From assembly GCA_040904565.1 (NCBI GenBank), contig JBBDTI010000054.1, positions 51,524 to 115,523 of the forward strand: a stretch of 64,000 nt of DNA. Reading direction: 5' to 3'. The notes under the pieces were generated by a model. It saw nothing but the letters and a program-made list of their open reading frames with translations, searched no databases and was not told the origin of the DNA. Source of the stretch: Rhodothermales bacterium (lineage in GTDB: Bacteria; Bacteroidota; Rhodothermia; Rhodothermales; VXPQ01). The stretch's first letter is position 1; the number at the start of each line of letters is the position of its first letter. Positions 1 through 64,000 of the stretch are shown in pieces. The translations under genes and the position numbers were made by a program.

Positions 1-735
1 CGCGAGTGGCGGCTCGAACCCGAGGCCGGCGTACAGTTCGAGGACGACGGCGGCATGACGTATGCCGGCGGCGTAGATGCCGAGTGGAACGTGCGGTCGC
101 GGCTTGGGCTCGGCGCCGAGGTTAACGTCGAGTGGGGCGACGGGACGCGAGAGTGGGCCGCCAACGAGGAATTCCGGCGCCAGGATGGCGGCTGGGCCAT
201 CCGCGAGTCGGGTGGCGTCGATCCGAGGTTCGTTCCGTTCGACGACGGCGGCCGGCTCGATGAGATTCTTGCAGGCGTGCTGACGACGGACGGCACCGAC
301 CGGTACCGCGTCCCTGTCTTCGGCGCTCGCGACACCCGTACGTTCGACCTCACGCTCCGCACGAACTACACGTTCACGCCGGACCTGGCCCTCCAGTTCT
401 ACAGCCAGTTTTTCGTCGCGCGGGCGCGGTATGACGATTTCCGTATTCTTACCGACCCGGATACCTATGCTCGGTTCGACGCCTTCCCCAAACGTTACGA
501 GCTCGCGCGAAGCAGCTTTCAGTTCAATGCCGTGCTCCGATGGGAGTACCGGCCGGGATCGGAGCTGTTCGCCGTGTGGACGCAGAGCCGCCGTGCCGAC
601 GACGCCCTGAACCCGCTCGGCCCGTGGGATGCTTCGCCTTACGATCGCCCCTATTCCGAGCAGATCTCCGATACGTTCGGCATCTTTCCGGGTAACGTGT
701 TCATGCTCAAGATCAATTACGCGTTCCTGTATTGA
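1..735 (+). CDS. C-terminal part of a DUF5916-like outer-membrane beta-barrel protein (5' end outside window)
   Basis: Frame is open from the window start. Amphipathic beta-strand pattern, 'NAVLRWEYRPGSELFAVWTQ' and terminal 'VFMLKINYAFLY' resemble DUF5916 C-termini. Confidence 0.7.
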   Translation, partial: REWRLEPEAGVQFEDDGGMTYAGGVDAEWNVRSRLGLGAEVNVEWGDGTREWAANEEFRRQDGGWAIRESGGVDPRFVPFDDGGRLDEILAGVLTTDGTDRYRVPVFGARDTRTFDLTLRTNYTFTPDLALQFYSQFFVARARYDDFRILTDPDTYARFDAFPKRYELARSSFQFNAVLRWEYRPGSELFAVWTQSRRADDALNPLGPWDASPYDRPYSEQISDTFGIFPGNVFMLKINYAFLY

Positions 736-771
736 GGTGAACTACAAGGTTCCAATCTCATTCCAACGACC

Positions 772-1302
772 ATGCAGATAAGACAGCTACTCGCAGCCAT
801 GATGATTCCCGTATTCATGATGACATCCAACGCAGCCGGACAGGACGTCGAGGCACGGCTCGCCGAGCTCGGGATCGAACTCACCGCGCCCACGGCGCCC
901 GTCGCCAACTACGTAAACGCCGTCCGTACCGGCAATCTGCTGTTCCTTTCCGGCAAGGGACCTACCCATCCCGACGGCAGTCAGATTCAGGGCAAGCTCG
1001 GCAGCGACCTGACCGTCGAAGAAGGCTATGAGGCCGCGCGCCTTACCGGCATCAATCTACTGGCGGTGCTCAAAGACGAGCTCGGTGACCTGAATCGCGT
1101 CAACCGGATCGTCAAGGTGATGGGTATGGTCAATTCGGCGCCCGATTTCACGCAGCAGCCGGCCGTCGTCAACGGCTGCTCCGATCTGATGGTGGAGGTC
1201 TTCGGCGAGAAGGGACGCCACGCAAGGGCCGCCGTCGGGATGGGGGCGCTTCCGGGAAATATCGCCGTGGAGGTGGACCTGGTCGTGGAGGTGGCGGACT
1301 AG
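772..1302 (+). CDS. Rid (YjgF/YER057c/UK114) family protein with predicted signal peptide
   Basis: 'PVANYVNAVRTGNLLFLSGKGP', 'VNGCSDLMVEVFGEKGRHARAAVG..LPGNIAVEVD'; hydrophobic N-terminus. Confidence 0.9.
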   Translation: MQIRQLLAAMMIPVFMMTSNAAGQDVEARLAELGIELTAPTAPVANYVNAVRTGNLLFLSGKGPTHPDGSQIQGKLGSDLTVEEGYEAARLTGINLLAVLKDELGDLNRVNRIVKVMGMVNSAPDFTQQPAVVNGCSDLMVEVFGEKGRHARAAVGMGALPGNIAVEVDLVVEVAD

Positions 1303-1401
1303 AGGCATCGATGCCCCGGCCGGCCACGCGAACGGCGAACTGATACCAGGCTCCCCGGTGATTCTCCCGAATTAGCGCGTCCGGCAGATACTAGGTTGTG
1401 A

Positions 1402-1441
1402 CCTGAACGAATAACTCAGTCGACTGAGTTATTCGTTCAGG
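1402..1441. repeat. Perfect 40-bp palindrome between convergent genes (possible bidirectional terminator or REP-like element)
   Basis: cctgaacgaataactcagtc|gactgagttattcgttcagg is its own reverse complement with no spacer. Confidence 0.9.
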
Positions 1442-1546
1442 AACTCGTACAGGAACGTGTAGAGTGCCGTCAAGCCGACGTTGGTGCCCCGGATCTGTTG
1501 ACGTTCAGCCAAAGCCAGTAATTCACGTCAGCTGCGGCCCGGACGA

Positions 1547-2764
1547 CTACGCCGACGTGGCCGCGGCGTCCACATCCTCCCGAAAAAAGAAACCGAAGAG
1601 CGCCGTCACGAACGCGGCAAAGCCGAGCGGCATCAGCCAGAAGAGCTGCCATTCCTGGAGCGCCTCGCCGGTTACGACGCGGTTGAAGACGCCCCCGGCG
1701 ATGAGTGTACCCATGCCCTGTCCGATTCCGTACGTGACCAGCACGAACAGGCCCTGCGCCTGGGCGCGAATGGTTGGATCCGCCTTCTTGTCGATATAGA
1801 TCTGTCCGGCGATGTAGACGAAGCCGTAGCAGATGCCGTGCAGCGCGATCCCGATGAGGATGAACAGGGTCGGTGCTCCCATCGCGCCGGTCAGGAACAG
1901 ACCGTACCGCACGACCCAGGCCGTCATGCCGATGAGGAGGACGCGCTTGACGCCGAACTTCGTGAAGAACCACGGCATCAGGAGCAGGAAGACGATCTCG
2001 GACATCTGTCCGAACGTCATCTTGAAGGCGGGATCCGCGATGTCCGCAGCGTTCAAGAACACGGGCACGTAGGCGTAGTATGTGGCCAGGGGAATGCTCG
2101 TCAGCACCAGGCTGACGATGAAGATCGCGAACGATTTCGACCCGAGCTGCTTCAGCGCATCGATGCCGATGATTTCCCGAAACGTCGTGCGCCGGCTTGC
2201 CGCGGGTGGCGGGACGTTGGGCAGCGTGAAGCAGTAGCCGGCCATGAGGATGCCGCCCACACCGGCGATCTGCATGGGGAGGGCGGTCTCGTCGGCGTGC
2301 AGGACGTAACTCACGAGCACGCCCGCGCCGATCCACCCGATACTCCCGAACGCGCGGATCAGCGGAAACTGCTGTTCGCGATCCTCCAGGTTATGAAACG
2401 CCGTGGCCATGGCGAGTCCGACCGTGGGCATGTAGCACACCATATGCAGCAGCAGCAGTACCAGGAAAAGCGGTGTGGAGACGAAGTCGCCCTCCGCGAC
2501 GAACGGGGCGGAGAAGACGAACGTACCGCTCAACAGGTGCATCACGCCCATCACCTTCTGGACCGGGAAATAGCGATCGGCGATCATGCCCAGAAAGAAG
2601 GGGGAGACGAGCGATCCGATCGGGCTGGCCATATACGCCCAGTAAATGGCGTCGGTCATGCCCACGGCGGACATATAGTTGCCGGCCGTGGCATACCAGG
2701 CGCCCCAGACGAAGAACTGGAGGAACATCATGAGGCGCAGGCGCGCCGTCAGCCATCCGCTCAT
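1547..2764 (-). CDS. MFS transporter, nucleoside:H+ symporter (NupG/XapB-like) family
   Basis: 'RLMMFLQFFVWGAWY', 'FPLIRAFGSIGWI', 'GQMSEIVFLLLMP', 'LHGICYGF'; about 12 hydrophobic segments. Confidence 0.9.
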   Translation of the reverse strand: MSGWLTARLRLMMFLQFFVWGAWYATAGNYMSAVGMTDAIYWAYMASPIGSLVSPFFLGMIADRYFPVQKVMGVMHLLSGTFVFSAPFVAEGDFVSTPLFLVLLLLHMVCYMPTVGLAMATAFHNLEDREQQFPLIRAFGSIGWIGAGVLVSYVLHADETALPMQIAGVGGILMAGYCFTLPNVPPPAASRRTTFREIIGIDALKQLGSKSFAIFIVSLVLTSIPLATYYAYVPVFLNAADIADPAFKMTFGQMSEIVFLLLMPWFFTKFGVKRVLLIGMTAWVVRYGLFLTGAMGAPTLFILIGIALHGICYGFVYIAGQIYIDKKADPTIRAQAQGLFVLVTYGIGQGMGTLIAGGVFNRVVTGEALQEWQLFWLMPLGFAAFVTALFGFFFREDVDAAATSA

Positions 2765-2813
2765 ACTTCGCGTGCCCTGAACCGAACTGTAAAACGGGGG
2801 AGGTCGGTCGCGA

Positions 2814-3767
2814 TCATGCGTGCACGTCCGCCGTACGCTGCACCGTCTCTTTGATGTACGCGAGCGAAAGACGCGTCGCCTCTTCGATGCCGTCCATGCC
2901 TGCGAGCTGATGACTGCGAAGGCAGGGAAGGCAGTATTCGGCGACGAGATAGCCGTCGTAGCCGAACTCCCAGAGCGCTTCGATGAAGGCTTCGTAGTTC
3001 ACGCGCACCGCGATGTTCGGGGCGACATCCTGCACGGGCTCCCCGTCCTCGTCCGCGCTGAAATTCCACGAGCCGAAATGGGTCAGGAGGATGTCGTCGC
3101 CGCACGCTTCGACGGCCTCTCGCATGTAGTCGTTGGACTGCCGCCCGTCGAACAGGGGGGCGTCGATGCAGAGGCGGACGTTGTCCCGGTCGATCTCGTT
3201 CATCATCGCCAGGGCGTCCTCGTAGCCTGGACGCAGGACGGGCGCATGGTTCTGCAGGGCGAGCGTGATGCCCAGATCCTCCGCCCACTCCGACACCTCG
3301 CGGATGCCCTCGATGGCCCGGTGCCAGCGCCGAAGATCCGGCCCGTACTGCTGTTTGTAGTAGTCGCCGCGTTCGTACGGCGCGTAGAAGGACGTGTCTT
3401 CCTCGTCGTTCACGATGCCCGGCCAGGCGGCAAAAATCTTTACGAGATCCACGTCGAGGTCGTGGGCGAGGTCGAGCACCTCGCCCATCATGGCCAGATT
3501 GTTTTCGCGGTCTTCCATCGTGCGCCCCGCGAAGTTGGACATGCTCTCGATGGCACACAGCTCGATGCCTTCGCCGTCGGCGGCGGCCCTGATGTTGTCC
3601 CGGTCCGATGCCGAAAGATCGATCGGCGAGGCGACGGGCCGCTTGGTTTCGATCGCGAGTCCGTCGAAGCCCAGCTCGCGGGCTTTTCGGATCTGTCGTT
3701 CGAGAGAGAGCGGCTCACCGTCGTACCAGAGTCCCGAGTACGATACCGAGAGGAGGCCGAATTTCAT
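2814..3767 (-). CDS. Sugar phosphate isomerase/epimerase (xylose-isomerase-like TIM barrel)
   Basis: 'ARELGFDGLAI', 'GITLALQNH', 'GYDGYLVAEYC'; start moved to ATG 3767 (MKFGLLS). Confidence 0.85.
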   Translation of the reverse strand: MKFGLLSVSYSGLWYDGEPLSLERQIRKARELGFDGLAIETKRPVASPIDLSASDRDNIRAAADGEGIELCAIESMSNFAGRTMEDRENNLAMMGEVLDLAHDLDVDLVKIFAAWPGIVNDEEDTSFYAPYERGDYYKQQYGPDLRRWHRAIEGIREVSEWAEDLGITLALQNHAPVLRPGYEDALAMMNEIDRDNVRLCIDAPLFDGRQSNDYMREAVEACGDDILLTHFGSWNFSADEDGEPVQDVAPNIAVRVNYEAFIEALWEFGYDGYLVAEYCLPCLRSHQLAGMDGIEEATRLSLAYIKETVQRTADVHA

Positions 3768-3911
3768 GTCCTGTACCTGGAGTTCCAGAAGTCGGTTCAA
3801 ACGAGGGTGGCCGCATGCCCCATCAGTATCCAGAATGCGGGCGTAAATCACAACCTGAGGGCGCGCCCCTCTGACGGCGGCCGGCAAGAAGGATGGGCGC
3901 GCGCGCCTGGT

Positions 3912-4605
3912 TCAGCGAATGTCCGTCCGCTCGCCCATCTCGACGACGTGATATCGATTCTGCAGCGCCTGCGACAGCATCGTCTTCACCTCAAATGGGT
4001 ATCCCTTCGCCCAGAAGCGGTTGGCCTCGTCGTACGCCATCGTGCCGCGATGTGCCGTCGAGCGTGATGAGATAGCCGCAGTCCAGGAGATTCGCTTCGA
4101 TGTAAACGGCAGACAGTTGATCGCCGTGGATGGCGCGTATCGCGTCGACCTGAACCCGACGCACGCTGAACGACGTACGCGGCTCGGCGATCACGAGGCG
4201 TTCCGTCGGGATGCCGAGCTCTTCGGCGATGTCAACCGTGCTGGCCGGGATGACGAAGATGCAGTCGGAATGCTCGAGCAGAATGCGCACCGTCCGCCTC
4301 CCGAAATGGTCGCCGTGTCCGTGTGTGATAAAGGCGACGTCCAGCTCGGGCGCCAGCTCCATCGCTGAAATCGGTGAAGGCTCCAGCCTACCCGGATATT
4401 CGAGAACGAGGTCGGTGCCTACGAGCAGATCTCCCGACTTGATCAACCAGCCGTTGTGTCCGGTCCACCACACGGCGGCATCACCCTCGTGGGTGCGGAT
4501 CTCGTCAATGAGGCGCGGCGCATCCTGGGCGCGGAGCGATGCCGGAATCAGGAGCGCGACGGCCAGCAGTCCGACCGTTGCGAGCCGCCGCGTCATTCGC
4601 TCCAC
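3912..4605 (-). pseudogene. MBL-fold metallo-hydrolase (UlaG-like), frameshifted, probably with an internal deletion
   Basis: Signal peptide and 'THGHGDH' motif. After 'GYLITLDG' the plausible C-terminus (HRGTMAYDEANRFWAKGYPFEVK...DIR*) continues in another frame to a stop at 3912. Confidence 0.65.
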
Positions 4606-5585
4606 GATTTCACCCCCAGCAGGCGCTCGCCCAGCTCGTTCAGCTGCGCGCGGTCGTACCGGTTTTTCTCAAGATTGCGGGGGTCGCCCGGGAAGGCGAC
4701 GCCCTTCGGATGCTCGCGATCGCGCCACAACCGGATGCGCTTCTGCCGCTGCTCTTCGTTGCCCTCGTCGGCCGGATACATGGACACGTACTGGGCGATG
4801 CGAGCGCGATCCTGGGAGCGATTCGGTTTTACGCCGTGCGCAAGTAAGGAATTCCAGATGATGAGGTCACCCGCCTCGAGCGGGATGAACTCTACGTCGA
4901 AATCGGATACGTCCGGATAGTAGGGATCGCGATCTTCCGGCTGCTGCGCCAGCCAGTCGTCGAACGTTCGAAAGAGCTCCGGCACGCACTGGAATCCGCC
5001 GACCTCGGGATCCGTATCCACCAGAGAAAGGACCCCCTGCACGTTGATCGGCAGCGGGTCTTTAGACGTATCCACGTCCCAGTGAATAAAGCCCTCAAAC
5101 TGGCGCTCGCCGCGATTGGGCGTGTTGAGATTGGCCCGGTCGATGGTTACCCACAGGTCCTCGCGGTCCCAGATGTCGACGTAGGCGTCGTAGATACGCT
5201 TCGTCTGCCGGGTATCCCACAGCAGCTGGTGGTTGTAGACCTCCACCATGCCGGCGTTATTTAGTTCTTCCATGCCGTGACGGCGCCGGTCTCCGATCCA
5301 CGTCGACGGATCGTCCGGGTCCATCTCCTGGAACTCCCACAGGAAAGCGATGAGCCGGTCCCTGTGATCTTTCGGAATGGCATCTGGCACGACGACGTAT
5401 CCCAACGTCTGCCAGTGCTCCCAATCGGCCTCGGAGAGCACGCGCAGCGGAAGCGACTTGTCGATCTCCCGAAGCGGCACGTCGAGCGTCAGTGATGCAT
5501 TGCCTTCGTGACTTGGACCCTTCTCCACTTCCGCCATGGCTCGTTCCGAATGATTGTCCGACAGGTACTCATCAAACCTTTTCAC
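4593..5585 (-). CDS. Phytanoyl-CoA dioxygenase (PhyH) family Fe(II)/2OG oxygenase
   Basis: HxD ('IHWDVD') and distal His ('GDLIIWNSLLAHG'), followed by 'RIAQY'. Confidence 0.9.
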   Translation of the reverse strand: MKRFDEYLSDNHSERAMAEVEKGPSHEGNASLTLDVPLREIDKSLPLRVLSEADWEHWQTLGYVVVPDAIPKDHRDRLIAFLWEFQEMDPDDPSTWIGDRRRHGMEELNNAGMVEVYNHQLLWDTRQTKRIYDAYVDIWDREDLWVTIDRANLNTPNRGERQFEGFIHWDVDTSKDPLPINVQGVLSLVDTDPEVGGFQCVPELFRTFDDWLAQQPEDRDPYYPDVSDFDVEFIPLEAGDLIIWNSLLAHGVKPNRSQDRARIAQYVSMYPADEGNEEQRQKRIRLWRDREHPKGVAFPGDPRNLEKNRYDRAQLNELGERLLGVKSWSE

Positions 5586-5693
5586 TGCGTAATATAGAAC
5601 ATCCGAGCGAGATGTTCGGCTCGCCCTCCCGCGAGTCCGTCGATCCGTATTTCGACTCGAACCTATACGCTGTTTTCATTTTTCAGGCATGAC

Positions 5694-6539
5694 ATGTTCT
5701 TAAAGCGCAGGAACCTCAATCGGCGTGTTTTTTTAGGCGGCGTGTTAGGTTGCGTAACCGCCTGGCTCTTTTTCGCAGGCGACGTCCGCGCGCAGGCTGA
5801 CGGCGCATTCGAATGGCCGGCGGACAACGTGATGGCTCTCAGCCTGAGTTTTGACGATGCGCGTACGAGCCAGGTGGATGTCGGGCTCGATCTGTTCGAT
5901 CGGACGGGTGGTCTGGTCACTTTCTTCGTGGTTCCGGGGGCCGTCGAGCAGCGCCTGGACGGCTGGCGGCGCATGCGAGCGGCGGGCCACGAGATCGGGA
6001 ATCACACGCTCACTCATCCGTGTACGGGCAATTTTTCGTGGGCGCGCGACAAGGCGCTGGAATCGTACACGCGCCAGGCGATGCGTCATGAGCTCACGGC
6101 CGCTAACCGCCGTATAGAAGAATTGCTGGGCGTGACGCCGGCGGTGTTTGCCTATCCGTGCGGCCAAACGTTCGTCGGGCGCGGGGTCGAAACGCTGAGT
6201 TACGTGCCGCTCGTCGCAGAGCTATTCCTGGCCGGACGTGGGTGGTTGGACGAAGCGCCGAACGATCCTACCTTCGTCGATCTCGCCCAGGTGCTCGCCA
6301 TCGAGATGGACGGGAAGACCTTCGAGGAGCTGCTGCCCGTTCTCGAACAGGCTGCGGCCGACGGGAAATGGGTGGTCCTGGCGGGCCATGAGATTGGAGA
6401 CGGCGGAGCACAGACCACACGTGTTGACACGCTCGAACGGCTCATCCGCTATGTGAATGAGCCGTCCAATCACGTCTGGCTGGCCCCCGTCGGTACCGTG
6501 AGCCGGTATGTCGTCGAACAGCGAAGCTCCGGCCGCTAG
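5694..6539 (+). CDS. Polysaccharide deacetylase (CE4/NodB-like), exported
   Basis: 'SLSFDD', 'GHEIGNHTLTHPC', 'FAYPCG', 'LAGHE'; RR-containing N-terminal signal. Confidence 0.9.
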   Translation: MFLKRRNLNRRVFLGGVLGCVTAWLFFAGDVRAQADGAFEWPADNVMALSLSFDDARTSQVDVGLDLFDRTGGLVTFFVVPGAVEQRLDGWRRMRAAGHEIGNHTLTHPCTGNFSWARDKALESYTRQAMRHELTAANRRIEELLGVTPAVFAYPCGQTFVGRGVETLSYVPLVAELFLAGRGWLDEAPNDPTFVDLAQVLAIEMDGKTFEELLPVLEQAAADGKWVVLAGHEIGDGGAQTTRVDTLERLIRYVNEPSNHVWLAPVGTVSRYVVEQRSSGR

Positions 6540-6545
6540 GATGCG

Positions 6546-9119
6546 CTACTCACCGCCCTCTTCACCTTCTTCCGCCTCGACGGCCTGATTGATGCCCTCG
6601 AGAATGACGGCCTGCTTTTCGGCGTTCTCCACGCTGCCGAGGTAGGTGGACAGCGTGGCGAGCGCGTCTTCCGTTCCGATCGCAGCGATGCGGCTGACGG
6701 TGAAGGAGAGGATGCGTGGGAGCTGGGCGGCGAGAGCCACGTCCATCGCCCTGTTCAGGTCGGTCGGGACGACCGGTTCCATGGCATACCAGGTCATGAG
6801 GGGAAGATTGCGATCGCCCGCATCTTCCGCCCGCCGGGTAAGCCCCTCGAGCACGTCCCATCTATTTTCCGGTTCCGTTCGCTGCAGTGCGCTGGCGAGG
6901 TAGAGACGCACGAGCGACGAGGGATCGTCCACCGCCATCTGCTCGAAGCGGGCCAGGGCGGACTGCGGCACGTCCCGGTCTTCGGCGAGCAGCTGAATGG
7001 CCCAGCTGCGGAGATGCTCGCTCTCGTGATCGAGCAGTTCGACGAGATCCTGATCCTCGAGTCCGTCCGTCACGTGCAGCGTCCAGAGCGCGCGCAGCTT
7101 GCGCGTGACGTCCGGGTTGTCGTTCAGCATGGCCCACAGCGCATCGTGCACCCCGGCGTCCGCTCCGCGCTCCTGCAGGAGGAGCCGCGAGCGCCGTACG
7201 TACCATTCGTTCTGATGCAGCTGCAGCTCGGCGAGCTCCGCCGACGAGCGTTCCGCCAGATTCACGTCCACCCATTCGTCATTTTCATGCGTGATTTTAA
7301 AGATCCTCCCCGTCGAGTGGTCGTGGCTCTCCGGGTTGCCGTGGTGGCACTGGTTGACGTCGTACCAGTCGATCGTGTAGACCGAGCCATCCGGACCGTA
7401 CTGCAGGTCGAGCATCTGCGAGTAGCTGTCGTTGGCCAGCAGGAAGTCGGGGCCGTGGCGGCCGACGTATCCCGATCCGTCGCGCTCCAGGATGTCCGTG
7501 TTGGCCCGGAAGCCGTGCACGTTGTTCATGAAAAGCCGGCCGTGAAATTCGTCGGGCCAGGAGTCACCGAAATAGAACATCGCTCCGGCATGGGCGTGTC
7601 CGCCGCCGGCCGCGCCGGAGCGGCGATTGCCCGCGTGCGGTCCGCGGTTTCCCACCCAGTGGACGTGGTCGCCGGTGTGATCGAGGTCGTCGTATACGTA
7701 GGGATTAAAGTGTTCCCCGGCCTGACGCATGATACGCGCTCCCTGGATCGCATGATGTAGATGAGGGATGACGCAGGCGGTCATGAAGCCGTGCCCGTAT
7801 TCGTTCCAGTCGATGCCCCAGGGGTTGCTCGTACCGTAGGTGAACACCTCGAACTCGTGGCTGGTGGGGTGGAAGCGCCAGGTTCCGGCATTGAGCTTTA
7901 CGCGCTCCTCTTCCGGCGTGCCCGGGGCGCCCACATTGGAATGGGTAAAGACGCCGTGCGTGCCGTAGAGCCATCCGTCCGGTCCCCATGAGAAGGAATT
8001 CAACGTTTCGTGCGTGTCGTGATACCCCCATCCGTCGAGGAGGATTTCCGGCTCACCCGCCGGCCGGTCGCCCGATGCGTCGATCGGAATGTACATGAGG
8101 TAGGGGGCGGCACCGACCCAGACGCCTCCCAGGCCAACCTCGAGGCCGCTTATGAGGTTAAGCCCTTCCGTGAACACCTTTCGGCTGTCCAGCGAACCGT
8201 CGCCGTCGGTATCTTCGAAGATGAGGATGCGGTCGCGGCCTTCGCCTTCTTCCGCGCGCACGGGGTAGGTATGGGCTTCGGCGATCCAGACGCGGCCTCG
8301 CTCATCCAGCGCCATCGCGATGGGATTGATCACGTCCGGCTCGGCGGCCGCGAGCTGGGCGCTAAATCCGTCGGGAAGATCCATGGCCGCGGCGGCCTGT
8401 TCGCCGGTTAGTCCGGCGTGGACGACCTCATCCCACGCCGGGAGTGCAGAGACCTCCGAAGACTGAATTTCGTTCGGGAAGGACGGCCGTTCCGCGTGGA
8501 AGCGGAAGTGATCGAAGCTGATGTGGGCGAATGGGTTTTCTCGGATGTACATGGCCGTGGAAGCACCCGCATCCGCGTCGACGAGGCGGATGAAGATCCG
8601 GTCGCCGACGTGATCGCTCAGATCGGCCACGACGGGGCGAAGTTCAAACGAGTTCGTGCCGCTCATCGAAAAAACGACTTCAGCGCCGTCCGTCAGAACG
8701 AGTTCCGCCCGGGTACTTTCGAATGCCCCGCCGGCGAGCAGGAAGCTCGCATACGGTTCCGTGACCTCGAACGCTACCGACGTAAGCTCGCCCTGTCCGC
8801 TCGGGCCGTGCGCGAGGACGGAACTCACCCAGTAGTCGCCCTCGTGACCGCTCCGTGCGTCCTCTTCGCGCTCCGCGACGATCTCGGCCTCACGCGAGGC
8901 GTACACGTCGCCCTGAACGGGCTGGCCTTCGAAGGCATCGCCGTCGGCCGTCCAGTCGGCCAGCGTGCCGGCCTCGAAATCGAGGTTGAGTGTGCGTCCG
9001 GCGTCATCCGTAGGGGCTACACCTGCATCCTGGGCCGCGGCGGGGGCGGCCGCGAGCAGGATGCAGGTCAGAACGAAAAGAAATACCTGCGGGAGAGACG
9101 TGTGCGTTGACATGATCAT
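6546..9119 (-). CDS. PVC-type membrane-bound dehydrogenase domain protein (TIGR02604-like propeller + HEAT repeats), no CxxCH
   Basis: 'LPDGFSAQLAAAEPDVINPIAMALDERGRVW', 'DRILIFEDTDGDG', 'WGPDGWLYG', 'SNPWG', C-terminal helical repeats; signal peptide. Confidence 0.85.
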   Translation of the reverse strand: MIMSTHTSLPQVFLFVLTCILLAAAPAAAQDAGVAPTDDAGRTLNLDFEAGTLADWTADGDAFEGQPVQGDVYASREAEIVAEREEDARSGHEGDYWVSSVLAHGPSGQGELTSVAFEVTEPYASFLLAGGAFESTRAELVLTDGAEVVFSMSGTNSFELRPVVADLSDHVGDRIFIRLVDADAGASTAMYIRENPFAHISFDHFRFHAERPSFPNEIQSSEVSALPAWDEVVHAGLTGEQAAAAMDLPDGFSAQLAAAEPDVINPIAMALDERGRVWIAEAHTYPVRAEEGEGRDRILIFEDTDGDGSLDSRKVFTEGLNLISGLEVGLGGVWVGAAPYLMYIPIDASGDRPAGEPEILLDGWGYHDTHETLNSFSWGPDGWLYGTHGVFTHSNVGAPGTPEEERVKLNAGTWRFHPTSHEFEVFTYGTSNPWGIDWNEYGHGFMTACVIPHLHHAIQGARIMRQAGEHFNPYVYDDLDHTGDHVHWVGNRGPHAGNRRSGAAGGGHAHAGAMFYFGDSWPDEFHGRLFMNNVHGFRANTDILERDGSGYVGRHGPDFLLANDSYSQMLDLQYGPDGSVYTIDWYDVNQCHHGNPESHDHSTGRIFKITHENDEWVDVNLAERSSAELAELQLHQNEWYVRRSRLLLQERGADAGVHDALWAMLNDNPDVTRKLRALWTLHVTDGLEDQDLVELLDHESEHLRSWAIQLLAEDRDVPQSALARFEQMAVDDPSSLVRLYLASALQRTEPENRWDVLEGLTRRAEDAGDRNLPLMTWYAMEPVVPTDLNRAMDVALAAQLPRILSFTVSRIAAIGTEDALATLSTYLGSVENAEKQAVILEGINQAVEAEEGEEGGE

Positions 9120-9125
9120 TGCGAT

Positions 9126-10373
9126 TTAGTTTGCGTCTGAGAGCAATTGGGGTTGGGCATCCTCCCATTCCGAAGCGCTTACCATGCGCGTCTGGTGGTG
9201 GAAAACGAACGCCCCCTTCTTATTGACGACCAGGATGTCGGGCAGCCCGTCGTCATTGAAATGGCCGATCGTTACGTCGACGCCGACGCCGGAGTCGTCG
9301 TCGATCAGGTAGGGGATGAAGGACACGTCGCCGTCTTCAGAGCGGTCCAGCTTGAACCAGTAGAGGACGGCCGGCGCCTGTGATTCGGGGTCGCCGTGAT
9401 CGCCGTGCGCGTACCAGCGCTTTCCGGTCACGATATCCAGGAGTCCGTCTCCGTCGATGTCGGCGACTTTCAGGGCGTGCGGCTGCGTGAATCGCACGCC
9501 ATATGGACTGTCCTCGATCTCTTCACCCATGATGAGGTGTCGTTCGAACGTACCGTCCGGCAGCTGTTCGAACCAGGCCAGGCCGTATCCATGGGCCTCC
9601 AGGCTCGTGATGACGTCGTTCCGTCCATCTCCGTTCACGTCGTAGGCGTGCATGTGGGCACCGCCGGGTCCGAAGTCGACCTCGTGGTAGGTCCATAGGT
9701 CGTCCGAATCGAAGCCGGGATTCTCCCACCAGCCTTCGGCCAGGATCAGATCCGGCAGTCCGTCCCCGTCGACGTCGCCCGTGCCGAGGCCGTGCGTATA
9801 GCGGCCCCACTCGTGCTGCTCCGTCACGGGATGGAACGTCCATTCGTCGGTTGGACGATCGGGGTCGAAGGTCGTGTACCCCATGTATCCGTCGGCCAGG
9901 TGGACGATCTCGGGCCGCCCGTCACCCGTGAAATCCTCGATATGCACCGATTCGTCATCGATCGTAGGATAGGCCAGATGCCGCTCCCAGTGCCCGCCGT
10001 CATCCTGCGGATTCTCGTACCAGTACGCTGCCTCTCCGGGAAATCCGATCACGAGGATGTCGTTACGTCCGTCGCCGTTGAAATCGTAGACGTGCGCGAA
10101 AAACTTGTCGGAGTACTCCAGCACATCGAAGACGGTCGGTTCGATGAATTCGTGCCGCTCCTGGAAGTCGGGCCCCGCGTACCAGAACGGGCCGACCACC
10201 ACATCCGGCGTGCCGTCGCCGTCGACGTCGCCGATGGCCCCGCCTTCCGCATAGAAGACGTCGGAGAGCTGGGTGCGCTCGAATTCGTGCACGGTCCGGT
10301 CTTCCGGACCGAACAGCAGATACCCCGAGGCGACGAGGATGATGGCTGCGGCGGCTACGTAGATCTTTTTCAT
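9126..10373 (-). CDS. FG-GAP/VCBS repeat protein
   Basis: Repeated DxDGDGxxD motifs (DVDGDGTPD, DFNGDGRND, DFTGDGRPE, DVNGDGRND, DIDGDGLLD). Confidence 0.9.
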   Translation of the reverse strand: MKKIYVAAAAIILVASGYLLFGPEDRTVHEFERTQLSDVFYAEGGAIGDVDGDGTPDVVVGPFWYAGPDFQERHEFIEPTVFDVLEYSDKFFAHVYDFNGDGRNDILVIGFPGEAAYWYENPQDDGGHWERHLAYPTIDDESVHIEDFTGDGRPEIVHLADGYMGYTTFDPDRPTDEWTFHPVTEQHEWGRYTHGLGTGDVDGDGLPDLILAEGWWENPGFDSDDLWTYHEVDFGPGGAHMHAYDVNGDGRNDVITSLEAHGYGLAWFEQLPDGTFERHLIMGEEIEDSPYGVRFTQPHALKVADIDGDGLLDIVTGKRWYAHGDHGDPESQAPAVLYWFKLDRSEDGDVSFIPYLIDDDSGVGVDVTIGHFNDDGLPDILVVNKKGAFVFHHQTRMVSASEWEDAQPQLLSDAN

Positions 10374-10377
10374 GGCT

Positions 10378-13218
10378 TCAGTCTCGGTTGACGAGCTCGT
10401 TGATTCCGTTCAATATGGCACGCCGCTGCTCCTGCGTATCGGCCTGCGACAGACGGCCCGACAGGGTCTGCAGGGCCTGCTGCGATCCGATTGCCGCGAT
10501 GCGGCGGATCGTAAATTCAAGAATGTTCGGCAGCTCCGAGGCGAGGGCCACGTCGAGCGCCCGGCCCATATCGAGGGGCACGGTGGGCTCCGTGGCATAC
10601 CAGACCATCAGAGGTTGGTTGTGGTCATCGGCGTCCTCGGAACGGAGGTGCAGTTCTTCAAGAACGGTCCACCGGCGATCCGGTTCGATGCGCTGCAGTG
10701 CGGCGGCGACGTGGAGCCGTACCATGGCCGACTCGTCGTGGGCGGCCAGGCGAGTGAGAGCAGACATCGCGGCGTCCGAAATCTCACGGTCTTCAGCCAG
10801 CAGCTGAACGGCCCAGCTCCGGACGTATTCGTTTTCATGTGAGAGATACTCCACCAGCGCCGCGTCGGTGAGTCCGCCCGTGACGTGGAGAGCCCAGAGC
10901 CCGCGCAGCTGGTGTGCGGGCTCTGCTTCGTTGTCGATCAGGTCGTTCAGGGCGTCGTGGACGATTTCGTCGGCTCCCCGCTCTTGAAGAATACGCTGCG
11001 CGTGTCGGACGTACCACTCGTTATCGTGCGTCAGCAGGTCCACGAGCTCGGCGGAGGTCCGCTCCTGCACATTCACCCGCACGAACCGGTCGTTTTCGTG
11101 GCTGATCTTGAAGATGCGGCCCAGCGACTTTTCGTGGACGTCGGGATTCGGGCTGTGGCACTGGTTCTTGTCGTACCAGTCTATCGCGTGGACCGACCCG
11201 CCGGGTCCGTAGCGCAGGTTCAGCATCTGCGACCAGGCATCGTTAGCCATTAGAAAATCGTCTCCGTGGGTTGCGCGGTAGCCTGATCCGTCTCTCTCGA
11301 GAACGTCCGCGTTCACGCGGTACCCGTGGATGTTATTCATCAGGATCCGCGACCGGTACGTATCCGGCCAGCTTCCGCCCTGGTAGATCATGGCCCCTGC
11401 GTGCGCGTGCCCACCGCCTCCGCCGCGTCGGCTTCCGGCGGCCCAGCCCTTATCACCCACCCAGTGCACGTGGTCGGCGATCGTCTCGATGTCGTCGTAC
11501 GTATATGGATTAAAGTGTTCGCCGGCCTGTCTGAAATAGCGGGCGCCCTGAACGACGTGGTATAGATGGGGGATGACGCAGGCCGTGATAAACGGCTGTC
11601 CGTACTCGTTCCAATCGAGGCCCCACGGGTTGCTCGTTCCGTGCGCGTAGACCTCGAATTCGTGACGCGTGGGATGATAGCGCCAGACCCCGGCGTTGAG
11701 GGGTGTGCGAAGCGAGTCGGGCGTTCCCGGTTCACCTACGTTCGAGTGCGTGAAGACGCCTTGCGTGCCGTAGAGCCATCCATCCGGACTCCAGCGAAAC
11801 GAATTAAGGGTCTCGTGCGTGTCGTGATATCCCCATCCATCAAGCAGGATCTCCGGCTCGCCGGCGGGCCGATCGCCGGAGGCATCGATCGGGATATACA
11901 TCAAGTAGGGTGCTGCGCCGACCCACACGCCGTCGAACCCCACTTCGATGCCGCTGACGAGGTTGAGTCCCTCGACGAACACCTTCCGGCTATTTAGTGT
12001 GCCGTCGCCGTTCGTATCCTCGAAGATGAGGATGCGATCCTGCCCTTCACCGTCCGGCGCCCTGCGGGGATACGTACGTCCTTCCGCGACCCAGAGGCGG
12101 CCGCGGTCGTCGTACGTGAAGGCGATCGGGCGAACGACGTCGGGTTCTGAAGCGGCGACCTGTACGGAAAACCCCTCCGGAAGGTCCATGGCCTCGACGG
12201 CCTCCTCGGCGGAGAGTCCGGCGTGCTCGGGAAGCTGCAGGGCGGGAAGCGGCTCGGTCTCCTCGCGGGTCAGCTCGTTGGGAAAAGATGGCCTCGTTTC
12301 GTAGAAGCGGAACCGGTCGAAGCGGATATGAGCCCACTGGTGCGGATCGTGGAAGGGGTTGGACCGTTCCCCGGTCTCTTCGTCGACGATCTCGATGAAG
12401 ATATCTTCTCCCATGTATTCGCTTACATCGACGACGACGGGGCGCAGGGACGCGCCGTCATGGCCCGATATGGAATAGAAGATCGTACCGTCGTCGGCGC
12501 GGCGAAGCTCTACGTGCGTGCCTTCGAACGCGCCTCCGGCGATGAGAAAGGCCGCGTACGGATGCGTGACTTCGAAGGGGGCGGACTGAAGGCGTCCGGT
12601 AGGCGCGCTCCCGGCCAGGGCGCCCGTATCGATCCAGTAGTCGCCGTCGTAATTGGAGGCCGGTTCGTGTTCATCGCTCGCCTCGATATCGACGGACGAC
12701 ACGGGCTGATCGTCGAAGGCCGTTCCGACCGCCGTCCAGTCCGCCAGCGTCCCGTCCTCAAAGTCGACGTTGATCGGAGGGGCCTGGCCCGGATCCTGCG
12801 CCACGTCGCCCGAGACGATCTCGAAGCGTCCTTCCATTCCGGCGGCCCGGTGGCCGGGAATCGTGCAGAAGTAAATGTCGTCGGCGACGGCCGTGAACGT
12901 GACGCTGGCGCGTTCGCCGACCTCGAGGACCTCGTCCGTCTTGACCCCCAGTTCTTCCATCTTCAGGTCGTGAACCAGCGTCTCGCCGTTCACGATCGTG
13001 ATCCGGACGACCTCGCCTTCTTCAGCGGTAAGGACCGGATTGCGTACGCCGTCGATCTCACCACCGATGCCCGTGTAGCCGAGCATGGTGGATTCCAGTA
13101 CGTATTCCCGGTCGATCTCGGATGCGTCGTCGAGATCCTGCGCGCTCACGATGGAGGTCGTCGGCAGCCACGAGAGCAGCACGGAAAGGAGAAGGCGCTG
13201 AAGACAACGAGCGTACAT
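10378..13218 (-). CDS. PVC-type membrane-bound dehydrogenase domain protein with N-terminal cupredoxin domain
   Basis: 'VHDLKM...YFCTIPGHRAAGMEG' type-1 copper motif followed by the same propeller/HEAT body as 6546..9119; start moved to ATG 13218. Confidence 0.85.
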   Translation of the reverse strand: MYARCLQRLLLSVLLSWLPTTSIVSAQDLDDASEIDREYVLESTMLGYTGIGGEIDGVRNPVLTAEEGEVVRITIVNGETLVHDLKMEELGVKTDEVLEVGERASVTFTAVADDIYFCTIPGHRAAGMEGRFEIVSGDVAQDPGQAPPINVDFEDGTLADWTAVGTAFDDQPVSSVDIEASDEHEPASNYDGDYWIDTGALAGSAPTGRLQSAPFEVTHPYAAFLIAGGAFEGTHVELRRADDGTIFYSISGHDGASLRPVVVDVSEYMGEDIFIEIVDEETGERSNPFHDPHQWAHIRFDRFRFYETRPSFPNELTREETEPLPALQLPEHAGLSAEEAVEAMDLPEGFSVQVAASEPDVVRPIAFTYDDRGRLWVAEGRTYPRRAPDGEGQDRILIFEDTNGDGTLNSRKVFVEGLNLVSGIEVGFDGVWVGAAPYLMYIPIDASGDRPAGEPEILLDGWGYHDTHETLNSFRWSPDGWLYGTQGVFTHSNVGEPGTPDSLRTPLNAGVWRYHPTRHEFEVYAHGTSNPWGLDWNEYGQPFITACVIPHLYHVVQGARYFRQAGEHFNPYTYDDIETIADHVHWVGDKGWAAGSRRGGGGGHAHAGAMIYQGGSWPDTYRSRILMNNIHGYRVNADVLERDGSGYRATHGDDFLMANDAWSQMLNLRYGPGGSVHAIDWYDKNQCHSPNPDVHEKSLGRIFKISHENDRFVRVNVQERTSAELVDLLTHDNEWYVRHAQRILQERGADEIVHDALNDLIDNEAEPAHQLRGLWALHVTGGLTDAALVEYLSHENEYVRSWAVQLLAEDREISDAAMSALTRLAAHDESAMVRLHVAAALQRIEPDRRWTVLEELHLRSEDADDHNQPLMVWYATEPTVPLDMGRALDVALASELPNILEFTIRRIAAIGSQQALQTLSGRLSQADTQEQRRAILNGINELVNRD

Positions 13219-13597
13219 CGGCGGGCAGTAGAGAAGGATATATAACTTGGAAAGCGAACAGGACCTGGAAGCCGGGTGGACGAGGAACACCGTCCCGCAT
13301 CTAGGCCGCAGCAGCCGACCCACAATATACACGCGATGTGTCGACTTATGAAGGGTGGAGTCAAATGGAGCGCTCGTGCTCGAGCCAGGGCCTGTCTCGG
13401 CGCGGATGCGGAGCGGCTCTTGCCGTCCGGCTGGTGCCGCGCCGCATCCGTACCAACCGTTCTGCTGGTGCCGCATCGCATTGGCACGAACCGTTTGGTT
13501 ATCTTATCGCGGCCGGCACGTCCAAAGAAAAGGCTGTGGACAGGGGCGGGGTAGTTCCGGCAAATGAAAGATTGCCCGAACAACTAGTCCGAGGTGC

Positions 13598-15133
13598 GTG
13601 ATGTACAGCTTTCTCAGATCGGCCCTGCACGCAGCGCTCACCGCACTGTTACTCTTGACGGCCGGATGTGCCGGCGAGACGGACGACCCGGTCCGCATGC
13701 TGACCGGTGGCATCCGTCACGAGTCGAATACGTTCATCCCCATTCATACGACGGAAGCGGACTTTACGATACGTCGCGGCGTCGATGCGCTCGAGGACCA
13801 GCCGTGGGCCGTCTACCTCCAGGAGGAGGACGTCGACGTCGTTCCCACCGTTCACGCGTACGCATCGCCGTTCGGCGTCGTGGCGGCGGAGACCTACGAG
13901 CGGTTCAAACAAGAAATTCTGGACGGTCTTCGCGAGGCCGGGACGGTGGACGCCGTGTACCTCGACATGCACGGCGCGCTCCACGTGGAGGGGTACGACG
14001 ATGCACAGCTCGACCTGGTGCGGTCCGTTCGCGAGCTCGCCGGGCCGGCTGCGCTGATTGGCGCGAGCTTCGATCTACACGGTAACCTGTCCGCCTCGTT
14101 CGTCGACGAACTCGATATGATGACCGCCTACCGCACGGCGCCGCACGTCGATGGGGACGAAACGCGTGTCCGCGCCGTAAGGCGGCTGCTCGAGGCGGTC
14201 CGCGAGGGTCTGCGTCCCGTCATCGCGCACGTCAACGTGCCGATTCTTATCCCCGGTGAGAAGGGTATCACGTCGGTCGAGCCGCTCAAGTCGCTCTACG
14301 AGCAGCTGCCCGAGATAGAAGGCAGGGAAGGACTTGTGGATGCCTCGATCTTCGTCGGCATGCCGTGGACCGACGTGCACCGTGCGGGGATGAGCGTCCA
14401 GGTCGTCGCGGAAGGCGAGCGGTACCGGGGCGCGGCCGAAGAAGAGGCGCGTCGTCTGGCCGAGGCCTTATGGGATCGCCGGCACGAGCTCAAATTTGAC
14501 GTGCCGACGGCCGGCATCGATGAAGCGATCCGGATTGCCCTGAATGCACCCGAATCCACCGTGTTCATTACGGACTCGGGCGATAACACTACGGCCGGTG
14601 CCGCCGGCGACAACCCGCTCGTGGTCGAGCGGCTCCTCGCCCACGGAGTCGACGATGCGGTCGTTGCCGGTGTCGTGGATCCGCAGGCCGTCCAACAGTG
14701 CGAAGAAGCCGGCGTAGGCGCGAGCGTGAACCTGGTCGTCGGAGGCCGTCTTGATACGGTATTCGGTGAGCCGTTGGAGGTCACCGGTACCGTGAGATAC
14801 GTGACGCCGCCCGATGCGCGCAGCGGCGAGCCTGGACCGCTTGAAGTGCGCCCCGCCGTGGTCGACCTCGGCGGCGTACTGCTCGTGCTGCTGAATCGCC
14901 GGCGCTCGTTTACGAGTCCGGCGGACTTCGAGGCGGTGAACATCAATCCCCTCGATCACAAGATCGTCGTCGTCAAGCTGGGATATCTGTTTCAGGGGCT
15001 GCGCGACATCGCCCCCCGGACGATCATGGCGTTGACGCCGGGTTTTGCCTACCAGGTGGTCGAGAACCTACCGTACGAGCAGGTACGTAGGCCGATCTAT
15101 CCGCTCGATCCGGACATGACGTGGGCCCCTTAG
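13598..15133 (+). CDS. M81 family metallopeptidase (MlrC-like), predicted lipoprotein
   Basis: 'GIRHESNTF', 'LDMHGA', 'DLHGN', 'YRTAPHVD', 'DSGDN', 'IVVVKLGY'; lipobox LTAGC. Confidence 0.9.
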   Translation: MMYSFLRSALHAALTALLLLTAGCAGETDDPVRMLTGGIRHESNTFIPIHTTEADFTIRRGVDALEDQPWAVYLQEEDVDVVPTVHAYASPFGVVAAETYERFKQEILDGLREAGTVDAVYLDMHGALHVEGYDDAQLDLVRSVRELAGPAALIGASFDLHGNLSASFVDELDMMTAYRTAPHVDGDETRVRAVRRLLEAVREGLRPVIAHVNVPILIPGEKGITSVEPLKSLYEQLPEIEGREGLVDASIFVGMPWTDVHRAGMSVQVVAEGERYRGAAEEEARRLAEALWDRRHELKFDVPTAGIDEAIRIALNAPESTVFITDSGDNTTAGAAGDNPLVVERLLAHGVDDAVVAGVVDPQAVQQCEEAGVGASVNLVVGGRLDTVFGEPLEVTGTVRYVTPPDARSGEPGPLEVRPAVVDLGGVLLVLLNRRRSFTSPADFEAVNINPLDHKIVVVKLGYLFQGLRDIAPRTIMALTPGFAYQVVENLPYEQVRRPIYPLDPDMTWAP

Positions 15134-15147
15134 CGGGGCACGCGCCG

Positions 15148-16683
15148 CTATGCGGCCCGGTCCCTCCGGGCCGAATAAACCGCCCACACCCACAATGCGA
15201 TGCAAAGCACGCCCAGCGCGGCCGCGACGGGGCGTCCGAAGAAGGCGAGCGGGTCGCCGCCGGCGGAGGTCAGGATCTGAATGAACCGTTCTTCGAGCGG
15301 CGCGCCGAGAATGATGCCCAGGACGACGGGTCCGAGCGGAACGTCCATCCGCTCGAGCCCGAATCCGAGGAGCCCCATGCCCAGCATGACGGCGACGTCG
15401 AAATTGCTGCTGTTGATGGCGTAAGCTCCGACGATGCAGAGCAGGAGGATGATCGGCATGAGGAGTTTCTGCGGTACGCGCACGACGCGCGATCCCATCT
15501 TCACGGCGAGGAGTCCGACCGGCAGGAGCACCAGGTTCGCGACGATAAAGATCAGGTAGATGCTGTAGACGAGTCCGGCCTGCTCGAGGAAGATGTCCGG
15601 GCCCGGATTGACGTTCTTCATCAGAAGGACGCCGATCACGATGGCCGTGATCGAGTCGCCCGGAATGCCGAAAACGAGCGCGGGTATCCAGGTACCGGCC
15701 AGGGCGGAGGAATTTGCCGCCGTGGCATCCGAGATACCGTCGATGGAACCCTTACCGTAGGCCTCCGGCGTGTCGCTGGCTCGCTTGGATGCGGCGAGGG
15801 AGACCCACGACGCGATGTCGGCCCCGGCACCGGGCAGCATGCCCACGAACGAGCCGATGACGCCGGATCGGAAGGTATGGCGAAGCCGTCTGCGAACGAC
15901 CGAGAAGCCCGGCTTGATGACGTCCACGATAGGGCCGATCAGATAGCGTCGTACGTGGGAGCGTCCCCGCCGTGCCGTCGACGGCGGCGTCATGCCGCCC
16001 AGGCCGGTGCCCCCGACGAGATTGTTGAGCACCTCGGAGAGTCCGAACAGTCCGATCATGGCGGGAATGAAATTGATGCCCTGATACAGCTCGGGCCGGC
16101 CGAACGTGAACCGGGCCTCCGTGTGTACGGCGCTGAGGCCGACGGTCGACAACAAGAGACCGATCAGCATGGCCAGCGAAGCCTTGCTGAGCGCGCCTCG
16201 GGAGACGACCACGGCGGAGCTCAGACCGAGCACGTAGAGCCAGAAATATTCGGCGATGCTGAAAAAGGTCGCGACGCGGGCGAGTTGATGACCGAGCGTC
16301 ATGAGCACGACGGCTCCGAAGAGTCCGCCTGCGACACTCGAAACGAGCATCGTCCCGAGCGCGAGGTCCGACCGCCCTTCCCTGGTAAGCGCGTAGGCGT
16401 CGTCGACGTACGCCGCCGACGCCGGTGTACCGGGAATGCGCAGCAGCGTCGTGGGGAGGTCGCCGGCGAAGATGGCGCAGGCGACCATGGTAACGATGCC
16501 CGCGAGGGCGGGAATCGGATCCAGCCAGTACGTCAGCGGGATGAACAGCGCGACCGACATCGTGGCCGTCAGTCCGGGCATGGAACCCATGAAGACGCCG
16601 TAGAGCGCCGAGAAGAAGACGATCGCCAGGACCTCCGGACTGAGAACGACCTGCTGCAGGGCCTGAAGGAGGGCTTCACTCAT
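15148..16683 (-). CDS. tctA: Tripartite tricarboxylate transporter large permease
   Basis: 'GSMPGLTATM', 'LLRIPGTPAS', 'GMLPGAGADIA', 'LVFGIPGD'. Confidence 0.92.
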   Translation of the reverse strand: MSEALLQALQQVVLSPEVLAIVFFSALYGVFMGSMPGLTATMSVALFIPLTYWLDPIPALAGIVTMVACAIFAGDLPTTLLRIPGTPASAAYVDDAYALTREGRSDLALGTMLVSSVAGGLFGAVVLMTLGHQLARVATFFSIAEYFWLYVLGLSSAVVVSRGALSKASLAMLIGLLLSTVGLSAVHTEARFTFGRPELYQGINFIPAMIGLFGLSEVLNNLVGGTGLGGMTPPSTARRGRSHVRRYLIGPIVDVIKPGFSVVRRRLRHTFRSGVIGSFVGMLPGAGADIASWVSLAASKRASDTPEAYGKGSIDGISDATAANSSALAGTWIPALVFGIPGDSITAIVIGVLLMKNVNPGPDIFLEQAGLVYSIYLIFIVANLVLLPVGLLAVKMGSRVVRVPQKLLMPIILLLCIVGAYAINSSNFDVAVMLGMGLLGFGLERMDVPLGPVVLGIILGAPLEERFIQILTSAGGDPLAFFGRPVAAALGVLCIALWVWAVYSARRDRAA

Positions 16684-16689
16684 GCTCGT

Positions 16690-18024
16690 TCACCATCCTA
16701 AAACCCCCCACGGAAGCGGCACGCGCAGCAGTACGGCGAAGAGGTGGTACGTAACGACGGCCGACGCGACGGACGCCGCGAGGGCCACGGGAAGACGGAC
16801 CCGCAGCAGGAGGAAGAAGCCGAGCAGGATACACGCAGCCGTGACGACGTACCCCAGCGATTCCACGACGAGCACGTACAGGAGGACGGCACCTATCGCT
16901 CCGGCGGCGAAGAGGATCCCACGCCGGGTTACGTCATCCCGTTCTCGATCCTCCGACGTGTCGCGCCGGACGTGGGCCAGCACGGAGAGCACGAGCGAGA
17001 CGCTCATCAGCACGCCGATCGCGGCGGGGAACAGCCAGGGCCCGTAGGTCTGCCGTCGCACGGACTCGAAGGCGGCGCTCTGAAAAATCTCCCCGAAGGC
17101 CCGGTTTTCTTCTTCCAGCGCCTCCGCGAACGCTTCGGGTCCGTCGGCCGCCGCACCGAAGCCCGCCCGCTCGGAGAACGCGAGATATTCGTCGCTCGTC
17201 ACGACGTTGCGGACGGCCGATTCGAGTACCTCGACGCGGTCTTCCGGCACGCCGAGAGGAAGGGCGAGCCCGCGCCACGTAAAGCTCGTCCAGTCGACGC
17301 CCGTCTCCTCCAGCGTCGGCACGTCCGGTACGGATGGCAGCCGCTCTTCGGCCATGACGGTAAGGCAGCGAATTTCTCCGGCGTCGACGAGACTTTGCGC
17401 CTCCGGCACGCTGCAGCTGACGACGTCGACGCCGCCCGCCATCATTTCCTGCAGCGATGGGGCGGATCCGTTCAGGGAGAGCCAGACGATGTCGCCAGCG
17501 CTCAGGTCGTTGCGAATCAGCCAGCCGGCGAGTGCCACGTGCCAGATCCCGCCGAAGGCCGTTCCGGATGCGCGCAACTCGCCCGGCCGATCGCGCACCT
17601 CCGCCTCCAGCTCGTCGATGGTTTCCCACGGCGAATCGGCCCGAACGAACAGGGCGGCATAGTCGCGATTGACCCGCATCAACGGCCGGAAGTCGCGGTG
17701 GGTAATGTTCGTGAGGCCGCGCCAGTGGAGCATGTTCAGCTCGGCCGTGATCATCGTCATCGTATATCCGTTCGGCTCGGCGAGCGCGCCGCGGGTATGG
17801 CCTGTAACGCCGGCGCCACCGCTGGCGTTGACCACGTTGACGGGCACGCCGAGCTCCTGCTCGAGCTGGGCGGCGATCTGCCGGGCGACCCGGTCGGTAC
17901 CGCCGCCGACCGACCACGGCACGATCATCGTGATAGGTCGGTTCGGAAAGGCGTCATCCGTCTGACATCCACCCGAGAAAAACCCCAGGAGGAGGACGAG
18001 CAGCAATGTGGAGAGCGAGCGCAT
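16690..18024 (-). CDS. TctC substrate-binding protein fused to a TctB small permease
   Basis: 'FPNRPITMIVPWSVGGGTD', 'PDVPTLEETG', then four TM segments with 'PWLFP', 'LGYVV', 'LRVPLPWG'; start moved to ATG 18024. Confidence 0.88.
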   Translation of the reverse strand: MRSLSTLLLVLLLGFFSGGCQTDDAFPNRPITMIVPWSVGGGTDRVARQIAAQLEQELGVPVNVVNASGGAGVTGHTRGALAEPNGYTMTMITAELNMLHWRGLTNITHRDFRPLMRVNRDYAALFVRADSPWETIDELEAEVRDRPGELRASGTAFGGIWHVALAGWLIRNDLSAGDIVWLSLNGSAPSLQEMMAGGVDVVSCSVPEAQSLVDAGEIRCLTVMAEERLPSVPDVPTLEETGVDWTSFTWRGLALPLGVPEDRVEVLESAVRNVVTSDEYLAFSERAGFGAAADGPEAFAEALEEENRAFGEIFQSAAFESVRRQTYGPWLFPAAIGVLMSVSLVLSVLAHVRRDTSEDRERDDVTRRGILFAAGAIGAVLLYVLVVESLGYVVTAACILLGFFLLLRVRLPVALAASVASAVVTYHLFAVLLRVPLPWGVLGW

Positions 18025-18037
18025 GCGTGCGGGCAAT

Positions 18038-19315
18038 CTACCAGTTCTGGATGGAACCGTCGGGGCGCCGAAACTGGGGGATCGGATCGTCGTGGTCGGT
18101 GATTTCCGCAACGAGCTCGGCCTCTGCCGGGTCGAACGTGACGCCGAGTCCGGGCCGGTCGTTCGGGCGGATCTTGCCGTCGATAAACTCGAACGTTTCC
18201 GGCAGATGAGCCTCCGGGGAGGGACCGCTTCCCCGCATCTCGATGACGACGGGGTTGGGGGAGGAGCCGCAAGCGTGCACGAGCGCGGCCGTGGAGATTG
18301 TCCCGGTGAAATGCGGCACCAGGCCCACGTAATGGGTTTCACACAGTGCGGCGAGCTTCTTGAATTCCGTGATGCCGCCGGCATTTGGGAGCGTCACGCG
18401 TGAATAGTCGATCAGCCGGTCTTCGACGAGCTCGTTGACGGTCCACCGATCGCCGTAGTGCTCGCCGACGGCGATCGGAACGTTGACCTTCTGGCGGACG
18501 GTCTGGTATACCTCCTTGTTCTCCGAGCGAACCAGGTCTTCGACGAAAAACGGTTCGTAGGCTTCGATGAGGGCGCTCAGCCGTACGGCCTGGGTGAGAT
18601 CGAGTCGCGTGTGGAAGTCGATGCACCAGTGGCCCGCCGATCCGACCCCGCGGTGGACGGCTTCGCAGCGGGCGCGGTTGTGTTCGAAGATGTCGTTCGG
18701 ATCGAACGTGTCGTCGCCGCGCGGATTGTCGGCCGAAATCCGATAGGCGTAAAAGCCGGCCTCTACGCAGGCACGGGCGGTAGACTCGAGGTCGCCCTGC
18801 CACGGGTAGCCGGTGGAGTAGCACTCGATATGGTCTCGCGTCAGCCCGCCCAGCATCTCGTATACGGGAACGTCGAGCGCGCGGCCCTTGATATCCCACA
18901 GCGCCATGTCGAGCGCACCGAGGCCGTGCAGCTTCTCGAGGCCTGGGGGATAAAACCAGCCGCGGTACATGAGCTGCCACAGATGTTCGATCTGGAATGG
19001 ATCTTGGCCGACGATCTGGGCAGCCATCTGCTCGATCATGTCGGGCGTGCCGCCTTCGCCCACCCCCGTGATGCCGCCGTCCGTTTCGACGGTGACGACC
19101 CGGTTGCTCTGATTGAAGGTGCGATTGAGGTTGGATGGCTCGTAGACGCGAATCCGCGTGATGCGCAGGTCGGAGCGTCCGGGGATGGCACCGAGGCTTG
19201 CGGTGTGAGCGCCCGGCTTCGCATCAGCAGTTGCAGCGGCACGTTCCGGCAGGCCCGAAACAAGTCCGACACACGCCCCCAGCGCGGCCGTACCCAGGAA
19301 AGCTCGTCGATTCAT
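18038..19315 (-). CDS. Mandelate racemase/enolase superfamily acid-sugar dehydratase (galactonate-dehydratase-like) with Tat signal
   Basis: 'MNRRAFLG', 'VETDGGITGVGE', 'LDMALWDIKG', 'DFH', 'FFVED', 'PIAVGE', 'RPGLG'. Confidence 0.88.
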   Translation of the reverse strand: MNRRAFLGTAALGACVGLVSGLPERAAATADAKPGAHTASLGAIPGRSDLRITRIRVYEPSNLNRTFNQSNRVVTVETDGGITGVGEGGTPDMIEQMAAQIVGQDPFQIEHLWQLMYRGWFYPPGLEKLHGLGALDMALWDIKGRALDVPVYEMLGGLTRDHIECYSTGYPWQGDLESTARACVEAGFYAYRISADNPRGDDTFDPNDIFEHNRARCEAVHRGVGSAGHWCIDFHTRLDLTQAVRLSALIEAYEPFFVEDLVRSENKEVYQTVRQKVNVPIAVGEHYGDRWTVNELVEDRLIDYSRVTLPNAGGITEFKKLAALCETHYVGLVPHFTGTISTAALVHACGSSPNPVVIEMRGSGPSPEAHLPETFEFIDGKIRPNDRPGLGVTFDPAEAELVAEITDHDDPIPQFRRPDGSIQNW

Positions 19316-19820
19316 GTCCGCGTCCCCTATGTTGGCATCACGTTCGAGATGGATTCAGAAGATATTGAGGTCCGGTCCCCCTATCAACTCACGTGGCAAT
19401 TGCCGTGTGGATGCAGGCGGCCCCGGCGGAACCCGCCACCAGGTGGCGACGGGAACGATCCACGTCTAGAGGGAATTGAGCCCGCGTCGAGCCGGGAACG
19501 AGCTCGCGTCGGACCGAAAATCAACGTTCGACGAAGACGAAATCGGCCGGTGTCAAGAATGGACTGCGAAGTCTCCATGAACGTGTTATATTGGCACGCG
19601 TGGTAGCGTCCGCCTCACCCGACTTTGGGACGCCGCCGATGCCCCGGATCTCCCAGCGAGGGTGCTATAACGAGCGCTTTCTCGTGAGCCGGTGCGTTCC
19701 GGCATCAGGCCACCTCCGTGCGAACGCCGGTGGTCGATCCGGGCTGAAACCGTTTTTGCAAACGTCATTCTGGTACGTCATTTTCGGACAACCGTTACAT
19801 AAGGAGGGTTGAGAGTATCT

Positions 19821-20930
19821 ATGTCGAACAAGACCCGCGTCGCCATCGTCGGACTCGGCTTCGGGGCCGAGTTTATTCCTATCTATCAGCGCCATCCCGA
19901 CGCCGAGCTCTGGGCGATTTGCCAGCGATCTGAGGAAAGCCTGAACGAAATCGGAGATCAGTTCGGCGTCGATCGTCGATTTACGAGCTTCGAAGACCTG
20001 CTCAAGGAGCCGGACCTGGACGCCGTGCACATCAACACCCCGATCGCCGCGCACGCTCCGATGTCTTTGGCCGGACTGAACGCAGGGAAGCACGTTGCGT
20101 GCACCGTGCCGATGGCTACGACGGTCGAGGAGTGCCTCGAGATCGTGGAGTCGCGGAAGAAGAGTGGCAGGGTCTACATGATGATGGAGACGGCCATCTA
20201 TGCGCGCGAATTTCTTTATGCAAAGGAGCTGTACGATTCCGGGAAGCTGGGGACGATCCAGTTTCTCCGGGGGTCGCATCAACAGAACATGGGGTTGCCT
20301 GGGTGGCCGAGCTACTGGTACGGCTTTCCGCCGATGCATTATGCGACCCATGCCGTGAGCCCGCTGCTGCTCATGGCCGATGCCCGGGCGGATTCGGTCG
20401 TGTGCTTCGGCTCGGGGCGCATCAAGGAGGAATACATCCAGCATTACAACTCGCCCTTTGCCGTCGAGTCCGCGCTCATCGACCTGGCCGACTCCAACCT
20501 GGCCTGCGAGGTGACCCGCTCGCTCTTCGACACGATTCGCCAGTACCGCGAGAGCTTCGACGTATACGGGACGAAACGCTCTTTCGAATGGGAGCAGGTC
20601 GTCGACGAGGGGCCCGTCATCTATTCCGGGTACGAGGATGCCGAACGCGTCGAGGTGCCGGACTACGCGCATCTGCTGCCGGAGGAGATCGCCCCGTTTA
20701 CAACGGGCGGCGTGTATGACGAGGAGCACGAACATACGTCGTTCATCCAGGGCGGCGGCCACGGAGGCTCCCACCCACACATGGTGCATGAGTTCGTCCG
20801 CGCCATCCAGGAAGAGCGTGAAGCGATATCCGATGCCGCGGCGGCAGCTAACTGGACGATGGCCGGGATCTGTGCCCACACCTCGGCTATGAATGGAGGA
20901 GAGCGCGTCCAGGTACCCCAAACATCCTAG
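19821..20930 (+). CDS. Gfo/Idh/MocA family oxidoreductase
   Basis: 'VAIVGLGFG', 'AGKHVACTVPMA', 'PPMHYATH', 'GGGHGGSHPH'. Confidence 0.9.
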   Translation: MSNKTRVAIVGLGFGAEFIPIYQRHPDAELWAICQRSEESLNEIGDQFGVDRRFTSFEDLLKEPDLDAVHINTPIAAHAPMSLAGLNAGKHVACTVPMATTVEECLEIVESRKKSGRVYMMMETAIYAREFLYAKELYDSGKLGTIQFLRGSHQQNMGLPGWPSYWYGFPPMHYATHAVSPLLLMADARADSVVCFGSGRIKEEYIQHYNSPFAVESALIDLADSNLACEVTRSLFDTIRQYRESFDVYGTKRSFEWEQVVDEGPVIYSGYEDAERVEVPDYAHLLPEEIAPFTTGGVYDEEHEHTSFIQGGGHGGSHPHMVHEFVRAIQEEREAISDAAAAANWTMAGICAHTSAMNGGERVQVPQTS

Positions 20931-20977
20931 GGTCGGTTGAGAGCGCACGCCGCGCAAGGTGGCCTGTCGGCCGAAAT

Positions 20978-21035
20978 ACCGTCAACCGTCAACCGTCAAC
21001 CGTCAACCGTCTAACCGTCAACCGTCTAACCGTCA
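20978..21035 (+). repeat. Tandem heptamer repeat (ACCGTCA/ACCGTCTA x8) just upstream of the MFS start codon
   Basis: Four ACCGTCA units, then ACCGTCTA, ACCGTCA, ACCGTCTA, ACCGTCA. Confidence 0.95.
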
Positions 21036-21047
21036 TTCTTTGGAATC

Positions 21048-22442
21048 ATGATCAATCGTAAACGACTATTCGTCGGCAGCTGGATCGCGCTCGTCGTGAC
21101 CTCTTTCGGGTTTATCATCCGCGCCCTGGTGCTGGCCGAATGGGGCCGTGAGTTCACGCTGAGTCAGGAGGACCTCGGCTGGATCGCCGGTGCCGGACTC
21201 TTTCCGTTCGCCATCACGATCGTTCTTTTCAGCCTGGTGATCGATAAGATCGGCTACCACACGTCGATCCGGATCGCCTTCGTGGGGCACGTCGTTTCGG
21301 CGATCGTCACGATCTGTGCCGGACTCATTGGAGATCCGTTCTGGGTGCTTTTCATCGGTACGGTGATTCTGGCGCTGTCTAACGGTATCGTGGAGGCCGT
21401 CATCAATCCGGTTACCTCGACGCTGTATCCGAAGTCGAAGACCCACCACCTCAATATCCTGCACGCGGGATGGCCCGGCGGACTCGTGCTGGCCGGCATC
21501 ATCGTGATCTCGCTCGGTGATGCGGACTGGCGCTGGAAGGTGGGCCTCGTGCTCCTGCCGACGTTCGTCTACGGCGCGATGCTGCTCAATCAGAAATTCC
21601 CGCTCAACGAGCGTGTCGCGGCCGGCGTACCGTATCGCGACATGATTCGAGAGATCAAGCGGCCGTTGTTCCTCCTCCTGCTGGCCATCATGGTCCCGCT
21701 TGCGGTGACCGAACTGGGTACGGACAGCTGGATCACGGCCCTGATGGAAAACGTGCTGACTTCAGGCATACATCCTGGATGGGTGCTCGTCTATACGTCG
21801 GCGATCATGCTGGTGCTTCGCTTTTTCGCCGGACCGATCGTGCACCGGATCAACCCGCTCGGACTCCTTGCCTGCAGCGCATTCATCGCGTGCCTCGGCC
21901 TCATCTGGCTCTCCAACGCGGGAGCAGCACTCGGCGCCGTTTTCGCCGCGGCGACGTTCTACGCGCTCGGAAAGACGTTTTTCTGGCCGACGACGCTCGG
22001 GGTGGTGGCGGAGCAGTTCCCGAAGGGCGGCGCCCTGCTCCTCAACACCATGGGCGGCATGGGCATGCTCGCGGCCGGACTCCTCGGCGCGCCTATCCTG
22101 GGTTCCATTCAGGACAAGGTGATCGACCAGGAGCTGCAGCAGCGGGCGCCTGAGGTGCACCAGCAGGTCACCGACGCCGAACGTCTGGGACTCCTCGGTG
22201 CGTACAATCCGCTGGACAACCAGGCCGTGCAGGAGCTGCCGATGGAGCAGGCAGAGGTCGTACGAGAGGTGCGGTCGGACTCGAGTCAGATCGCGCTCCG
22301 CTACGTCGCGTTCCTGCCGGCGTTAATGCTGCTGTGCTACATCGGACTGATCCTTTACTTCCGATCTCAGGGTGGATACAAGCCAGTCGAACTCGAAGGC
22401 GAACAGGCCACGGGGGGCGTGGAAGGCCCGGTAGAGGCCTGA
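21048..22442 (+). CDS. MFS transporter (sugar/fucose-permease-like)
   Basis: 'NGIVEAVINP', 'HAGWPGG', 'TELGTDSWI', 'GKTFFWPTTLG'; about 12 TMs. Confidence 0.88.
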   Translation: MINRKRLFVGSWIALVVTSFGFIIRALVLAEWGREFTLSQEDLGWIAGAGLFPFAITIVLFSLVIDKIGYHTSIRIAFVGHVVSAIVTICAGLIGDPFWVLFIGTVILALSNGIVEAVINPVTSTLYPKSKTHHLNILHAGWPGGLVLAGIIVISLGDADWRWKVGLVLLPTFVYGAMLLNQKFPLNERVAAGVPYRDMIREIKRPLFLLLLAIMVPLAVTELGTDSWITALMENVLTSGIHPGWVLVYTSAIMLVLRFFAGPIVHRINPLGLLACSAFIACLGLIWLSNAGAALGAVFAAATFYALGKTFFWPTTLGVVAEQFPKGGALLLNTMGGMGMLAAGLLGAPILGSIQDKVIDQELQQRAPEVHQQVTDAERLGLLGAYNPLDNQAVQELPMEQAEVVREVRSDSSQIALRYVAFLPALMLLCYIGLILYFRSQGGYKPVELEGEQATGGVEGPVEA

Positions 22443-22520
22443 CTGTTCGTCCGCGCGTTCGTGCCTGTCAGCACACTGCGTTCACAGCAGGTGCGAGGCC
22501 GTTATCACCATGGTTCGAAG

Positions 22521-22552
22521 AAGGGGGGAGGCCGAAGGGCTTCCCCCCTTTC
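22521..22552 (+). terminator. Probable intrinsic terminator after the Gfo/MFS operon
   Basis: aaggggggaggcc-gaag-ggcttcccccctt hairpin (13-bp stem with one G-U pair). Confidence 0.6.
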
Positions 22553-22637
22553 GGATCCGCGCGGCCGTTCCGCACGTGTGAGAAGCAGTAAGAGACTGTG
22601 CGAAGCCAGACACGCTGCCAGTAGGATAGTCCACCAC

Positions 22638-23837
22638 ATGCCCGTCTCCACATCCGATTCTTCGTATGCGCCGTTGCAAGCGGCCGCACGTATACGCTCC
22701 GTGCGTACGCCGATCATCCCGGTGGTCGCGGAGCTGATACGAGACCATCCGGGGACGATCTCGCTGGGTCAGGGTGTCGTTCACTACCCGCCCCCACCGG
22801 AAGCCGTGAGCCGTCTCATAGAGGCGGCCGGACGCGCCGAGGCACACGGTTACGATCACGTGGCCGGACGGACGGAGCTGCTCGATCGGCTGTCCGACAA
22901 GCTGGCGACGGAGAACGGGATAGATGTCGCGGACGGAGTCTCCGTGGTGGTCACGGCAGGCGCGAACATGGCGTTCATGAATGCCGTGCTGGCCGTGGCG
23001 GACCCGGGCGATGAGGTCATCCTCCAGACGCCGTTCTATTTCAACCATGAGATGGCCGTCCGCATCGCCGGCTGTCGCCCCGTCCCCGTGCCGACCGATG
23101 CCTCGTATCAGCTCCAGATCGACGCCATCGAACGGGTCGTCTCCGACCGCACGCGTGCTATCGTTACGATATCACCGAATAACCCGACCGGCGCCGTCTA
23201 CGACCGCGCCTCGCTGACGGCCGTCAACAGGCTGTGCATCGACCGCGGCATCTACCATATCAGCGACGAAGCGTACGAGTACTTCACCTACGACGGCGTG
23301 GGGCATTTTTCGCCCGGATCCATTGCGGGCGCGGCACGTCACACGATCTCTCTCTTCTCCTTCAGCAAGGCCTATGGCATGCCGGGCCTGCGGATGGGGT
23401 ACATGGCCTTCCCGGAGCACCTGCTCGGTCCGATCAAGAAAATCCAGGACACGCTGCTTATCTGTCCGCCGCTGCCCAGCCAGTTCGCGGCGCTCGGCGC
23501 GCTGGAGGCCGGGAGATCGTACTGCCGCTCCTTTATCGAAGGGCTCGGTGCAGTGCGCGAGCTCGTGCGGCGTCGTATCCGTGACCTCGGAGATCGTGTT
23601 CGGATGCCGGGCGTGGAGGGCGCCTTTTACGGATTCGTTCGCGTCGATACAGACCTCGACGATATGACGCTCGTGAGGCGGCTTATCGAGGATCACGGCG
23701 TGGCCGTTATTCCCGGCAATACGTTCGGTATGGACGAGGGGTGCTACGTTCGGATCGCCTTCGGCGCCCTGAACGAAGAAACGGTGGCGGCCGCGATGGA
23801 CCGGTTCGTGAGCGGACTCAACGAAATACTGGGCTGA
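22638..23837 (+). CDS. PLP-dependent aminotransferase class I/II
   Basis: 'ISLGQG', 'SPNNPTG', 'SDEAYEYF', 'SFSKAYGMPGLRMGY'; start moved to ATG 22638. Confidence 0.92.
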   Translation: MPVSTSDSSYAPLQAAARIRSVRTPIIPVVAELIRDHPGTISLGQGVVHYPPPPEAVSRLIEAAGRAEAHGYDHVAGRTELLDRLSDKLATENGIDVADGVSVVVTAGANMAFMNAVLAVADPGDEVILQTPFYFNHEMAVRIAGCRPVPVPTDASYQLQIDAIERVVSDRTRAIVTISPNNPTGAVYDRASLTAVNRLCIDRGIYHISDEAYEYFTYDGVGHFSPGSIAGAARHTISLFSFSKAYGMPGLRMGYMAFPEHLLGPIKKIQDTLLICPPLPSQFAALGALEAGRSYCRSFIEGLGAVRELVRRRIRDLGDRVRMPGVEGAFYGFVRVDTDLDDMTLVRRLIEDHGVAVIPGNTFGMDEGCYVRIAFGALNEETVAAAMDRFVSGLNEILG

Positions 23838-23840
23838 TTC

Positions 23841-24629
23841 ATGCAGGTCGTTCTCGTACAACTCGACGTGGCGTGGGAGCGCCCGGAAGCCAATTTCCGG
23901 GCCGTCGAACGGCTGCTCGGCCGGGTGACGGTCTCCCCCGGTTCTTTGATCGTCCTGCCGGAGATGTTTTCTGTCGGATTCACGATGAACGTAGCTGCCG
24001 CCGCGGAGGAGGAAGGCGGGCCGACGGAGCGCTTCCTGGAAGATATGGCCGCTCGCCATGAGGCCTACGTGGTGGGCGGCGTTTGCCGGATGGGAAGCGA
24101 CGGCAGGGGCCGCAACGATGCGCTCGTCGTGGCGCCGGACGGCCGACGGGTGGACCGGTATACGAAGCTGCACCCGTTCTCGTACGCGGGTGAAACGGAT
24201 CATTATGCGCCCGGTGACGACATCATTGTGTTCGATTGGGATGGACTCAAGACGGCGCCCTTCATCTGCTATGACCTCCGTTTCCCCGAGGCGTACCGGC
24301 ACGCCGCCATGCGGGGCGCCGGCCTGCTGGTTACGATCGCCAATTTCCCTTCGGCGCGCGTACGCCATTGGACCGATCTTTTGATCGCGCGCGCCATCGA
24401 GAATCAGGCCTATTGCGTCGGCGTGAACCGCTGCGGCTCCGACCCGAATGTGGCGTATCCGGGCAGGAGCGTCGCAGTGGACCCGCTTGGACATATCGTG
24501 GCCGAGGCGGCGGCCGAAGAAACCGTCGTCGTCGTCCATATCGATGGGAAAGAGCCGTCGCGGGTGCGAAGCGCGTTTCCCGCCTTGAGAGACGCCCGGG
24601 CGGACCTGCTCGGCGGATCGTCGCGGTAG
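23841..24629 (+). CDS. Carbon-nitrogen hydrolase (omega-amidase Nit2/YafV-like)
   Basis: Triad motifs 'LPEMF', 'YTKLHPF', 'ICYDLRFPE', plus 'ARAIENQ'. Confidence 0.92.
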   Translation: MQVVLVQLDVAWERPEANFRAVERLLGRVTVSPGSLIVLPEMFSVGFTMNVAAAAEEEGGPTERFLEDMAARHEAYVVGGVCRMGSDGRGRNDALVVAPDGRRVDRYTKLHPFSYAGETDHYAPGDDIIVFDWDGLKTAPFICYDLRFPEAYRHAAMRGAGLLVTIANFPSARVRHWTDLLIARAIENQAYCVGVNRCGSDPNVAYPGRSVAVDPLGHIVAEAAAEETVVVVHIDGKEPSRVRSAFPALRDARADLLGGSSR

Positions 24630-24666
24630 CAGTGATTGCTATCAGATACACATATCGGGTTAATCT

Positions 24667-25731
24667 ATGTTGAGCCGCGTTTTCGCTTTCGTACTCATGA
24701 TGTCGGCGGCCGCACCGGGTGTCGCTCAGGACGTGGATCCAGTTCCCGTTACGCTGCCGGGAAGCGATTTCGTACCCAGCATCGCGCAGGATCAAGCCGG
24801 CGTAATGTGGATCGCGACGCAGGGCGGCCTGCTGCGCTACGACGGGGAGGACGCACGGTTGTACACGCACGACTCACTCGACGCCGCCTCCATCTCCCAC
24901 AACTACATCGAGGAGGTGTACGTCGACCGATCCGGCACATTGTGGGTGGGAACGTACGGCGGGGGACTGAATCGATACATCCCCGACACGGACTCGTTCG
25001 AACGATTCCGGCACGACCCGGATGATCCCCGGAGCCTCAATCACGATAACGTGGCCGCGATTCTGGAGGATCGAAACGGCGTGCTCTGGGTCGGCACGCG
25101 AGGTGGACTGAACCGGCTCGACCGGAGCAGGGGCGGTTTCGAACGGTTCGAGCACGATCCGCAAGATCCCACGACCATCTCTAACAACTGGGCGCGAGCG
25201 CTGCATGAGGATAGCCGGGGGAGATTCTGGGTCGGGACGCATGGTGGACTCAACCTGTTCGACCGCAACGACGGTACGTTTACGCGCTTTACACATGATC
25301 CGGACGACCCGACGAGCCTCATCGAAGGCCGGGTGTCGGCCATCCACGAGGATGACGACGGGCGTCTGTGGGTCGGCACAGGTCGTACGACGGGCGGGCT
25401 GAACGTGCTCGATGTGGAAGAGGGGACCGTCAGACGGTATCGCTTCGATGCGTCGGCGTCGGACTGGCCCGCCGATCCGCGTCCGTCCGGGCCCTGGACC
25501 GGCGGAGGCGTGACGGCCATCGAGCAGGATGTCGACGGGACGCTGTGGTTTGCAAACTGGGAAGGATGGGTCACGGGATTCGATCCATCGACGAACCGGG
25601 CCGTAAATTACAACGTGCGCGAGCTTACAGAGGCCCCGGAGGCCCATCCGTTTACGATCTTCCAGTCGGACGACGGGACGCTCTGGTTCGGATCCGTATA
25701 TGGGCCGCTGCTTCGGTCCGCTTCGCCATGA
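24667..25731 (+). CDS. Secreted stand-alone two-component-regulator propeller (Reg_prop) protein
   Basis: Repeats 'EDRNGVLWVGTRGGLNR', 'EDSRGRFWVGTHGGLN', 'F.HDPDDP.SL'; signal peptide; no kinase domain. Confidence 0.85.
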   Translation: MLSRVFAFVLMMSAAAPGVAQDVDPVPVTLPGSDFVPSIAQDQAGVMWIATQGGLLRYDGEDARLYTHDSLDAASISHNYIEEVYVDRSGTLWVGTYGGGLNRYIPDTDSFERFRHDPDDPRSLNHDNVAAILEDRNGVLWVGTRGGLNRLDRSRGGFERFEHDPQDPTTISNNWARALHEDSRGRFWVGTHGGLNLFDRNDGTFTRFTHDPDDPTSLIEGRVSAIHEDDDGRLWVGTGRTTGGLNVLDVEEGTVRRYRFDASASDWPADPRPSGPWTGGGVTAIEQDVDGTLWFANWEGWVTGFDPSTNRAVNYNVRELTEAPEAHPFTIFQSDDGTLWFGSVYGPLLRSASP

Positions 25732-25942
25732 ATCGGCAGTTTGGCAGCTTGTCGGCCCTTCGAAAGTCCGGCACGGGTGAGATTCCATCCATACTTCAAC
25801 GGCACGACCTGTGAGAGCCCGTTGCCTGTGGGCGGTCTATTCCGTACCCTGAATGCTGACTGAACCGGGTATTTCGTCTATGCCGACGGGCGTCTTTATA
25901 GATTCCCATCACTCACCTCATCGTACTTGAAATCTTACTGCT

Positions 25943-26695
25943 ATGAAATCAATCTATACTGCATGGCTACTTGCAGCCGCGCTGCTTCTTGGAACCGCCG
26001 TCGAGACCGCATCGGCGCAGGCCCCGGAGGGCTTCGAGTCCATTTTCAACGGGAGAAATTTCGACGGATGGCAGGTGCCTGAGGGCGACAACGGGCACTG
26101 GCGCGTCGTGAATGGCGCGATCGACTATGACGCTGAGAGTGAGGCCGAAGGAGATAAGAGCCTCTACACGGAAGACGAGTACGGGGATTACGTGCTGCTG
26201 ATCGACTGGCGGATTAAGACCGTTGCGCCCTATACGAATCCGCGCGTCCCCATCATTCTGGGTGACGGGACGCACAAGAAGGATCAGGATGGAAACGATA
26301 TGGTGATCTCCGTCCCGGACTCCGACTCCGGCATCATTCCGCGTGGGCACGGAAAGGCCCAGCACAATATCTGGAACTGGCCGTACGGGTCGGGTGAGGT
26401 ATATGGTTATCGGATGGATGACAACCAGCCGCCGGCGGTGCGCAGCGCGGCCGTGCCGCTCACCAACGCCGACAACGACATCCGGGAATGGAATACGTCC
26501 GAGATCACCGTCCAGGGTCAATTCATGACGATCAGGATCAACGGTGAGCTGGTGATCGATCGCATTCACCTCAACGAGATTCCGGAAAGCGGACCCATCG
26601 GTTTGCAGCATCACGGTTCGAAGCGGGACGGTGAATGGGTCAGTCCGCCCTCCCTCGTTCAGTTCCGCAACATCTACGTCAAGGATCTCGAATAG
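25943..26695 (+). CDS. DUF1080 (3-keto-disaccharide hydrolase-like) protein
   Basis: 'FESIFNGRNFDGW', 'DSGI', 'EWN', 'GPIGLQHHG', 'VQFRNIYVKDL'. Confidence 0.9.
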   Translation: MKSIYTAWLLAAALLLGTAVETASAQAPEGFESIFNGRNFDGWQVPEGDNGHWRVVNGAIDYDAESEAEGDKSLYTEDEYGDYVLLIDWRIKTVAPYTNPRVPIILGDGTHKKDQDGNDMVISVPDSDSGIIPRGHGKAQHNIWNWPYGSGEVYGYRMDDNQPPAVRSAAVPLTNADNDIREWNTSEITVQGQFMTIRINGELVIDRIHLNEIPESGPIGLQHHGSKRDGEWVSPPSLVQFRNIYVKDLE

Positions 26696-26796
26696 CGCGG
26701 TGCGCAGGCGGGCGGTTCCGGCAGACCACCGGCACTGCCCGCAACGCGCATGCGCCTAGACGTTCCGGACTAATCGTGACCGGTTCACGTCCGTCT

Positions 26797-27366
26797 ATGA
26801 TATCGTCATCGCCGTTCCAGGCGCTTATTTTCGATTGTGACGGGACGCTGGCCGACACGGCTCCGCTTCACTACGATGCTCTCCTCGCGGCCTTCGCCGA
26901 CGCCGGCGTCGAGTTTCCTCGATCGTGGTACCTCGAGCGCGTCGGGCTTTCCCGTCCCGCCTTCTTTAAGGAAGTCAGGGAGGTATTCGACGCCGAGATC
27001 GACGAGGAAGCGATCATGTCGAGGCACGAGCGGCATTTTCTCGGCACGGTGGCGGGCGTGGAGCCGATCGACCACATCGTTTCCGTGGCGCGTACGTTTT
27101 CCGCATCCGTGCCGATGGCCGTCGCGTCCGGCGGGCAGCGACGGCACGTCCTCGCGACGCTTGAAGCACTCGATTTGACGCACCTCTTCAGCACGATCGT
27201 GACGCTCGAGGACGTCGTGCGCGGGAAGCCTGCACCGGATCTGTTTCTTGAGGCGGCGCGCCGGCTCGACGTCGAGCCGGACGGATGCGTCGTCTATGAG
27301 GACAGTGAAGAAGGATTGTTGGCCGCCACCAGGGCAGGCATGCGCGCCGTGGACGTCCGCAGCTGA
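26797..27366 (+). CDS. HAD family phosphatase (YqaB/beta-PGM-like)
   Basis: 'IFDCDGTLADT', 'GKPAPDLF', 'YEDSEEGLLAATRAGM'. Confidence 0.9.
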   Translation: MISSSPFQALIFDCDGTLADTAPLHYDALLAAFADAGVEFPRSWYLERVGLSRPAFFKEVREVFDAEIDEEAIMSRHERHFLGTVAGVEPIDHIVSVARTFSASVPMAVASGGQRRHVLATLEALDLTHLFSTIVTLEDVVRGKPAPDLFLEAARRLDVEPDGCVVYEDSEEGLLAATRAGMRAVDVRS

Positions 27367-27661
27367 CGCCCCTCGCGCATTCCACGTGCCCCCTTCCGCA
27401 GCCGTCGACGCAAGGAACCTGCACCTTTTTGGATATTAACAGTATGTTATCATTGCCGTATCAGCGGCTGTGTCAGATAGGAAACGCCGGACGGTTCTTT
27501 TCGAGAGGAGGGACCGCTCGTCGATTTCATCGTGCAGGTTTATCGGCAGGCCCGGTTTAACCGGCCTTTTCCCCTAGTCGTGTACACGTCGTCGTATACA
27601 ATCGTCGGGCCGTTGGGCGATCTTCGAAACGCTATCTCTAGCTTCTGCCTCTCCGTCGTAC

Positions 27662-28708
27662 ATGATCCGATTTGTGTTGAGCGTCGGGCTCGTCGCCGCG
27701 ATCTGTGCGGGCATCCTTTTTCTGCCCGTGGATGTGCCGTATACGGTTTCGGGTAATGGCATCGTTATGCCGGCACAAGAATGGCTGATCGTGCGAGACG
27801 CGGGCGGGTCGATCGGAACGATGCTTCGAGACCACCTCGATGGAACCGTGCGCAGCGCCGATCTGCATCGTTTCGAAAGAGGGGATGTGGTACGGTATCG
27901 TCTCCATCCATCCATCGGAGCGCGAACGCCGATCTCGGAAGGTGATACGATCCTGACCATTCGGTCAAACGAGACGGAGCGCCGGATAGCGGCCCTGAGC
28001 GGTGATGTCGCGTCCGCCGAGTCGACCGTCTCCCTGCAGACCTCCGGGGAAAAGGAGCCCGTTGTCGTGCGTGCCGAACGTAATCTGGCTCGTGTGATGG
28101 AGGAACTGGCGCAGGCACGCCGAGAGGTAAACCGTCTTGCGCCCCTTGCCGAACGGCGTGTCGTTGCGCAGCAGGAGCTGGATCTTGCCCAGAGCCGTGT
28201 GCAGGTGCTCGAGGCCGAGGTCGAGATGGCCAGAGCGGAGCTGGAGATGGTACGGACGGGCGCCAGAGACGAACAGGTGGACGTGGCGCGAAGCATCGCC
28301 GCCGCGCGCCGGCAGGAACTGGAAGCCCTCTCCGAACGCCGTGATATGCTGACGGTCCGCACACCGATCGGGGGCGTGGTCGTGCGTTCGTACGGTGCCG
28401 ACACGCTGCTGACCGTACGCGACACGTCGTCCGCCGTCGCCGTCGTGCCGATTCCGGTGACGGACGCACGGTACGTACGGGTGGGGCAGCCGGTCACGCT
28501 GGATATGCAGGACATGTCCGTTCGACTCGAGGGGCGTCTCGTGCGCATCGACGAGACGGTTCGTCGCCTCCAGGGATCACAGGTTGTGATGGCCGTCGTG
28601 CGGGTAGACAGTCCAGTACGAGACACCATCGTCGGTGGTATCGTTCGCTGCACCATCTCGGCAGATTCCGTACGTCTGCTGGAGTACGCTCGCAGGAAAG
28701 TACAGTAG
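27662..28708 (+). CDS. HlyD-like membrane fusion/periplasmic adaptor protein
   Basis: N-terminal TM, long coiled coil, 'LTVRTPIGGVV', 'VRVGQPV'. Confidence 0.8.
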   Translation: MIRFVLSVGLVAAICAGILFLPVDVPYTVSGNGIVMPAQEWLIVRDAGGSIGTMLRDHLDGTVRSADLHRFERGDVVRYRLHPSIGARTPISEGDTILTIRSNETERRIAALSGDVASAESTVSLQTSGEKEPVVVRAERNLARVMEELAQARREVNRLAPLAERRVVAQQELDLAQSRVQVLEAEVEMARAELEMVRTGARDEQVDVARSIAAARRQELEALSERRDMLTVRTPIGGVVVRSYGADTLLTVRDTSSAVAVVPIPVTDARYVRVGQPVTLDMQDMSVRLEGRLVRIDETVRRLQGSQVVMAVVRVDSPVRDTIVGGIVRCTISADSVRLLEYARRKVQ

Positions 28709-28717
28709 TATCCTAGT

Positions 28718-29506
28718 ATGCGCGACGAATTCAAATATGTGCTGCCCGTGGACGCGCTGCCCGACGTACGTCGGGCCATCGAGCCCTTTGTACGTCTGGA
28801 CGAGCACGGCGTGGGCTTCGAGGAGGTGGGGTACGCCGTGCGCAGCATTTATCTCGACTCCGCCAGGCTGCGATTCTACCACGAGAAGAGGGGGCATCTT
28901 CAGCACCGCAAGAAGATTCGAATCCGGGGATACAACGAGCCCGGGGTGGATCCTTCCGTCTTTCTGGAAATCAAGCGAAAATCGAATGCCGCCATCGCGA
29001 AAGAGCGGACGATGATGCCGTACGACGACCTGCTCGGGCTCATACAGACGGGACGGGTTGCGGCGCACATGGCTTCGTTATCGGTGGAAGACAGTGCCGT
29101 GGTTCGACGCGCCTTCTACCACATGTTCAAACACGACCTCCGGCCGACCTGTCTGGTCGTTTACGAGCGGGAGGCGTTCGAAGGGCGGTTCGACCGTACG
29201 TTTCGCATCACGCTGGACAGAAATCTGCGCGGCGTGATGTACCCGGATTGGCACGGGCTGTACGAGGAGGACGGCCTCGTCGATGCCTTGCCCGGATATT
29301 TTGTCATGGAGGTCAAGTTCGATATCCGCATGCCTGCCTGGATGCGTCAGGTCATCTCCGAGTTTGGGATCATGCAGCGGGCGCTGTCCAAATACTGTGT
29401 CTGCATCGACGCGTTCGAGCGACGAATCGATACGAAATCGGCCGTCCTGGCGTGTGCGCCGCCGATACGGACTGCCACTCAGGTATCCGTCCACGTCACG
29501 GGTTGA
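28718..29506 (+). CDS. VTC-domain (polyphosphate polymerase, CYTH-like) protein
   Basis: 'RDEFKY', 'VRSIYLDS', 'RKKIRIRGY', 'FLEIKRK', 'YEREAF', 'RITLD', 'MEVKF', 'SKYC'. Confidence 0.92.
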   Translation: MRDEFKYVLPVDALPDVRRAIEPFVRLDEHGVGFEEVGYAVRSIYLDSARLRFYHEKRGHLQHRKKIRIRGYNEPGVDPSVFLEIKRKSNAAIAKERTMMPYDDLLGLIQTGRVAAHMASLSVEDSAVVRRAFYHMFKHDLRPTCLVVYEREAFEGRFDRTFRITLDRNLRGVMYPDWHGLYEEDGLVDALPGYFVMEVKFDIRMPAWMRQVISEFGIMQRALSKYCVCIDAFERRIDTKSAVLACAPPIRTATQVSVHVTG

Positions 29507-29516
29507 TAACGGAAGC

Positions 29517-30194
29517 ATGCTTCAAGACTTTCAGAATATATCGCTTCAGGCCGTGGATCTCGGCTTCATCCTGAGTGCCCTCGGGGTGTCGTTCGTATGT
29601 GGACTCGCGATCGCCGTGCTGTACCAGGTCACGTACAAAGGTTCGAGCTATTCACCGACCTTCGTGCGAGCGCTCATCTTCATGGCCATGATTACGGCCA
29701 TCGTCATGCTGGCCATCGGCAACAACTTGGCCAGGGCGTTCGGACTCGTCGGTGCCATGTCGATTATCCGTTTCCGAACCGCCGTCAAGGACCCGCAGGA
29801 TATCGTGTTCGTGTTTTTCGCCCTGGCGACGGGCCTGGCTGCAGGCGTGGGCATGTTCATGGTCGCCATCGTCGGTACGACGGTAATCGGAACCGTCGTG
29901 GCCCTGGCGTCCGGGACCGATTTCGGCGTGAAGAACCGCCAGTCCTTTCTCATGCAGCTGACGTACGATGCGCCGAAGCACAACGGGGAGGCATCGTACC
30001 TGCCAATCCTCGAGAGGTATTGCAAAAAGCACGACCTCGTGAACGCCAAGAGCGCTCAGGGTGGGGACGTGCTCGACCTTACATTTTTCGTGAAGCTGCG
30101 CCGCGACGATCAGCTTGAGGCGTTCACGCGCGATCTAGGGGGCGCGGAGCACGTCCGTCACGTCAATGTCTTCTATGACGAACAGGAGGCGTAA
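29517..30194 (+). CDS. DUF4956 domain membrane protein
   Basis: 'IGNNLARAFGLVGAMSIIRFRTAVKDPQD', 'GLAAGVG'; start moved to ATG 29517. Confidence 0.92.
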   Translation: MLQDFQNISLQAVDLGFILSALGVSFVCGLAIAVLYQVTYKGSSYSPTFVRALIFMAMITAIVMLAIGNNLARAFGLVGAMSIIRFRTAVKDPQDIVFVFFALATGLAAGVGMFMVAIVGTTVIGTVVALASGTDFGVKNRQSFLMQLTYDAPKHNGEASYLPILERYCKKHDLVNAKSAQGGDVLDLTFFVKLRRDDQLEAFTRDLGGAEHVRHVNVFYDEQEA

Positions 30195-30198
30195 CACC

Positions 30199-33100
30199 CT
30201 ATCGTACGAAGGTCACCGTGCGCGTCACGCTGAACGATCGACCCGTCGCCCGCAGCAGGTAGATGCCGCTCGCGAGGCCCGCACCGTCGACCGTGATGGT
30301 GTGGAGGGCCCCTTCCGAAACAGAGCCGTCGTAGAGTACGCGCAGCCGGCGGCCCAGCATGTCGTACAGTTCTACGCGCACGGGCTGCGTCTCACTCACC
30401 GTCAGCACGCTTTCGGCGCGGGTCTGGGCCGGGTTCGGATATACGGATGTAAGTGCGTTGTCCCCACTCGGTACGGGCTCGGGCTCCGGTTCCGCGGGAG
30501 CCGCGTAGAGCACGAACGGCCGCGGCATGGCGCGCCACGCCGCCGGGTCGTCGCTGTAGGATGAGACCTCGAGGCGAAAGAGCGAGGATCCGCCGCCGTC
30601 GGCCGGCTCCGGCCAGGGCGAGGCATCGCCGAACGTGACGCGTTCTTCAAGCGTTTCCGGAATGAAGTCGGGATCGTCCGCGGGGGGCTCGTCCGGCCGG
30701 TTTAACTCCAGCATTTCTCCGTCATTGGCCAGACGGCCCTCCCATCCACCCACCAGGAGCGCGTCCCGGGTCCATCCATAAGCCGCCCGGAACGTCTCCG
30801 CTTTCTCCGGGGCGTTCTGAGGGTCGAAGGCGACGACGAAGAGGCTGTCGCCGGCACCCAGGATCAGTCCGTCAGGGAACGTGAAGTCGACGGCTTCTCG
30901 GACGGTCCACGCCGTCAAGTCTTCGGGCTCCGCGCCGGCGTTGTAGATCCCCACGTATTCCAGGTTTTCGTTATTACCGGGCGGATGGTACATGATTTCG
31001 CGCACGACGACGGAACCGACGCGCGGCGCGGCATTGGCTCGCCCCAGCGTGATTTCCGACAGCGGAGCCAGACGGCCGCTCCCGTCCAAACGTCTTCCCA
31101 GGGATTCTCCGTTGCGGGCCGGTCCGAAAACGACGTGATCCGCGAAACGCACGGGGCGGCCGTCGGCATCGGTTTCCACCAGCCAGACTTCTTCACCGCG
31201 TGCGCCGTCGAGGGCGAAGTCGTTCTCCGAGCCGGACGCATTGAAGTCGGACTCATTGAAGACGATGAAGTCGCCCGGCTCGATCGTCGTGCCGTCCGGT
31301 ATGTGGTACTTGTCGAACGGCAGGCCGTCGCTGAGGAACCAGCCGCTTATATCGACGGGTTCCGTCGAAGTGTTGTAGAGCTCCACGGCATCCGTCTCGG
31401 GAGGGTCCGTGTGCGACAGGATCTCGTTTACTACGACATCTACCGCGACATCCTTCCCGGTGAATGGCCCGGCGATTCCGGGCGAACCATGGTATTCGGC
31501 GCTCGCCAGCCACATCTCCGCCCGATCCGCTTCCCGAGCATGCAGGACCGGTTCTTCCGTAAGAACGAGCGAGCTGCCGGCGCCGTCCGCGCGCGACGGC
31601 CACGCTCCTCCGTCGCCATAGTCGACCGTAAAGACGATCTCACCGCTGCGGTCTGCCAGCGTAACCCGCTCCCCGCCGTTGCTCAGACGTCCGTCCTCGA
31701 AGACGCCCCCGATCTGGATGTCTGTACCGAACCGGGCTCGAAAGGCGGTGGAGTCAGACACGAGAACGGTGCGGGCGTCCGAGGCCAGGGACGTCGACCC
31801 GAACGAGAAATCGATACCGTTCGTGAAGGAGAGTCCGGCCAAAGCCACGGCACGGTCGGAACGGTTATGCAGCTCGATGAACTCGAAATCATCGCCGTCC
31901 ACCATGCCCGCGGCCTGTTCGCCGGGTGTTGGATCGGGCGGATGGTAGTAGATCTCCGAGATTACCAGGGCGCCGGGCGTGGGAGCGGCGGTGTCGACGA
32001 AATATTCGGCGTCGCTGCGGGCGGACCATTCCCCCTCGTCGGACAGAAAGCGTGCGCTGACGGTCTGCCGTCCGGCGAGCGGCAGTGCTTCACCGTCGTA
32101 TTCGACGGCTGCACCTGAGACCGCACCGCCCAGCAGGCGTGGGTCGCTGCCGTCCAGCGTATAGTAGACGGATCCACCTGACGGTGCGTCGAGCGTAACC
32201 TGGTCGCTGCCGGAAATCTCGCCGCCGTCGTGGCTGAACGCGGGTGCGTCGACGGACGGATACAGGGGGGCGGGCGTGGTGCCCGCGCCCGACTCACCGC
32301 GCACGAATCGTTGGGCCGTCTGGAGCTGTTCGAGCAATACGTCACGTCGGGCGGGGAGAATGCCGTTTCGAAGCCGGGCCACCTCCGTTTTCCAGTCCGC
32401 CAGCCCTCTCGGCGGTTCACGTTTCGCGTCGCCCCAGCGCGCCGATTCACTGATCAGCACGTCTTCGATCTCCGCCTTTCGCGTATCCATGCGGGCGACG
32501 CTCGGTGACGTCGTCATAGCACCGCCGTCGAACAGATGCCGATGCGCGAAGTCGGCGAAGCGGAACCGGTATTCCGGCGAGCCCATTAATTGCTGGTGGA
32601 TCCACTGCGGGTTGCTGAACCGAAACTGATCTCCGGCGGGGAACGGTCCGGTCCGGTCGATCGACGGATCCAACAACGCGTGCTCGCTGTCGTGCGCGAA
32701 CCACTTGAAACCATGATCGCCGGTCCGATCGCGGTATCCGAAGAAATTGTTCGTACCCATGAACGGCGTGATCGGAGCGTCCGGATTGCCCGTCCAGAAA
32801 ATGACGAGCATGTACTGGATCAGATTATCGGCGTCCAGCAAGACGGGATAGGAAGGATTGCCCGTTCCGTCGGGGTCGAGACCCTGGAGCCGCATATACC
32901 ATGCATCGCGCTCTTCTTCGGACTCCGCGGCCGCGAGCGTGTTGACGCCGTTGTACAGATCACGCCAGGCGTCAACCTTGCCGGACGTCATTTCCATCTC
33001 GTACCCGTTGTCGAGTCCGGCCGACTTGACGACGTCGAAATCGTCGGCATTCCCCCCTATGTACGTGGCGCCATGATGGTGGTCGGCACGTTCCTGCGTC

Positions 33101-35142
33101 TGAAAGAGCCCCCAGTACTGCCCGTTGATGTAGAGATGGTAGTACCGGCTGCGCGTATACGGAACGTCGATGTCTCGCTGCAGGTCTCGCGCAAATACGT
33201 CGCGCAGCATCGTGTTGCGCGCGTCGCCGGTAAACGCCCATGAGTAGTTCTGGCTGGTACGAAGATCGAATTTGTCGAACTCGTTCGCCCCTTCGTCGCC
33301 GAAGAGGGGATACGAGAGGAGCGGCTCCCCATACTCGCCCCGAAAGAAGATTCGAAACGCATGTTTCGGATTGGGATCGTTGCGGCTCCAGCCGCCGCGA
33401 ATTCTAATTCCGGCATTGGCCTGAAATCCGCTTCGGGGTCCGTGGTAGCTTTCGCCTCCCGTCGAGGCAGGAAAATCGCCCGGGTAAAACAGCTCGACCG
33501 AACCGGGCCGTTCCCAGTCGCGGCCGTAGCTGAGCGCGTTCGAATAGATGCCCCGCGTCGGTGAGAAGAGGGAATCGACGTCCATCACGAGAGAGAAAGA
33601 GGGGATGCGGCCGAGCGCTTCAATAATATCGGCCTCGTTCCCGTCTACGACGTTCGGGTCCATGCCGTAATCGACGTGATTGCTGCCCCAGAAACCGGGC
33701 CATCCCTCTGGCGGCTGCCCCTCGGGCGACTGCGTCAGGACGTCGGCCGGAAAAAGATAGGTCTGGGTCACGACGCCGGATCGCTGCGCGCCTTCCTTGA
33801 AAGCGGCGGCGCGCACGACCGTCGTCTTTTCAATCCGAATGGGGTTCGTATAGGCTCGTCCGGTAGAATCCGTCGGCTCGCTCCCGTCCAGCGTGTAGCG
33901 AATGGTACTGCCGGACGTCTCGGGGAAAAGGAAGAGCGAGAAGGGCTCCTCGTAGAGGCCGTGGACGGCACTGTACGTAGGCTCATCCACAATCCCGCCG
34001 GCACCGGGAGCGTTGGGCTGCCCCGGCGTGGGCGTGGTGAAATACGTGACACCGTCGCCCGCGTGCCCGTACGAGACGTCACCACGCTGCTCCGGATACG
34101 GCGCGAACTCGCTGACCACCACGCCGTCCGGGTCGACGAGCCCGAGGTACTCTCCGTCCTGGCTCAGGCTGAAATTTGTGTGGTACTCGCTATTTTCCAG
34201 AAATGACAGCTCCGGCGCGAGGCCGCGTCCGTCTGCCGCCGGAGCGTCTGTTTCGAACGTCAGAAAAGGGATGAGCGTCAGGTCGGACGATCCCTGATTC
34301 GCGTTGTGTACCTCGATTGCCAGAACGTTCGGCCCGGTCTGGAAGACGGACCCGGGGATGGAAATGTCGAACCGTTCCGGCGTTCCTCCCTGGTAGAGCA
34401 CGGCTTCATGCAGGCCGTCCGCCGGCGTCTGATGGGTCGGATCGGTCGCTGACATGTTGCCTCGGGCGACTTCCAGTCCGTTGACATATGCGATGAACCC
34501 ATCGTCATAATCGACGTGCAACAGGGCCTGTCGTATCGCGCTCGGGTCGTCTACCGTAAACGTCGTGCGCGCATAGAGCGCCATAATGCCGTCCTGCACG
34601 GACGTCTGGATGTCGGCTCCCCCCGAGCTGTTCTCATAGCCCAGGCTGCTCGGTCCCTCGTCCCACGACGAATCGTCGAAGTCCGCCGCGTACCAGTCCC
34701 CCGCAACGGATGCCGTTCCCGGATAGTATCGAAAGAGGTCTCCGCGCTGGACGATGCTGTTCCAGTTCGATGCGCCCGGCTGGCGATCCTTGCCGGAGGC
34801 GAAAACGACGAGATACTCGCCGGCCTGGAGTGTGGCGTCGGCGAAGGTCCATTGCGTTGGGTCCGACGCGTCGTCGGTCAGCGACCAGCCCGCAAGGTCG
34901 ACGGCTTCGTCGGTCGGATTGTGCAGCTCGATCCAGTCGGAAAAGTCACCGTCCTCGTCCGCCAGTGTCGTGCCGTTCGAGGCCATGAACTCAGAGATGA
35001 ACGGCAGGTCGCCGACTATCGCCGTGCCGTCGGTAACCACACCGTCGATCGACACGCCGTCCACCACCACGCGGTCGATGACCGCGCCGCTGAGCGCCAG
35101 GAAGCCAAGAATAACTAGAAACAGGCGTGCGATTCGGAGCAT
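30199..35142 (-). CDS. Large secreted CotH-kinase protein with lamin-tail and Fn3-associated domains and a T9SS type A sorting domain
   Basis: LTD motifs 'ISEFMASN..DWIELHN', 'ISEIYYHP', 'VNEILSH', 'VREIMYHP'; 'IRYTLDGSEP'; CotH 'YHLYINGQYWGLF', 'HDSEH'; CTD 'VYPNP...LYDMLGR...LASGIYLLR'. Confidence 0.88.
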   Translation of the reverse strand: MLRIARLFLVILGFLALSGAVIDRVVVDGVSIDGVVTDGTAIVGDLPFISEFMASNGTTLADEDGDFSDWIELHNPTDEAVDLAGWSLTDDASDPTQWTFADATLQAGEYLVVFASGKDRQPGASNWNSIVQRGDLFRYYPGTASVAGDWYAADFDDSSWDEGPSSLGYENSSGGADIQTSVQDGIMALYARTTFTVDDPSAIRQALLHVDYDDGFIAYVNGLEVARGNMSATDPTHQTPADGLHEAVLYQGGTPERFDISIPGSVFQTGPNVLAIEVHNANQGSSDLTLIPFLTFETDAPAADGRGLAPELSFLENSEYHTNFSLSQDGEYLGLVDPDGVVVSEFAPYPEQRGDVSYGHAGDGVTYFTTPTPGQPNAPGAGGIVDEPTYSAVHGLYEEPFSLFLFPETSGSTIRYTLDGSEPTDSTGRAYTNPIRIEKTTVVRAAAFKEGAQRSGVVTQTYLFPADVLTQSPEGQPPEGWPGFWGSNHVDYGMDPNVVDGNEADIIEALGRIPSFSLVMDVDSLFSPTRGIYSNALSYGRDWERPGSVELFYPGDFPASTGGESYHGPRSGFQANAGIRIRGGWSRNDPNPKHAFRIFFRGEYGEPLLSYPLFGDEGANEFDKFDLRTSQNYSWAFTGDARNTMLRDVFARDLQRDIDVPYTRSRYYHLYINGQYWGLFQTQERADHHHGATYIGGNADDFDVVKSAGLDNGYEMEMTSGKVDAWRDLYNGVNTLAAAESEEERDAWYMRLQGLDPDGTGNPSYPVLLDADNLIQYMLVIFWTGNPDAPITPFMGTNNFFGYRDRTGDHGFKWFAHDSEHALLDPSIDRTGPFPAGDQFRFSNPQWIHQQLMGSPEYRFRFADFAHRHLFDGGAMTTSPSVARMDTRKAEIEDVLISESARWGDAKREPPRGLADWKTEVARLRNGILPARRDVLLEQLQTAQRFVRGESGAGTTPAPLYPSVDAPAFSHDGGEISGSDQVTLDAPSGGSVYYTLDGSDPRLLGGAVSGAAVEYDGEALPLAGRQTVSARFLSDEGEWSARSDAEYFVDTAAPTPGALVISEIYYHPPDPTPGEQAAGMVDGDDFEFIELHNRSDRAVALAGLSFTNGIDFSFGSTSLASDARTVLVSDSTAFRARFGTDIQIGGVFEDGRLSNGGERVTLADRSGEIVFTVDYGDGGAWPSRADGAGSSLVLTEEPVLHAREADRAEMWLASAEYHGSPGIAGPFTGKDVAVDVVVNEILSHTDPPETDAVELYNTSTEPVDISGWFLSDGLPFDKYHIPDGTTIEPGDFIVFNESDFNASGSENDFALDGARGEEVWLVETDADGRPVRFADHVVFGPARNGESLGRRLDGSGRLAPLSEITLGRANAAPRVGSVVVREIMYHPPGNNENLEYVGIYNAGAEPEDLTAWTVREAVDFTFPDGLILGAGDSLFVVAFDPQNAPEKAETFRAAYGWTRDALLVGGWEGRLANDGEMLELNRPDEPPADDPDFIPETLEERVTFGDASPWPEPADGGGSSLFRLEVSSYSDDPAAWRAMPRPFVLYAAPAEPEPEPVPSGDNALTSVYPNPAQTRAESVLTVSETQPVRVELYDMLGRRLRVLYDGSVSEGALHTITVDGAGLASGIYLLRATGRSFSVTRTVTFVR

Positions 35143-35204
35143 GCGGATGGCTGACGGTTTAGAAAATCAGTCGGAAAGGCGGCGGTACATGCTCGCGCCG
35201 GACG

Positions 35205-36257
35205 CTAGTCCGGAGTGACGCGGCGGCCGAGCCGCGCGGCGTCATAGGCGGCAAGGGCGGCGCCGAAGGCGCGTCGTGCGTCGTGGACCAACGCAATGGG
35301 GGTGTCTCCCGTTTCGAGGCATTCGATGAGATGAGCGAGTGGTGTAGGCGATGCAGGTCCGAACGGCACGCCGGCCTTCCGCTCGTACACCCACTGATCC
35401 GCCCCGGATGCGAGCACGGCGAGGCCGGGATCCCTGAACCACTGATCGATAATCTCGCCCTCCGTACCGATGAGCTCGGTTCGAACGACGCTGTTCTGCT
35501 TCGGAGAGGGCCCCGTTTTCGCGGGGGCGTTGATCGTCCACGCTCCTTCGAGCGTCGCGGTCACGCCGTTGTCGAATCTAAACGTGGCCATTCCCCAGTC
35601 CTCGACCGACAGGTCGGCGTGGACGAGGTTATCGATGCGCGCATCCACCTCGACGATCTTCGACCCCGTGATCCAGTGAAACAGGTCGATGGCATAGATG
35701 CCCTCGTCGATCAACGCTCCGCCCGGAACGTGCGCCGGATCGGCAAACCATCCCGGCCGACCGGACCGATACCAGTCTTCCGCGATAGACCATCGTGCGG
35801 TCTGGTGGATCACCTTCAGATCACCGATCGTGCCGGCGTCGATCCGGTCTCGCAGGGCAGATGCTTGCAGTCGCATGATCGCTTCGAATGGAATGCACGT
35901 CACGCCGGAGGCCTCGACGGCGTCGACGATGCGATCCGCCTCGTCGAGGGTCATCGCCATGGGCTTACCGAGAATGATGTGTTTGCCTGCTCGTGCAGCC
36001 GCAATCGCGCATTCCGCCATCTGTGAGACCGGCGGGGCGAGGTGGACGATGTCGATGTCGTTGCGCGCCAGGAGCGCGTCGTACTCCGTATGGGCATCCA
36101 GATGAAACGCGTCACAGAACTCGTTCAGCTGGTCCTGCCTGGACCACGCGGCCGCTACGAGGTCGGCTTTTCGATACTCGGGCAGCGCTCGAGCCAGCAT
36201 ATAGGCCGAATACCAGTGACCCAGACCGAGAATGCCGATGCGCCAGGATTTATCCAT
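35205..36257 (-). CDS. Gfo/Idh/MocA family oxidoreductase
   Basis: 'IGILGLGHW', 'AGKHIILGKPMA', 'GGALIDEGIY', 'VEDWG'; start moved to ATG 36257. Confidence 0.9.
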   Translation of the reverse strand: MDKSWRIGILGLGHWYSAYMLARALPEYRKADLVAAAWSRQDQLNEFCDAFHLDAHTEYDALLARNDIDIVHLAPPVSQMAECAIAAARAGKHIILGKPMAMTLDEADRIVDAVEASGVTCIPFEAIMRLQASALRDRIDAGTIGDLKVIHQTARWSIAEDWYRSGRPGWFADPAHVPGGALIDEGIYAIDLFHWITGSKIVEVDARIDNLVHADLSVEDWGMATFRFDNGVTATLEGAWTINAPAKTGPSPKQNSVVRTELIGTEGEIIDQWFRDPGLAVLASGADQWVYERKAGVPFGPASPTPLAHLIECLETGDTPIALVHDARRAFGAALAAYDAARLGRRVTPD

Positions 36258-36450
36258 TAAATCAGGAAACGTGGGTTGCGAATAAGTACGGCGGAGTGGA
36301 TGGGATGCGAATATACGGCGTCGCCGACACGATCGACAGCCTCCGCAACGGAGGAGGCGTTCGTAGCGATCGCCGAACTCGAGCCCTCCGCACGTGTGGC
36401 GTTCGTACCAGGTAAACCTGGCCGGCGTGGCATAGCTCTTCGGCACGATC

Positions 36451-36831
36451 TTACTGCTCATCACGTCGGCGCCGCTCGGCAACAAGATTCACGTAGACCG
36501 AGGCGGCGAACGCGGCGAGGCCGAGCGCCAGCACGCCGGCGTTTACGAAGGCCGCGTCCCAGCTTATCCCCGTCGCCAGATCCAGATAATACTTGACGTA
36601 CGACGCCGGAAGATCCGTCTCCCCCAGGCGTCTTTTTACCTCCCAGTGCCAGTCCGTGCACGGACAATAGCCCCATCCGTAAAAGACGCCGAGTCCGAAC
36701 CAGGACAGCAGCGTCAATCCCATCATCGCGAGATGCACGCGGCGGGTTTTCTCCCACATCCATCCCGTCAGGTTGAATACCGTCAGTGCCGTGTGCACGA
36801 CGAGGAAGGCGATGTCGAGAAAGGCATCCAT
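36451..36831 (-). CDS. DUF2784 family membrane protein
   Basis: 'SWFGLGVFYGWGYCPCTDWHW', 'SYVKYY'. Confidence 0.8.
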   Translation of the reverse strand: MDAFLDIAFLVVHTALTVFNLTGWMWEKTRRVHLAMMGLTLLSWFGLGVFYGWGYCPCTDWHWEVKRRLGETDLPASYVKYYLDLATGISWDAAFVNAGVLALGLAAFAASVYVNLVAERRRRDEQ

Positions 36832-37017
36832 GGAGGCTCGTGGAAGGAGGTCAATCGGTGCAGCTACCCGTATGATACGTGCGTGGTTATAGTTCGGTCG
36901 TGAGGTGTTATGTAGATAAGCGCCTGATGCGTCGCAACGGCGGTCGGAAAGAACCGTCGCACCGCGCCGATCGGTGCGCTTATCTTCGACGTACCCTCAT
37001 CCAGACGGCCTTACCCT

Positions 37018-38007
37018 ATGCGCCTCAGATACGACGTCCTCACGTTCATCTGCCTGCTGTCCTGGATCGCCGCCGGCGGTGCGGGAGCACAGAGTCAGGT
37101 GACCCTCAATCCGTCGATGGACAACACCCTCTATCAGGAGTCCGGCAGTAAGAGTAACGGCGCGGGCTCGTATCTGTTTGTCGGCCGCACGAGGGGAACG
37201 GCCGGCACGGAAAGTCGCCGGGCATTGATCGCCTTCGATGTCGCGAGCTCGATTCCGGCCGGTTCGACGGTCGACAATGTGGAGCTGGATCTGAAGGTCT
37301 CGAAATCCCCCGGTGGATCCACCGTGTTTTCCATTCACCGCCTTACCCGGTCCTGGGGTGAAGGCTCGTCGGACGCCGGGGCTCCGGGCGGTCAGGGCAC
37401 ACAGGCTGAAAGCGGCGACGCGACGTGGACGCACGCCTTCTTCGATACGGAAAACTGGGCTACGGCGGGTGGCGACTACGCCGACGACGCCAGTGCGACG
37501 GTTTCGGTCGGCGGGGATGAATGGTACGCGGCCTCGTCGGACGGACTGGTCGCCGACGTGCAGGCCTGGGTGGATGATCCCGAGGCTAATTTTGGATGGA
37601 TTTTCGTCGGGGACGAGCTCACATCGGGGTCCGCGCGGCGGGTAGACAGCGGAGATAATCCGGACGAATCCGTTCGCCCGCAGCTGACGGTCTCGTACTC
37701 GACCCCTACGGCCGCCGAACAATCCGAACAGCCGGAGCACCCCGGCACGTTCGTGCTCGAGGGCAACTATCCGAATCCGTTTACGAGCTCGACCGCGATC
37801 CGCTACGAACTCGGTACCGCCCAGGAGGTGGGTCTCGAGGTCTACGACGTTACCGGCCGGCCGGTGAAAACGGTACGTCGAGGGGTCCAGGTGCCTGGAC
37901 GGCACGAGATGGAGCTTCCGTCGGTCGACCTTGCTGCCGGACTCTACATCTACTGCTTGCGTACGTCGTCGCATCGCGAGTGCCGGACGTTTACCGTGCT
38001 TCGGTGA
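37018..38007 (+). CDS. DNRLRE-like domain protein with T9SS sorting domain
   Basis: 'DNTLYQE', 'RRALIAFD', 'RPQLTVSY', CTD 'NYPNPF...VYDVTGR...LAAGLYIY'. Confidence 0.8.
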   Translation: MRLRYDVLTFICLLSWIAAGGAGAQSQVTLNPSMDNTLYQESGSKSNGAGSYLFVGRTRGTAGTESRRALIAFDVASSIPAGSTVDNVELDLKVSKSPGGSTVFSIHRLTRSWGEGSSDAGAPGGQGTQAESGDATWTHAFFDTENWATAGGDYADDASATVSVGGDEWYAASSDGLVADVQAWVDDPEANFGWIFVGDELTSGSARRVDSGDNPDESVRPQLTVSYSTPTAAEQSEQPEHPGTFVLEGNYPNPFTSSTAIRYELGTAQEVGLEVYDVTGRPVKTVRRGVQVPGRHEMELPSVDLAAGLYIYCLRTSSHRECRTFTVLR

Positions 38008-38043
38008 CGCTCTGACGGGAGACGATCAGCGGGCAGGGGATCG

Positions 38044-38733
38044 TTATCCGCCGGCCCGCTGAAACAGCGCGACGTCCGGCGCCGGTAGATGCAGCGTCCA
38101 GTCGAATTGCTCCTCGATCCAGTACATTGTCTCCGTACGGTAGAAACAGACGTGCGTCGCGTCGCGGACGTACCACCACGTCTCGAAGTCGCGATCCGTC
38201 ACGAACCGCGTCATCACGCCCAGCCATCCCCCGGGACGCAGCAGGCCGTACAGGCGCTCGAACTCTTCGCGCGGGCGGAAGAAATGCTCTACGGTTTCGC
38301 TGCACGTGATGAAGTCATACGATCGGTCGAAGACCCGCTCGTCCGGAGCGAAGAACGGATCGTAGATCGCCATGGGATGGCCGCGCTCTTCCAGCATGAC
38401 GGAGAGCGTGGGGCCGGGACCCGAGCCGTAGTCGAGTCCGGCTGCACCGGCCGGGAGCAGCTCTAGCAGCGGATCCGCCAGCCTGGAAAGGAAGGCGCGG
38501 TATCCCGCGTCGGCCGGGTCGTTTTCGTGGGTTTCGTAGCGGGCCTTTTCGTCGGACGGCGAGGGTCGGGCCTCCCGTGCCATGAAGATGAGCCCGCATA
38601 CACTGCAGGCGTAATACGCGCGACCGTGCGCTCGGGCATGCAGGTGCGTATCCGTCGTGCGGCAGAGCGGGCAGGGGCGCGGCGCTTCCAGTGAATCTGA
38701 TTGGAGCATTGGCCGTAAGGCAGGTAGGAGCAT
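38044..38733 (-). CDS. Class I SAM-dependent methyltransferase with N-terminal Zn-binding motif
   Basis: 'CPLC...CSVC', 'GLDYGSGPGP', 'YDFITCSETVEHF'; true start may be ATG 38709. Confidence 0.88.
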   Translation of the reverse strand: MLLPALRPMLQSDSLEAPRPCPLCRTTDTHLHARAHGRAYYACSVCGLIFMAREARPSPSDEKARYETHENDPADAGYRAFLSRLADPLLELLPAGAAGLDYGSGPGPTLSVMLEERGHPMAIYDPFFAPDERVFDRSYDFITCSETVEHFFRPREEFERLYGLLRPGGWLGVMTRFVTDRDFETWWYVRDATHVCFYRTETMYWIEEQFDWTLHLPAPDVALFQRAGG

Positions 38734-38735
38734 GT

Positions 38736-38765
38736 ATTACGCAGTGTAAGATTACGTAGTGTAAG
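38736..38765. repeat. 15-bp direct repeat x2 between divergent genes
   Basis: attacgcagtgtaag / attacgtagtgtaag; each unit contains TTAC-N5-GTAA. Confidence 0.8.
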
Positions 38766-38781
38766 ATGAGGCGTACCTGCC

Positions 38782-39519
38782 ATGCGACGTTTTTCGATGA
38801 TCGTTCTCCTGTGGCTTGCGTTCCTTTTGAGTACCGTGACGATCGGGTGCGACGACGACGCCCTGGGAGGTGAGGAATCGATCGAACGGACGTTTACGTT
38901 CGATGAATCGGCCGAAGGTTGGACCGGGGATATCGTCGACTATCCCACGTACCGAACGCCGGAGGAGCTGGAATTCGTCTTCGAGCGACGCAGTCTACCG
39001 CCCGAACTGGATGCCGAAGGCATGGGCCTGTATTTTGCTGGACGGAACACGCCGGACGACCTTTTCATGTACGCGAAGCGAAAACTGTCCGGATTGCAAC
39101 CCCGCGCGACCTACCGGATAGATTTTCGCCTCGACATAGCATCCAACTCGCCGAGCGGCTGTGTGGGCATAGGCGGCCCTCCGGGTGAGGCCGTTCGGGT
39201 GCTCGTGGGCGCCGCGGACGTCGAGCCGACGGCCGTAGTCGAGGACGACTGGTACCGCCTGAACGTGAACAAGGACCCGAACGAGCGAGTGCCGGGCAAG
39301 CGCGGTGCGGTGGCCGAGGTCGGCAACGTTGCCAATGGGGTCGAACAGTGCACCGGGGACGTGCCGTATCGCACGATCACGCGCACCAACACGGGAGCAC
39401 CCGTCGAGGTGACGGCCGACGAAAACGGCTTCGCCTGGGTTTTCGTCGGCACGGATTCCGGATTCGAAGGGAAGACCACGCTATTTTACGACACGATCCA
39501 GCTCACCATTACCGGATGA
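38782..39519 (+). CDS. Hypothetical lipoprotein
   Basis: Lipobox 'TIGC'; beta-rich body with 'DDLFMY', 'GCVGIGGPPGE', 'VGTDSGFEG'. Confidence 0.75.
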   Translation: MRRFSMIVLLWLAFLLSTVTIGCDDDALGGEESIERTFTFDESAEGWTGDIVDYPTYRTPEELEFVFERRSLPPELDAEGMGLYFAGRNTPDDLFMYAKRKLSGLQPRATYRIDFRLDIASNSPSGCVGIGGPPGEAVRVLVGAADVEPTAVVEDDWYRLNVNKDPNERVPGKRGAVAEVGNVANGVEQCTGDVPYRTITRTNTGAPVEVTADENGFAWVFVGTDSGFEGKTTLFYDTIQLTITG

Positions 39520-40961
39520 GCCACCCATCCACAGTCAGATCAACCATGCGTTCTTTTTGCCGCCTGACCTCATCGCTCGCCGCCTGTGTCATCGCAGCTT
39601 TCCTCGCCGTCGGATCGTCCGCCGCCCAGCCGGCGGATGCCCCCAACATCCTGGTCCTGATAGCCGACGACGCGGGGTGGAACGATTTCGGCGCGTACGG
39701 CCATCCGTCCATCCGTACGCCCAACATCGACCGGCTCGCCGCCTCCGGACTCAAAGTGGAGCATGCGTTCCTGACCGTGGCCCAATGCAGTCCGTCGCGC
39801 ATCTCCATCCTTACAGGCCGGTATCCGCACCAGACGGGCGCCGAAGACCTGCACATGCCGCTGCCGGACAGCCTCCGGATCGTGCCGGGTTACCTTGACG
39901 AAACCGGGTACTTTACGGGGCACTTGCGCAAGACGCACTACGGTCCGAACGGCAACGCGCAGTTCGACTGGTATTCGGAGGCGGCGGACGACGACTTTAC
40001 GGACTTCGAGGGATTTCTGGATGAAGCCGGCGGCGCGCCCTTTTTCATGTGGGTCGGCTTCACGGATCCCCATCGTGGGTACGGCGACGCGCCGCCGGTG
40101 CATCAACCGTCGGACGTGCGCGTGCCGCCGTACCTGGTCGACGACGTACCGACGCGGCGTGATCTGGCTCGATACTACGACGAGATCGGGCGCATGGATG
40201 GGCAGATCGGTTATTTTCTGGATGTCCTCGAAGCGCGCGGATTGCGCGAGAATACGCTCGTGGTATTTCTGTCCGATAACGGGCGCCCCTTTCCGCGCGA
40301 TAAAGGCACGGTCTATGACGGGGGCATCCGGACGCCGCTGATCTTTTCCTGGCCGGATGTAATTCCTGCGGGATCGTCCTACGACGCCGGTATGGTGAGC
40401 GTCATCGACCTGGCTCCGACGTGGCTCGACGTGGCCGGAATCGACACGCCCGGCCAGATGCTGGGCGAGAGCCTGCGACCGATGTTTGCCGACCAGAGTG
40501 TGCCTGGACGAGCCCACGTCTTCGCGGAGCGCAACTGGCACGATACGGACGAGCATATCCGTGCGGTGCGGACCGATCGCTACAAGCTCGTGCGGAATGC
40601 GTACGTACAGCTGCCTCATGGTACGCCTGCCGACCTGGGAGGCAGCCCCTCCTTCCGCAGTCTCATCCGCAAGAAGAATCGGGGCGAGCTCACGCCGGCC
40701 CAGGCCCGCCTGTTCGAGGCGCCGCGTCCGCGGATCGAGTTCTACGATCTGGAGAAGGATCCCTTCGAACTAGACAACGTCGCGGCGCACGCCGACTACT
40801 GGCAGACGGCCCGCGAACTGGCGGCCGTTCTCGACGAATGGATCGACGAGACGAACGACTTTCCTCCGCACGTTCGCGTGCGCGACGACCACACGGACCG
40901 CATGACGGGCGTGTGGTTCACCCCGGAGATTCCGCCGCTGCGGAACGCGGAGTGGCCGTAA
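39516..40961 (+). CDS. Sulfatase (S1, sulfamidase-like)
   Basis: 'PNILVLIADD', Cys-type 'CSPSRISILTGRY', 'SDNG', 'EFYDLEKDPFE'; start at ATGA overlap 39516 or at 39546. Confidence 0.92.
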   Translation: MSHPSTVRSTMRSFCRLTSSLAACVIAAFLAVGSSAAQPADAPNILVLIADDAGWNDFGAYGHPSIRTPNIDRLAASGLKVEHAFLTVAQCSPSRISILTGRYPHQTGAEDLHMPLPDSLRIVPGYLDETGYFTGHLRKTHYGPNGNAQFDWYSEAADDDFTDFEGFLDEAGGAPFFMWVGFTDPHRGYGDAPPVHQPSDVRVPPYLVDDVPTRRDLARYYDEIGRMDGQIGYFLDVLEARGLRENTLVVFLSDNGRPFPRDKGTVYDGGIRTPLIFSWPDVIPAGSSYDAGMVSVIDLAPTWLDVAGIDTPGQMLGESLRPMFADQSVPGRAHVFAERNWHDTDEHIRAVRTDRYKLVRNAYVQLPHGTPADLGGSPSFRSLIRKKNRGELTPAQARLFEAPRPRIEFYDLEKDPFELDNVAAHADYWQTARELAAVLDEWIDETNDFPPHVRVRDDHTDRMTGVWFTPEIPPLRNAEWP

Positions 40962-41027
40962 ACGGTTGTCCGCACTACCGGCACGCTCCGCATGTGAGCA
41001 ACCCTCTCTGAACAAGATGACCACCTC

Positions 41028-43787
41028 TTGATGCCCAGACCCGTTCGCCTCATCCTCTACATCGTCGTACCGCTCATCTTGCTGAGCGCGTCCACGAGTT
41101 CGATCATGGAGTGGCTCTGGATGAGCCAGCTGGGGTACGAGGGCGTTTTTTGGACCCTTAAGGTGGCCAAGTTCGCACTCAGCCTCGTCGCTTTCGTCGT
41201 TGGAAGCATCTTCCTCGTGTGGAATGCGCGCTTGCTGGCCGACCAGTTGCGGTGGGCCAATTTTGCGGGAACGCCGCTTCAGCAGGCAAATATCGACCTG
41301 GGCAATCCCGTGCAGCACCGCCGTGCGAAGCAGATCTTGACGGGTGCCGCACTGCTCGTCGCGCTGTTGTTCGCACTAGGATTTTATTTGAGCTGGGATG
41401 CCTCCCTTCGCTTTCTCTGGAACGAACCCTTCGGACAGGTCGATCCGATTTTCGGCAAGGATATCGGCTACTATATGTTCAGGCTTCCGTTCTGGGAGCT
41501 CGTCCAGACGTCATTTACGGTCCTCGTTTTCCTTGCCATCGTATTTCTCGGAGGCGTTTATGCGGTAACGCGGCTCATAGAGTATCGTCCGGGTGAGGGC
41601 ATCCGCGCACGACCGGCCGTCATCAACCAGCTCAAGATGAATGCGGCGCTGTGGCTCGTGCTGCTCGCGGGTGGACTTTTCCTCGATCGATACCAGATCC
41701 TGTTTTCTCCGCAAGGTATCATCTTCGGTGCGGGCTACGCCGACGTACACGTGGTGCTGCCGGCATTGTACATCATGCTGGCACTTGTCGTCGTGCTGGC
41801 CGGGCTCCTCTTCGTCAGCCGCTGGAAGCGCGTCGGGAAGCTGATTCCGATTACGGCCGTGCTGCTTGGGTTGGCCTGGGTTCTCGGCCGCGTGCTGCTT
41901 CCCGGAGCCGTTCAGCAGTTTCGCGTCGCACCGAACGAACTCGAGCTGGAAAGACCCTATCTCGAGCATAACATCAGCATGACCCGCCTCGCGTACGACC
42001 TGCACAACGTCAGGGAGGTCGATTACGAGGCAGACGACACGCTTACGGTCGACGACATCCAGAATAACCGCGACGCCATCGACAACATTCGTCTTTGGGA
42101 TCCGCGGCTGCTCATCCAGACCTACAAGCAGCTGCAGGAGATTCGCAGCTACTACGAATTTTACAACGTCGACAACGATCGTTACGTCTACGACGGGAGC
42201 GTCAATCAGGTCATGCTGTCGGCCCGCGAGATCTCTACCGACCTCCCCGGCGACGTCAGCAACTGGGTGAACAGCAAGCTGCAGTTCACGCACGGTTACG
42301 GGATGACCATGAGCCCGGTTACCGAGACCAACCAGCAGGGTGAGCCGTCCCTCATCATCCGAGATCTCCCTCCTACCTACGACTATCCGGAGCTGGAGGT
42401 CGACAATCCGGCCATCTATTACGGCGAGCAGAGCGGAGACTATTACATCGTCAACACGGGGATCTCGGAGCTGGACTTCCCCAGCGGCGATGAAAACGCA
42501 TACACGCGGTACGCCGGGCAGGGAGGGATTCCCTTTTCGACCTGGTTTCACAAGCTCCTCTTCGCATGGGAGCTCGGCGACATCAACATCCTGCTCTCCG
42601 ATTACATCCAGCCGGAAAGCCGCCTGCAGATCTGGCGCGGAGTGCAGGACCGCATCCGCCGCATCACGCCGTTTTTGCGCCTCGACAGCGATCCGTACCT
42701 CGTTCTGAGCAGCGGGCGCCTGTACTGGATTCAGGACGCCTATACGACCTCGAACAAGTTTCCTTATTCGCAGCCGTTTCAGGGTTTCAATTACATCCGA
42801 AACTCCGTCAAGATCGTCGTCGACGCCTATGAAGGGTCGGTCGATTATTACGTTATCGACGAGGAAGACCCCGTCCTGCAGGTCTACGAGTCCATCTTCC
42901 CGAACCTGTTCAAGTCGCGCAGCGAGCTGCCGGACCAGCTCGAGCGCCAGTTCCGCTATCCGCAGGACCTGTTCGAAGTACAGCTGCAGCGGTTCAACCG
43001 CTACCACATGACGAGCCCGCAGGTCTTCTACAACAACGAGGACCTCTGGACGCGCCCGATGGAGAAGTACGGCGGCCAGCAGATCCTCATGGAGCCGTAC
43101 TACGTCCTCGCACGCCTACCCGTTGACGAGCCTAGCGAGCCTACGGTCGTTCCCGCGTCGGTCAACGGTGACCGCGCGAACCTCGAATTCATGCTTATCA
43201 GTCCGCTTACCCCAGAGAATCGCGACAACATGATCGCCTGGATGGCGGCTAAATCGGATCCGGAGGTGTACGGTGATCTCGTCGTGTACAAGCTGCCCAA
43301 GCAGCGCCTCATTTACGGCCCCGCGCAGATCGAGGCCCGTATCGATCAGGATCCTGAGATCTCCCAGCAGCTGGCGCTGTGGGACCAGCGGGGGTCGCGC
43401 GTGATTCGCGGTAATCTGATGATCATTCCGGTCGAGAGCTCTTTCCTCTATGTGGAGCCCGTCTTTCTGCTCGCCGAAGGCGTGGATATCCCCCAGCTCC
43501 AGCGCGTCATCGTGGCCATCGGAGACGACATCGCGATGGAGCCGACGCTCGACGAGGCGCTGTTTGAACTCTTCGGGGACGTCGCCGCGCCGCTTGCGCC
43601 GGAGCGGGCGCTGCAGCAGGGAATGCCCGTGGCCCCGCCCGATTCGGTCGTTCAGGTGGTCTCTAACGAAGAGCTCGAGCGCGTCCGAGAACTCTGGAGC
43701 GAGCTGCGCCAGGCGTTCGAATCGGGAGACTGGACCCGGTACGGCGAAGTGATGGGTGAGATCGACGGCGAAATCGGGGAAAATTAG
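41028..43787 (+). CDS. UPF0182 family membrane protein
   Basis: 'DPIFGKDIGYYMFRLP', 'NIRLWD', 'FTHGYG', 'NYIRNSVK', 'FRYPQDLF', 'VIRGNL', 'LYVEPVFL'. Confidence 0.93.
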   Translation: MMPRPVRLILYIVVPLILLSASTSSIMEWLWMSQLGYEGVFWTLKVAKFALSLVAFVVGSIFLVWNARLLADQLRWANFAGTPLQQANIDLGNPVQHRRAKQILTGAALLVALLFALGFYLSWDASLRFLWNEPFGQVDPIFGKDIGYYMFRLPFWELVQTSFTVLVFLAIVFLGGVYAVTRLIEYRPGEGIRARPAVINQLKMNAALWLVLLAGGLFLDRYQILFSPQGIIFGAGYADVHVVLPALYIMLALVVVLAGLLFVSRWKRVGKLIPITAVLLGLAWVLGRVLLPGAVQQFRVAPNELELERPYLEHNISMTRLAYDLHNVREVDYEADDTLTVDDIQNNRDAIDNIRLWDPRLLIQTYKQLQEIRSYYEFYNVDNDRYVYDGSVNQVMLSAREISTDLPGDVSNWVNSKLQFTHGYGMTMSPVTETNQQGEPSLIIRDLPPTYDYPELEVDNPAIYYGEQSGDYYIVNTGISELDFPSGDENAYTRYAGQGGIPFSTWFHKLLFAWELGDINILLSDYIQPESRLQIWRGVQDRIRRITPFLRLDSDPYLVLSSGRLYWIQDAYTTSNKFPYSQPFQGFNYIRNSVKIVVDAYEGSVDYYVIDEEDPVLQVYESIFPNLFKSRSELPDQLERQFRYPQDLFEVQLQRFNRYHMTSPQVFYNNEDLWTRPMEKYGGQQILMEPYYVLARLPVDEPSEPTVVPASVNGDRANLEFMLISPLTPENRDNMIAWMAAKSDPEVYGDLVVYKLPKQRLIYGPAQIEARIDQDPEISQQLALWDQRGSRVIRGNLMIIPVESSFLYVEPVFLLAEGVDIPQLQRVIVAIGDDIAMEPTLDEALFELFGDVAAPLAPERALQQGMPVAPPDSVVQVVSNEELERVRELWSELRQAFESGDWTRYGEVMGEIDGEIGEN

Positions 43788-43840
43788 GGCCCCGTTTCCG
43801 TATTGCCGCCCTTTCTACGCATGAAGCCCACCGTTCGCAC

Positions 43841-44980
43841 GTGTACAAGTACCAGGAATTCGGACGCTATTTCGCGCAGATAGCGGGAGGGACCGAGGAG
43901 TTAGGGGCCGAAGAGCTCGAGGCGCTGGGGGCGATCAACACGGCTACGGCCTACCGCGGGCTCTATTTCGACGCCGATCCCGAGGTGCTCTATCGCATCA
44001 ATTATTGCTCGCGCCTCGTTACGCGCGTCCTGGCGCCGCTCACGTCGTTCGGGTGCCACGACGAGGATTATCTCTACCGCACGGCGATGGAGGTAGACTG
44101 GAGTGATTTTCTGAACGTGGATCAGACGTTCGCCGTGTTTGCGAACGTGACCCACAGCAAGATCAGCCACTCGAAGTACGCCGCCCTGCGCCTGAAGGAT
44201 GCGATCGTGGATCAGTTCCGGGAACGTACCGGCAAGCGGCCGAGCGTCGACACGCGCGACCCGCACGTGTGGTTCAATCTCTACATCGAGAACGACCACG
44301 CCACGATCAGTGCGGGTACGTCCGGCGGATCGCTGCATCGCAGGGGATATCGGGAGCGATCCGTCGAGGCGCCGATGCAGGAGACGGTGGCGGCGGCCAT
44401 TATCCGCCTGTCGGGATGGGAGGGGGAGCGCCCGCTCCACGATCCGATGTGCGGCTCGGGCACGCTGCTCGCCGAAGCGCTGATGGCCTACTGCCGCGTG
44501 CCGGCAGCCTATCTGCGCGACGGGTTTGGATTCGAGGCGCTGCCGGATTTCGACGCGGCGCGGTGGGAACGGGTCAAGGCCGAAGCTGATGGGAAGATCC
44601 GGGAGCTTCCTCCGGATCTCATATCGGGGAGCGATGTGGATTCCGCCGCCGTGGAATCGGCGCGCATCAACCTGCGACACCTGCCCTTCGGCGACCGCGT
44701 CGCGCTTTCCACCTGCGACTTCAGGGATCTGGGTCCGCGGCACGACGTTACGCTCGTCATGAATCCACCCTACGGCGTGCGCATGGACGGCGGCGGTCGG
44801 ATCGAGAGCCTCTACCGCGATATCGGGGACTATCTCAAACAGGAATGCACCGGCTCGACCGCCTATATCTACGTGGGCAAGCCGGAGCTGCTGAAAAGCG
44901 TCGGACTGCGAACGAGCTTCAAGCGGCCGCTCGTCAACGGCGCCATGGAAGGCCGGCTCGCGAAATACGAGATGTACTGA
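43841..44980 (+). CDS. THUMP-domain RNA m2G methyltransferase (RlmL-like single module)
   Basis: 'SLHRRGYR', 'DPMCGSGT', 'NPPYG'; GTG start. Confidence 0.88.
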   Translation: MYKYQEFGRYFAQIAGGTEELGAEELEALGAINTATAYRGLYFDADPEVLYRINYCSRLVTRVLAPLTSFGCHDEDYLYRTAMEVDWSDFLNVDQTFAVFANVTHSKISHSKYAALRLKDAIVDQFRERTGKRPSVDTRDPHVWFNLYIENDHATISAGTSGGSLHRRGYRERSVEAPMQETVAAAIIRLSGWEGERPLHDPMCGSGTLLAEALMAYCRVPAAYLRDGFGFEALPDFDAARWERVKAEADGKIRELPPDLISGSDVDSAAVESARINLRHLPFGDRVALSTCDFRDLGPRHDVTLVMNPPYGVRMDGGGRIESLYRDIGDYLKQECTGSTAYIYVGKPELLKSVGLRTSFKRPLVNGAMEGRLAKYEMY

Positions 44981-45000
44981 TCGGCCGACGATCGCGTGGA

Positions 45001-45639
45001 TCAAATGCCGCCCGTCGCAAAAAGGTCGCCCTGTCGACCGCGCTCCAGCTCAAGCAGGTACTTCTTGCGCCAGAGTCCGCCCGCATACCCGGTGAGCGAC
45101 CCGTCGCTGCCGATCACGCGGTGGCAGGGGACGACGATGGCGATCGGATTGTCGCCGTTCGCACGCGCGACGGCCCGAACCGCGTCGACGTTGCCGACGG
45201 CGCGAGCCTGGAGGCCGTAGCTGCGTACCTCTCCATATGGGATCTCCGTCAGCGCCTGCCACACCCTTTTTTGAAAAGGGGTGCCCCGCAGGTAGAGCGG
45301 CACGTGAAACGTGCGTCGAGTACCCTCGAAATAGGACGCCAGCTGGTCGGACAACACGGCGGCCGCGTCGCTTCGTTCGAAGATGGCCCTACCGCCCGTC
45401 TTTCTTTCGATCTCGTCGACCTGCGCTTTCATCTCGCCGGGGCCGACCTCGTTGGAAGCCCCGTCCGCATCCGTGAACCGGAGCAGACAGACGGCCCCCC
45501 CGATCGTACCTGCCAGCATCGTCCCGATCGGCGTCTCGATGTACGAAAGCCGCACGAAGAGACCGTCTTCGGTGACCGGCTTAGAATCGCTCGTCGATGT
45601 CACATGCGTAAGGGGTCGGGTGTAGAAGGAAGGGCGCAA
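45001..45639 (-). CDS. ogt: Methylated-DNA--protein-cysteine methyltransferase
   Basis: 'GTPFQKRVWQAL', 'IPYGEVRSY', 'PCHRVIG', 'LTGYAGG'; exact start uncertain. Confidence 0.9.
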   Translation of the reverse strand: MRPSFYTRPLTHVTSTSDSKPVTEDGLFVRLSYIETPIGTMLAGTIGGAVCLLRFTDADGASNEVGPGEMKAQVDEIERKTGGRAIFERSDAAAVLSDQLASYFEGTRRTFHVPLYLRGTPFQKRVWQALTEIPYGEVRSYGLQARAVGNVDAVRAVARANGDNPIAIVVPCHRVIGSDGSLTGYAGGLWRKKYLLELERGRQGDLFATGGI

Positions 45640-45665
45640 GCGGTCAGGGCCGCGAAGACCAATCT

Positions 45666-45707
45666 ACGGAGACCATCCAACGGAGACCAGCCAACGGAGA
45701 TCACCCA
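45666..45707 (+). repeat. 14-bp tandem repeat x3 in the divergent intergenic region
   Basis: acggagaccatcca / acggagaccagcca / acggagatcaccca. Confidence 0.85.
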
Positions 45708-45865
45708 ACTATGACTGGCCACCTTAGACCGGCTTCGGACCTCCGTCCGGTCGAACCAAACCGGTGGCTTGGATGGCCACAATTTGGTATCGTAAACGAT
45801 CGCGGATTACACCGCGATAAAGGCCGTTCACTCTCCTTATCCAATCCGTTTTCGATCTATCCGAA

Positions 45866-48800
45866 ATGTGTAGAAAAGGACGCCTGACGCTTCTTCGTTT
45901 CCTTTCGAGCGGCGGGCTCGTCGCGGTGCTCGTCATGACGTCGGCCTGCGGGACGCAGCCTTCGGGCGATGCGGAACGGATTGCGCCGCTGGATACGCTG
46001 CCGTTTACGATGTCGTTTTCGATGGCGCGGGAGCCGGCCGTAGAGCTGGAAACGGATCGTGCCGCGGAGCGGGCACGTCAGGTTCGGTCTACCGTCGACG
46101 TATCGGCGGCAGCCGGACTCTCGCTGGACGTCTGGGCGACCGAGGATCTCGTGCAGGATCCCGTCGCGCTCGACGTCGATGAGGACGGTTCGGTCTACGT
46201 GACCGTCTCCAGCCGGGCGGGCGGACTCCTGGATATCCGCAATCATCCCACCTGGCGTCACGACGCCCTCGCCATGCAGGACGTCTACGAACACGAGGCG
46301 CACCTGAGGCGGGTCCTGGCCCCCGAGCGCAGCGACGAAAATGACTGGCTGCCGGACCACAACGGGGACGGATCGCGCGACTGGCGCGACCTCATGGTAA
46401 ATACCGAGCGCCTTTACCGGCTTACCGATCGCGACGGAGACGGCGTGGCCGATCGATCCGAGAAGCTGGTCGAAGGCTTCAACACGCCGGTGTCGGACGT
46501 GCTGGGTGGACTCCTCCTTCACGACGGCGACATCTATCTGTCCAGCGCCCCTGGACTCTACCGGCTCGTGGACGGCACGACGGACCCGAAGCCGGAGGTG
46601 TCGACCGTCAGCTGGGGCTACAACGTACATCCCGGCTTCAACGGCCACGGCATGTCCGGCGTGACGGTCGGCCCGGACGGACGCATTTACTGGGGCGTCG
46701 GTGATATGGGGTTCAGCGTGACGGCGCCGGATGGCTCGCACCACCATTATCCGAATCAGGGTGCCGTGCTGCGCTCCTTCCCGGACGGGTCCGGGTTCGA
46801 GGTGTTCGCGACCGGACTGCGCAACACCCACGAATTCGATTTCGACGATCGCGGCAATCTCATCAGCGTCGATAACGACGGCGACCATCCGGGCGAAATG
46901 GAACGCATCGTATACATCGTCGATGGATCCGACAGCGGATGGCGCGTCAACTGGCAGTTCGGAAAGTACGGCGAGGATCGAAACAACGACTACAAGGTGT
47001 GGATGGATGAGGAGCTCTTTAAGCCGCATTTCGACGGTCAGGCCGCGTATATCACGCCGCCCATCTCGAACTATCACAGCGGTCCGGCCGGGTTCGCATA
47101 CAATCCGGGCACGGCCCTCGGCGAGGAGTGGAGCGGTCACTTCTTCATGTCCGAATATACCGGATCGCCCGCGACGACGAACGTTCACGCGTTTCGCCTC
47201 GACGAACAGGGGGCGGGCTTCACGCTGGCCGAGGAGCGCGTCGCCGTCAGCGGCGTGCTTACGGTCGGAATCGGGTTCGGTCCGGATGGGGCGCTGTATC
47301 TGGCGGACTGGATCGACGGGTGGGTGTCGAAGGGATCCGGGCGCATCTGGCGACTCGACGCGTCCGATTCCCCCGGGGAGGATCGCGCGCGCACCCGGGA
47401 GCTGCTGAACGCCAACTATGACGCTGCTAGTACGGCCGAACTGTTCGACCGGCTCAACTACGACGACCTCCGGGTGCGCCGCAAGGCGCAGTTCGAGCTG
47501 GCGGCACGCGGTGACGAGGAAACGCTCCTGCGCGCCGCTCGCGAGGGCGCCAGCCTTCACGCGCGGCTGCACGGACTCTGGGGACTCTGGCAGCGTGCCC
47601 TCCTCGACGCGGCGACGGCCGAATCATTCGTTGAATTTCTGGGGGATGAGGAGGCCGAGGTGAGGGCTCAAGCAGCAAAAATACTCGGCGACGTTCGCTA
47701 CGCCCCGGCCGCGGAATCGCTCGTTCCGCGCCTCGCCGACACGTCCGCTCGCGTCCGATTTTTCGCGGCACAGGCGCTGGGCCGCATCGAGCACCGTCCC
47801 GCCTTCGAGGCCGTTGTCGCCATGCTGGCGGAGAATGATGGGAGGGACGTCTACCTGCGCCACGCCGGTGCCCTGGCTCTCGCACGCATCGGTGATGCCG
47901 GGGCTCTGGTTGCGCTCGCAGATCACGCGTCCGAAGCGGTTCGCGTCGCAGCCGTGGTGGCACTCCGCCGCATGAGACACGAAGGTGCGGCGGCATTTCT
48001 CGACGACGCGAGCGCGCACGTGGTCACCGAGGCCGCCCGGGCTATCAACGACGACGGAGGCATAGATGCAGCTATACCTGACCTGGCGGCGCTGCTCGGA
48101 GCGACGCCGCATTCCGGCGAGGCCCTGGAGCGCAGGGTGATCGGCGCCAATCTGCGCGAGGGCACGCCGGCCGCGGCGCAGCGGCTGGCTGAATTCGCCG
48201 TGGAGACGCGGCACGATGACGCGATGCGGGCGGAGGCGGTCGCCGTGCTCGGTGTGTGGCCCGAGCCGTCCGTGCTGGATCGCGTCGACGGCATCTATCT
48301 GGGTGAGGCCGAGATGGATACGTCTGCGGCACGCACGGCCGCTGCTCCGGCCATGGAGGCGCTCCTCGCCGATGCGTCGTCGACCGTACGTGAAGAGGCA
48401 GCCGTTACGGCCATGCGCCTTCGCATCGACGACGCCGTGCCGCATCTCATAGATCGCCTCGCCACGGATATCTCGGCGGACGTGCGCCTCGCGGCGTTGG
48501 AAGCGCTCGTCGTTCTCGGGACGTCGGACGACGAGGACGTGCTGCGGCTGGCGCTGGACGATCCGGAGGAGGGTGTTCGAAGGACGGCCGTGCGGCTCGT
48601 ATCCGAGGCGGATCTGGACGACGAGGTGGTTGCGGAGATCCTCGCATCCGCGATCGCCGGCGAATCTATTGAGGAGGCGCAGAGCGCGCTGGCCGTTCTT
48701 TCAGAGATGCAGTCGGAGCAGGCGCGCGCCGTGATTGCCGACCAGATGAGCCGCCTCGAGAACGTTGAGGCTGCCCGAGAACTGGAGCTCGATATTCTGA

Positions 48801-49177
48801 TGGCGGCGGAAGCGAGTGGATCCCAAACACTCGCCGAGCGAGCGGAGGCCTTCCGCGCGAGTCGCCCGCCATACCGTGCCGCTCTTTACGGGGGCAATCC
48901 GGAACGTGGGCGGAGCCTGTTCTACAACCACGACGGGGCGCAGTGTACGCGCTGCCACGGTGGGGCTGCGGAAGGGGAGAACGTAGGGCCGGATCTCGAT
49001 ACGATCGGTGCTCGGCTGGGCCGCGAGCAGCTCCTTGAGGCCCTCGTGGATCCCGCCGCCCGTATTGCACCGGGCTACGGAACACCGGGCGGCCCGTCCG
49101 CGATGCCGAGTATGGCGCAGATTCTCGCGGAAGATGAACTACGGGACCTCGTGGCCTATCTGGCCGCGATGGACTGA
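45866..49177 (+). CDS. PVC-type dehydrogenase-like propeller + HEAT repeats + C-terminal cytochrome c, predicted lipoprotein
   Basis: 'GPDGRIYW', 'GLRNTHE', 'DNDGD', HEAT repeats, 'CTRCH', 'VGPDL', 'SAMP'; lipobox 'TSAC'. Confidence 0.88.
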   Translation: MCRKGRLTLLRFLSSGGLVAVLVMTSACGTQPSGDAERIAPLDTLPFTMSFSMAREPAVELETDRAAERARQVRSTVDVSAAAGLSLDVWATEDLVQDPVALDVDEDGSVYVTVSSRAGGLLDIRNHPTWRHDALAMQDVYEHEAHLRRVLAPERSDENDWLPDHNGDGSRDWRDLMVNTERLYRLTDRDGDGVADRSEKLVEGFNTPVSDVLGGLLLHDGDIYLSSAPGLYRLVDGTTDPKPEVSTVSWGYNVHPGFNGHGMSGVTVGPDGRIYWGVGDMGFSVTAPDGSHHHYPNQGAVLRSFPDGSGFEVFATGLRNTHEFDFDDRGNLISVDNDGDHPGEMERIVYIVDGSDSGWRVNWQFGKYGEDRNNDYKVWMDEELFKPHFDGQAAYITPPISNYHSGPAGFAYNPGTALGEEWSGHFFMSEYTGSPATTNVHAFRLDEQGAGFTLAEERVAVSGVLTVGIGFGPDGALYLADWIDGWVSKGSGRIWRLDASDSPGEDRARTRELLNANYDAASTAELFDRLNYDDLRVRRKAQFELAARGDEETLLRAAREGASLHARLHGLWGLWQRALLDAATAESFVEFLGDEEAEVRAQAAKILGDVRYAPAAESLVPRLADTSARVRFFAAQALGRIEHRPAFEAVVAMLAENDGRDVYLRHAGALALARIGDAGALVALADHASEAVRVAAVVALRRMRHEGAAAFLDDASAHVVTEAARAINDDGGIDAAIPDLAALLGATPHSGEALERRVIGANLREGTPAAAQRLAEFAVETRHDDAMRAEAVAVLGVWPEPSVLDRVDGIYLGEAEMDTSAARTAAAPAMEALLADASSTVREEAAVTAMRLRIDDAVPHLIDRLATDISADVRLAALEALVVLGTSDDEDVLRLALDDPEEGVRRTAVRLVSEADLDDEVVAEILASAIAGESIEEAQSALAVLSEMQSEQARAVIADQMSRLENVEAARELELDILMAAEASGSQTLAERAEAFRASRPPYRAALYGGNPERGRSLFYNHDGAQCTRCHGGAAEGENVGPDLDTIGARLGREQLLEALVDPAARIAPGYGTPGGPSAMPSMAQILAEDELRDLVAYLAAMD

Positions 49178-49184
49178 CAGGGTG

Positions 49185-49616
49185 TCATTCTTCGTGATAG
49201 GCCTTCAGCACGAGGTATCGTGCATCGGCTCCGCCGACTTTCAGGCTGGGGTCGAATGCCCAAACCACCTGCGCGGACACGGAAAAATCAACCGTATCCA
49301 CCCCGCTGTTCGTGCTGGCCGATGAATGGATGGTGACGGACTCACCGCTGGAAATGATACGGGCTTCATAGGTCGCGCCTTCATAGTCGCCCGTCAGCTG
49401 CACGCCCGGTGGGAGAAAGGCCTCGAAGGACTCGGAGTCCTCGACGAGGCGCTTCGCTTCCGTAAAGGCTCCGAAGGCTGCGTTGCGTGTCGCAATTTCG
49501 ATCTGATCCCCGAGCGTCGTCCTGTTCGCGTCCGCCAGCGAGTCCGTCGCAACTACCTGATACGATGCCGCGGCGAGAATCAAACCGGTGACGACGAGCA
49601 GGGTTGCTTTCTCCAT
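49185..49616 (-). CDS. Hypothetical protein with N-terminal membrane anchor
   Basis: Hydrophobic N-terminus; fills the gap between genes; no family recognised. Confidence 0.6.
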   Translation of the reverse strand: MEKATLLVVTGLILAAASYQVVATDSLADANRTTLGDQIEIATRNAAFGAFTEAKRLVEDSESFEAFLPPGVQLTGDYEGATYEARIISSGESVTIHSSASTNSGVDTVDFSVSAQVVWAFDPSLKVGGADARYLVLKAYHEE

Positions 49617-49816
49617 GATGGTCTATCGGGGCCAGCCAAATGAGGTAGACGACGCACAGGCGCTGCGACGGCCGGCAGGTCTCCATGCCCAGGGGTGGCT
49701 ACCGAACCGCGCTTTGTACAGCATACGATACCGTATACGTTACAGAGCGCCTGCAAGCGTAGTATCGGCACGGCGCACGAAATCTTAAGCCGGCAACGAT
49801 AAATTCGCCGTGGTCG

Positions 49817-50197
49817 TCAGCCACCGGACACGGACTGCAAGACGGTTACGAGGGCCTGCCAGGACGCACCACCGTCGGCCGACGCGAAGACGTCACCACC
49901 CGTCGTCCGGTATACCCCCGTGTGGTCCTGCCGGTAGATGCGATCGGGGTCGTTCGGCGAACGCGCCAGGCCGTGGACGCAAAATCCGATATCGTTGCGT
50001 TCCCGGTCTGGGAGGATCTGGGTGACGCCCTCGTTGCGTGCCGCCCACGTCGCGCCGCCGTCGTCAGACCTGAAGACGCCCACCGCCGAAATGCCGCACC
50101 ATAGCCGTTCGCCGGCAGCAAGCACGACGTGCGCAGGTCGGACCCGACGAATGGAGAGAAGTACGAAGGGCGGTATGCGTTCTCCCGGCACCGCCAA
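49817..50197 (-). pseudogene. Remnant of a BNR/Asp-box (sialidase-like propeller) protein
   Basis: Asp-boxes 'FRSDDGGATW' and 'FASADGGASW' plus 'CVH', 'IYRQDHTGVYR'; far too short for a propeller, no convincing start. Confidence 0.6.
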
Positions 50198-50281
50198 GAT
50201 ACCACACGTCAGGTTATATTGGAGGGCCTACGGTGTCTGTAGTTGAAGAGGCGCTCCCGTTCATAAGACAGCGAGATACAC

Positions 50282-50830
50282 GTGTTTGACCTGACCCCGG
50301 TTCGAGAAAATGGGCTTCGCCTGATGGACGAGTTCGGTCGCGACCATTTAGGACGTTCCCTGCAGGAGCTCGGCTGGCGCCTGCAATTTGACGGCGCCAA
50401 GCGGCGGCTCGGATTGTGCAAGTGGAAGCGGCGCGGCCGAATCGTGCGCATCCTTTCACTGTCGAGGCACTTCGCACGGCAGCACGGCTGGGACGTCATG
50501 GAAGACGTCGTTCGCCACGAAATCGCGCACGCCATCGATTACGAACGGCGCGGGAAGAGCCTGCACGACCGGACCTGGGAGATGCTCGCCGAGAAGGTCG
50601 GAGCGGATCCGACCCGCATTCTGGATAGCGCCGAACTCGACGATCCCGAATCCAAATACGTCGGCATCTGTCCATCCTGTGCCGCCGAACACCCCTTTTA
50701 TCGACGCGTCAAGCGCGTCCACGCGTGTCCGGATTGCTGCCGCAGGCACAACGGTGGTCAGTTCTCGATGCGCTATCGCCTTCTTATCGTGGAGCGGGAA
50801 AGCGGACGCGTCATCCAGCGAGCGGCCTGA
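50282..50830 (+). CDS. SprT-like zinc metalloprotease
   Basis: 'KRRLGLC', 'HEIAHA', 'HDRTW', C-terminal 'CPSC...CPDC'. Confidence 0.9.
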   Translation: MFDLTPVRENGLRLMDEFGRDHLGRSLQELGWRLQFDGAKRRLGLCKWKRRGRIVRILSLSRHFARQHGWDVMEDVVRHEIAHAIDYERRGKSLHDRTWEMLAEKVGADPTRILDSAELDDPESKYVGICPSCAAEHPFYRRVKRVHACPDCCRRHNGGQFSMRYRLLIVERESGRVIQRAA

Positions 50831-50852
50831 CGCCGCTGCGCGCCGACCATGC

Positions 50853-50900
50853 TTGACATTGATCTACGCTCGCATTAATATTAAACCATATGGTTGAATA
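50853..50900 (+). promoter_or_regulatory. Sigma70-like promoter and palindromic ArsR operator over the start codon
   Basis: TTGACA (50853-58), 17 bp, TAATAT (50876-81); imperfect palindrome tattaAACCATATGGTTgaata (50879-50900). Confidence 0.75.
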
Positions 50901-51270
50901 TAATGACGACATACTGGACGAACTGTTCGGCGCGCTCTCCGACGCCACGCGGCGGGCTATCCTGGAACAGCTGCTAGACGGGCCGGCGACGGTAGGGGAG
51001 CTTGCCGAGCCGCACGACATCACGTTTCAGGGCGTGTCCAAGCACGTGCGGAAGCTCGAACGTGCCGGCCTCGTCCGGCGGTGCAAGGACGGACGCGAGG
51101 TGCGATGTGAGCTGCGGATCGAACGGCTTCGGCCGGTATCGTCATGGATCGACGAACAGCGCCGATTCTGGACGGCACGCCTGGATCGACTGGGGGAGGT
51201 GCTGGACGCCGTAGACCAAGAAAATGCCCACAAAGAAAGAGGAAAGACCGATGGAACAACCGACGACTGA
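50890..51270 (+). CDS. ArsR/SmtB family transcriptional regulator
   Basis: 'FGALSDATRRAIL', 'VSKHVRKLERAGLV', 'FWTARLDRL'. Confidence 0.92.
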   Translation: MVEYNDDILDELFGALSDATRRAILEQLLDGPATVGELAEPHDITFQGVSKHVRKLERAGLVRRCKDGREVRCELRIERLRPVSSWIDEQRRFWTARLDRLGEVLDAVDQENAHKERGKTDGTTDD

Positions 51271-51697
51271 TACCACGACGCAGCTGCGACTGGAGCGTCA
51301 CTATCATGCCTCCCCCGAAGCGGTATTTGCCGCGCTGACCGAGCCGGCGCTCCTGGCCCGATGGTTCGCGCCGACCGACGAGATGGAAGCCGTCATCGAT
51401 CGGTTCGAGGCGCGCGTCGATGCGCCGTATCGCATCGAGATGCACGCTCCGTCGGGCGACGTCCATGTGGCGATCGGTGAGATCCGCGAGGTCGTGCCGA
51501 ACGAACGACTCGTCTACACGTGGAAATGGGAAGGCGGTGAGATGGGTGATACGCTCGTTACGTGGACGCTCGAAGCCTCAGAGTCCGGCACCGTTCTTCG
51601 CCTGCTCCACGATCAATTTCCGGACGAAGAGGCGCGAGACCGCCACCTGGTCGGCTGGAACGGCTGCCTGGCTCGACTTCAGCCGCTGCTCGTTTGA
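51251..51697 (+). CDS. SRPBCC/AHSA1 domain protein
   Basis: 'ASPEAVFAALTEPALLARWF', 'PNERLVYTW', 'HLVGW'; canonical ArsR partner. Confidence 0.9.
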   Translation: MEQPTTDTTTQLRLERHYHASPEAVFAALTEPALLARWFAPTDEMEAVIDRFEARVDAPYRIEMHAPSGDVHVAIGEIREVVPNERLVYTWKWEGGEMGDTLVTWTLEASESGTVLRLLHDQFPDEEARDRHLVGWNGCLARLQPLLV

Positions 51698-51850
51698 GGA
51701 GCGGCTGGCTTGCCTCCTTTTCCGGGCACGAGGATACCTCGTCGACCTCCCGCGTGTTCGACGCATCGAAGTTCCTTATCTTTTTCTGCCGGTACGGCCG
51801 TGCGAGCAACGCGGCCCCGGACGACGTATCAGGAACGACGAATACCCGAC

Positions 51851-52504
51851 ATGATTCGACTGGCTATCTGCTGTCTCACGGCGCTCTCCTTCGTCGTCAC
51901 CGACGTTGTAGAAGCGCAGGCTCGATGGGAAGCCGACATTCGGGCGTTCGAAGCGGCGGACGCGGCCACCCCCCCGGAGCCCGGAGGTGTTCTGTTTGTG
52001 GGCAGCTCCTCGATTCGCATGTGGACGACGCTCTCCGAGGATTTCGAGGGGATGAACGTCCTGAACAGGGGGTTCGGCGGCTCGCAGATGACCGACGTGA
52101 TTCATTATGCGCATCGGATCGTCGTGCCGTACGCGCCGCGGCTGATCGTACTCTACGAGGGGGATAACGACGTCGCCGCCGGGAAGAGCCCGGAGGAGGT
52201 GTTTCGAGACTACCTGCGGTTCGTGGCCCTCGCGCGCAACCAGCTTCCCGATTCCCGTATCGCCTTCATCGCCGTCAAACCCAGCCTGGCTCGCTGGAAT
52301 CTCGCCCCCGAGATGCAGCGCGTGAACCGTCTCGTCGAGAGCCACGCCGCCAATCACGCCTATCTAGACTATATCGACGTCTGGGAGCCCATGCTGGGGG
52401 AGAACGGCGAGCCGATGCCGGATCTCTTTCTCGACGATGGGCTTCACATGAACGAACGGGGCTACGCCATCTGGACCGAGGCGGTGGCACCGTTTGTGGA
52501 GTAG
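51851..52504 (+). CDS. SGNH/GDSL hydrolase family protein
   Basis: 'FVGSSSIRMW', 'NRGFGGS', 'YEGDND', 'DGLHMN'. Confidence 0.9.
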   Translation: MIRLAICCLTALSFVVTDVVEAQARWEADIRAFEAADAATPPEPGGVLFVGSSSIRMWTTLSEDFEGMNVLNRGFGGSQMTDVIHYAHRIVVPYAPRLIVLYEGDNDVAAGKSPEEVFRDYLRFVALARNQLPDSRIAFIAVKPSLARWNLAPEMQRVNRLVESHAANHAYLDYIDVWEPMLGENGEPMPDLFLDDGLHMNERGYAIWTEAVAPFVE

Positions 52505-52556
52505 GAAGGAGCCGATGGGGAAGAATGACCGGGACGAGCACACCACGTGAACGATG

Positions 52557-53297
52557 TCATTCTTCCAGGCGGCTCGACGCGTGTAGCTCGGAGGTGAGCG
52601 TGGCGCCGTTGAGTTGAGGGACCGTGGCTACGGCCTTCACGACGAGCCGCGTCTCCGTGTCGATCCAGAGCGTCGTTCCTCCATGTCCCCCGTCGACGGC
52701 CGACACTTCCGCCCGAAACGTCTCGAAGCTTCCAGCCGGGACGGTCGTCGTATCGATGCCGGTCACTTCTACCTCCATCATCTTCCTTTGCTGCTGCATG
52801 AGGTCCAGCGTGGCATATTCCGCCCGGTATCCATTCGAAAGGGGGAGGGCGGCGAGAACCAGATTGGCCGCCGCACCGTCACTGAATATGGGTCCGCCCA
52901 GGTGTACGTCGACCGGCTGCTCGTCCCCCTGCATCGTGATCGTTCCTTCGACCGTCGAATCCGAAAACGCAAGTTCGATGCTCATCGCACCCTGCGTAAC
53001 CGTGCGCGAGACGGGAGTGAGCGTTTCGTGGTGAAGCACCTCGACGTCGGTAGCCGTGCCCATGGGTCCCTCGGCCGTCTCGGTGACGCGCCATCCTTCG
53101 TCGACGTCTTCGATCGTATGTGTTACGTCCATCTGCATCTCCTGGCCGCCCATGGCGATCGTCACCACGTAGGTTGCCGTGCCCGCGTGCAGCGGCTGGG
53201 ATGGGGTCGGCAGCTCCTGGGCGGCGGCGCCGGCGACGAGAAAGAAAACGAACGTCCCGAGAAGGCAAAATCGGGTCACGGCGTGGGTAGAGGTCAT
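52557..53297 (-). CDS. Secreted hypothetical protein (DUF3108-like)
   Basis: Signal peptide; 'TVPAGSFETF', 'TLWID'. Confidence 0.65.
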   Translation of the reverse strand: MTSTHAVTRFCLLGTFVFFLVAGAAAQELPTPSQPLHAGTATYVVTIAMGGQEMQMDVTHTIEDVDEGWRVTETAEGPMGTATDVEVLHHETLTPVSRTVTQGAMSIELAFSDSTVEGTITMQGDEQPVDVHLGGPIFSDGAAANLVLAALPLSNGYRAEYATLDLMQQQRKMMEVEVTGIDTTTVPAGSFETFRAEVSAVDGGHGGTTLWIDTETRLVVKAVATVPQLNGATLTSELHASSRLEE

Positions 53298-53500
53298 CGA
53301 TCAGTGGCCGTTCGGGGCTGGTCAGTGCGGATGGAAGTACGGCGGATGAACGGTGCACCACCTCAGGAGATCCATCCGCCCGGGCAACGCCGTTTTTTGG
53401 CGATCTTGAGACCTTCGGGCCGGTTCGGACGTTGGGAAGGCGTATCCACGCATCACATGTTGAGAGGATGCCCCGATTGTTTTCTCGATGGCACGCCGCG

Positions 53501-54220
53501 ATGACCGGCTTGACCGGACTCGTTGTGCTGGGTCTGGTAGTCGTAGCTCTGGGTCTGGCGGCGGCGACCGTCTACCTGGTTTCCACGCAGACACGCGGAT
53601 TGCTCGATGCCTTTCGGCCTTCGGTGGAGTCGAACGTCGTCTTCGCGGGCTCGATCGACCGGCTGCAGGCAGAAGGGAAGCTGGTCGTCCTGTCGGCGGA
53701 CGTTACGGCCGAGTCGGAAAGTAGCACGGCGCGCCGGATCTTCTTCGACCTGATCGACGCCGGCACGACGACGGTTCGCGTTCGCGCGCCGGCCCGCGTG
53801 CAATACGTGGTGTCGTTGGCGGATATAGGCCGGGAGGATTTTTCATTCGATCCGGAAATTCGTCGACTTCTCCTCGTGCTGCCCAATCCCCGGCTGGATA
53901 CCACGATCGTCGAGGTCTCGACCGATCCGTCGGAAATCGAAGTCTATCGGGAGATTGGCTGGCTACGTCTCGACGCGTTATCGGGCCGATTCAATGAGGA
54001 ACGCGCGCGCCGCCTGCTCCGCGACGCGGCCGTGGAAGCCGGGCGGTCCGGGCGATGGATGGATGAGGCCAGAGAGAGTGCCCGGCGCGAGGTCGCACGT
54101 CTGTTGACCCCGCTCATCGAGGCGCTCGACGAGGATGTCACGTTCTCCATCGCCTTTCACGACGGGCCGCTGCCGGTCGACGAATCGACCCATCAGCTTC
54201 CGTCGCCACGGGGGAGGTAA
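53501..54220 (+). CDS. DUF4230-like membrane-anchored protein
   Basis: N-terminal TM, 'LQAEGKLVV', 'LLVLPNP', helical C-terminus. Confidence 0.6.
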   Translation: MTGLTGLVVLGLVVVALGLAAATVYLVSTQTRGLLDAFRPSVESNVVFAGSIDRLQAEGKLVVLSADVTAESESSTARRIFFDLIDAGTTTVRVRAPARVQYVVSLADIGREDFSFDPEIRRLLLVLPNPRLDTTIVEVSTDPSEIEVYREIGWLRLDALSGRFNEERARRLLRDAAVEAGRSGRWMDEARESARREVARLLTPLIEALDEDVTFSIAFHDGPLPVDESTHQLPSPRGR

Positions 54221-54287
54221 TTCACGCCGCGTGCGCACCCGTCCGTATCTGCCGGCTACGTGCTGTATCACAGGCTCTGGAATCGCC

Positions 54288-54890
54288 ATGCTCTCAAGAT
54301 TCGTCCAGCTTTTTGCCTTATTGGTCGCACCGCTTCTCGTCGTACCGCAAACCGCCTCCAGCCAGGTTTTCGTAAGCGGGGGCGCGGCCTGGCCCCTTTC
54401 TCCGGAGAGCACGACGAACATATACAGGAGCGGTTATTCCTTCGCTGGAGGCGTTATCCTCGAGTTCGGCGCCTTTCCGTTTGCCAGGGTGAGACCGTTC
54501 GGCAGCTTCCAACGATTTCGAACGGACCCCGGCCCGTTCCTGGATCAGTTCGAGAACATCGACGAGGTAGAAGGCGGCGAAATGCCGGTGATTTTCGCGG
54601 GTGTGGATCTGCAGTTCATGCATCCGTTCGCCCGATTCAGGCCGTACCTCGCTCCGGCGATCGGCCTGGCCGTGTTCTCGCTCGACGATATTACGGCGGA
54701 TGGAATTACGTTCAATCTGCAGGACGAATCGGCGGGTGTCGGCGTCGGCGTGGGCGGAGGCTTTGCCTACGAGGTGACGCGCAACTACCAGCTTTTCGCC
54801 GACGTGCAGTACGTCTACGTGGTTCTGGAATCGAACGACCGCACATTCGTGCCGGTGCGTGTGGGGATCGAACTCGCCTTCGATTACTAG
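54288..54890 (+). CDS. Outer membrane beta-barrel protein (8-stranded OmpA/OmpW-like)
   Basis: Signal peptide, amphipathic strands, 'RPYL', aromatic C-terminus 'GIELAFDY'. Confidence 0.8.
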   Translation: MLSRFVQLFALLVAPLLVVPQTASSQVFVSGGAAWPLSPESTTNIYRSGYSFAGGVILEFGAFPFARVRPFGSFQRFRTDPGPFLDQFENIDEVEGGEMPVIFAGVDLQFMHPFARFRPYLAPAIGLAVFSLDDITADGITFNLQDESAGVGVGVGGGFAYEVTRNYQLFADVQYVYVVLESNDRTFVPVRVGIELAFDY

Positions 54891-55015
54891 CCGTACGACG
54901 AACTGGCGGATGTCGCGCGCGTCGCGTATCCGGCCGTGGCACGTTCCAGCCCGGCATTCATATATTCCAGTCGTTGTTGTTTTGCGCTCCTACCCCAAAT
55001 CTATCGTACGGTCCA

Positions 55016-56017
55016 ATGCGAAGCTCTCTCTCGTTCTACGTTGCTACCTGCCTCACTGCGTTTCTCCTGGCCTCCTGCGGGCCACCGGCCTCACAGGCGC
55101 AGCTTCAGGCCGGCTGGCAGATCGTCGAGACGGAAGGCGAGTATACCCCTCGCAGTGAAAACGCACTCGCCGAGGTGGACGGGAAGCTTTATCTCGTTGG
55201 CGGCCGGGGGATGCAGCCCGTCGACGTCTACGATCCGGAGACCAGTACGTGGTCGTCGGGCACCGGTGCACCCATAGAGATACATCACTTTCAGGCGGTC
55301 GAATACGACGGCAAGATCTATGTCGTCGGGGCGTGGACGGGCGGCTTTCCAACGGAGCAAGGAATCACCCACGTGCTCATCTACGATCCGGAGGAAGATG
55401 CGTGGACGACCGGTCCGGAAATTCCCGAGCCCCGCCGGCGTGGAGCCGCGGGTGCCGTCGTGTACGACGATCATATCTACGTCGTCTCCGGTAATCGCGG
55501 CGGTCACGGTCCGCATGCAACGGCCGTTACCTGGCTCGATCGACTGGACCCGCGGGCGGGTACCTGGGACGAGCTCGCCGATGCGCCGCACCGTCGAGAT
55601 CACTTTCAGGCGGCGGTGGTAGACGATAAGCTGTACGCCGTGGGTGGACGAACCTCCGATATCGAGGGCTTTATCGACAGTACGGTCGCCGCCGTGGACG
55701 TGTACGATTTTTCATCCGACACGTGGTCTACCGTGCCGGATGCCCCGATCCCAACCCAGCGAGCCGGTGCAGGAACGGCCGCATTCGGTGAGCATATCTT
55801 CGTTTCGGGCGGAGAGGGGTTCGGTGAGGCATGGGGCGAAACCGAGGCGTTCGACACCTCGACCGGGACCTGGGAGTTCGTCGACATGCTGAACCGGCCC
55901 CGCCACGGCATACAGATGGTCCTGTTCGATGACAGACTCTGGGTCGCCGGCGGTGCCGGTGCACAGGGCGGCGGTCCGGAAGTGGAAGAAATGGAAATGA
56001 TGGATCTATCCAACTGA
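55016..56017 (+). CDS. Kelch repeat lipoprotein
   Basis: About six 'GKLYLVGG...YDP...W' repeats; lipobox 'LASC'; start moved to ATG 55016. Confidence 0.9.
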   Translation: MRSSLSFYVATCLTAFLLASCGPPASQAQLQAGWQIVETEGEYTPRSENALAEVDGKLYLVGGRGMQPVDVYDPETSTWSSGTGAPIEIHHFQAVEYDGKIYVVGAWTGGFPTEQGITHVLIYDPEEDAWTTGPEIPEPRRRGAAGAVVYDDHIYVVSGNRGGHGPHATAVTWLDRLDPRAGTWDELADAPHRRDHFQAAVVDDKLYAVGGRTSDIEGFIDSTVAAVDVYDFSSDTWSTVPDAPIPTQRAGAGTAAFGEHIFVSGGEGFGEAWGETEAFDTSTGTWEFVDMLNRPRHGIQMVLFDDRLWVAGGAGAQGGGPEVEEMEMMDLSN

Positions 56018-56026
56018 TCACTTCCT

Positions 56027-57358
56027 ATGGTACGCCTAACACGTGTAGATTCGGTCGTCCTCTCAGGGCGTTGCCTGAGCTTCATGCTGCTGTTCGCATG
56101 GGTCACGCTGCCCGCTACGGCGCACGTGACGGACGCCGAGCAGCGGATGATTGAATATATCGACGCACACGATGCGGAGGCCCGTGCGCTTCTGGAGCGA
56201 GCCGTCAATATCAACAGCGGTACCATGAACGTCGCCGGCGTACGTGAGGTAGGGCGCCTGTTTCGATCGGCATTCGATAATCTCGGCTTCGAGACGCGAT
56301 GGGTAGACGGCGAAGCGTGGGGACGTGCCGGTCACCTCATTGCGGAGCATCGGGGGTCCGGCCCGCGGATGGTGCTGATCGGTCACCTAGATACGGTATT
56401 CGAGCCCGACAGCCCGTTTCAGAAGTACGAGCTGCTGGACGACTCAACCGGACACGGTCCGGGCGCAGCCGATATGAAGGGTGGGATCGTCGTCATGCTT
56501 CAGGCCATGAAGGCACTCCGACATGCCGGTGTTCTCGACGAGGTCGACGCCACCGTGGTGTTGATCGGCGACGAGGAGAAAAGCGGCCGGCCGCTCTCGC
56601 TCGCACGCCGGGATCTGATCGATGCGGCGCGCCAATCCGCCGTCGCCCTGGGCTTCGAGAACGGGGATAATGATCCGGGTACGGCCGTCGTATCGCGCCG
56701 CGGATGGACCGGCTGGGTCCTTCGATCCACGGGGCGGCCCGCACATTCGTCGCAGATTTTTCAGGAGGATGTGGGGGCGGGTGCCGTATTCGAGGCGGCA
56801 CGCGTGCTCAGCGCCTTCTATGACCGGCTGTCCGATCAGGAGTATCTCTCGTTCAATCCCGCTATTACGCTGGGCGGGACTCATGTCGAGTTCATTCCGG
56901 AAGCGGACCGTGGGACGGCTTCCAGCAAGATCAACATCGTGGCGGAGCGCGCCGTCGTCCCGGGAGATCTCAGAACCCTGTCAATCGAGCAGCGCGAGCG
57001 CGTGAAGGAAACCATGCGCGATATCGTCTCCCAGAGCCTGCCGCATACCTGGTCGGAAATCAGTTTCGACGACTCGTATCCTCCTATGGCCCCCACGGAC
57101 GGCAATCGCAACCTGCTGAGTCGGTATGACGGGGTGAGCCGCGACCTCGGACTCGGTCCGGTGGAGGCCGTTAATCCACGCAACGCCGGAGCGGCAGACA
57201 TATCTTTTGCCGCCCAGCATGTGGAGATGGCAATCGACGGACTCGGATTGCTGGGCGCCGGCGGGCATACCATCGACGAAACTGCCGACCTGCGACTGCT
57301 TCCGACGCAGACGAAACGGGCCGCGCTGCTGATCCATCGTCTCTCCACGACGCCGTAG
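56027..57358 (+). CDS. M20 family metallo-hydrolase (carboxypeptidase G2-like)
   Basis: 'IGHLDTVF', 'GPGAADMKGG', 'GDEE', 'AHSS', 'GGHT'. Confidence 0.9.
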   Translation: MVRLTRVDSVVLSGRCLSFMLLFAWVTLPATAHVTDAEQRMIEYIDAHDAEARALLERAVNINSGTMNVAGVREVGRLFRSAFDNLGFETRWVDGEAWGRAGHLIAEHRGSGPRMVLIGHLDTVFEPDSPFQKYELLDDSTGHGPGAADMKGGIVVMLQAMKALRHAGVLDEVDATVVLIGDEEKSGRPLSLARRDLIDAARQSAVALGFENGDNDPGTAVVSRRGWTGWVLRSTGRPAHSSQIFQEDVGAGAVFEAARVLSAFYDRLSDQEYLSFNPAITLGGTHVEFIPEADRGTASSKINIVAERAVVPGDLRTLSIEQRERVKETMRDIVSQSLPHTWSEISFDDSYPPMAPTDGNRNLLSRYDGVSRDLGLGPVEAVNPRNAGAADISFAAQHVEMAIDGLGLLGAGGHTIDETADLRLLPTQTKRAALLIHRLSTTP

Positions 57359-57406
57359 TGCCCCTCCGCGACCCCGTCTGGTGGAGAAGAGGCCCTGCTG
57401 CCGGCG

Positions 57407-57787
57407 CTATGCGTCCTCGAACCGGGCGAACGTGACGACGTTGCCGGCCGGCTCGCGGACGATGAGCTCGTCGGCCCCGTAGAACGTCTTTCGCCGAGGA
57501 ATGACGCGTTCGGCCGATGCGAGTGCGTCGTCGACGGCGTCGAGATCGTCGACTTCGATAAAGACGAAACTGCCCCGTTGGGGGGCGTCCGCCAGCTCGG
57601 GGATATCGTTTCGGACGCTCTCTAGGGTCTGATACATGAGTTCTACCGCGCCCTTGCGTAGGATAACGAAACCCAACCGGTCGCCTTCCGGCACCTCGGT
57701 GGTCACCTCGAAACCGAGCGCCTCGGTCCAGAATGGCAGGACCGGCTCGATGGCGTCGACGAGCAAAACTGGGGTGATCTTTTTCAT
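57407..57787 (-). CDS. VOC/glyoxalase family protein
   Basis: 'FWTEALGFE', 'FIEVDDLD', 'FYGADELIVREPAGN'. Confidence 0.88.
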   Translation of the reverse strand: MKKITPVLLVDAIEPVLPFWTEALGFEVTTEVPEGDRLGFVILRKGAVELMYQTLESVRNDIPELADAPQRGSFVFIEVDDLDAVDDALASAERVIPRRKTFYGADELIVREPAGNVVTFARFEDA

Positions 57788-57856
57788 AGCGGTAGGAGAT
57801 GGGTGGAACGGATCGAATGCCCTTGCCGGGCATGCCCATGATACAATAGCCGAGCC

Positions 57857-57886
57857 ACATATAATATATGTTCATACATATATTAT
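57857..57886. promoter_or_regulatory. AT-rich inverted repeats upstream of the VOC gene (candidate operator)
   Basis: ataatatatgt-tcat-acatatattat (11-4-11, 57861-57886) overlapping acatata-a-tatatgt (57857-57871). Confidence 0.65.
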
Positions 57887-59202
57887 CCGAGGTGCTCGCT
57901 GTTCAAGAGGTGTCTGTACCTCGTGAACGTGGTCACCGATCGGTCGAGGATGAGGTCCCGCTGGGCGAGTGGGCGCCGTAAGATGAGACCCTCGAGCGTT
58001 CGGCATCTGCTGAGCGCCACGTAAACCTGCCCGTGGGCGAACGTTCCCCCGGTAAGGTCGACCACGACGCGGTCGAACGTCTTTCCCTGACTCTTGTGGA
58101 CGGTGATGGCATAGGCGACCTTCAGCGGCAACTGGATGAACATTCCGATCGTCTCCGCCTCGATGCGCTTACTGCGCCGGTCGTACTCGTAGCGAACCAT
58201 CTCCCATTCGACGGGCTCGACCTCGACGATCTCACCGTCGACCTCCACCTCCACCGTTCGGTTTCCCAGCGCGTGTATACGCCCCATCGTTCCGTTCACC
58301 CAGCGACGGTGGACGTCGTTCTTGACGAACATGACCTGTGCCCCGACCTTGAGAGCGAGCGCTTCGGGTGCCGGAAGCGGCGGGTTTTCGGCAGAAGCGA
58401 ACGCGCCCTCCAATATGCCGTCATAGCGGCCTGAAGCTCCCTCCAGACGATTCAGATTCTCGACGTTGATCTCGTGCGCCCGCGCGTTCGTCGTCGTCAG
58501 CGTTACGTACGGCTGGTCGGGTGGCGGCTCAAATCCCGGCCGGCACCGCGCATTGAGCTGCTCTACGGTCTCCGGCGTGACGCGCGCATGCCGAATGGCA
58601 TTCAACAGATGGATGAAGCGGTCGTCGTCCTGACGGAAGATGCGCTCCAGCTCGATGGTCTCCATCCCCGACTCCTTCAGTACCGCCGCACTGAAGAAAT
58701 ACGGGGTCCGATAATGCGCTTGCAGGAAGCGGCGCTCGGCCGGACTCGACACGACGGGCGGCAGCTGATACGGATCGCCGACGAGAATCATGCGGATGCC
58801 CCCAAAGGGCTCGTCGCGGGTCGGTCCGTTTAGACGCAGAAACCGGTCCATCCCATCGAGCATGTCGGCCCGTACCATCGAAATCTCATCGACGACGACC
58901 GCGTCGAGCGCCTTGTAAAGTGATCGGTCCGGCAACTCCTCGACGTCCGTCGAAGCAATCGGGCGCGGAGGAAATCGAAAAAAAGAATGTACGGTTTCCC
59001 CATGCACGTTCAGCGCGGCGATGCCCGTGGGTGCAACGACCGCCATCTTAAGATCGGTTTCCTCACGGAATCGCCGAAGGAGCGTCGATTTTCCCGTACC
59101 GGCACGTCCCGTGATGAAGAGGCATGCCGGACCGTCTTTCATCAGTGCCAGCGCGTGGGCAAGCTCGGGCGTGGATGTAAAAGAAGAAGACAGCGAGCCC
59201 AT
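57883..59202 (-). CDS. PIF1-like SF1B DNA helicase
   Basis: 'TGRAGTGKS', 'APTGIAA', 'DEISMV', 'GDPYQLPPV', 'LKVGAQVM', 'AITVHKSQG', 'YVALSR'. Confidence 0.93.
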   Translation of the reverse strand: MGSLSSSFTSTPELAHALALMKDGPACLFITGRAGTGKSTLLRRFREETDLKMAVVAPTGIAALNVHGETVHSFFRFPPRPIASTDVEELPDRSLYKALDAVVVDEISMVRADMLDGMDRFLRLNGPTRDEPFGGIRMILVGDPYQLPPVVSSPAERRFLQAHYRTPYFFSAAVLKESGMETIELERIFRQDDDRFIHLLNAIRHARVTPETVEQLNARCRPGFEPPPDQPYVTLTTTNARAHEINVENLNRLEGASGRYDGILEGAFASAENPPLPAPEALALKVGAQVMFVKNDVHRRWVNGTMGRIHALGNRTVEVEVDGEIVEVEPVEWEMVRYEYDRRSKRIEAETIGMFIQLPLKVAYAITVHKSQGKTFDRVVVDLTGGTFAHGQVYVALSRCRTLEGLILRRPLAQRDLILDRSVTTFTRYRHLLNSEHLG

Positions 59203-59400
59203 GGTCGTTTTAATGGAGGACTACGGCACTGGACAATACTGAATGGCACCAACAAATTCTTTGGTCCGAGGTCATGTTTCGGTCGGCTCACGTGTCTGAC
59301 GTAGAGAAGCGGGGAAGGTCCCCGTTTGCGGTCCGCCCCGGACCCTCATTTCCGGCGGCGCACGGATTCCCCCCGTTCACAACCTGCTCGGATAACCGTC

Positions 59401-61650
59401 ATGGACTCACCGATCGAAGCGGCCGGACGCGTAGGAGCTCATTCCGTGAAGGCGGGAACGGATGCGGCCGCATGCACGGCGGCTGTGATGCTTCATTTCG
59501 GCGTGGCCGCACCTTTCATCGAGCCGGCAGGAGGCACGCTGCTGGATCTTTACAATTGCCTCGCCGGCTGCGACCTCGACGTCCACGCGTACGCTGGAAC
59601 CGTTGCCGGACTCCGGGAAATGGAAGGCCCCAGCATCCTCCTGCTCGATGAGCCGGAGGGAGGCGTGCGCCCGGTCGTGTGTTTCGGCGTCGAGGCCGGA
59701 AGTTTCGTCGTTCTCGACGTGCGCAGCGGGGCCCAACCGTATACGGCGTCGGAACTCGTCTCCAGGTGGACGACGCGCGCCATACTTCACGTCGCCGGTG
59801 TTCGTTCTCGAACCGTGGGTCGGTTTCGTTCCTTCGATGTGACGTGGGCCCGATTCGGTCGAGAGCGGGCCTGCGTACGTGCGAACCGGACGAATACGAT
59901 TACGGTAGTGTCGGGAGTCGAGCTGCGTCAGTTGCTTGCCGCCGGCGTCTTCCGCACCGCCAGGGCGCATGAAGCGAATGCCTGCTCGGCCATACGAGCA
60001 CGTGATCCCGAAGGCGATGCGGGTAGCACCTCGGAGACGATCGAGCGGTGGATCCGCGACGGCCTGCTCGTCGATGAAGAACACCTCCAGAAGGAAGTGG
60101 GTGGATGTCGCTGCGATACAGACGCCTCAGCACGCCGGGAGGCCCGCGTGACCGTAATCGGCATTCCGACGCGGAATCGCAGCCACGCCGCGATGCGCGC
60201 ACTCCGCAGCTATCTGCTGGATCTGCAGACGCACGGCCGAAAGCTACGGATGTCCATTGCGGATGCCTCCGGGGCGGCCGGCCAGCAAGAGCTGCGCGCC
60301 GGAATCGAGGGGCTGCGGGTCGAGTTCGGGATGCATGTCGAACATCTGGACGACGCGTGGAAGCGCCGCACCATCGATCATCTGGCGAGTCGCACTGACT
60401 GTCCACGCGACACGCTGACGTTCGCCCTGTTCGGCCATCCGGGATGCTCGACGAACTTCGGGGCGAACAGAAACGCGCTCCTGCTGGATTCGGCCGGGGA
60501 GCTGTCGCTGCAGGTAGATGACGATACGAAGGTTCCCGTTCTGCCCGTTCCGGCCTCTCGGCCCGGCATCGACATCTCGTCGTCCTTCGATCCGAACGCC
60601 TACTGGTTCGAGGAGCCCCAAGATGAATCGCGGCGGACCGACCCGGTGGATTTCGTGCGTCTCCACGAAGACCTCCTCGGGCGAGACGCAGCGTCGATTC
60701 TGGCCGATTACGATTGGAACGAGATCGGCGTAGATCATCTCGAGCCTCTGCTTCTTCGCCGGCTCGTTCGAGGTGATTCGACGGTCGGAATTACGTTTCT
60801 CGGCACGGACGGTGACACCGGCTCGGCGACGAATGCCTGGAAGTTGTTTCTGGAGGGAGACTCACTCGCTCGCCTGCTACACGCCGGCTACGACGGCCGT
60901 GTCCGGCGTCGAGAAGGTCTCCGAACGGTCGCGCGCCGGACGGTGAGCGACGGCACCTTTTGCTCAGGTATGAACGTGGGACTGGACCATCGTGACACGC
61001 TCGCCCCATTCATGCCGTCCGGCCGGAACGAAGACGGCGTGTTCAGTGCCGTGATGGCGGCCTGCTTTCCGCAGACGCTGAGAGGGTTCAGAGAAGGCTA
61101 TGCGCTTCGCCACGCCCCCGTCGATCGACGCGCACCTTACGATAGACCCGTCCGCTTCGAGGGGCTTCGCAGCAACGATCTCATCGTACTGCTCGCGCAA
61201 GATCTTGCCGCAACCCGACCGTCCGGGGTCGCTTCAGGTCTCGGGTGGCTCGGTCAGCGGTTCCACGGAATGGCCCGGCTCGCGCAGGACGAGTTCGACG
61301 AAATCTGCTGCGGCTTAGCCCTGAAGAGCGTTTCGGCCGCGGCGATGCAGGTCGAGCAGTCGATCGCCTGCTACGGTAGATGTTCGCCGGAGTACGGCGC
61401 TGACCTGTACGCCTACCTTGAATCGATGGAAGCCTACGTACTGGGCGGTGCAGCGGGAATCCCGACCGACTTGGATGGGAGTGCTCGGGAACGATCCGTC
61501 CTCTTTCGAGACCTCGTCGGGCATTACGGCGAGCTGCTTATACATTGGCCCGACATCATACGCTGTGCCGGATCATCCAACACAATCGATCGGGCCGCGC
61601 ACGGCACTACGTCCGCCAGTGCGGGATCAGATCCGACACGGATCCACTAA
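59401..61650 (+). CDS. Putative RiPP-modifying enzyme: inactive C39-like domain + RRE-like domain + GT-A (GT2-like) glycosyltransferase domain
   Basis: N-terminal C39-like pattern; 'TIERWIRDGLLV' winged-helix end; 'VIGIPTRNR', 'IADAS', 'GANRNALL', 'VDDD', 'GRNEDGVF'; adjacent to GG-leader peptides. Confidence 0.7.
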   Translation: MDSPIEAAGRVGAHSVKAGTDAAACTAAVMLHFGVAAPFIEPAGGTLLDLYNCLAGCDLDVHAYAGTVAGLREMEGPSILLLDEPEGGVRPVVCFGVEAGSFVVLDVRSGAQPYTASELVSRWTTRAILHVAGVRSRTVGRFRSFDVTWARFGRERACVRANRTNTITVVSGVELRQLLAAGVFRTARAHEANACSAIRARDPEGDAGSTSETIERWIRDGLLVDEEHLQKEVGGCRCDTDASARREARVTVIGIPTRNRSHAAMRALRSYLLDLQTHGRKLRMSIADASGAAGQQELRAGIEGLRVEFGMHVEHLDDAWKRRTIDHLASRTDCPRDTLTFALFGHPGCSTNFGANRNALLLDSAGELSLQVDDDTKVPVLPVPASRPGIDISSSFDPNAYWFEEPQDESRRTDPVDFVRLHEDLLGRDAASILADYDWNEIGVDHLEPLLLRRLVRGDSTVGITFLGTDGDTGSATNAWKLFLEGDSLARLLHAGYDGRVRRREGLRTVARRTVSDGTFCSGMNVGLDHRDTLAPFMPSGRNEDGVFSAVMAACFPQTLRGFREGYALRHAPVDRRAPYDRPVRFEGLRSNDLIVLLAQDLAATRPSGVASGLGWLGQRFHGMARLAQDEFDEICCGLALKSVSAAAMQVEQSIACYGRCSPEYGADLYAYLESMEAYVLGGAAGIPTDLDGSARERSVLFRDLVGHYGELLIHWPDIIRCAGSSNTIDRAAHGTTSASAGSDPTRIH

Positions 61651-61668
61651 CCAAACGAGGTGAACGTC

Positions 61669-61872
61669 ATGAGAGAATTAACAGCAGAAGAGATGGTTCT
61701 CGTCGGCGGCGGACCTTGCGGCGGCGCATGGTCGTCGATCGCCGTCGAATCCACCTTCATGGCAGCAGCCGGATTCGTCGGATTCGGGCTAAGCATGGGT
61801 AATCCGGGCGCTGCAATCTTTAGCGCCGGACTCGGGCTGAAGCTTGGCGGCTTGATCTGCCGCTCCTCCTGA
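61669..61872 (+). CDS. RiPP/bacteriocin precursor 1 (67 aa, double-glycine leader)
   Basis: GAGGTG RBS at 61657-62; leader MRELTAEEMVLVGG; hydrophobic Gly/Ala core with a Cys near each end. Confidence 0.85.
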   Translation: MRELTAEEMVLVGGGPCGGAWSSIAVESTFMAAAGFVGFGLSMGNPGAAIFSAGLGLKLGGLICRSS

Positions 61873-61933
61873 CGGCCGTCGATCTCATCATCAGGATCTG
61901 AAGACAGACTCTAACTTAGACGGGGTATGAATC

Positions 61934-62137
61934 ATGAAAACGATGCACGAAGCTGAGCTGGCGCAACTGGAAGCGGGAAGCCGCAACTGCGGGAATAGAT
62001 GGCAAACCCTGTGGGTCACGTCCACGTGCTCACTGGCCGGTGGACTTATCGGACTCGCGGGTGGGCCTCTTGGGGCCTCAATCGGCTCACTGACCGGCCG
62101 GGCCGCCTGTGAATGGATCTGCCACTACGCATCCTGA
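61934..62137 (+). CDS. RiPP/bacteriocin precursor 2 (67 aa, GG-variant leader)
   Basis: Leader MKTMHEAELAQLEAG; core with four Cys and a glycine zipper; homologous to precursor 1. Confidence 0.8.
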   Translation: MKTMHEAELAQLEAGSRNCGNRWQTLWVTSTCSLAGGLIGLAGGPLGASIGSLTGRAACEWICHYAS

Positions 62138-62156
62138 TCCGGTGCGCCCTGACCGG

Positions 62157-62189
62157 GTGCGGGCCCGGTACGTTCGACCGGGCCCGCAC
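62157..62189 (+). terminator. Strong stem-loop after the precursor genes
   Basis: gtgcgggcccggt-acgttcg-accgggcccgcac: perfect 13-bp stem, no U-tract. Confidence 0.7.
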
Positions 62190-62238
62190 ACCATTCCCGC
62201 GCACCAGTCCTGCACCACGCCAACCCCCTGCGCCGCTC

Positions 62239-62955
62239 GTGAACGCATCCATTATCATCTCCTTCTGGCGCCACCAGTACCTCCGGGCCGTGCGCGCCGG
62301 CTCGGCGGCTGGACTGTTGCTCCGGATCGGTTTTGTAACACTTTCCTTGTTGACGGTCGCAGGGATTGTCTGGACGTCTGTCGTGGTGCTGCCGCATCTG
62401 GATGCCATGACCGCGATTCAGCGGGCCGTAGGCGGATTTATGAGAGACTACCTCGTCGTCGTGGCCATGGCGCTGTTCGCAGGCAACCTCTGGCTATCCT
62501 CCTCGTCGCCATTTGACGCAGCCGCCTACCGTTACCTCCCTATCTCGATTCTTAGCGTCGCGCTTATGGTTCAGGCGGCTCGATTGATGAACGCTAGATA
62601 TGCTACGCTGGGAGGAGGCCTCACGTGGCTTCAATTTGTCGTTGCCGGCGAAGGGCATTGGGGGCACGTCGCTGTCGCCGCGACGGTAGTTGTCATCCTC
62701 GATGCGGCGTCGATTATTGTTTCAAGCTCCCGGAGGCAGCGAGGTGCCGCGGCGTTCGCGCCGGGAATCATCTTTGCCGTCATCATCGTGCTCGATATGA
62801 TAACGGAGCACGCGTTGAGTGGCCGCGCGTACGAGTGGCTATTTGCCGTCGATTCTCCGGTGCGTGACGTTCCCATACGAATGGCCGCTATCGGCGGCTT
62901 GCTGGTCTGGTTCGCCAACGGCGTGATTCAAAATGACCTGAGGTACGCGACATGA
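62239..62955 (+). CDS. ABC exporter membrane subunit, resembling the N-terminal half of DUF5687
   Basis: About six TMs; 'AYRYLPI'; start placed at GTG 62239, after the hairpin. Confidence 0.6.
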   Translation: MNASIIISFWRHQYLRAVRAGSAAGLLLRIGFVTLSLLTVAGIVWTSVVVLPHLDAMTAIQRAVGGFMRDYLVVVAMALFAGNLWLSSSSPFDAAAYRYLPISILSVALMVQAARLMNARYATLGGGLTWLQFVVAGEGHWGHVAVAATVVVILDAASIIVSSSRRQRGAAAFAPGIIFAVIIVLDMITEHALSGRAYEWLFAVDSPVRDVPIRMAAIGGLLVWFANGVIQNDLRYAT

Positions 62956-63653
62956 TCGACCTGCGCGCCCCCATGCTCCAGGAGCTGGTCAAGGAGGAAC
63001 TGAGGCTCATTCTTCGCAACCGAACGACCCGCTATGTCTTCGTTGCGTTTCCGCTCGTCCTGTCGGCGACGATGATCGGTATTCTGTGGATGCCGGACGA
63101 CATTTCCGATCACGCACCGATGCTGTTTATGGTGAGTGTCTACACGCCGCTGACGTATCTCTCACTTGCAGTTTCGTGGAATGCAACGCACGCCGACGCA
63201 CTGTTCGGCCTGCCCCTATCCACCGACATGCACGTTCGAGCGCGGCTCCTCGCAGCGGGGGTGCTCTCTATACCTGTTGGACTCCTGCTGACTGCGATGA
63301 CGGCCATGATGAACGTTGAGCTCGTTTTGCTTCCGGCCGCCGCGACCATGTTCTCACTATCGGCGGCGGGACTGCCCGTCCTCTTCGTTGCCGTCCGCTA
63401 TCCCAGCCGCTTCGACGTTAATGCACCACCGTTCGCGGACTTTCGCAAATTCAGGTGGCCGCATTACCTGGTTATGATATCCGTTTTTGCACCCGCCTGG
63501 GTACTGAGCGCCTTCCTTACGAACGGACAGTTCATTCTCGCGATAGCGGGGGTCAGCCTTCTTGCTGCGCCCGCCGTTCCCTACATGCACCGACGAACGG
63601 CAGCCAAACTGACGAAAAGCGTGCCTGCTATCTGCAGGCTCTACCGGAGATGA
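62952..63653 (+). CDS. ABC exporter membrane subunit, resembling the C-terminal half of DUF5687
   Basis: 'ELRLILRNR', 'SWNATH..LFGLPL', about six TMs; ATGA overlap with the previous gene. Confidence 0.65.
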   Translation: MIDLRAPMLQELVKEELRLILRNRTTRYVFVAFPLVLSATMIGILWMPDDISDHAPMLFMVSVYTPLTYLSLAVSWNATHADALFGLPLSTDMHVRARLLAAGVLSIPVGLLLTAMTAMMNVELVLLPAAATMFSLSAAGLPVLFVAVRYPSRFDVNAPPFADFRKFRWPHYLVMISVFAPAWVLSAFLTNGQFILAIAGVSLLAAPAVPYMHRRTAAKLTKSVPAICRLYRR

Positions 63654-63690
63654 AAGGCGCATCGATCCATCCATAACCGTGCATCGGGCC

Positions 63691-64000
63691 ATGGTGACGA
63701 CATTTCGGGACTTTGAAAAGCGATATGACGACGGATTCACGCTGAGCATTCCGTGTCTCGAATTCAGAAGCGGACAGCGCGTCGGTCTCGTAGGCAACAA
63801 CGGGGCCGGTAAGACGACGCTGCTCCTGAGCATGCTCGGACTGCTGCGGTTTCAGAAGGGCGACGTCCTGGTCGATGGGCGCTCCGTTCGATCGTTCGAT
63901 GTAGGCTGGCGGTCCCAGTCGGCTGCCTATTTAGGCGAGTCGTCGCTCATACCCTTTCTGACTCCCTGGGAGTTCTGGCAGTTCGTCGGTGATGCGTACG
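63691..64000 (+). CDS. ABC transporter ATP-binding protein (truncated by window end)
   Basis: Manual translation MVTTFRDFEKRYDDGFTLSIPCLEFRSGQRVGLVGNNGAGKTT... contains a Walker A motif. Confidence 0.9.
   Translation, partial: MVTTFRDFEKRYDDGFTLSIPCLEFRSGQRVGLVGNNGAGKTTLLLSMLGLLRFQKGDVLVDGRSVRSFDVGWRSQSAAYLGESSLIPFLTPWEFWQFVGDAY

Follow-up and report, generated by a model that had tools for sequence, protein, structure and literature searches.

A C39 peptidase homologue lacking catalytic cysteine and histidine, fused to a predicted GT-A enzyme, as a putative leader clamp in a Rhodothermales bacterium

We found that a 749-aa protein of a Rhodothermales bacterium, P0001, begins with a true homologue of the C39 peptidases that has lost the catalytic Cys, His and Gln and is joined to a modifying enzyme. 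The best explanation, and on balance a probable one, is that P0001 serves as the leader-dependent maturase in a bacteriocin-type (RiPP) locus with two peptides carrying double-glycine leaders. Leader docking is the best reading of the dead domain, and we consider it rather likely. The gene occupies 59401..61650 on the + strand, including the stop codon; all coordinates are positions within the window, the whole 64-kb stretch of DNA that was analysed. The open reading frame and its translation comprise C39-like, RRE-like and predicted GT-A domains. The ATG at 59401, from which the 749 aa are counted, was preferred over a TTG at 59326, and the starts of homologues fall a few residues from this ATG. 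Homologues were collected by an exhaustive HMMER search, used in place of a word-indexed search whose sole match was a 454-aa fragment of P0001. The AlphaFold2 model built from a 135-row alignment (pLDDT 92.3, pTM 0.86) superseded a single-sequence model with a pLDDT of 36.

The C39-like domain comprises residues 1-135 (59401..59805, + strand). The first-pass annotation had described this region as a C39 homologue, and the description was borne out by a clade profile searched against the PDB, by VIA-align and by the residues of the alignment. On the alignment-based model, VIA-align found similarity to the folds of PCAT1 (8vp5; Z 16.4, rmsd 2.0 Å over 126 residues), LahT150 (6mpz; Z 16.1) and ComA (3k8u; Z 16.0), with rmsd values ranging from 2.0 to 2.5 Å. 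Foldseek matched the same model to the C39-like domain of HlyB (3zua; TM 0.65, E 1e-3), and the ESM Atlas's own model of the domain reached TM 0.84-0.87 to PF03412 clusters. At the sequence level, profile A3, made from the 4 closest proteins only, matched the PCAT1 peptidase domain in the PDB search (E 3e-6), and BLASTP aligned the domain with the N-terminus of a peptidase-ABC transporter from the same genome (E 1e-11, 27% identity, 114 aa). The Pfam model PF03412 scored P0001 below its gathering cut-off of 22 (13.5 bits, E 0.066); the register of this sub-threshold alignment was correct, with protein residues 41-129 matched to profile positions 41-127, and the cut-off was passed by 8 of the 10 homologues scanned (22.4-89.8 bits).

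To read the catalytic positions, we used MAFFT to align the domain with all 66 C39 domains of transporters in the retrieved loci; each of these possesses the Gln, Cys and His. The strings on which the claim of a dead active site had been built were all recovered in the translation, namely GTDAAACTAAVM (residues 19-30), GVRPVV (88-93), VLDV (104-107) and SRW (121-123), and the claim itself held. The Cys position is occupied by D21 (59461-59463) in the MAFFT and BLAST registers, or by A22 in the HMMER register, which differs by a one-residue gap, while the His position, His in 66/66 transporter domains, reads R90 (59668-59670). The oxyanion Gln position is S15. No intact Cys-His-Asp triad was found, its Asp (D106) being the one member left. 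The second Cys, that of the 'ACL' motif, is non-catalytic; it is C25 in P0001 and is conserved in all rows.

The architecture of a dead peptidase fused to the enzyme recurs among relatives, and the sister clade L002-L009 shares the dead site with the window copy. Among 23 fused rows, some of them near-duplicates, 18 lacked both Cys and His, three kept the Cys only and two kept both. The latter are two metagenomic relatives (L024 and L031) in which Gln, Cys, His and Asp are all present, so that the dead form derives from a possible cutting enzyme; L024 and L031 could themselves be natural enzymes that both modify and cut in one polypeptide chain. The former Cys position varies among D, G and S in relatives, and the former His position among R, T, Q, E and C. 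Within its clade, the window copy has degenerated furthest, with GDP changed to LDV, a long branch and the low Pfam score given above. In a quick tree of few columns and long branches, the fused domains were split from the 66 transporter domains by a single branch (SH-aLRT 93).

As had also been stated, the fusion partner of the domain is a modifying enzyme instead of an ABC transporter: RRE-like and GT-A domains follow, and P0001 has no transmembrane or ATPase part. The RRE/PqqD-like domain (residues ~138-245; 59812..60135, + strand) was delimited from the secondary structure of the model and from hhalign, and had been overlooked in the first-pass annotation. It consists of four short strands and then three helices, an order that fits the RRE fold of a three-stranded sheet and a three-helix winged helix. 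Structure search in the Atlas gave TM 0.63/0.68 to PqqD clusters, which is under the tool's naming bar, and hhalign, comparing 112 family rows with 20 PF05402 proteins, gave a probability of 68% (E 4.8e-5, 75 columns). Pfam returned no match in this region, and PF05402 was also absent genome-wide. The RRE assignment is therefore of moderate strength. RREs are the usual leader readers of RiPP enzymes, and the domain is a second candidate leader reader in P0001, so that docking by the C39-like domain is not the sole option.

The enzyme domain with its helical C-terminal part spans residues 246-725 (60136..61575, + strand), as delimited by VIA and by motifs. These include IPTRNR (P256-R260), GANRNALLL (N358), VDDDT (D373-D375), PFMPSGRNEDG and H571, and P0001 possesses all family-invariant residues (R260, G354, N358, D374, D375, G471, P539 and H571). 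The DxD motif is present as D373-D374-D375, and neither D374 nor D375 varies across 135 family rows. When residues 245-728 of the model were compared by VIA, the best matches were rice UAM2 (8cid; Z 21.6) and MtdL (7xpu; Z 20.9) with ~311 aligned residues, and the GT-A enzymes TarP, TarS and AvpGT followed with Z of about 15. The model therefore places the enzyme in the GT-A fold, closest to the nucleotide-sugar enzymes UAM and MtdL. Searches of the enzyme domain against the PDB (phmmer and a family profile) gave nothing significant. No Pfam or NCBIfam family was found for the enzyme and mid domains of P0001 (NCBIfam was also run on 10 of the 135 alignment members), and PF00535 did not match P0001 even at E up to 1; in relatives, GT2 matches were sub-threshold and limited to the first ~50 profile positions. 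The family, for which Pfam and NCBIfam have no model, numbers 2582 representative clusters (E ≤1e-3), and the present finding draws attention to it. Its members adjoin candidate precursor peptides in several phyla.

Two candidate precursor peptides of 67 aa each follow the enzyme gene. Peptide 1 (61669..61872, + strand) is an open reading frame with homologues in nine relatives' loci (A4); its leader, MRELTAEEMVLVGGG, fits the C39-type pattern with L-12, E-8, M-7, V-4 and GG as read from sequence, and its Gly/Ala-rich core has two Cys, one near each end, and a C-terminal Ser. Peptide 2 (61934..62137, + strand), an open reading frame with a homologue in L010, has the leader MKTMHEAELAQLEAG with M-12, E-8, L-7, L-4 and AG. 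Its core has four Cys, arranged as C-x12-C and C-x3-C, and a C-terminal Ser, while the L010 homologue ends in Cys, not Ser. Both leaders, of 14-15 residues, match the C39-type leader pattern exactly. The leader of peptide 1 is identical at 10 of 15 positions to that of the distant fused locus L027 (MRELTVEEMEQIQGG), so that between distant fused clades the leader persists and the cores differ. In the L002-L009 clade, the hydrophobic leader residues lie one off the canonical -7/-12 register.

At least one GG-type peptide was found 3' of the enzyme gene in 11/11 Rhodothermales relatives' loci. In the three unfused members for which a peptide could be seen nearby (L032, L125 and L126; 3/3), this peptide is instead rich in Cys and has a hydrophobic N-terminus of non-GG type. 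Across the few loci seen, GG leaders thus go with fused enzymes and other leaders with unfused ones, a link that rests on about three fused and three unfused clades, with kin being non-independent. Crude composition filters on short contigs revealed no convincing precursor beside the enzyme gene in L013-L015 and L024-L026.

Downstream of the peptides, we noted a membrane protein (62113..62955, + strand), an open reading frame hydrophobic by eye, whose listed start overlaps peptide 2 and whose true start is uncertain; it had no Pfam or NCBIfam match. It is followed by a 233-aa DUF5687-like membrane protein resembling ABC-2-type permeases (62952..63653, + strand; Pfam PF18940, E 2.7e-10) and by the 5' part of an ABC ATPase gene (63679..64000, + strand; Pfam ABC_tran, E 2.1e-12), which ends at the contig end. 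The DUF5687-like protein is a probable immunity or export partner of this ATPase. BLASTP between it and its L027 counterpart was not significant (E 0.18) and so gives no support for conservation of the pump among distant fused clades. The ATPase gene continues on contig C70 (55-nt overlap), where the genes after it encode a membrane protein, a thioredoxin-like protein (thioredoxin-like and AhpC-TSA matches) and a peptidase-ABC transporter with an intact C39 domain (PF03412, 95.7 bits). The transporter and thioredoxin-like genes on this adjoining contig had gone unremarked in the first-pass annotation. A transporter with intact C39 lies downstream in 10/11 Rhodothermales relatives' loci, the 11th contig ending before that point.

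We propose that the N-terminal domain has its origin in the C39 peptidase with which bacteriocin exporters cut leaders. With the nucleophile, general base and oxyanion residue lost, the domain would be unable to cut. The retained fold would offer a hydrophobic groove for an amphipathic leader helix (positions -4, -7 and -12), and because this groove-bearing fold is kept, a non-cutting leader clamp is proposed. In the LahT150 co-crystal, as given in the accessible part of the source, the leader helix lies in a hydrophobic groove ~20 Å from the active site (PMC6363468), which indicates that the triad is not needed for leader binding. The clamp would offer the core to the GT-A domain fused to it, which is of nucleotide-sugar type with a DDD motif, and this domain would most likely add a sugar, perhaps onto the invariant C-terminal Ser/Cys. 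The modified precursor would then pass to the transporter of the locus, whose intact C39 would remove the same leader as the peptide is exported; the thioredoxin-like protein would close a disulfide, and the ABC-2-type pump would give immunity. In a complex prediction that paired residues 1-140 (alignment of 19 rows) with peptide 1 (alignment of 10 rows), the score was 0.05 against a mark of 0.32, which speaks neither for nor against binding.

The alternative that survives best, although we judge it unlikely, is that the RRE-like domain reads the precursor and that the dead C39 domain has another role, such as holding or chaperoning a hydrophobic core, shielding the leader from premature cutting, or docking the enzyme to the transporter. 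The RRE-like domain is present, conserved and under purifying selection (dN/dS 0.12-0.44 in L002-L009), and in 140 of the 149 top non-self family representatives the mid (RRE-like) region is present and the C39-like domain absent, so that the family is able to work without the latter. The HlyB domain is also described, in the part of the source available, as binding its substrate away from any leader (PMC6363468). However, the window leaders, at just 14-15 residues, are precisely of the type that C39 domains bind, GG leaders accompany the fused forms and other leaders the unfused ones in the loci seen, and the RRE assignment itself is moderate, given the hhalign probability and the lack of a Pfam match. 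These points count against this alternative.

Selection bears on a further explanation, which we regard as improbable, that the C39-like domain is a decaying, functionless relic of a once bifunctional cutter-modifier. The relatives with intact triads are consistent with such a history, as is the divergence of the window copy, which falls below the Pfam threshold and whose identity to relatives is 33-36% in the C39-like domain versus 43-47% in the enzyme domain. Against this, the frame is open, the predicted C39-like fold is confident (pLDDT mostly 88-95), 19 fused sequences share six residues without exception (C25, G34, L71, G96, G110 and W123), and no truncation losing the domain was seen among the fused homologues examined. 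The dead domain is under purifying selection in close relatives: dN/dS was 0.08-0.34 in the sister clade with the same dead site (28 pairs within L002-L009; dS 0.08-0.96), and 0.17-0.29 for the enzyme domain in the same pairs. Because the window copy is saturated against its relatives (dS >1.3), these figures speak for the relatives and not for the window copy. That the domain hydrolyses something through other residues (e.g., C25, D21 or D106) is very improbable: D106 and the neighbouring conserved Cys25 do remain, but substitutions have removed the nucleophile, the general base and the oxyanion residue, the variation at the former Cys and His positions is unlike a conserved alternative active site, and the locus encodes another C39 domain that is intact.

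If leader docking by the C39-like domain is true, enzyme and exporter would recognise a common leader by means of homologous domains, one holding and one cutting, and the clamp would show how a pathway tunes both to one leader. Leader recognition makes RiPP enzymes portable and engineerable, and a clamp that holds up would be a natural modular adaptor specific for double-glycine leaders. To our knowledge, nearly all described leader-recognition solutions are RREs or enzyme-specific grooves. Our full-text literature search of main articles found no description of a dead protease as leader reader on a RiPP maturase, and in the accessible part of one review a C39 fusion appears only as an engineered, active C39-lanthipeptide synthetase, BovT-BovM (PMC10885120). 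PMC12457901, in the part available, calls the double-glycine type the commonest of leaders in RiPP biosynthesis. It is a tentative possibility that the dead leader peptidase represents a second, undescribed kind of RiPP leader-recognition module, on a GT-A family that defines a new class of glycosylated peptides; the large, uncharacterised, RRE-bearing UAM/MtdL-like family would then produce that new class of ribosomal peptides.

Several known systems share parts of this arrangement. UAM (8cid) and MtdL (7xpu), the best structural matches and nearest solved structures to the enzyme domain with its DDD motif, are sugar-nucleotide mutases and not transferases; an Arg-linked intermediate is named in the PDB title of MtdL. 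They act on free sugar nucleotides without peptide-reading domains, and their sequence similarity to P0001 is not significant. Glycocin cores form a helix-loop-helix with two nested C-x6-C disulfide pairs, whereas the window cores, as read from sequence, do not have this pattern. The glycocin enzyme is a SunS/GccA-type GT2 (PF00535) and P0001 is not of that type; we know of no glycocin transferase with a C39-like or RRE domain. The available part of PMC12457901 supports this description of the core; glycocin clusters (sublancin, glycocin F and thermoglycocin) share with the P0001 locus a GG-type leader, a glycosyltransferase-fold enzyme, a thiol-disulfide protein, a C39 transporter and Cys at conserved peptide places.

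The C39-like domain of HlyB likewise has the C39 fold without the catalytic Cys, and is described in the accessible part of PMC6363468 as having lost catalysis while keeping the fold for substrate handling, with a proposed role in holding or chaperoning unfolded HlyA. It sits on a type I secretion ABC exporter whose substrate has no double-glycine leader, whereas the P0001 domain is not on an exporter. 3zua was not among the best 50 VIA rows and gave E 0.4 even with a profile including a PCAT row; by structure and sequence, the P0001 domain is nearer to the cutting peptidases than to that of HlyB, and its loss of catalysis looks independent of the HlyB-type loss. With the C39 domains of PCAT1, LahT and ComA (PF03412), P0001 shares the fold and detectable sequence homology, and it adjoins peptides with the leader type that those domains bind. 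The PCAT domains are carried on a membrane transporter and keep Gln-Cys-His, whereas the P0001 domain has none of the three and is carried on a soluble RRE and GT-A enzyme. RRE-fused RiPP maturases share the logic of a small leader-binding domain ahead of a modifying enzyme; their reader is a winged helix, whereas the extra candidate reader in P0001 is a dead protease.

The gene of P0001, a 749-aa protein with C39-like, RRE-like and GT-A domains, was located at 59401-61650 (+) in the window, where the G+C content is approximately 62%. Its closest relatives (loci L002-L012) all derive from Rhodothermales MAGs. The first-pass annotation had described the N-terminus as a C39-peptidase-like domain, and each motif string that it cited was found at its position in P0001. 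Pfam by itself was unconvincing (PF03412, 13.5 bits, E 0.066, under the cut-off of 22), with an alignment that was nonetheless in register. Several independent lines, namely BLASTP, a profile, the Pfam scores of homologues and structure comparison, agree and settle the C39 identity. By BLASTP, P0001 matched the N-terminus of the peptidase-ABC transporter encoded on C70, an adjoining contig of the same genome (E 1e-11, 27% identity, 114 residues). A profile built solely from P0001 and its three closest homologues (A3, 40-44% identical) matched the PCAT1 peptidase domain (E 3e-6) and ComA (E 0.009). Eight of ten scanned homologues exceeded the Pfam C39 cut-off (22.4-89.8 bits), and the remaining two carried a GT8 or GT2 domain where the others have C39. 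The structural comparison that the annotation had proposed was performed on an AlphaFold2 model (135-row alignment; pLDDT 92.3, pTM 0.86; residues 1-130 in blocks mostly at 88-95), and VIA-align and Foldseek placed the N-terminus on C39 structures. Residues 2-139 of the predicted model aligned by VIA-align with PCAT1 8vp5 (Z 16.4; 126 residues at an rmsd of 2.0 A), LahT150 6mpz (Z 16.1) and ComA 3k8u (Z 16.0). The C39-like domain of HlyB (3zua) was among the Foldseek matches (TM 0.65, E 1e-3), and the ESM Atlas's own model of P0001 matched PF03412 clusters at TM 0.84-0.87.

The catalytic site was then compared across 89 C39-type domains from all fetched loci and proteins. Gln, Cys and His were retained in all 66 transporter-borne domains, with Asp in 65 and Glu in one. 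In P0001 these positions read S15, D21 and R90, with D106 retained; the HMMER register, which carries a one-residue gap, places A22 at the Cys position. Judged from these alignments, the nucleophile is absent in either register, and the loss of Cys and His claimed earlier is borne out. Of the 23 fused rows, which include some near-duplicates, 18 lost both residues, with D, G or S at the Cys position and R, T, Q, E or C at the His position. Three rows (P0014 with its duplicate L025, and P0024) lost His only, and two (L024:2067-4394 and L031:1022-1654) kept both residues along with Gln and Asp. A metagenome scan had added L024, L025, L026 and L031. The C39-RRE-GT-A proteins of L024 and L031 could be natural single-chain modify-and-cut enzymes; no precursor peptide was visible beside either gene on these short contigs. 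It was also noted that the 725-732-aa peptidase-ABC transporters of six other metagenome contigs (L033-L037, L039) have an unusual active-site string, QFYCGLAC or ECYCGLAC, where DCG is the common form, and retain Cys and His.

Because the leader groove of LahT150, flanked by helices 1-3 on one side and the central sheet on the other, is approximately 20 A from its Cys27-His101-Asp117 triad (PMC6363468), triad loss need not affect leader binding. We consider it rather probable that the dead domain of P0001 acts as a clamp that grips the short double-glycine leader without cutting it, a refined form of the leader-docking role first proposed. Two 67-aa peptides are encoded directly 3' of the P0001 gene (61669-62137). 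Cut after the third Gly, the N-terminus of peptide 1 (MRELTAEEMVLVGGG) presents L-12, E-8, M-7, V-4 and GG, and that of peptide 2 (MKTMHEAELAQLEAG) presents M-12, E-8, L-7, L-4 and AG; by sequence, both leaders are of the textbook double-glycine type. These are followed by two membrane proteins (one DUF5687-like) and the 5' part of an ABC ATPase gene. The window and its contig end together, and the last 55 bases (63946-64000) are identical to the first 55 of C70 (L023:1-55), so the gene cluster runs on into C70. There, the remainder of the ATPase gene precedes, in order, the genes of a membrane protein, a protein resembling thioredoxin/AhpC and the peptidase-ABC transporter. The transporter's C39 domain (95.7 bits) retains Gln, Cys, His and Asp; the dead domain is therefore no substitute for a cutting domain, as the locus encodes both.

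The main rival explanation assigns precursor reading to the RRE-like domain and would make the dead domain a chaperone, shield or transporter contact; we regard it as possible but less likely. Residues ~138-245 were modeled as three helices preceded by four short strands, and a Pfam scan of this region returned no match. Atlas structure searches matched PqqD-family clusters (TM 0.63/0.68) and RRE-bearing proteins of the nitroreductase and lasso types, all under the tool's naming bar. By hhalign, 112 family rows aligned with 20 PF05402 proteins of the same phylum (probability 68%, E 4.8e-5, 75 columns). Together these give moderate support to an RRE-like assignment.

That the dead domain is a mere relic appears unlikely. 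Nei-Gojobori dN/dS over 28 pairs among L002-L009 (dS 0.08-0.96) was 0.08-0.34 for the C39-like, 0.12-0.44 for the RRE-like and 0.17-0.29 for the GT-A domain. P0001 itself is too distant from these loci for the same test (dS >1.3), and its C39-like domain is the most degenerate member. Residual catalysis is very improbable. C25 of P0001, in the 'ACL' motif, is a second Cys without a catalytic role and is invariant across all fused sequences.

The dead domain is fused to an enzyme instead of a transporter, as had been claimed: residues 245-728 adopt a GT-A fold in the AlphaFold2 model. The best VIA-align matches were UAM2, the UDP-arabinopyranose mutase of rice (8cid, Z 21.6 over 311 residues), and MtdL (7xpu, Z 20.9); ordinary GT-A transferases, including AvpGT, TarP and TarS, reached a Z of approximately 15. 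Sequence searches found no solved relative of this domain, and Pfam and NCBIfam scans assigned no family; sub-threshold GT2 matches spanned the IPTxNR and DDD motifs. We infer its chemistry solely from the predicted fold and motif. The family comprises 2582 representative proteins at E <=1e-3 (669 at E <=1e-30), and R260, G354, N358, D374, D375, G471, P539 and H571 of P0001 are invariant across 135 rows. In family members P0027 (966 aa) and P0116 (937 aa), a GT8 or GT2 domain replaces the C39-like domain at the N-terminus (GT8 PF01501, E 4e-36; GT2 PF00535, E 1.6e-22), which suggests two-sugar or two-step glycosylating versions.

All precursor peptides seen in the loci of P0001 and its relatives end in Ser except the second peptide of L010, which has Cys at the position of the window peptide's Ser; purely from this pattern, the C-terminal residue is a candidate O/S-glycosylation site. 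Peptide 1 homologues (alignment A4, L003-L011) carry one Cys two residues past the leader and another 4-6 from the end, which makes a head-to-tail disulfide likely.

The Rhodothermales homologues (nine full-length, L002-L010; two partial, L011 and L012) share one gene order, in which the enzyme is followed by one or two peptides of GG type and then by a membrane protein, a thioredoxin-like protein and a transporter. GG-type peptides occurred in 11/11 of these loci and a transporter with intact C39 in 10/11, the L010 contig stopping before that point. GG-leader peptides adjoin the fused enzymes in two clades that are far apart, one being the Rhodothermales group and the other the P0014 clade with L027, whose enzyme is ~28% identical to P0001; its leader MRELTVEEMEQIQGG has 10 of 15 residues in common with the window leader, and the cores are unrelated. 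Three unfused family members (RRE-like plus GT-A) had a visible neighbouring peptide (L032:461-919, L125:2-543, L126:3423-3647), each Cys-rich with a hydrophobic signal-like N-terminus and no GG motif, in a comparison that is small and phylogenetically non-independent. These peptides may be precursors of another, undescribed class.

A C39-like domain was found in 9 of 149 non-self proteins (best 150 of 2582 representatives, exhaustive search). Among 401 sampled genomes of the phylum, seven, including the source genome, had a family member at E <=1e-10, and a frame long enough for the fusion occurred only in the source genome and one of the same taxonomic family. In a quick maximum-likelihood tree with few columns and long branches, and transporters selected by similarity to the query, a single branch (SH-aLRT 93) split all fused domains from 66 transporter domains, with the Rhodothermales group on a long branch. 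The fused domains may have one origin, with which this tree is compatible without proving it. Under the clamp interpretation, a leader-cutting C39 domain would have joined an RRE-bearing GT-A maturase and then lost catalysis in most lineages; the dead domain would hold the short double-glycine leader without cutting, and the cutting version retained on the locus's transporter would carry out the last step.

Natural dead C39 domains on modifying enzymes were not encountered in searches of the main texts of open-access papers, among them PMC10885120, PMC6363468, PMC12457901, PMC8939145, PMC12406949 and PMC11301040. In this literature, C39-like domains are reported only on type I secretion transporters, and the active C39 domain fused to a lanthipeptide synthetase in PMC10885120 is engineered, not natural. 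C39-like docking domains and leader-readers fused to RiPP enzymes are both kinds already known, and the enzyme family bearing the dead domain is itself uncharacterised.

Follow-up and report, generated by a model that had tools for sequence, protein, structure and literature searches.

The window analysed here is a stretch of 64,000 nt from a Rhodothermales bacterium (sediment), corresponding to positions 51,524-115,523 of the forward strand of contig JBBDTI010000054.1 in assembly GCA_040904565.1. The public sequencing runs listed for the source are four DNA runs from one sediment study. Two short open reading frames lie directly behind the gene for a large enzyme and are followed by genes encoding membrane proteins and the beginning of an ABC ATPase. 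The features are as follows.

59326-61650, + strand: predicted three-domain modifying enzyme, 774 aa; start TTG 59326, alternative start ATG 59401
61669-61872, + strand: precursor 1, 67 aa; start ATG, alternative in-frame GTG 61660; leader encoded by 61669-61713
61934-62137, + strand: precursor 2, 67 aa; 15-residue leader ending A-G, encoded by 61934-61978
62155-62192, + strand: GC-rich hairpin without a T-run, directly 3' of the second precursor gene
62239-62955, + strand: membrane protein, candidate immunity or permease component; ORF listed from 62113, GTG 62239 the likelier start
62952-63653, + strand: 233-aa membrane protein with matches to DUF5687 and DUF2232 (PF18940, E 2.7e-10)
63679-64000, + strand: ABC ATPase, N-terminal 107 aa, cut by the contig end

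The GTG at 62239 was preferred as the start of the first membrane protein since an ORF beginning at 62113 would share sequence with both precursor 2 and the hairpin. The 233-aa membrane protein may be the permease that works with the ABC ATPase encoded next. Searches of the other loci described below returned no counterpart of either the first membrane protein (phmmer) or the 233-aa protein. The hairpin region (62130-62215) folded at -47.9 kcal/mol with a z of -5.04, a value equalled by none of 200 shuffles. A hairpin of other sequence was found at the equivalent position in locus L002 (z -3.93), and a weaker one, not significant, follows the precursors of L009 (z -0.93). The hairpin probably stabilises or attenuates the transcript, which would set the two precursors apart from the genes behind them. 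No significant structure was detected in the intergenic stretch between the two precursors (z +1.09), and a scan for promoters and terminators revealed nothing above shuffles.

The ABC ATPase runs on in frame onto contig C70 after a 55-bp overlap. The ATPase gene is followed on C70 by those of a conserved membrane protein (231 aa), a thioredoxin-like protein and a PCAT (699 aa). The link between the precursors and the last two genes crosses this contig junction and is supported by the 55-bp overlap and the in-frame ATPase. The thioredoxin-like protein contains a CxxC motif (C-E-Y-C) and is membrane-anchored by an N-terminal TM helix. The peptidase motif Q/C/H/D is intact in the PCAT, and no other protein of the genome matched PF03412. 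The 231-aa membrane protein was considered as a DsbB-like partner of the oxidoreductase and rejected, as its C-x4-C is not kept in L002 and no Pfam match was obtained.

The cluster recurs in 10 Rhodothermales loci, in all of which (10/10) the enzyme gene directly precedes the peptide genes. A type-A-like peptide is encoded behind the enzyme in 9/10 and a second peptide in 10/10. Further downstream, L001-L008, L010 and L015 encode the membrane protein, the thioredoxin-like protein and the PCAT, with contiguous thioredoxin-like and PCAT genes in L001-L008 and L010; the contig of L009 ends before these genes. The RRE-GT core of the enzyme is distributed more widely, at 77 loci in many phyla, and in Ktedonobacter it adjoins a PCAT and Gly-rich double-glycine peptides. 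Most enzyme homologues outside the Rhodothermales had no PCAT within 6 kb; of 67 loci, those with a clear PCAT were limited to L013, L039 and L040. Weaker ABC-type matches were recorded near the homologues of L046, L065 and L068, and no obvious peptide was seen near that of L029.

The precursor peptides

In both precursors a leader of double-glycine type, 15 residues long, precedes a core of 52 residues rich in Gly and Ala. Double-glycine leaders carry hydrophobic residues at -4, -7 and -12 and Glu at -8, and the fit to this consensus places the predicted cleavage after residue 15; the leader columns were conserved across 20 aligned sequences. The core of precursor 1 has two Cys (core positions 2 and 49), two GxxxG motifs and a C-terminal Ser. 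That of precursor 2 also ends in Ser and has five GxxxG motifs and four Cys at core positions 4, 17, 44 and 48, a numbering that presumes the 15-residue leader (full-length 19, 32, 59 and 63).

The first-pass annotation of this DNA had described the ORFs as homologous precursors, a description with which the present results agree. The pairwise BLASTP match was weak (17 aa, E 0.002), and profile-profile comparison of the two subfamilies with hhalign gave 74% probability and E 2.7e-5 over 61 columns. In addition, the 74-aa peptides designated type A in other Rhodothermales loci were matched by precursor 1 with 93.8% probability and E 1.7e-7, and by precursor 2 with 91.3% and E 9.6e-7 (profile-profile). 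The common motif reported earlier was recovered as an ungapped 22-mer alignment with 9/22 identities (C, G, W, V, S, T, A, G, G), as were the central G-x-P turns (G-N-P and G-G-P), the terminal IC followed by three residues (…ICRSS) or four (…ICHYAS) and the Cys counts of both cores. Judged from their sequences, precursors 1 and 2 are distant paralogues. Orthologues of both are encoded in the same order behind the same enzyme gene in L009, with pN/pS of 0.26/0.71 and 0.26/0.70. The resulting dN/dS is about 0.15-0.16, and both ORFs are real genes under purifying selection.

The family is small. No Pfam or NCBIfam model matched either peptide, word-indexed homologue searches with each retrieved nothing beyond the protein itself and a relative at 94%, and 13 matches were found among 1.84 billion representatives. 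The two precursors are the sole family members within the genome. The type B peptides of other loci were evaluated as orthologues of precursor 2 and rejected; since no homology was detectable beyond the leader (E 0.02), they are regarded as positional equivalents. An Atlas feature search, useful as a lead only, placed precursor 1 nearest to clusters of double-glycine class II bacteriocins and lactacin-F LafA (0.92-0.93).

The N-terminal core Cys (Cys17) and the C-terminal Cys (Cys64) were each present in 20/20 aligned family members; these invariant residues are the two terminal Cys of core 1 and the outer ones of core 2. The W of the shared motif was kept in 13/20. Some of the four-Cys type B peptides, which are positionally equivalent to precursor 2, have lost Cys. 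Those of L005 and L006 lack Cys2 and Cys3 jointly while keeping Cys1 and Cys4, a pattern that fits nested disulfides of the arrangement C1-C4 / C2-C3; this loss represents one lineage, however, and the type B peptide of L007 has lost Cys1 alone.

The enzyme encoded upstream

The enzyme gene lies directly upstream of the precursors and encodes a C39-like domain (residues ~30-165), a PqqD-like RRE domain (~166-262) and a GT-A domain of GT75-like architecture (~270-755). The AF2 model of the protein had a pLDDT of 82.8. The window enzyme had no Pfam match even at E 10 and no NCBIfam match, and a whole-enzyme profile searched against PDB sequences retrieved only a chance match (E 0.28).

The C39-like domain (31-164) aligned with the peptidase domains of PCAT1, ComA and LahT at Z 14.9-15.7 (VIA-align). 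The catalytic Cys is invariant and aligned to that of PCAT1 (profile vs PDB), and the catalytic His is replaced in 8/8 aligned sequences, by R in six, by P in the window enzyme and by Y in L009. Since the His is lost while the fold and the Cys are kept, the domain is termed C39-like rather than a peptidase. The homologue of L093, from another Rhodothermales family, retains the His as read from the alignment.

The RRE domain was modelled with a pLDDT of 88.3 as strands followed by three helices. Among the best 16 of 48,161 chains its fold matched TigE (Z 9.8), MibB (9.1), TbtB (8.1), MccB (7.8), the leader-bound TbiB1 and lasso B1 (7.5 and 7.3), NisB (6.6), the PbtF RRE (6.0) and PqqD (5.7). 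A sequence match to PF05402 was not obtained for this domain. According to the model it has the three-stranded sheet and three-helix winged-helix fold common to known RREs, from which leader binding is predicted. Complex prediction with enzyme residues 26-270 and precursor 1, run without controls, scored 0.21 and 0.18 against a mark of 0.32 and is evidence neither way.

The GT-A domain (271-753) aligned over 308-317 residues with the GT75 members UAM2 (8cid, Z 21.3) and MtdL (7xps, Z 21.1) in VIA-align, whereas Z was about 15 with other enzymes of the GT-A fold; identity to the GT75 matches was 12-17%. A DDD motif at 398-400 is invariant (15/15), a conserved His lies ~196 residues after it, and an R-x-x-D precedes that His by 26-29 residues. 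This spacing is similar to that of D111/H287 and R257/D260 in MtdL. GT75 enzymes use DDD and His for Mn2+, and both UAM2 and MtdL are nucleotide-sugar mutases that work via an Arg-sugar adduct on their own Arg, not peptide transferases (PMC9937993). Homologues of the enzyme carry PF03412, PF19787 or PF00535. The distant homologues P0013 and P0016 have weak PF00535 matches and the window enzyme has none; no SunS-type chain was present among the 50 structural matches listed for it. P0016 scored 25.9 against the cut-off of 25 for DUF6271 (PF19787), which did not match the window enzyme, and Atlas structure matches tie enzyme residues 248-740 to DUF6271 clusters. The window enzyme is a distant relative of DUF6271, not a member by the model. 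A full-text literature search returned no paper on DUF6271. The enzyme architecture was not found described in that literature; supplements and subscription papers lay outside the search, so it may have been published.

Proposed maturation and competing readings

With a probability of roughly 0.6, the two ORFs encode paralogous precursors of a two-peptide, disulfide-stapled and probably glycosylated bacteriocin, that is, a glycocin-like RiPP. It builds on the order of the genes, their homology, the folds of the enzyme domains, the conserved residues and the purifying selection, all of which were observed. The part in which the peptides are PCAT-processed, disulfide-bonded precursors of bacteriocin type is likely, and glycosylation of the precursors by the upstream enzyme is somewhat favoured. 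In the proposed pathway the enzyme would capture the leader via the RRE, the His-less C39-like domain or both, and the GT75-like GT-A domain with its DDD, conserved His and R-x-x-D would glycosylate the core with a nucleotide sugar as donor. The single PCAT of the genome would then cleave after GG or AG and export the cores, and the membrane-anchored CxxC thioredoxin-like protein would oxidise their Cys, with one head-to-tail disulfide (Cys2-Cys49) predicted for core 1 and two disulfides for core 2. Antimicrobial activity and synergy of the two peptides would be expected of the products, from which the producer may be protected by the conserved 231-aa membrane protein and, here, by the extra ABC transporter.

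The alternative that survives best, improbable as it is, holds that the locus encodes an unmodified class IIb-type two-peptide bacteriocin which is only cleaved, exported and oxidised, the enzyme acting elsewhere (envelope glycan, immunity) or serving as a regulator-like leader binder. Adjacent double-glycine peptides with two and five GxxxG motifs are consistent with this alternative, as are the class II, lactacin-F-like identity of the nearest Atlas clusters and the fact that the wider enzyme family is mostly not beside a PCAT. However, the catalytic domain is fused to two leader-binding folds, C39-like and RRE, in an enzyme that immediately precedes the peptides at 10/10 Rhodothermales loci, and DDD and other residues of active-site type are invariant, results that argue against this alternative.

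If the glycosylated two-peptide bacteriocin is the product, the acceptor is a matter on which conservation within the family bears. The very last residue of 29 peptides was Ser in 26 and Cys in 3, and all three Cys-ending peptides contain five Cys, an odd count; of the relatives resembling precursor 2, 3/5 end in Cys. Because related sequences share ancestry, these counts overstate independence. Since the last residue is always Ser or Cys and the Cys-ending peptides are odd-numbered in Cys, the C-terminal Ser/Cys is put forward, tentatively, at less than even odds and on conservation grounds, as the preferred modification acceptor over an internal Ser-Thr pair. Two further candidates were rejected. 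A universal internal Ser/Thr of the core was discounted because the S-S of the type-A peptides, invariant in 8/8 of those aligned and present also in P0020 and P0021, aligns with F-M of precursor 1 or C-S of precursor 2 and not with S-T, so that no internal site is common to the family. The position behind the last Cys, where an Arg might accept sugar in the manner of GT75, was discounted since R occupies it in only 12/20, the residue otherwise being K, H or Y.

The Ser-Thr pair had been the modification site favoured by the first-pass annotation, which found core 2 compatible with nested disulfides across a glycocin-type helical hairpin. Taken as O-glycosylation of that pair, this version is now judged unlikely. 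In its favour, 9/10 peptides in the clade that resembles the window's have the Thr, the genes around them are those of a glycocin-like cluster, and the joint loss of Cys2 and Cys3 fits nesting. Across the alignment, however, Ser was found in 5/20 and Thr in 9/20, the lack of conservation named beforehand as the result that would count against the pair: the closest orthologue of precursor 1, in L009, already has A-T, and all 10 type-A peptides replace Thr by P, A or S. The likeness to glycocins itself extends to the gene context, which that annotation had not used (a GT-A-fold enzyme, a CxxC thioredoxin-like protein and a PCAT), but not to the Cys spacing. Sublancin and glycocin F form a symmetric Cx6C … Cx6C helical hairpin with two nested disulfides, whereas core 1 has two Cys only and the Cx12C … Cx3C of core 2 is not a symmetric hairpin.

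Equally doubtful is the proposal that the enzyme is not a peptide glycosyltransferase but a pyranose/furanose mutase, a self-glycosylating protein or the agent of some other nucleotide-dependent peptide modification. Its best structural matches (Z 21) are Arg-sugar adduct mutases (PMC9937993), and DUF6271 is without known function; yet a free-standing mutase needs neither an RRE nor a C39-like domain, and among the cluster genes there was no second glycosyltransferase to make use of a furanose as donor. That the peptides are exported signals or small membrane-inserted peptides and not toxins is very improbable. Their hydrophobic cores and the Atlas structure matches to transmembrane-helix fragments speak for this reading, but the cluster is laid out like a bacteriocin locus, with membrane and ABC genes of immunity type, a PCAT and two paralogous peptides.

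Comparison with known systems

Class IIb bacteriocins such as lactacin F (LafA/LafX) and lactococcin G share with the window cluster two adjacent double-glycine peptides, hydrophobic cores rich in GxxxG, PCAT export and an immunity-type membrane protein. The window peptides differ in having no PF10439 match and invariant terminal Cys, and their cluster encodes an oxidoreductase and a modifying enzyme; to our knowledge, class IIb peptides are unmodified.

The C39-like domain has the same fold as the HlyB CLD (3zua) and leader-bound LahT150 (6mpz). The HlyB CLD binds its substrate without cutting it, and in both it and the window domain a catalytic residue is lost and the domain kept. The window domain differs in its fusion to a modifying enzyme rather than a transporter, and in that it keeps the Cys and lacks the His alone. 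A disabled C39 domain and an RRE on one catalytic domain would be a natural case of two leader-recognition modules in one RiPP enzyme.

The GT75 family, comprising plant UDP-arabinopyranose mutases/reversibly glycosylated polypeptides and the bacterial MtdL, has in common with the window enzyme the DDD and, over ~310 residues at Z 21, an architecture of GT-A, core and C-terminal helical parts. The window enzyme is set apart by 12-17% identity, the lack of a Pfam or PDB sequence match and its extra peptide-binding domains. We know of no peptide substrate of the GT75 scaffold. RREs fused to PF00535 glycosyltransferases were reported with RRE-Finder as a new combination; the main-text note names no GT75-like or DUF6271-like enzyme, C39-like domain or product, and its supplements may list the family (PMC12710340).

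It is possible, though short of even odds, that the locus represents a new RiPP type, in which a GT75 (mutase/self-glycosylating) scaffold was recruited to peptides by an RRE, together with a disabled C39 leader-binding domain in one Rhodothermales family, and glycosylates the C-terminal Ser/Cys of disulfide-stapled two-peptide bacteriocins in a diderm, as part of a widespread, unstudied system of peptide glycosylation. The small, clean family and its three sharply conserved positions make these hypotheses easily testable.

The closest parallel in overall logic is with the glycocins (sublancin sun, glycocin F gcc, thermoglycocin thg). Glycocin F carries an S-glycosylated C-terminal Cys. Common to these clusters and that of the window are a leader-bearing precursor, an enzyme of glycosyltransferase fold, a thioredoxin-like protein and a PCAT. 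The peptides also share Cys in even number for disulfide pairing and, beyond these, a Ser or an odd Cys that may serve as acceptor. The glycocin enzyme is of SunS/GccA type and the peptide a Cx6C … Cx6C hairpin, whereas the window enzyme is not recognisably of that type, has no PF00535 match and combines GT75-like architecture with an RRE and a His-less C39-like domain, and the cores contain two Cys or Cx12C … Cx3C. Here there are two precursors per cluster, and glycosylation is predicted. The host is a diderm of the Rhodothermales, whereas the glycocin producers in the portions of literature searched are all Bacillota. A published account gives a precursor, a glycosyltransferase, a PCAT and thioredoxin-like proteins as the make-up of glycocin clusters (PMC12457901). 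Glycocin mining has relied on SunS/GccA-type glycosyltransferases to find clusters, as in the similarity network of that paper, which was seeded with GccA. A cluster with glycocin logic but a three-domain enzyme not recognisably related to these would be invisible to such mining and, if the glycosylated reading is correct, would extend glycosylated bacteriocins to the Rhodothermales and possibly to many other phyla.

Precursor peptides and their relatives

The ORFs central to the analysis are the following.

59326-61650: enzyme ORF of 774 residues
61669-61872, plus strand: pre1, precursor ORF of 67 residues
61934-62137, plus strand: pre2, precursor ORF of 67 residues

Leaders of the double-glycine type end in G-G or A-G (positions -2/-1), with Glu at -8 and hydrophobic residues at -4, -7 and -12, a pattern that the N-terminal 15 residues of both pre1 and pre2 fit. 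Cleavage after residue 15 would leave cores of 52 residues each, with a Gly plus Ala content of 37% (core 1) and 29% (core 2) and with two and five GxxxG motifs, respectively. The shared motif described in the first-pass annotation was recovered with 9 of 22 identities in an ungapped alignment, as were the G-x-P turns in both sequences, an I-C near each C-terminus followed by three or four residues, and the two Cys of core 1 and four of core 2. A strong hairpin is located 3' of pre2 (z -5.04); a strong hairpin is also present 3' of the second precursor gene in locus L002 (z -3.93), and that of L009 is weak.

Pairwise BLASTP aligned the two precursors weakly (E 0.002 over 17 residues), Pfam and NCBIfam contained no match for either, and word-indexed homologue searches returned one 94% relative of pre1 and, for pre2, only itself. 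Relatives were reached via the neighbouring enzyme, of which the family alignment (A2) was searched against species-representative genomes, yielding 102 candidate stretches and 77 confirmed loci. Counterparts of pre1 and pre2 were found downstream of the enzyme gene of L009 in unchanged order. The precursor positions in L002-L008 and L010 are occupied by a 74-residue peptide (type A) and a peptide of 55-57 residues, mostly with four Cys (type B), while L001 has type B only. Cluster decay is signalled in L001 by the missing type A gene (8172-8241) and in P0028 by a type A peptide that is out of frame after ~33 residues.

Profile-profile comparisons of the peptide groups
pre1 group and type A: full length, 93.8% probability, E 1.7e-7
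pre2 group and type A: first 46 columns, 91.3% probability, E 9.6e-7
pre1 group and pre2 group: 74% probability, E 2.7e-5
pre2 group and type B: leader only, E 0.02

The dN/dS values of pre1 and pre2 against the L009 orthologues were ~0.15-0.16. When 1.84 billion representatives were searched exhaustively by profile, 13 proteins matched at E ≤ 0.001, ten of 66-90 residues and three of 908-1284 residues with 10 to 16 matched stretches apiece; the only family members in the source genome were pre1 and pre2. The profile matches, the dN/dS values and the few relatives found establish that pre1 and pre2 are real genes and distant paralogues of a small family.

Domain structure and distribution of the enzyme

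The enzyme had no match in Pfam even at E 10. Homologues ~40% identical matched PF03412, and more distant ones PF19787 (DUF6271) or, weakly, PF00535. Three parts were resolved in the AF2 model (pLDDT 82.8). A C39-like domain (residues ~31-164) superposed on the peptidase domains of PCAT1, ComA and LahT150 (Z 14.9-15.7, rmsd 2.2-2.8), and its profile matched PCAT1 with E 6.5e-6. The catalytic Cys is conserved and the catalytic His is replaced in eight of eight sequences, by Arg in six, Pro in the window and Tyr in L009; the domain should bind double-glycine leaders without cutting them. The L093 homologue, from another Rhodothermales family, seemingly retains the catalytic His when read by eye.

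The second part (residues ~166-262), which folded alone with pLDDT 88.3, was compared with 48,161 chains. Among the top matches by Z score were TigE (9.8), MibB (9.1), TbtB (8.1) and MccB (7.8), followed by TbiB1 (7.5) and a lasso B1 protein (7.3), each with its leader bound, and by MadB (7.0), McbBCD (6.8), ThcOx (6.8), NisB (6.6), the PbtF RRE (6.0) and PqqD (5.7). The Z scores are moderate, but RRE-bearing RiPP enzymes dominate the matches, and this part is assigned as an RRE domain.

The third part (residues ~270-755) is a predicted GT-A domain closest to the GT75 enzymes rice UAM2 (Z 21.3, 317 residues) and MtdL (Z 21.1), with other GT-A enzymes well below at ~Z 15. PMC9937993 describes GT75 enzymes as holding Mn2+ by a DDD motif and a His, and as having a self-glycosylated Arg and an Arg/Asp pair close to the sugar. 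In A2, DDD 398-400 is invariant, H596 is nearly invariant and R-N-E-D occurs at ~567-570, residues that on the basis of spacing would correspond to those of MtdL. No description of the C39-like/RRE/GT75-like architecture was found in the literature searched, which excluded supplements that could list such proteins, and within that literature the enzyme appears previously undescribed; PMC12710340 makes only generic mention of RRE-glycosyltransferase fusions.

Of 201 genomes sampled from the order, 25 encoded the enzyme (E ≤ 1e-20, genome G000 included), among them 11 of 18 from the family of the window and 10 of 12 from one genus. The tblastn matches in L011-L077 start at residue 158 or later and therefore span only the RRE and GT parts, not the C39-like domain; among these loci a PCAT within 6 kb was clear only in L013, L039 and L040. 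Several Gly-rich double-glycine peptides adjoin the enzyme in the Ktedonobacter locus L039. In this locus (420-2112 and 11309-13261, Ktedonobacter robiniae) the neighbours of the RRE-GT homologue include a PCAT as well as at least four such peptides, and GYG or GFG repeats occur in some of them. They are a separate peptide family for which the same enzyme type is possibly used. No obvious peptide was found near the enzyme of L029 (Chthoniobacter). A paralogous RRE-GT in genome G093 adjoins another double-glycine peptide with two Cys and a terminal Ser; this peptide, of 75 residues and with a type-A-like leader, is encoded divergently to the paralogous RRE-GT gene (L096 7833-8057, G093:C1). L093 (G169:C160) encodes a 775-residue homologue at 1847-4174. 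Downstream of it are genes for two permeases of the FtsX/MacB type, the conserved membrane protein, a thioredoxin-like protein with a CxxC motif and a PCAT, and upstream are rpmH and rnpA; no precursor gene adjoins the homologue. Atlas rows for 59401-61647 include an Actinomycetota cluster in which DUF6271 is joined to NRPS condensation domains (96% of 72 members), which hints that the fold serves natural-product pathways more widely.

Remainder of the cluster

The window ends with its contig, inside an ABC ATPase gene that continues in frame on contig C70 of the same genome, with a 55 bp overlap. Genes of C70 and the upstream neighbours are as follows.

54260-56017: Kelch-repeat protein
56027-57358: M20 peptidase
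57171-57875, minus strand: 234-residue ORF without family
57883-59202, minus strand: PIF1-like helicase
C70, after the ABC ATPase: 231-residue membrane protein
C70: thioredoxin-like protein with N-terminal TM helix and C-E-Y-C motif
C70: PCAT of 699 residues, peptidase domain retaining Q, C, H and D

The upstream neighbours (54260-59202) look unrelated to the cluster. Apart from this PCAT, the genome (95% complete) contains no PF03412 match. Genes for the conserved membrane protein, the thioredoxin-like protein and the PCAT are also located downstream of the peptides in L001-L008, L010 and the degenerate L015, in which decay has left only an enzyme fragment (6001-6660, residues 236-458) ahead of these three genes. 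The two extra membrane proteins and ABC ATPase of the window had no counterparts in the other loci by phmmer. This three-gene module (window 62239-64000 and L080 1-477; one membrane protein DUF5687-like), found in this genome only, separates the precursor genes from that of the conserved membrane protein and may be an added immunity transporter.

Candidate acceptor and comparison with glycocins

Residue conservation in alignment A11 (10 window-like and 10 type A peptides)
N-terminal core Cys: 20/20
C-terminal Cys: 20/20
Gly38 and Gly56: each 20/20
Trp21: 13/20
Val26: 14/20, remaining six Ile
Ser of the S-T pair: 5/20
Thr of the S-T pair: 9/20 (window-like 9/10, type A 0/10)

Of the two features whose loss among homologous precursors was to refute the first-pass annotation, the Cys pattern was conserved and the S-T pair, its favoured modification site, was not, which argues against that assignment. 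The last residue, a feature not noted in that annotation, is Ser in 26 of 29 peptides (the 20 of A11 and nine of type B) and Cys in the other three. Those ending in Cys have five Cys, all remaining peptides two to four. Sublancin and glycocin F have four Cys in two disulfides plus one odd Cys, and glycocin F is S-glycosylated at the C-terminal Cys. Based on the conserved end residue, among sequences that are related and not independent, and on the odd Cys as in glycocins, the C-terminal Ser/Cys is proposed as the likeliest acceptor. Cys2 and Cys3 are jointly lost and Cys1 and Cys4 kept in type B of L005 and L006, and Cys1 alone is lost in that of L007, losses that may offer a hint, the sole comparative one, on disulfide connectivity.

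Glycocin clusters are reported to comprise one or more precursors, a glycosyltransferase, a thioredoxin-like protein and a PCAT (PMC12457901). The composition here is alike, the enzyme having a glycosyltransferase fold by predicted structure, and the original reading was right in kind as regards homologous precursors, conserved Cys and glycocin-like logic; its modification site was wrong, and its hairpin fold is putative. The Cys spacing of the cores differs from that of glycocins and glycosylation is putative; thus, the cluster is not called a demonstrated glycocin, and the description that suits it best is a two-peptide bacteriocin cluster of glycocin-like type that encodes a C39-like/RRE/GT75-like enzyme.
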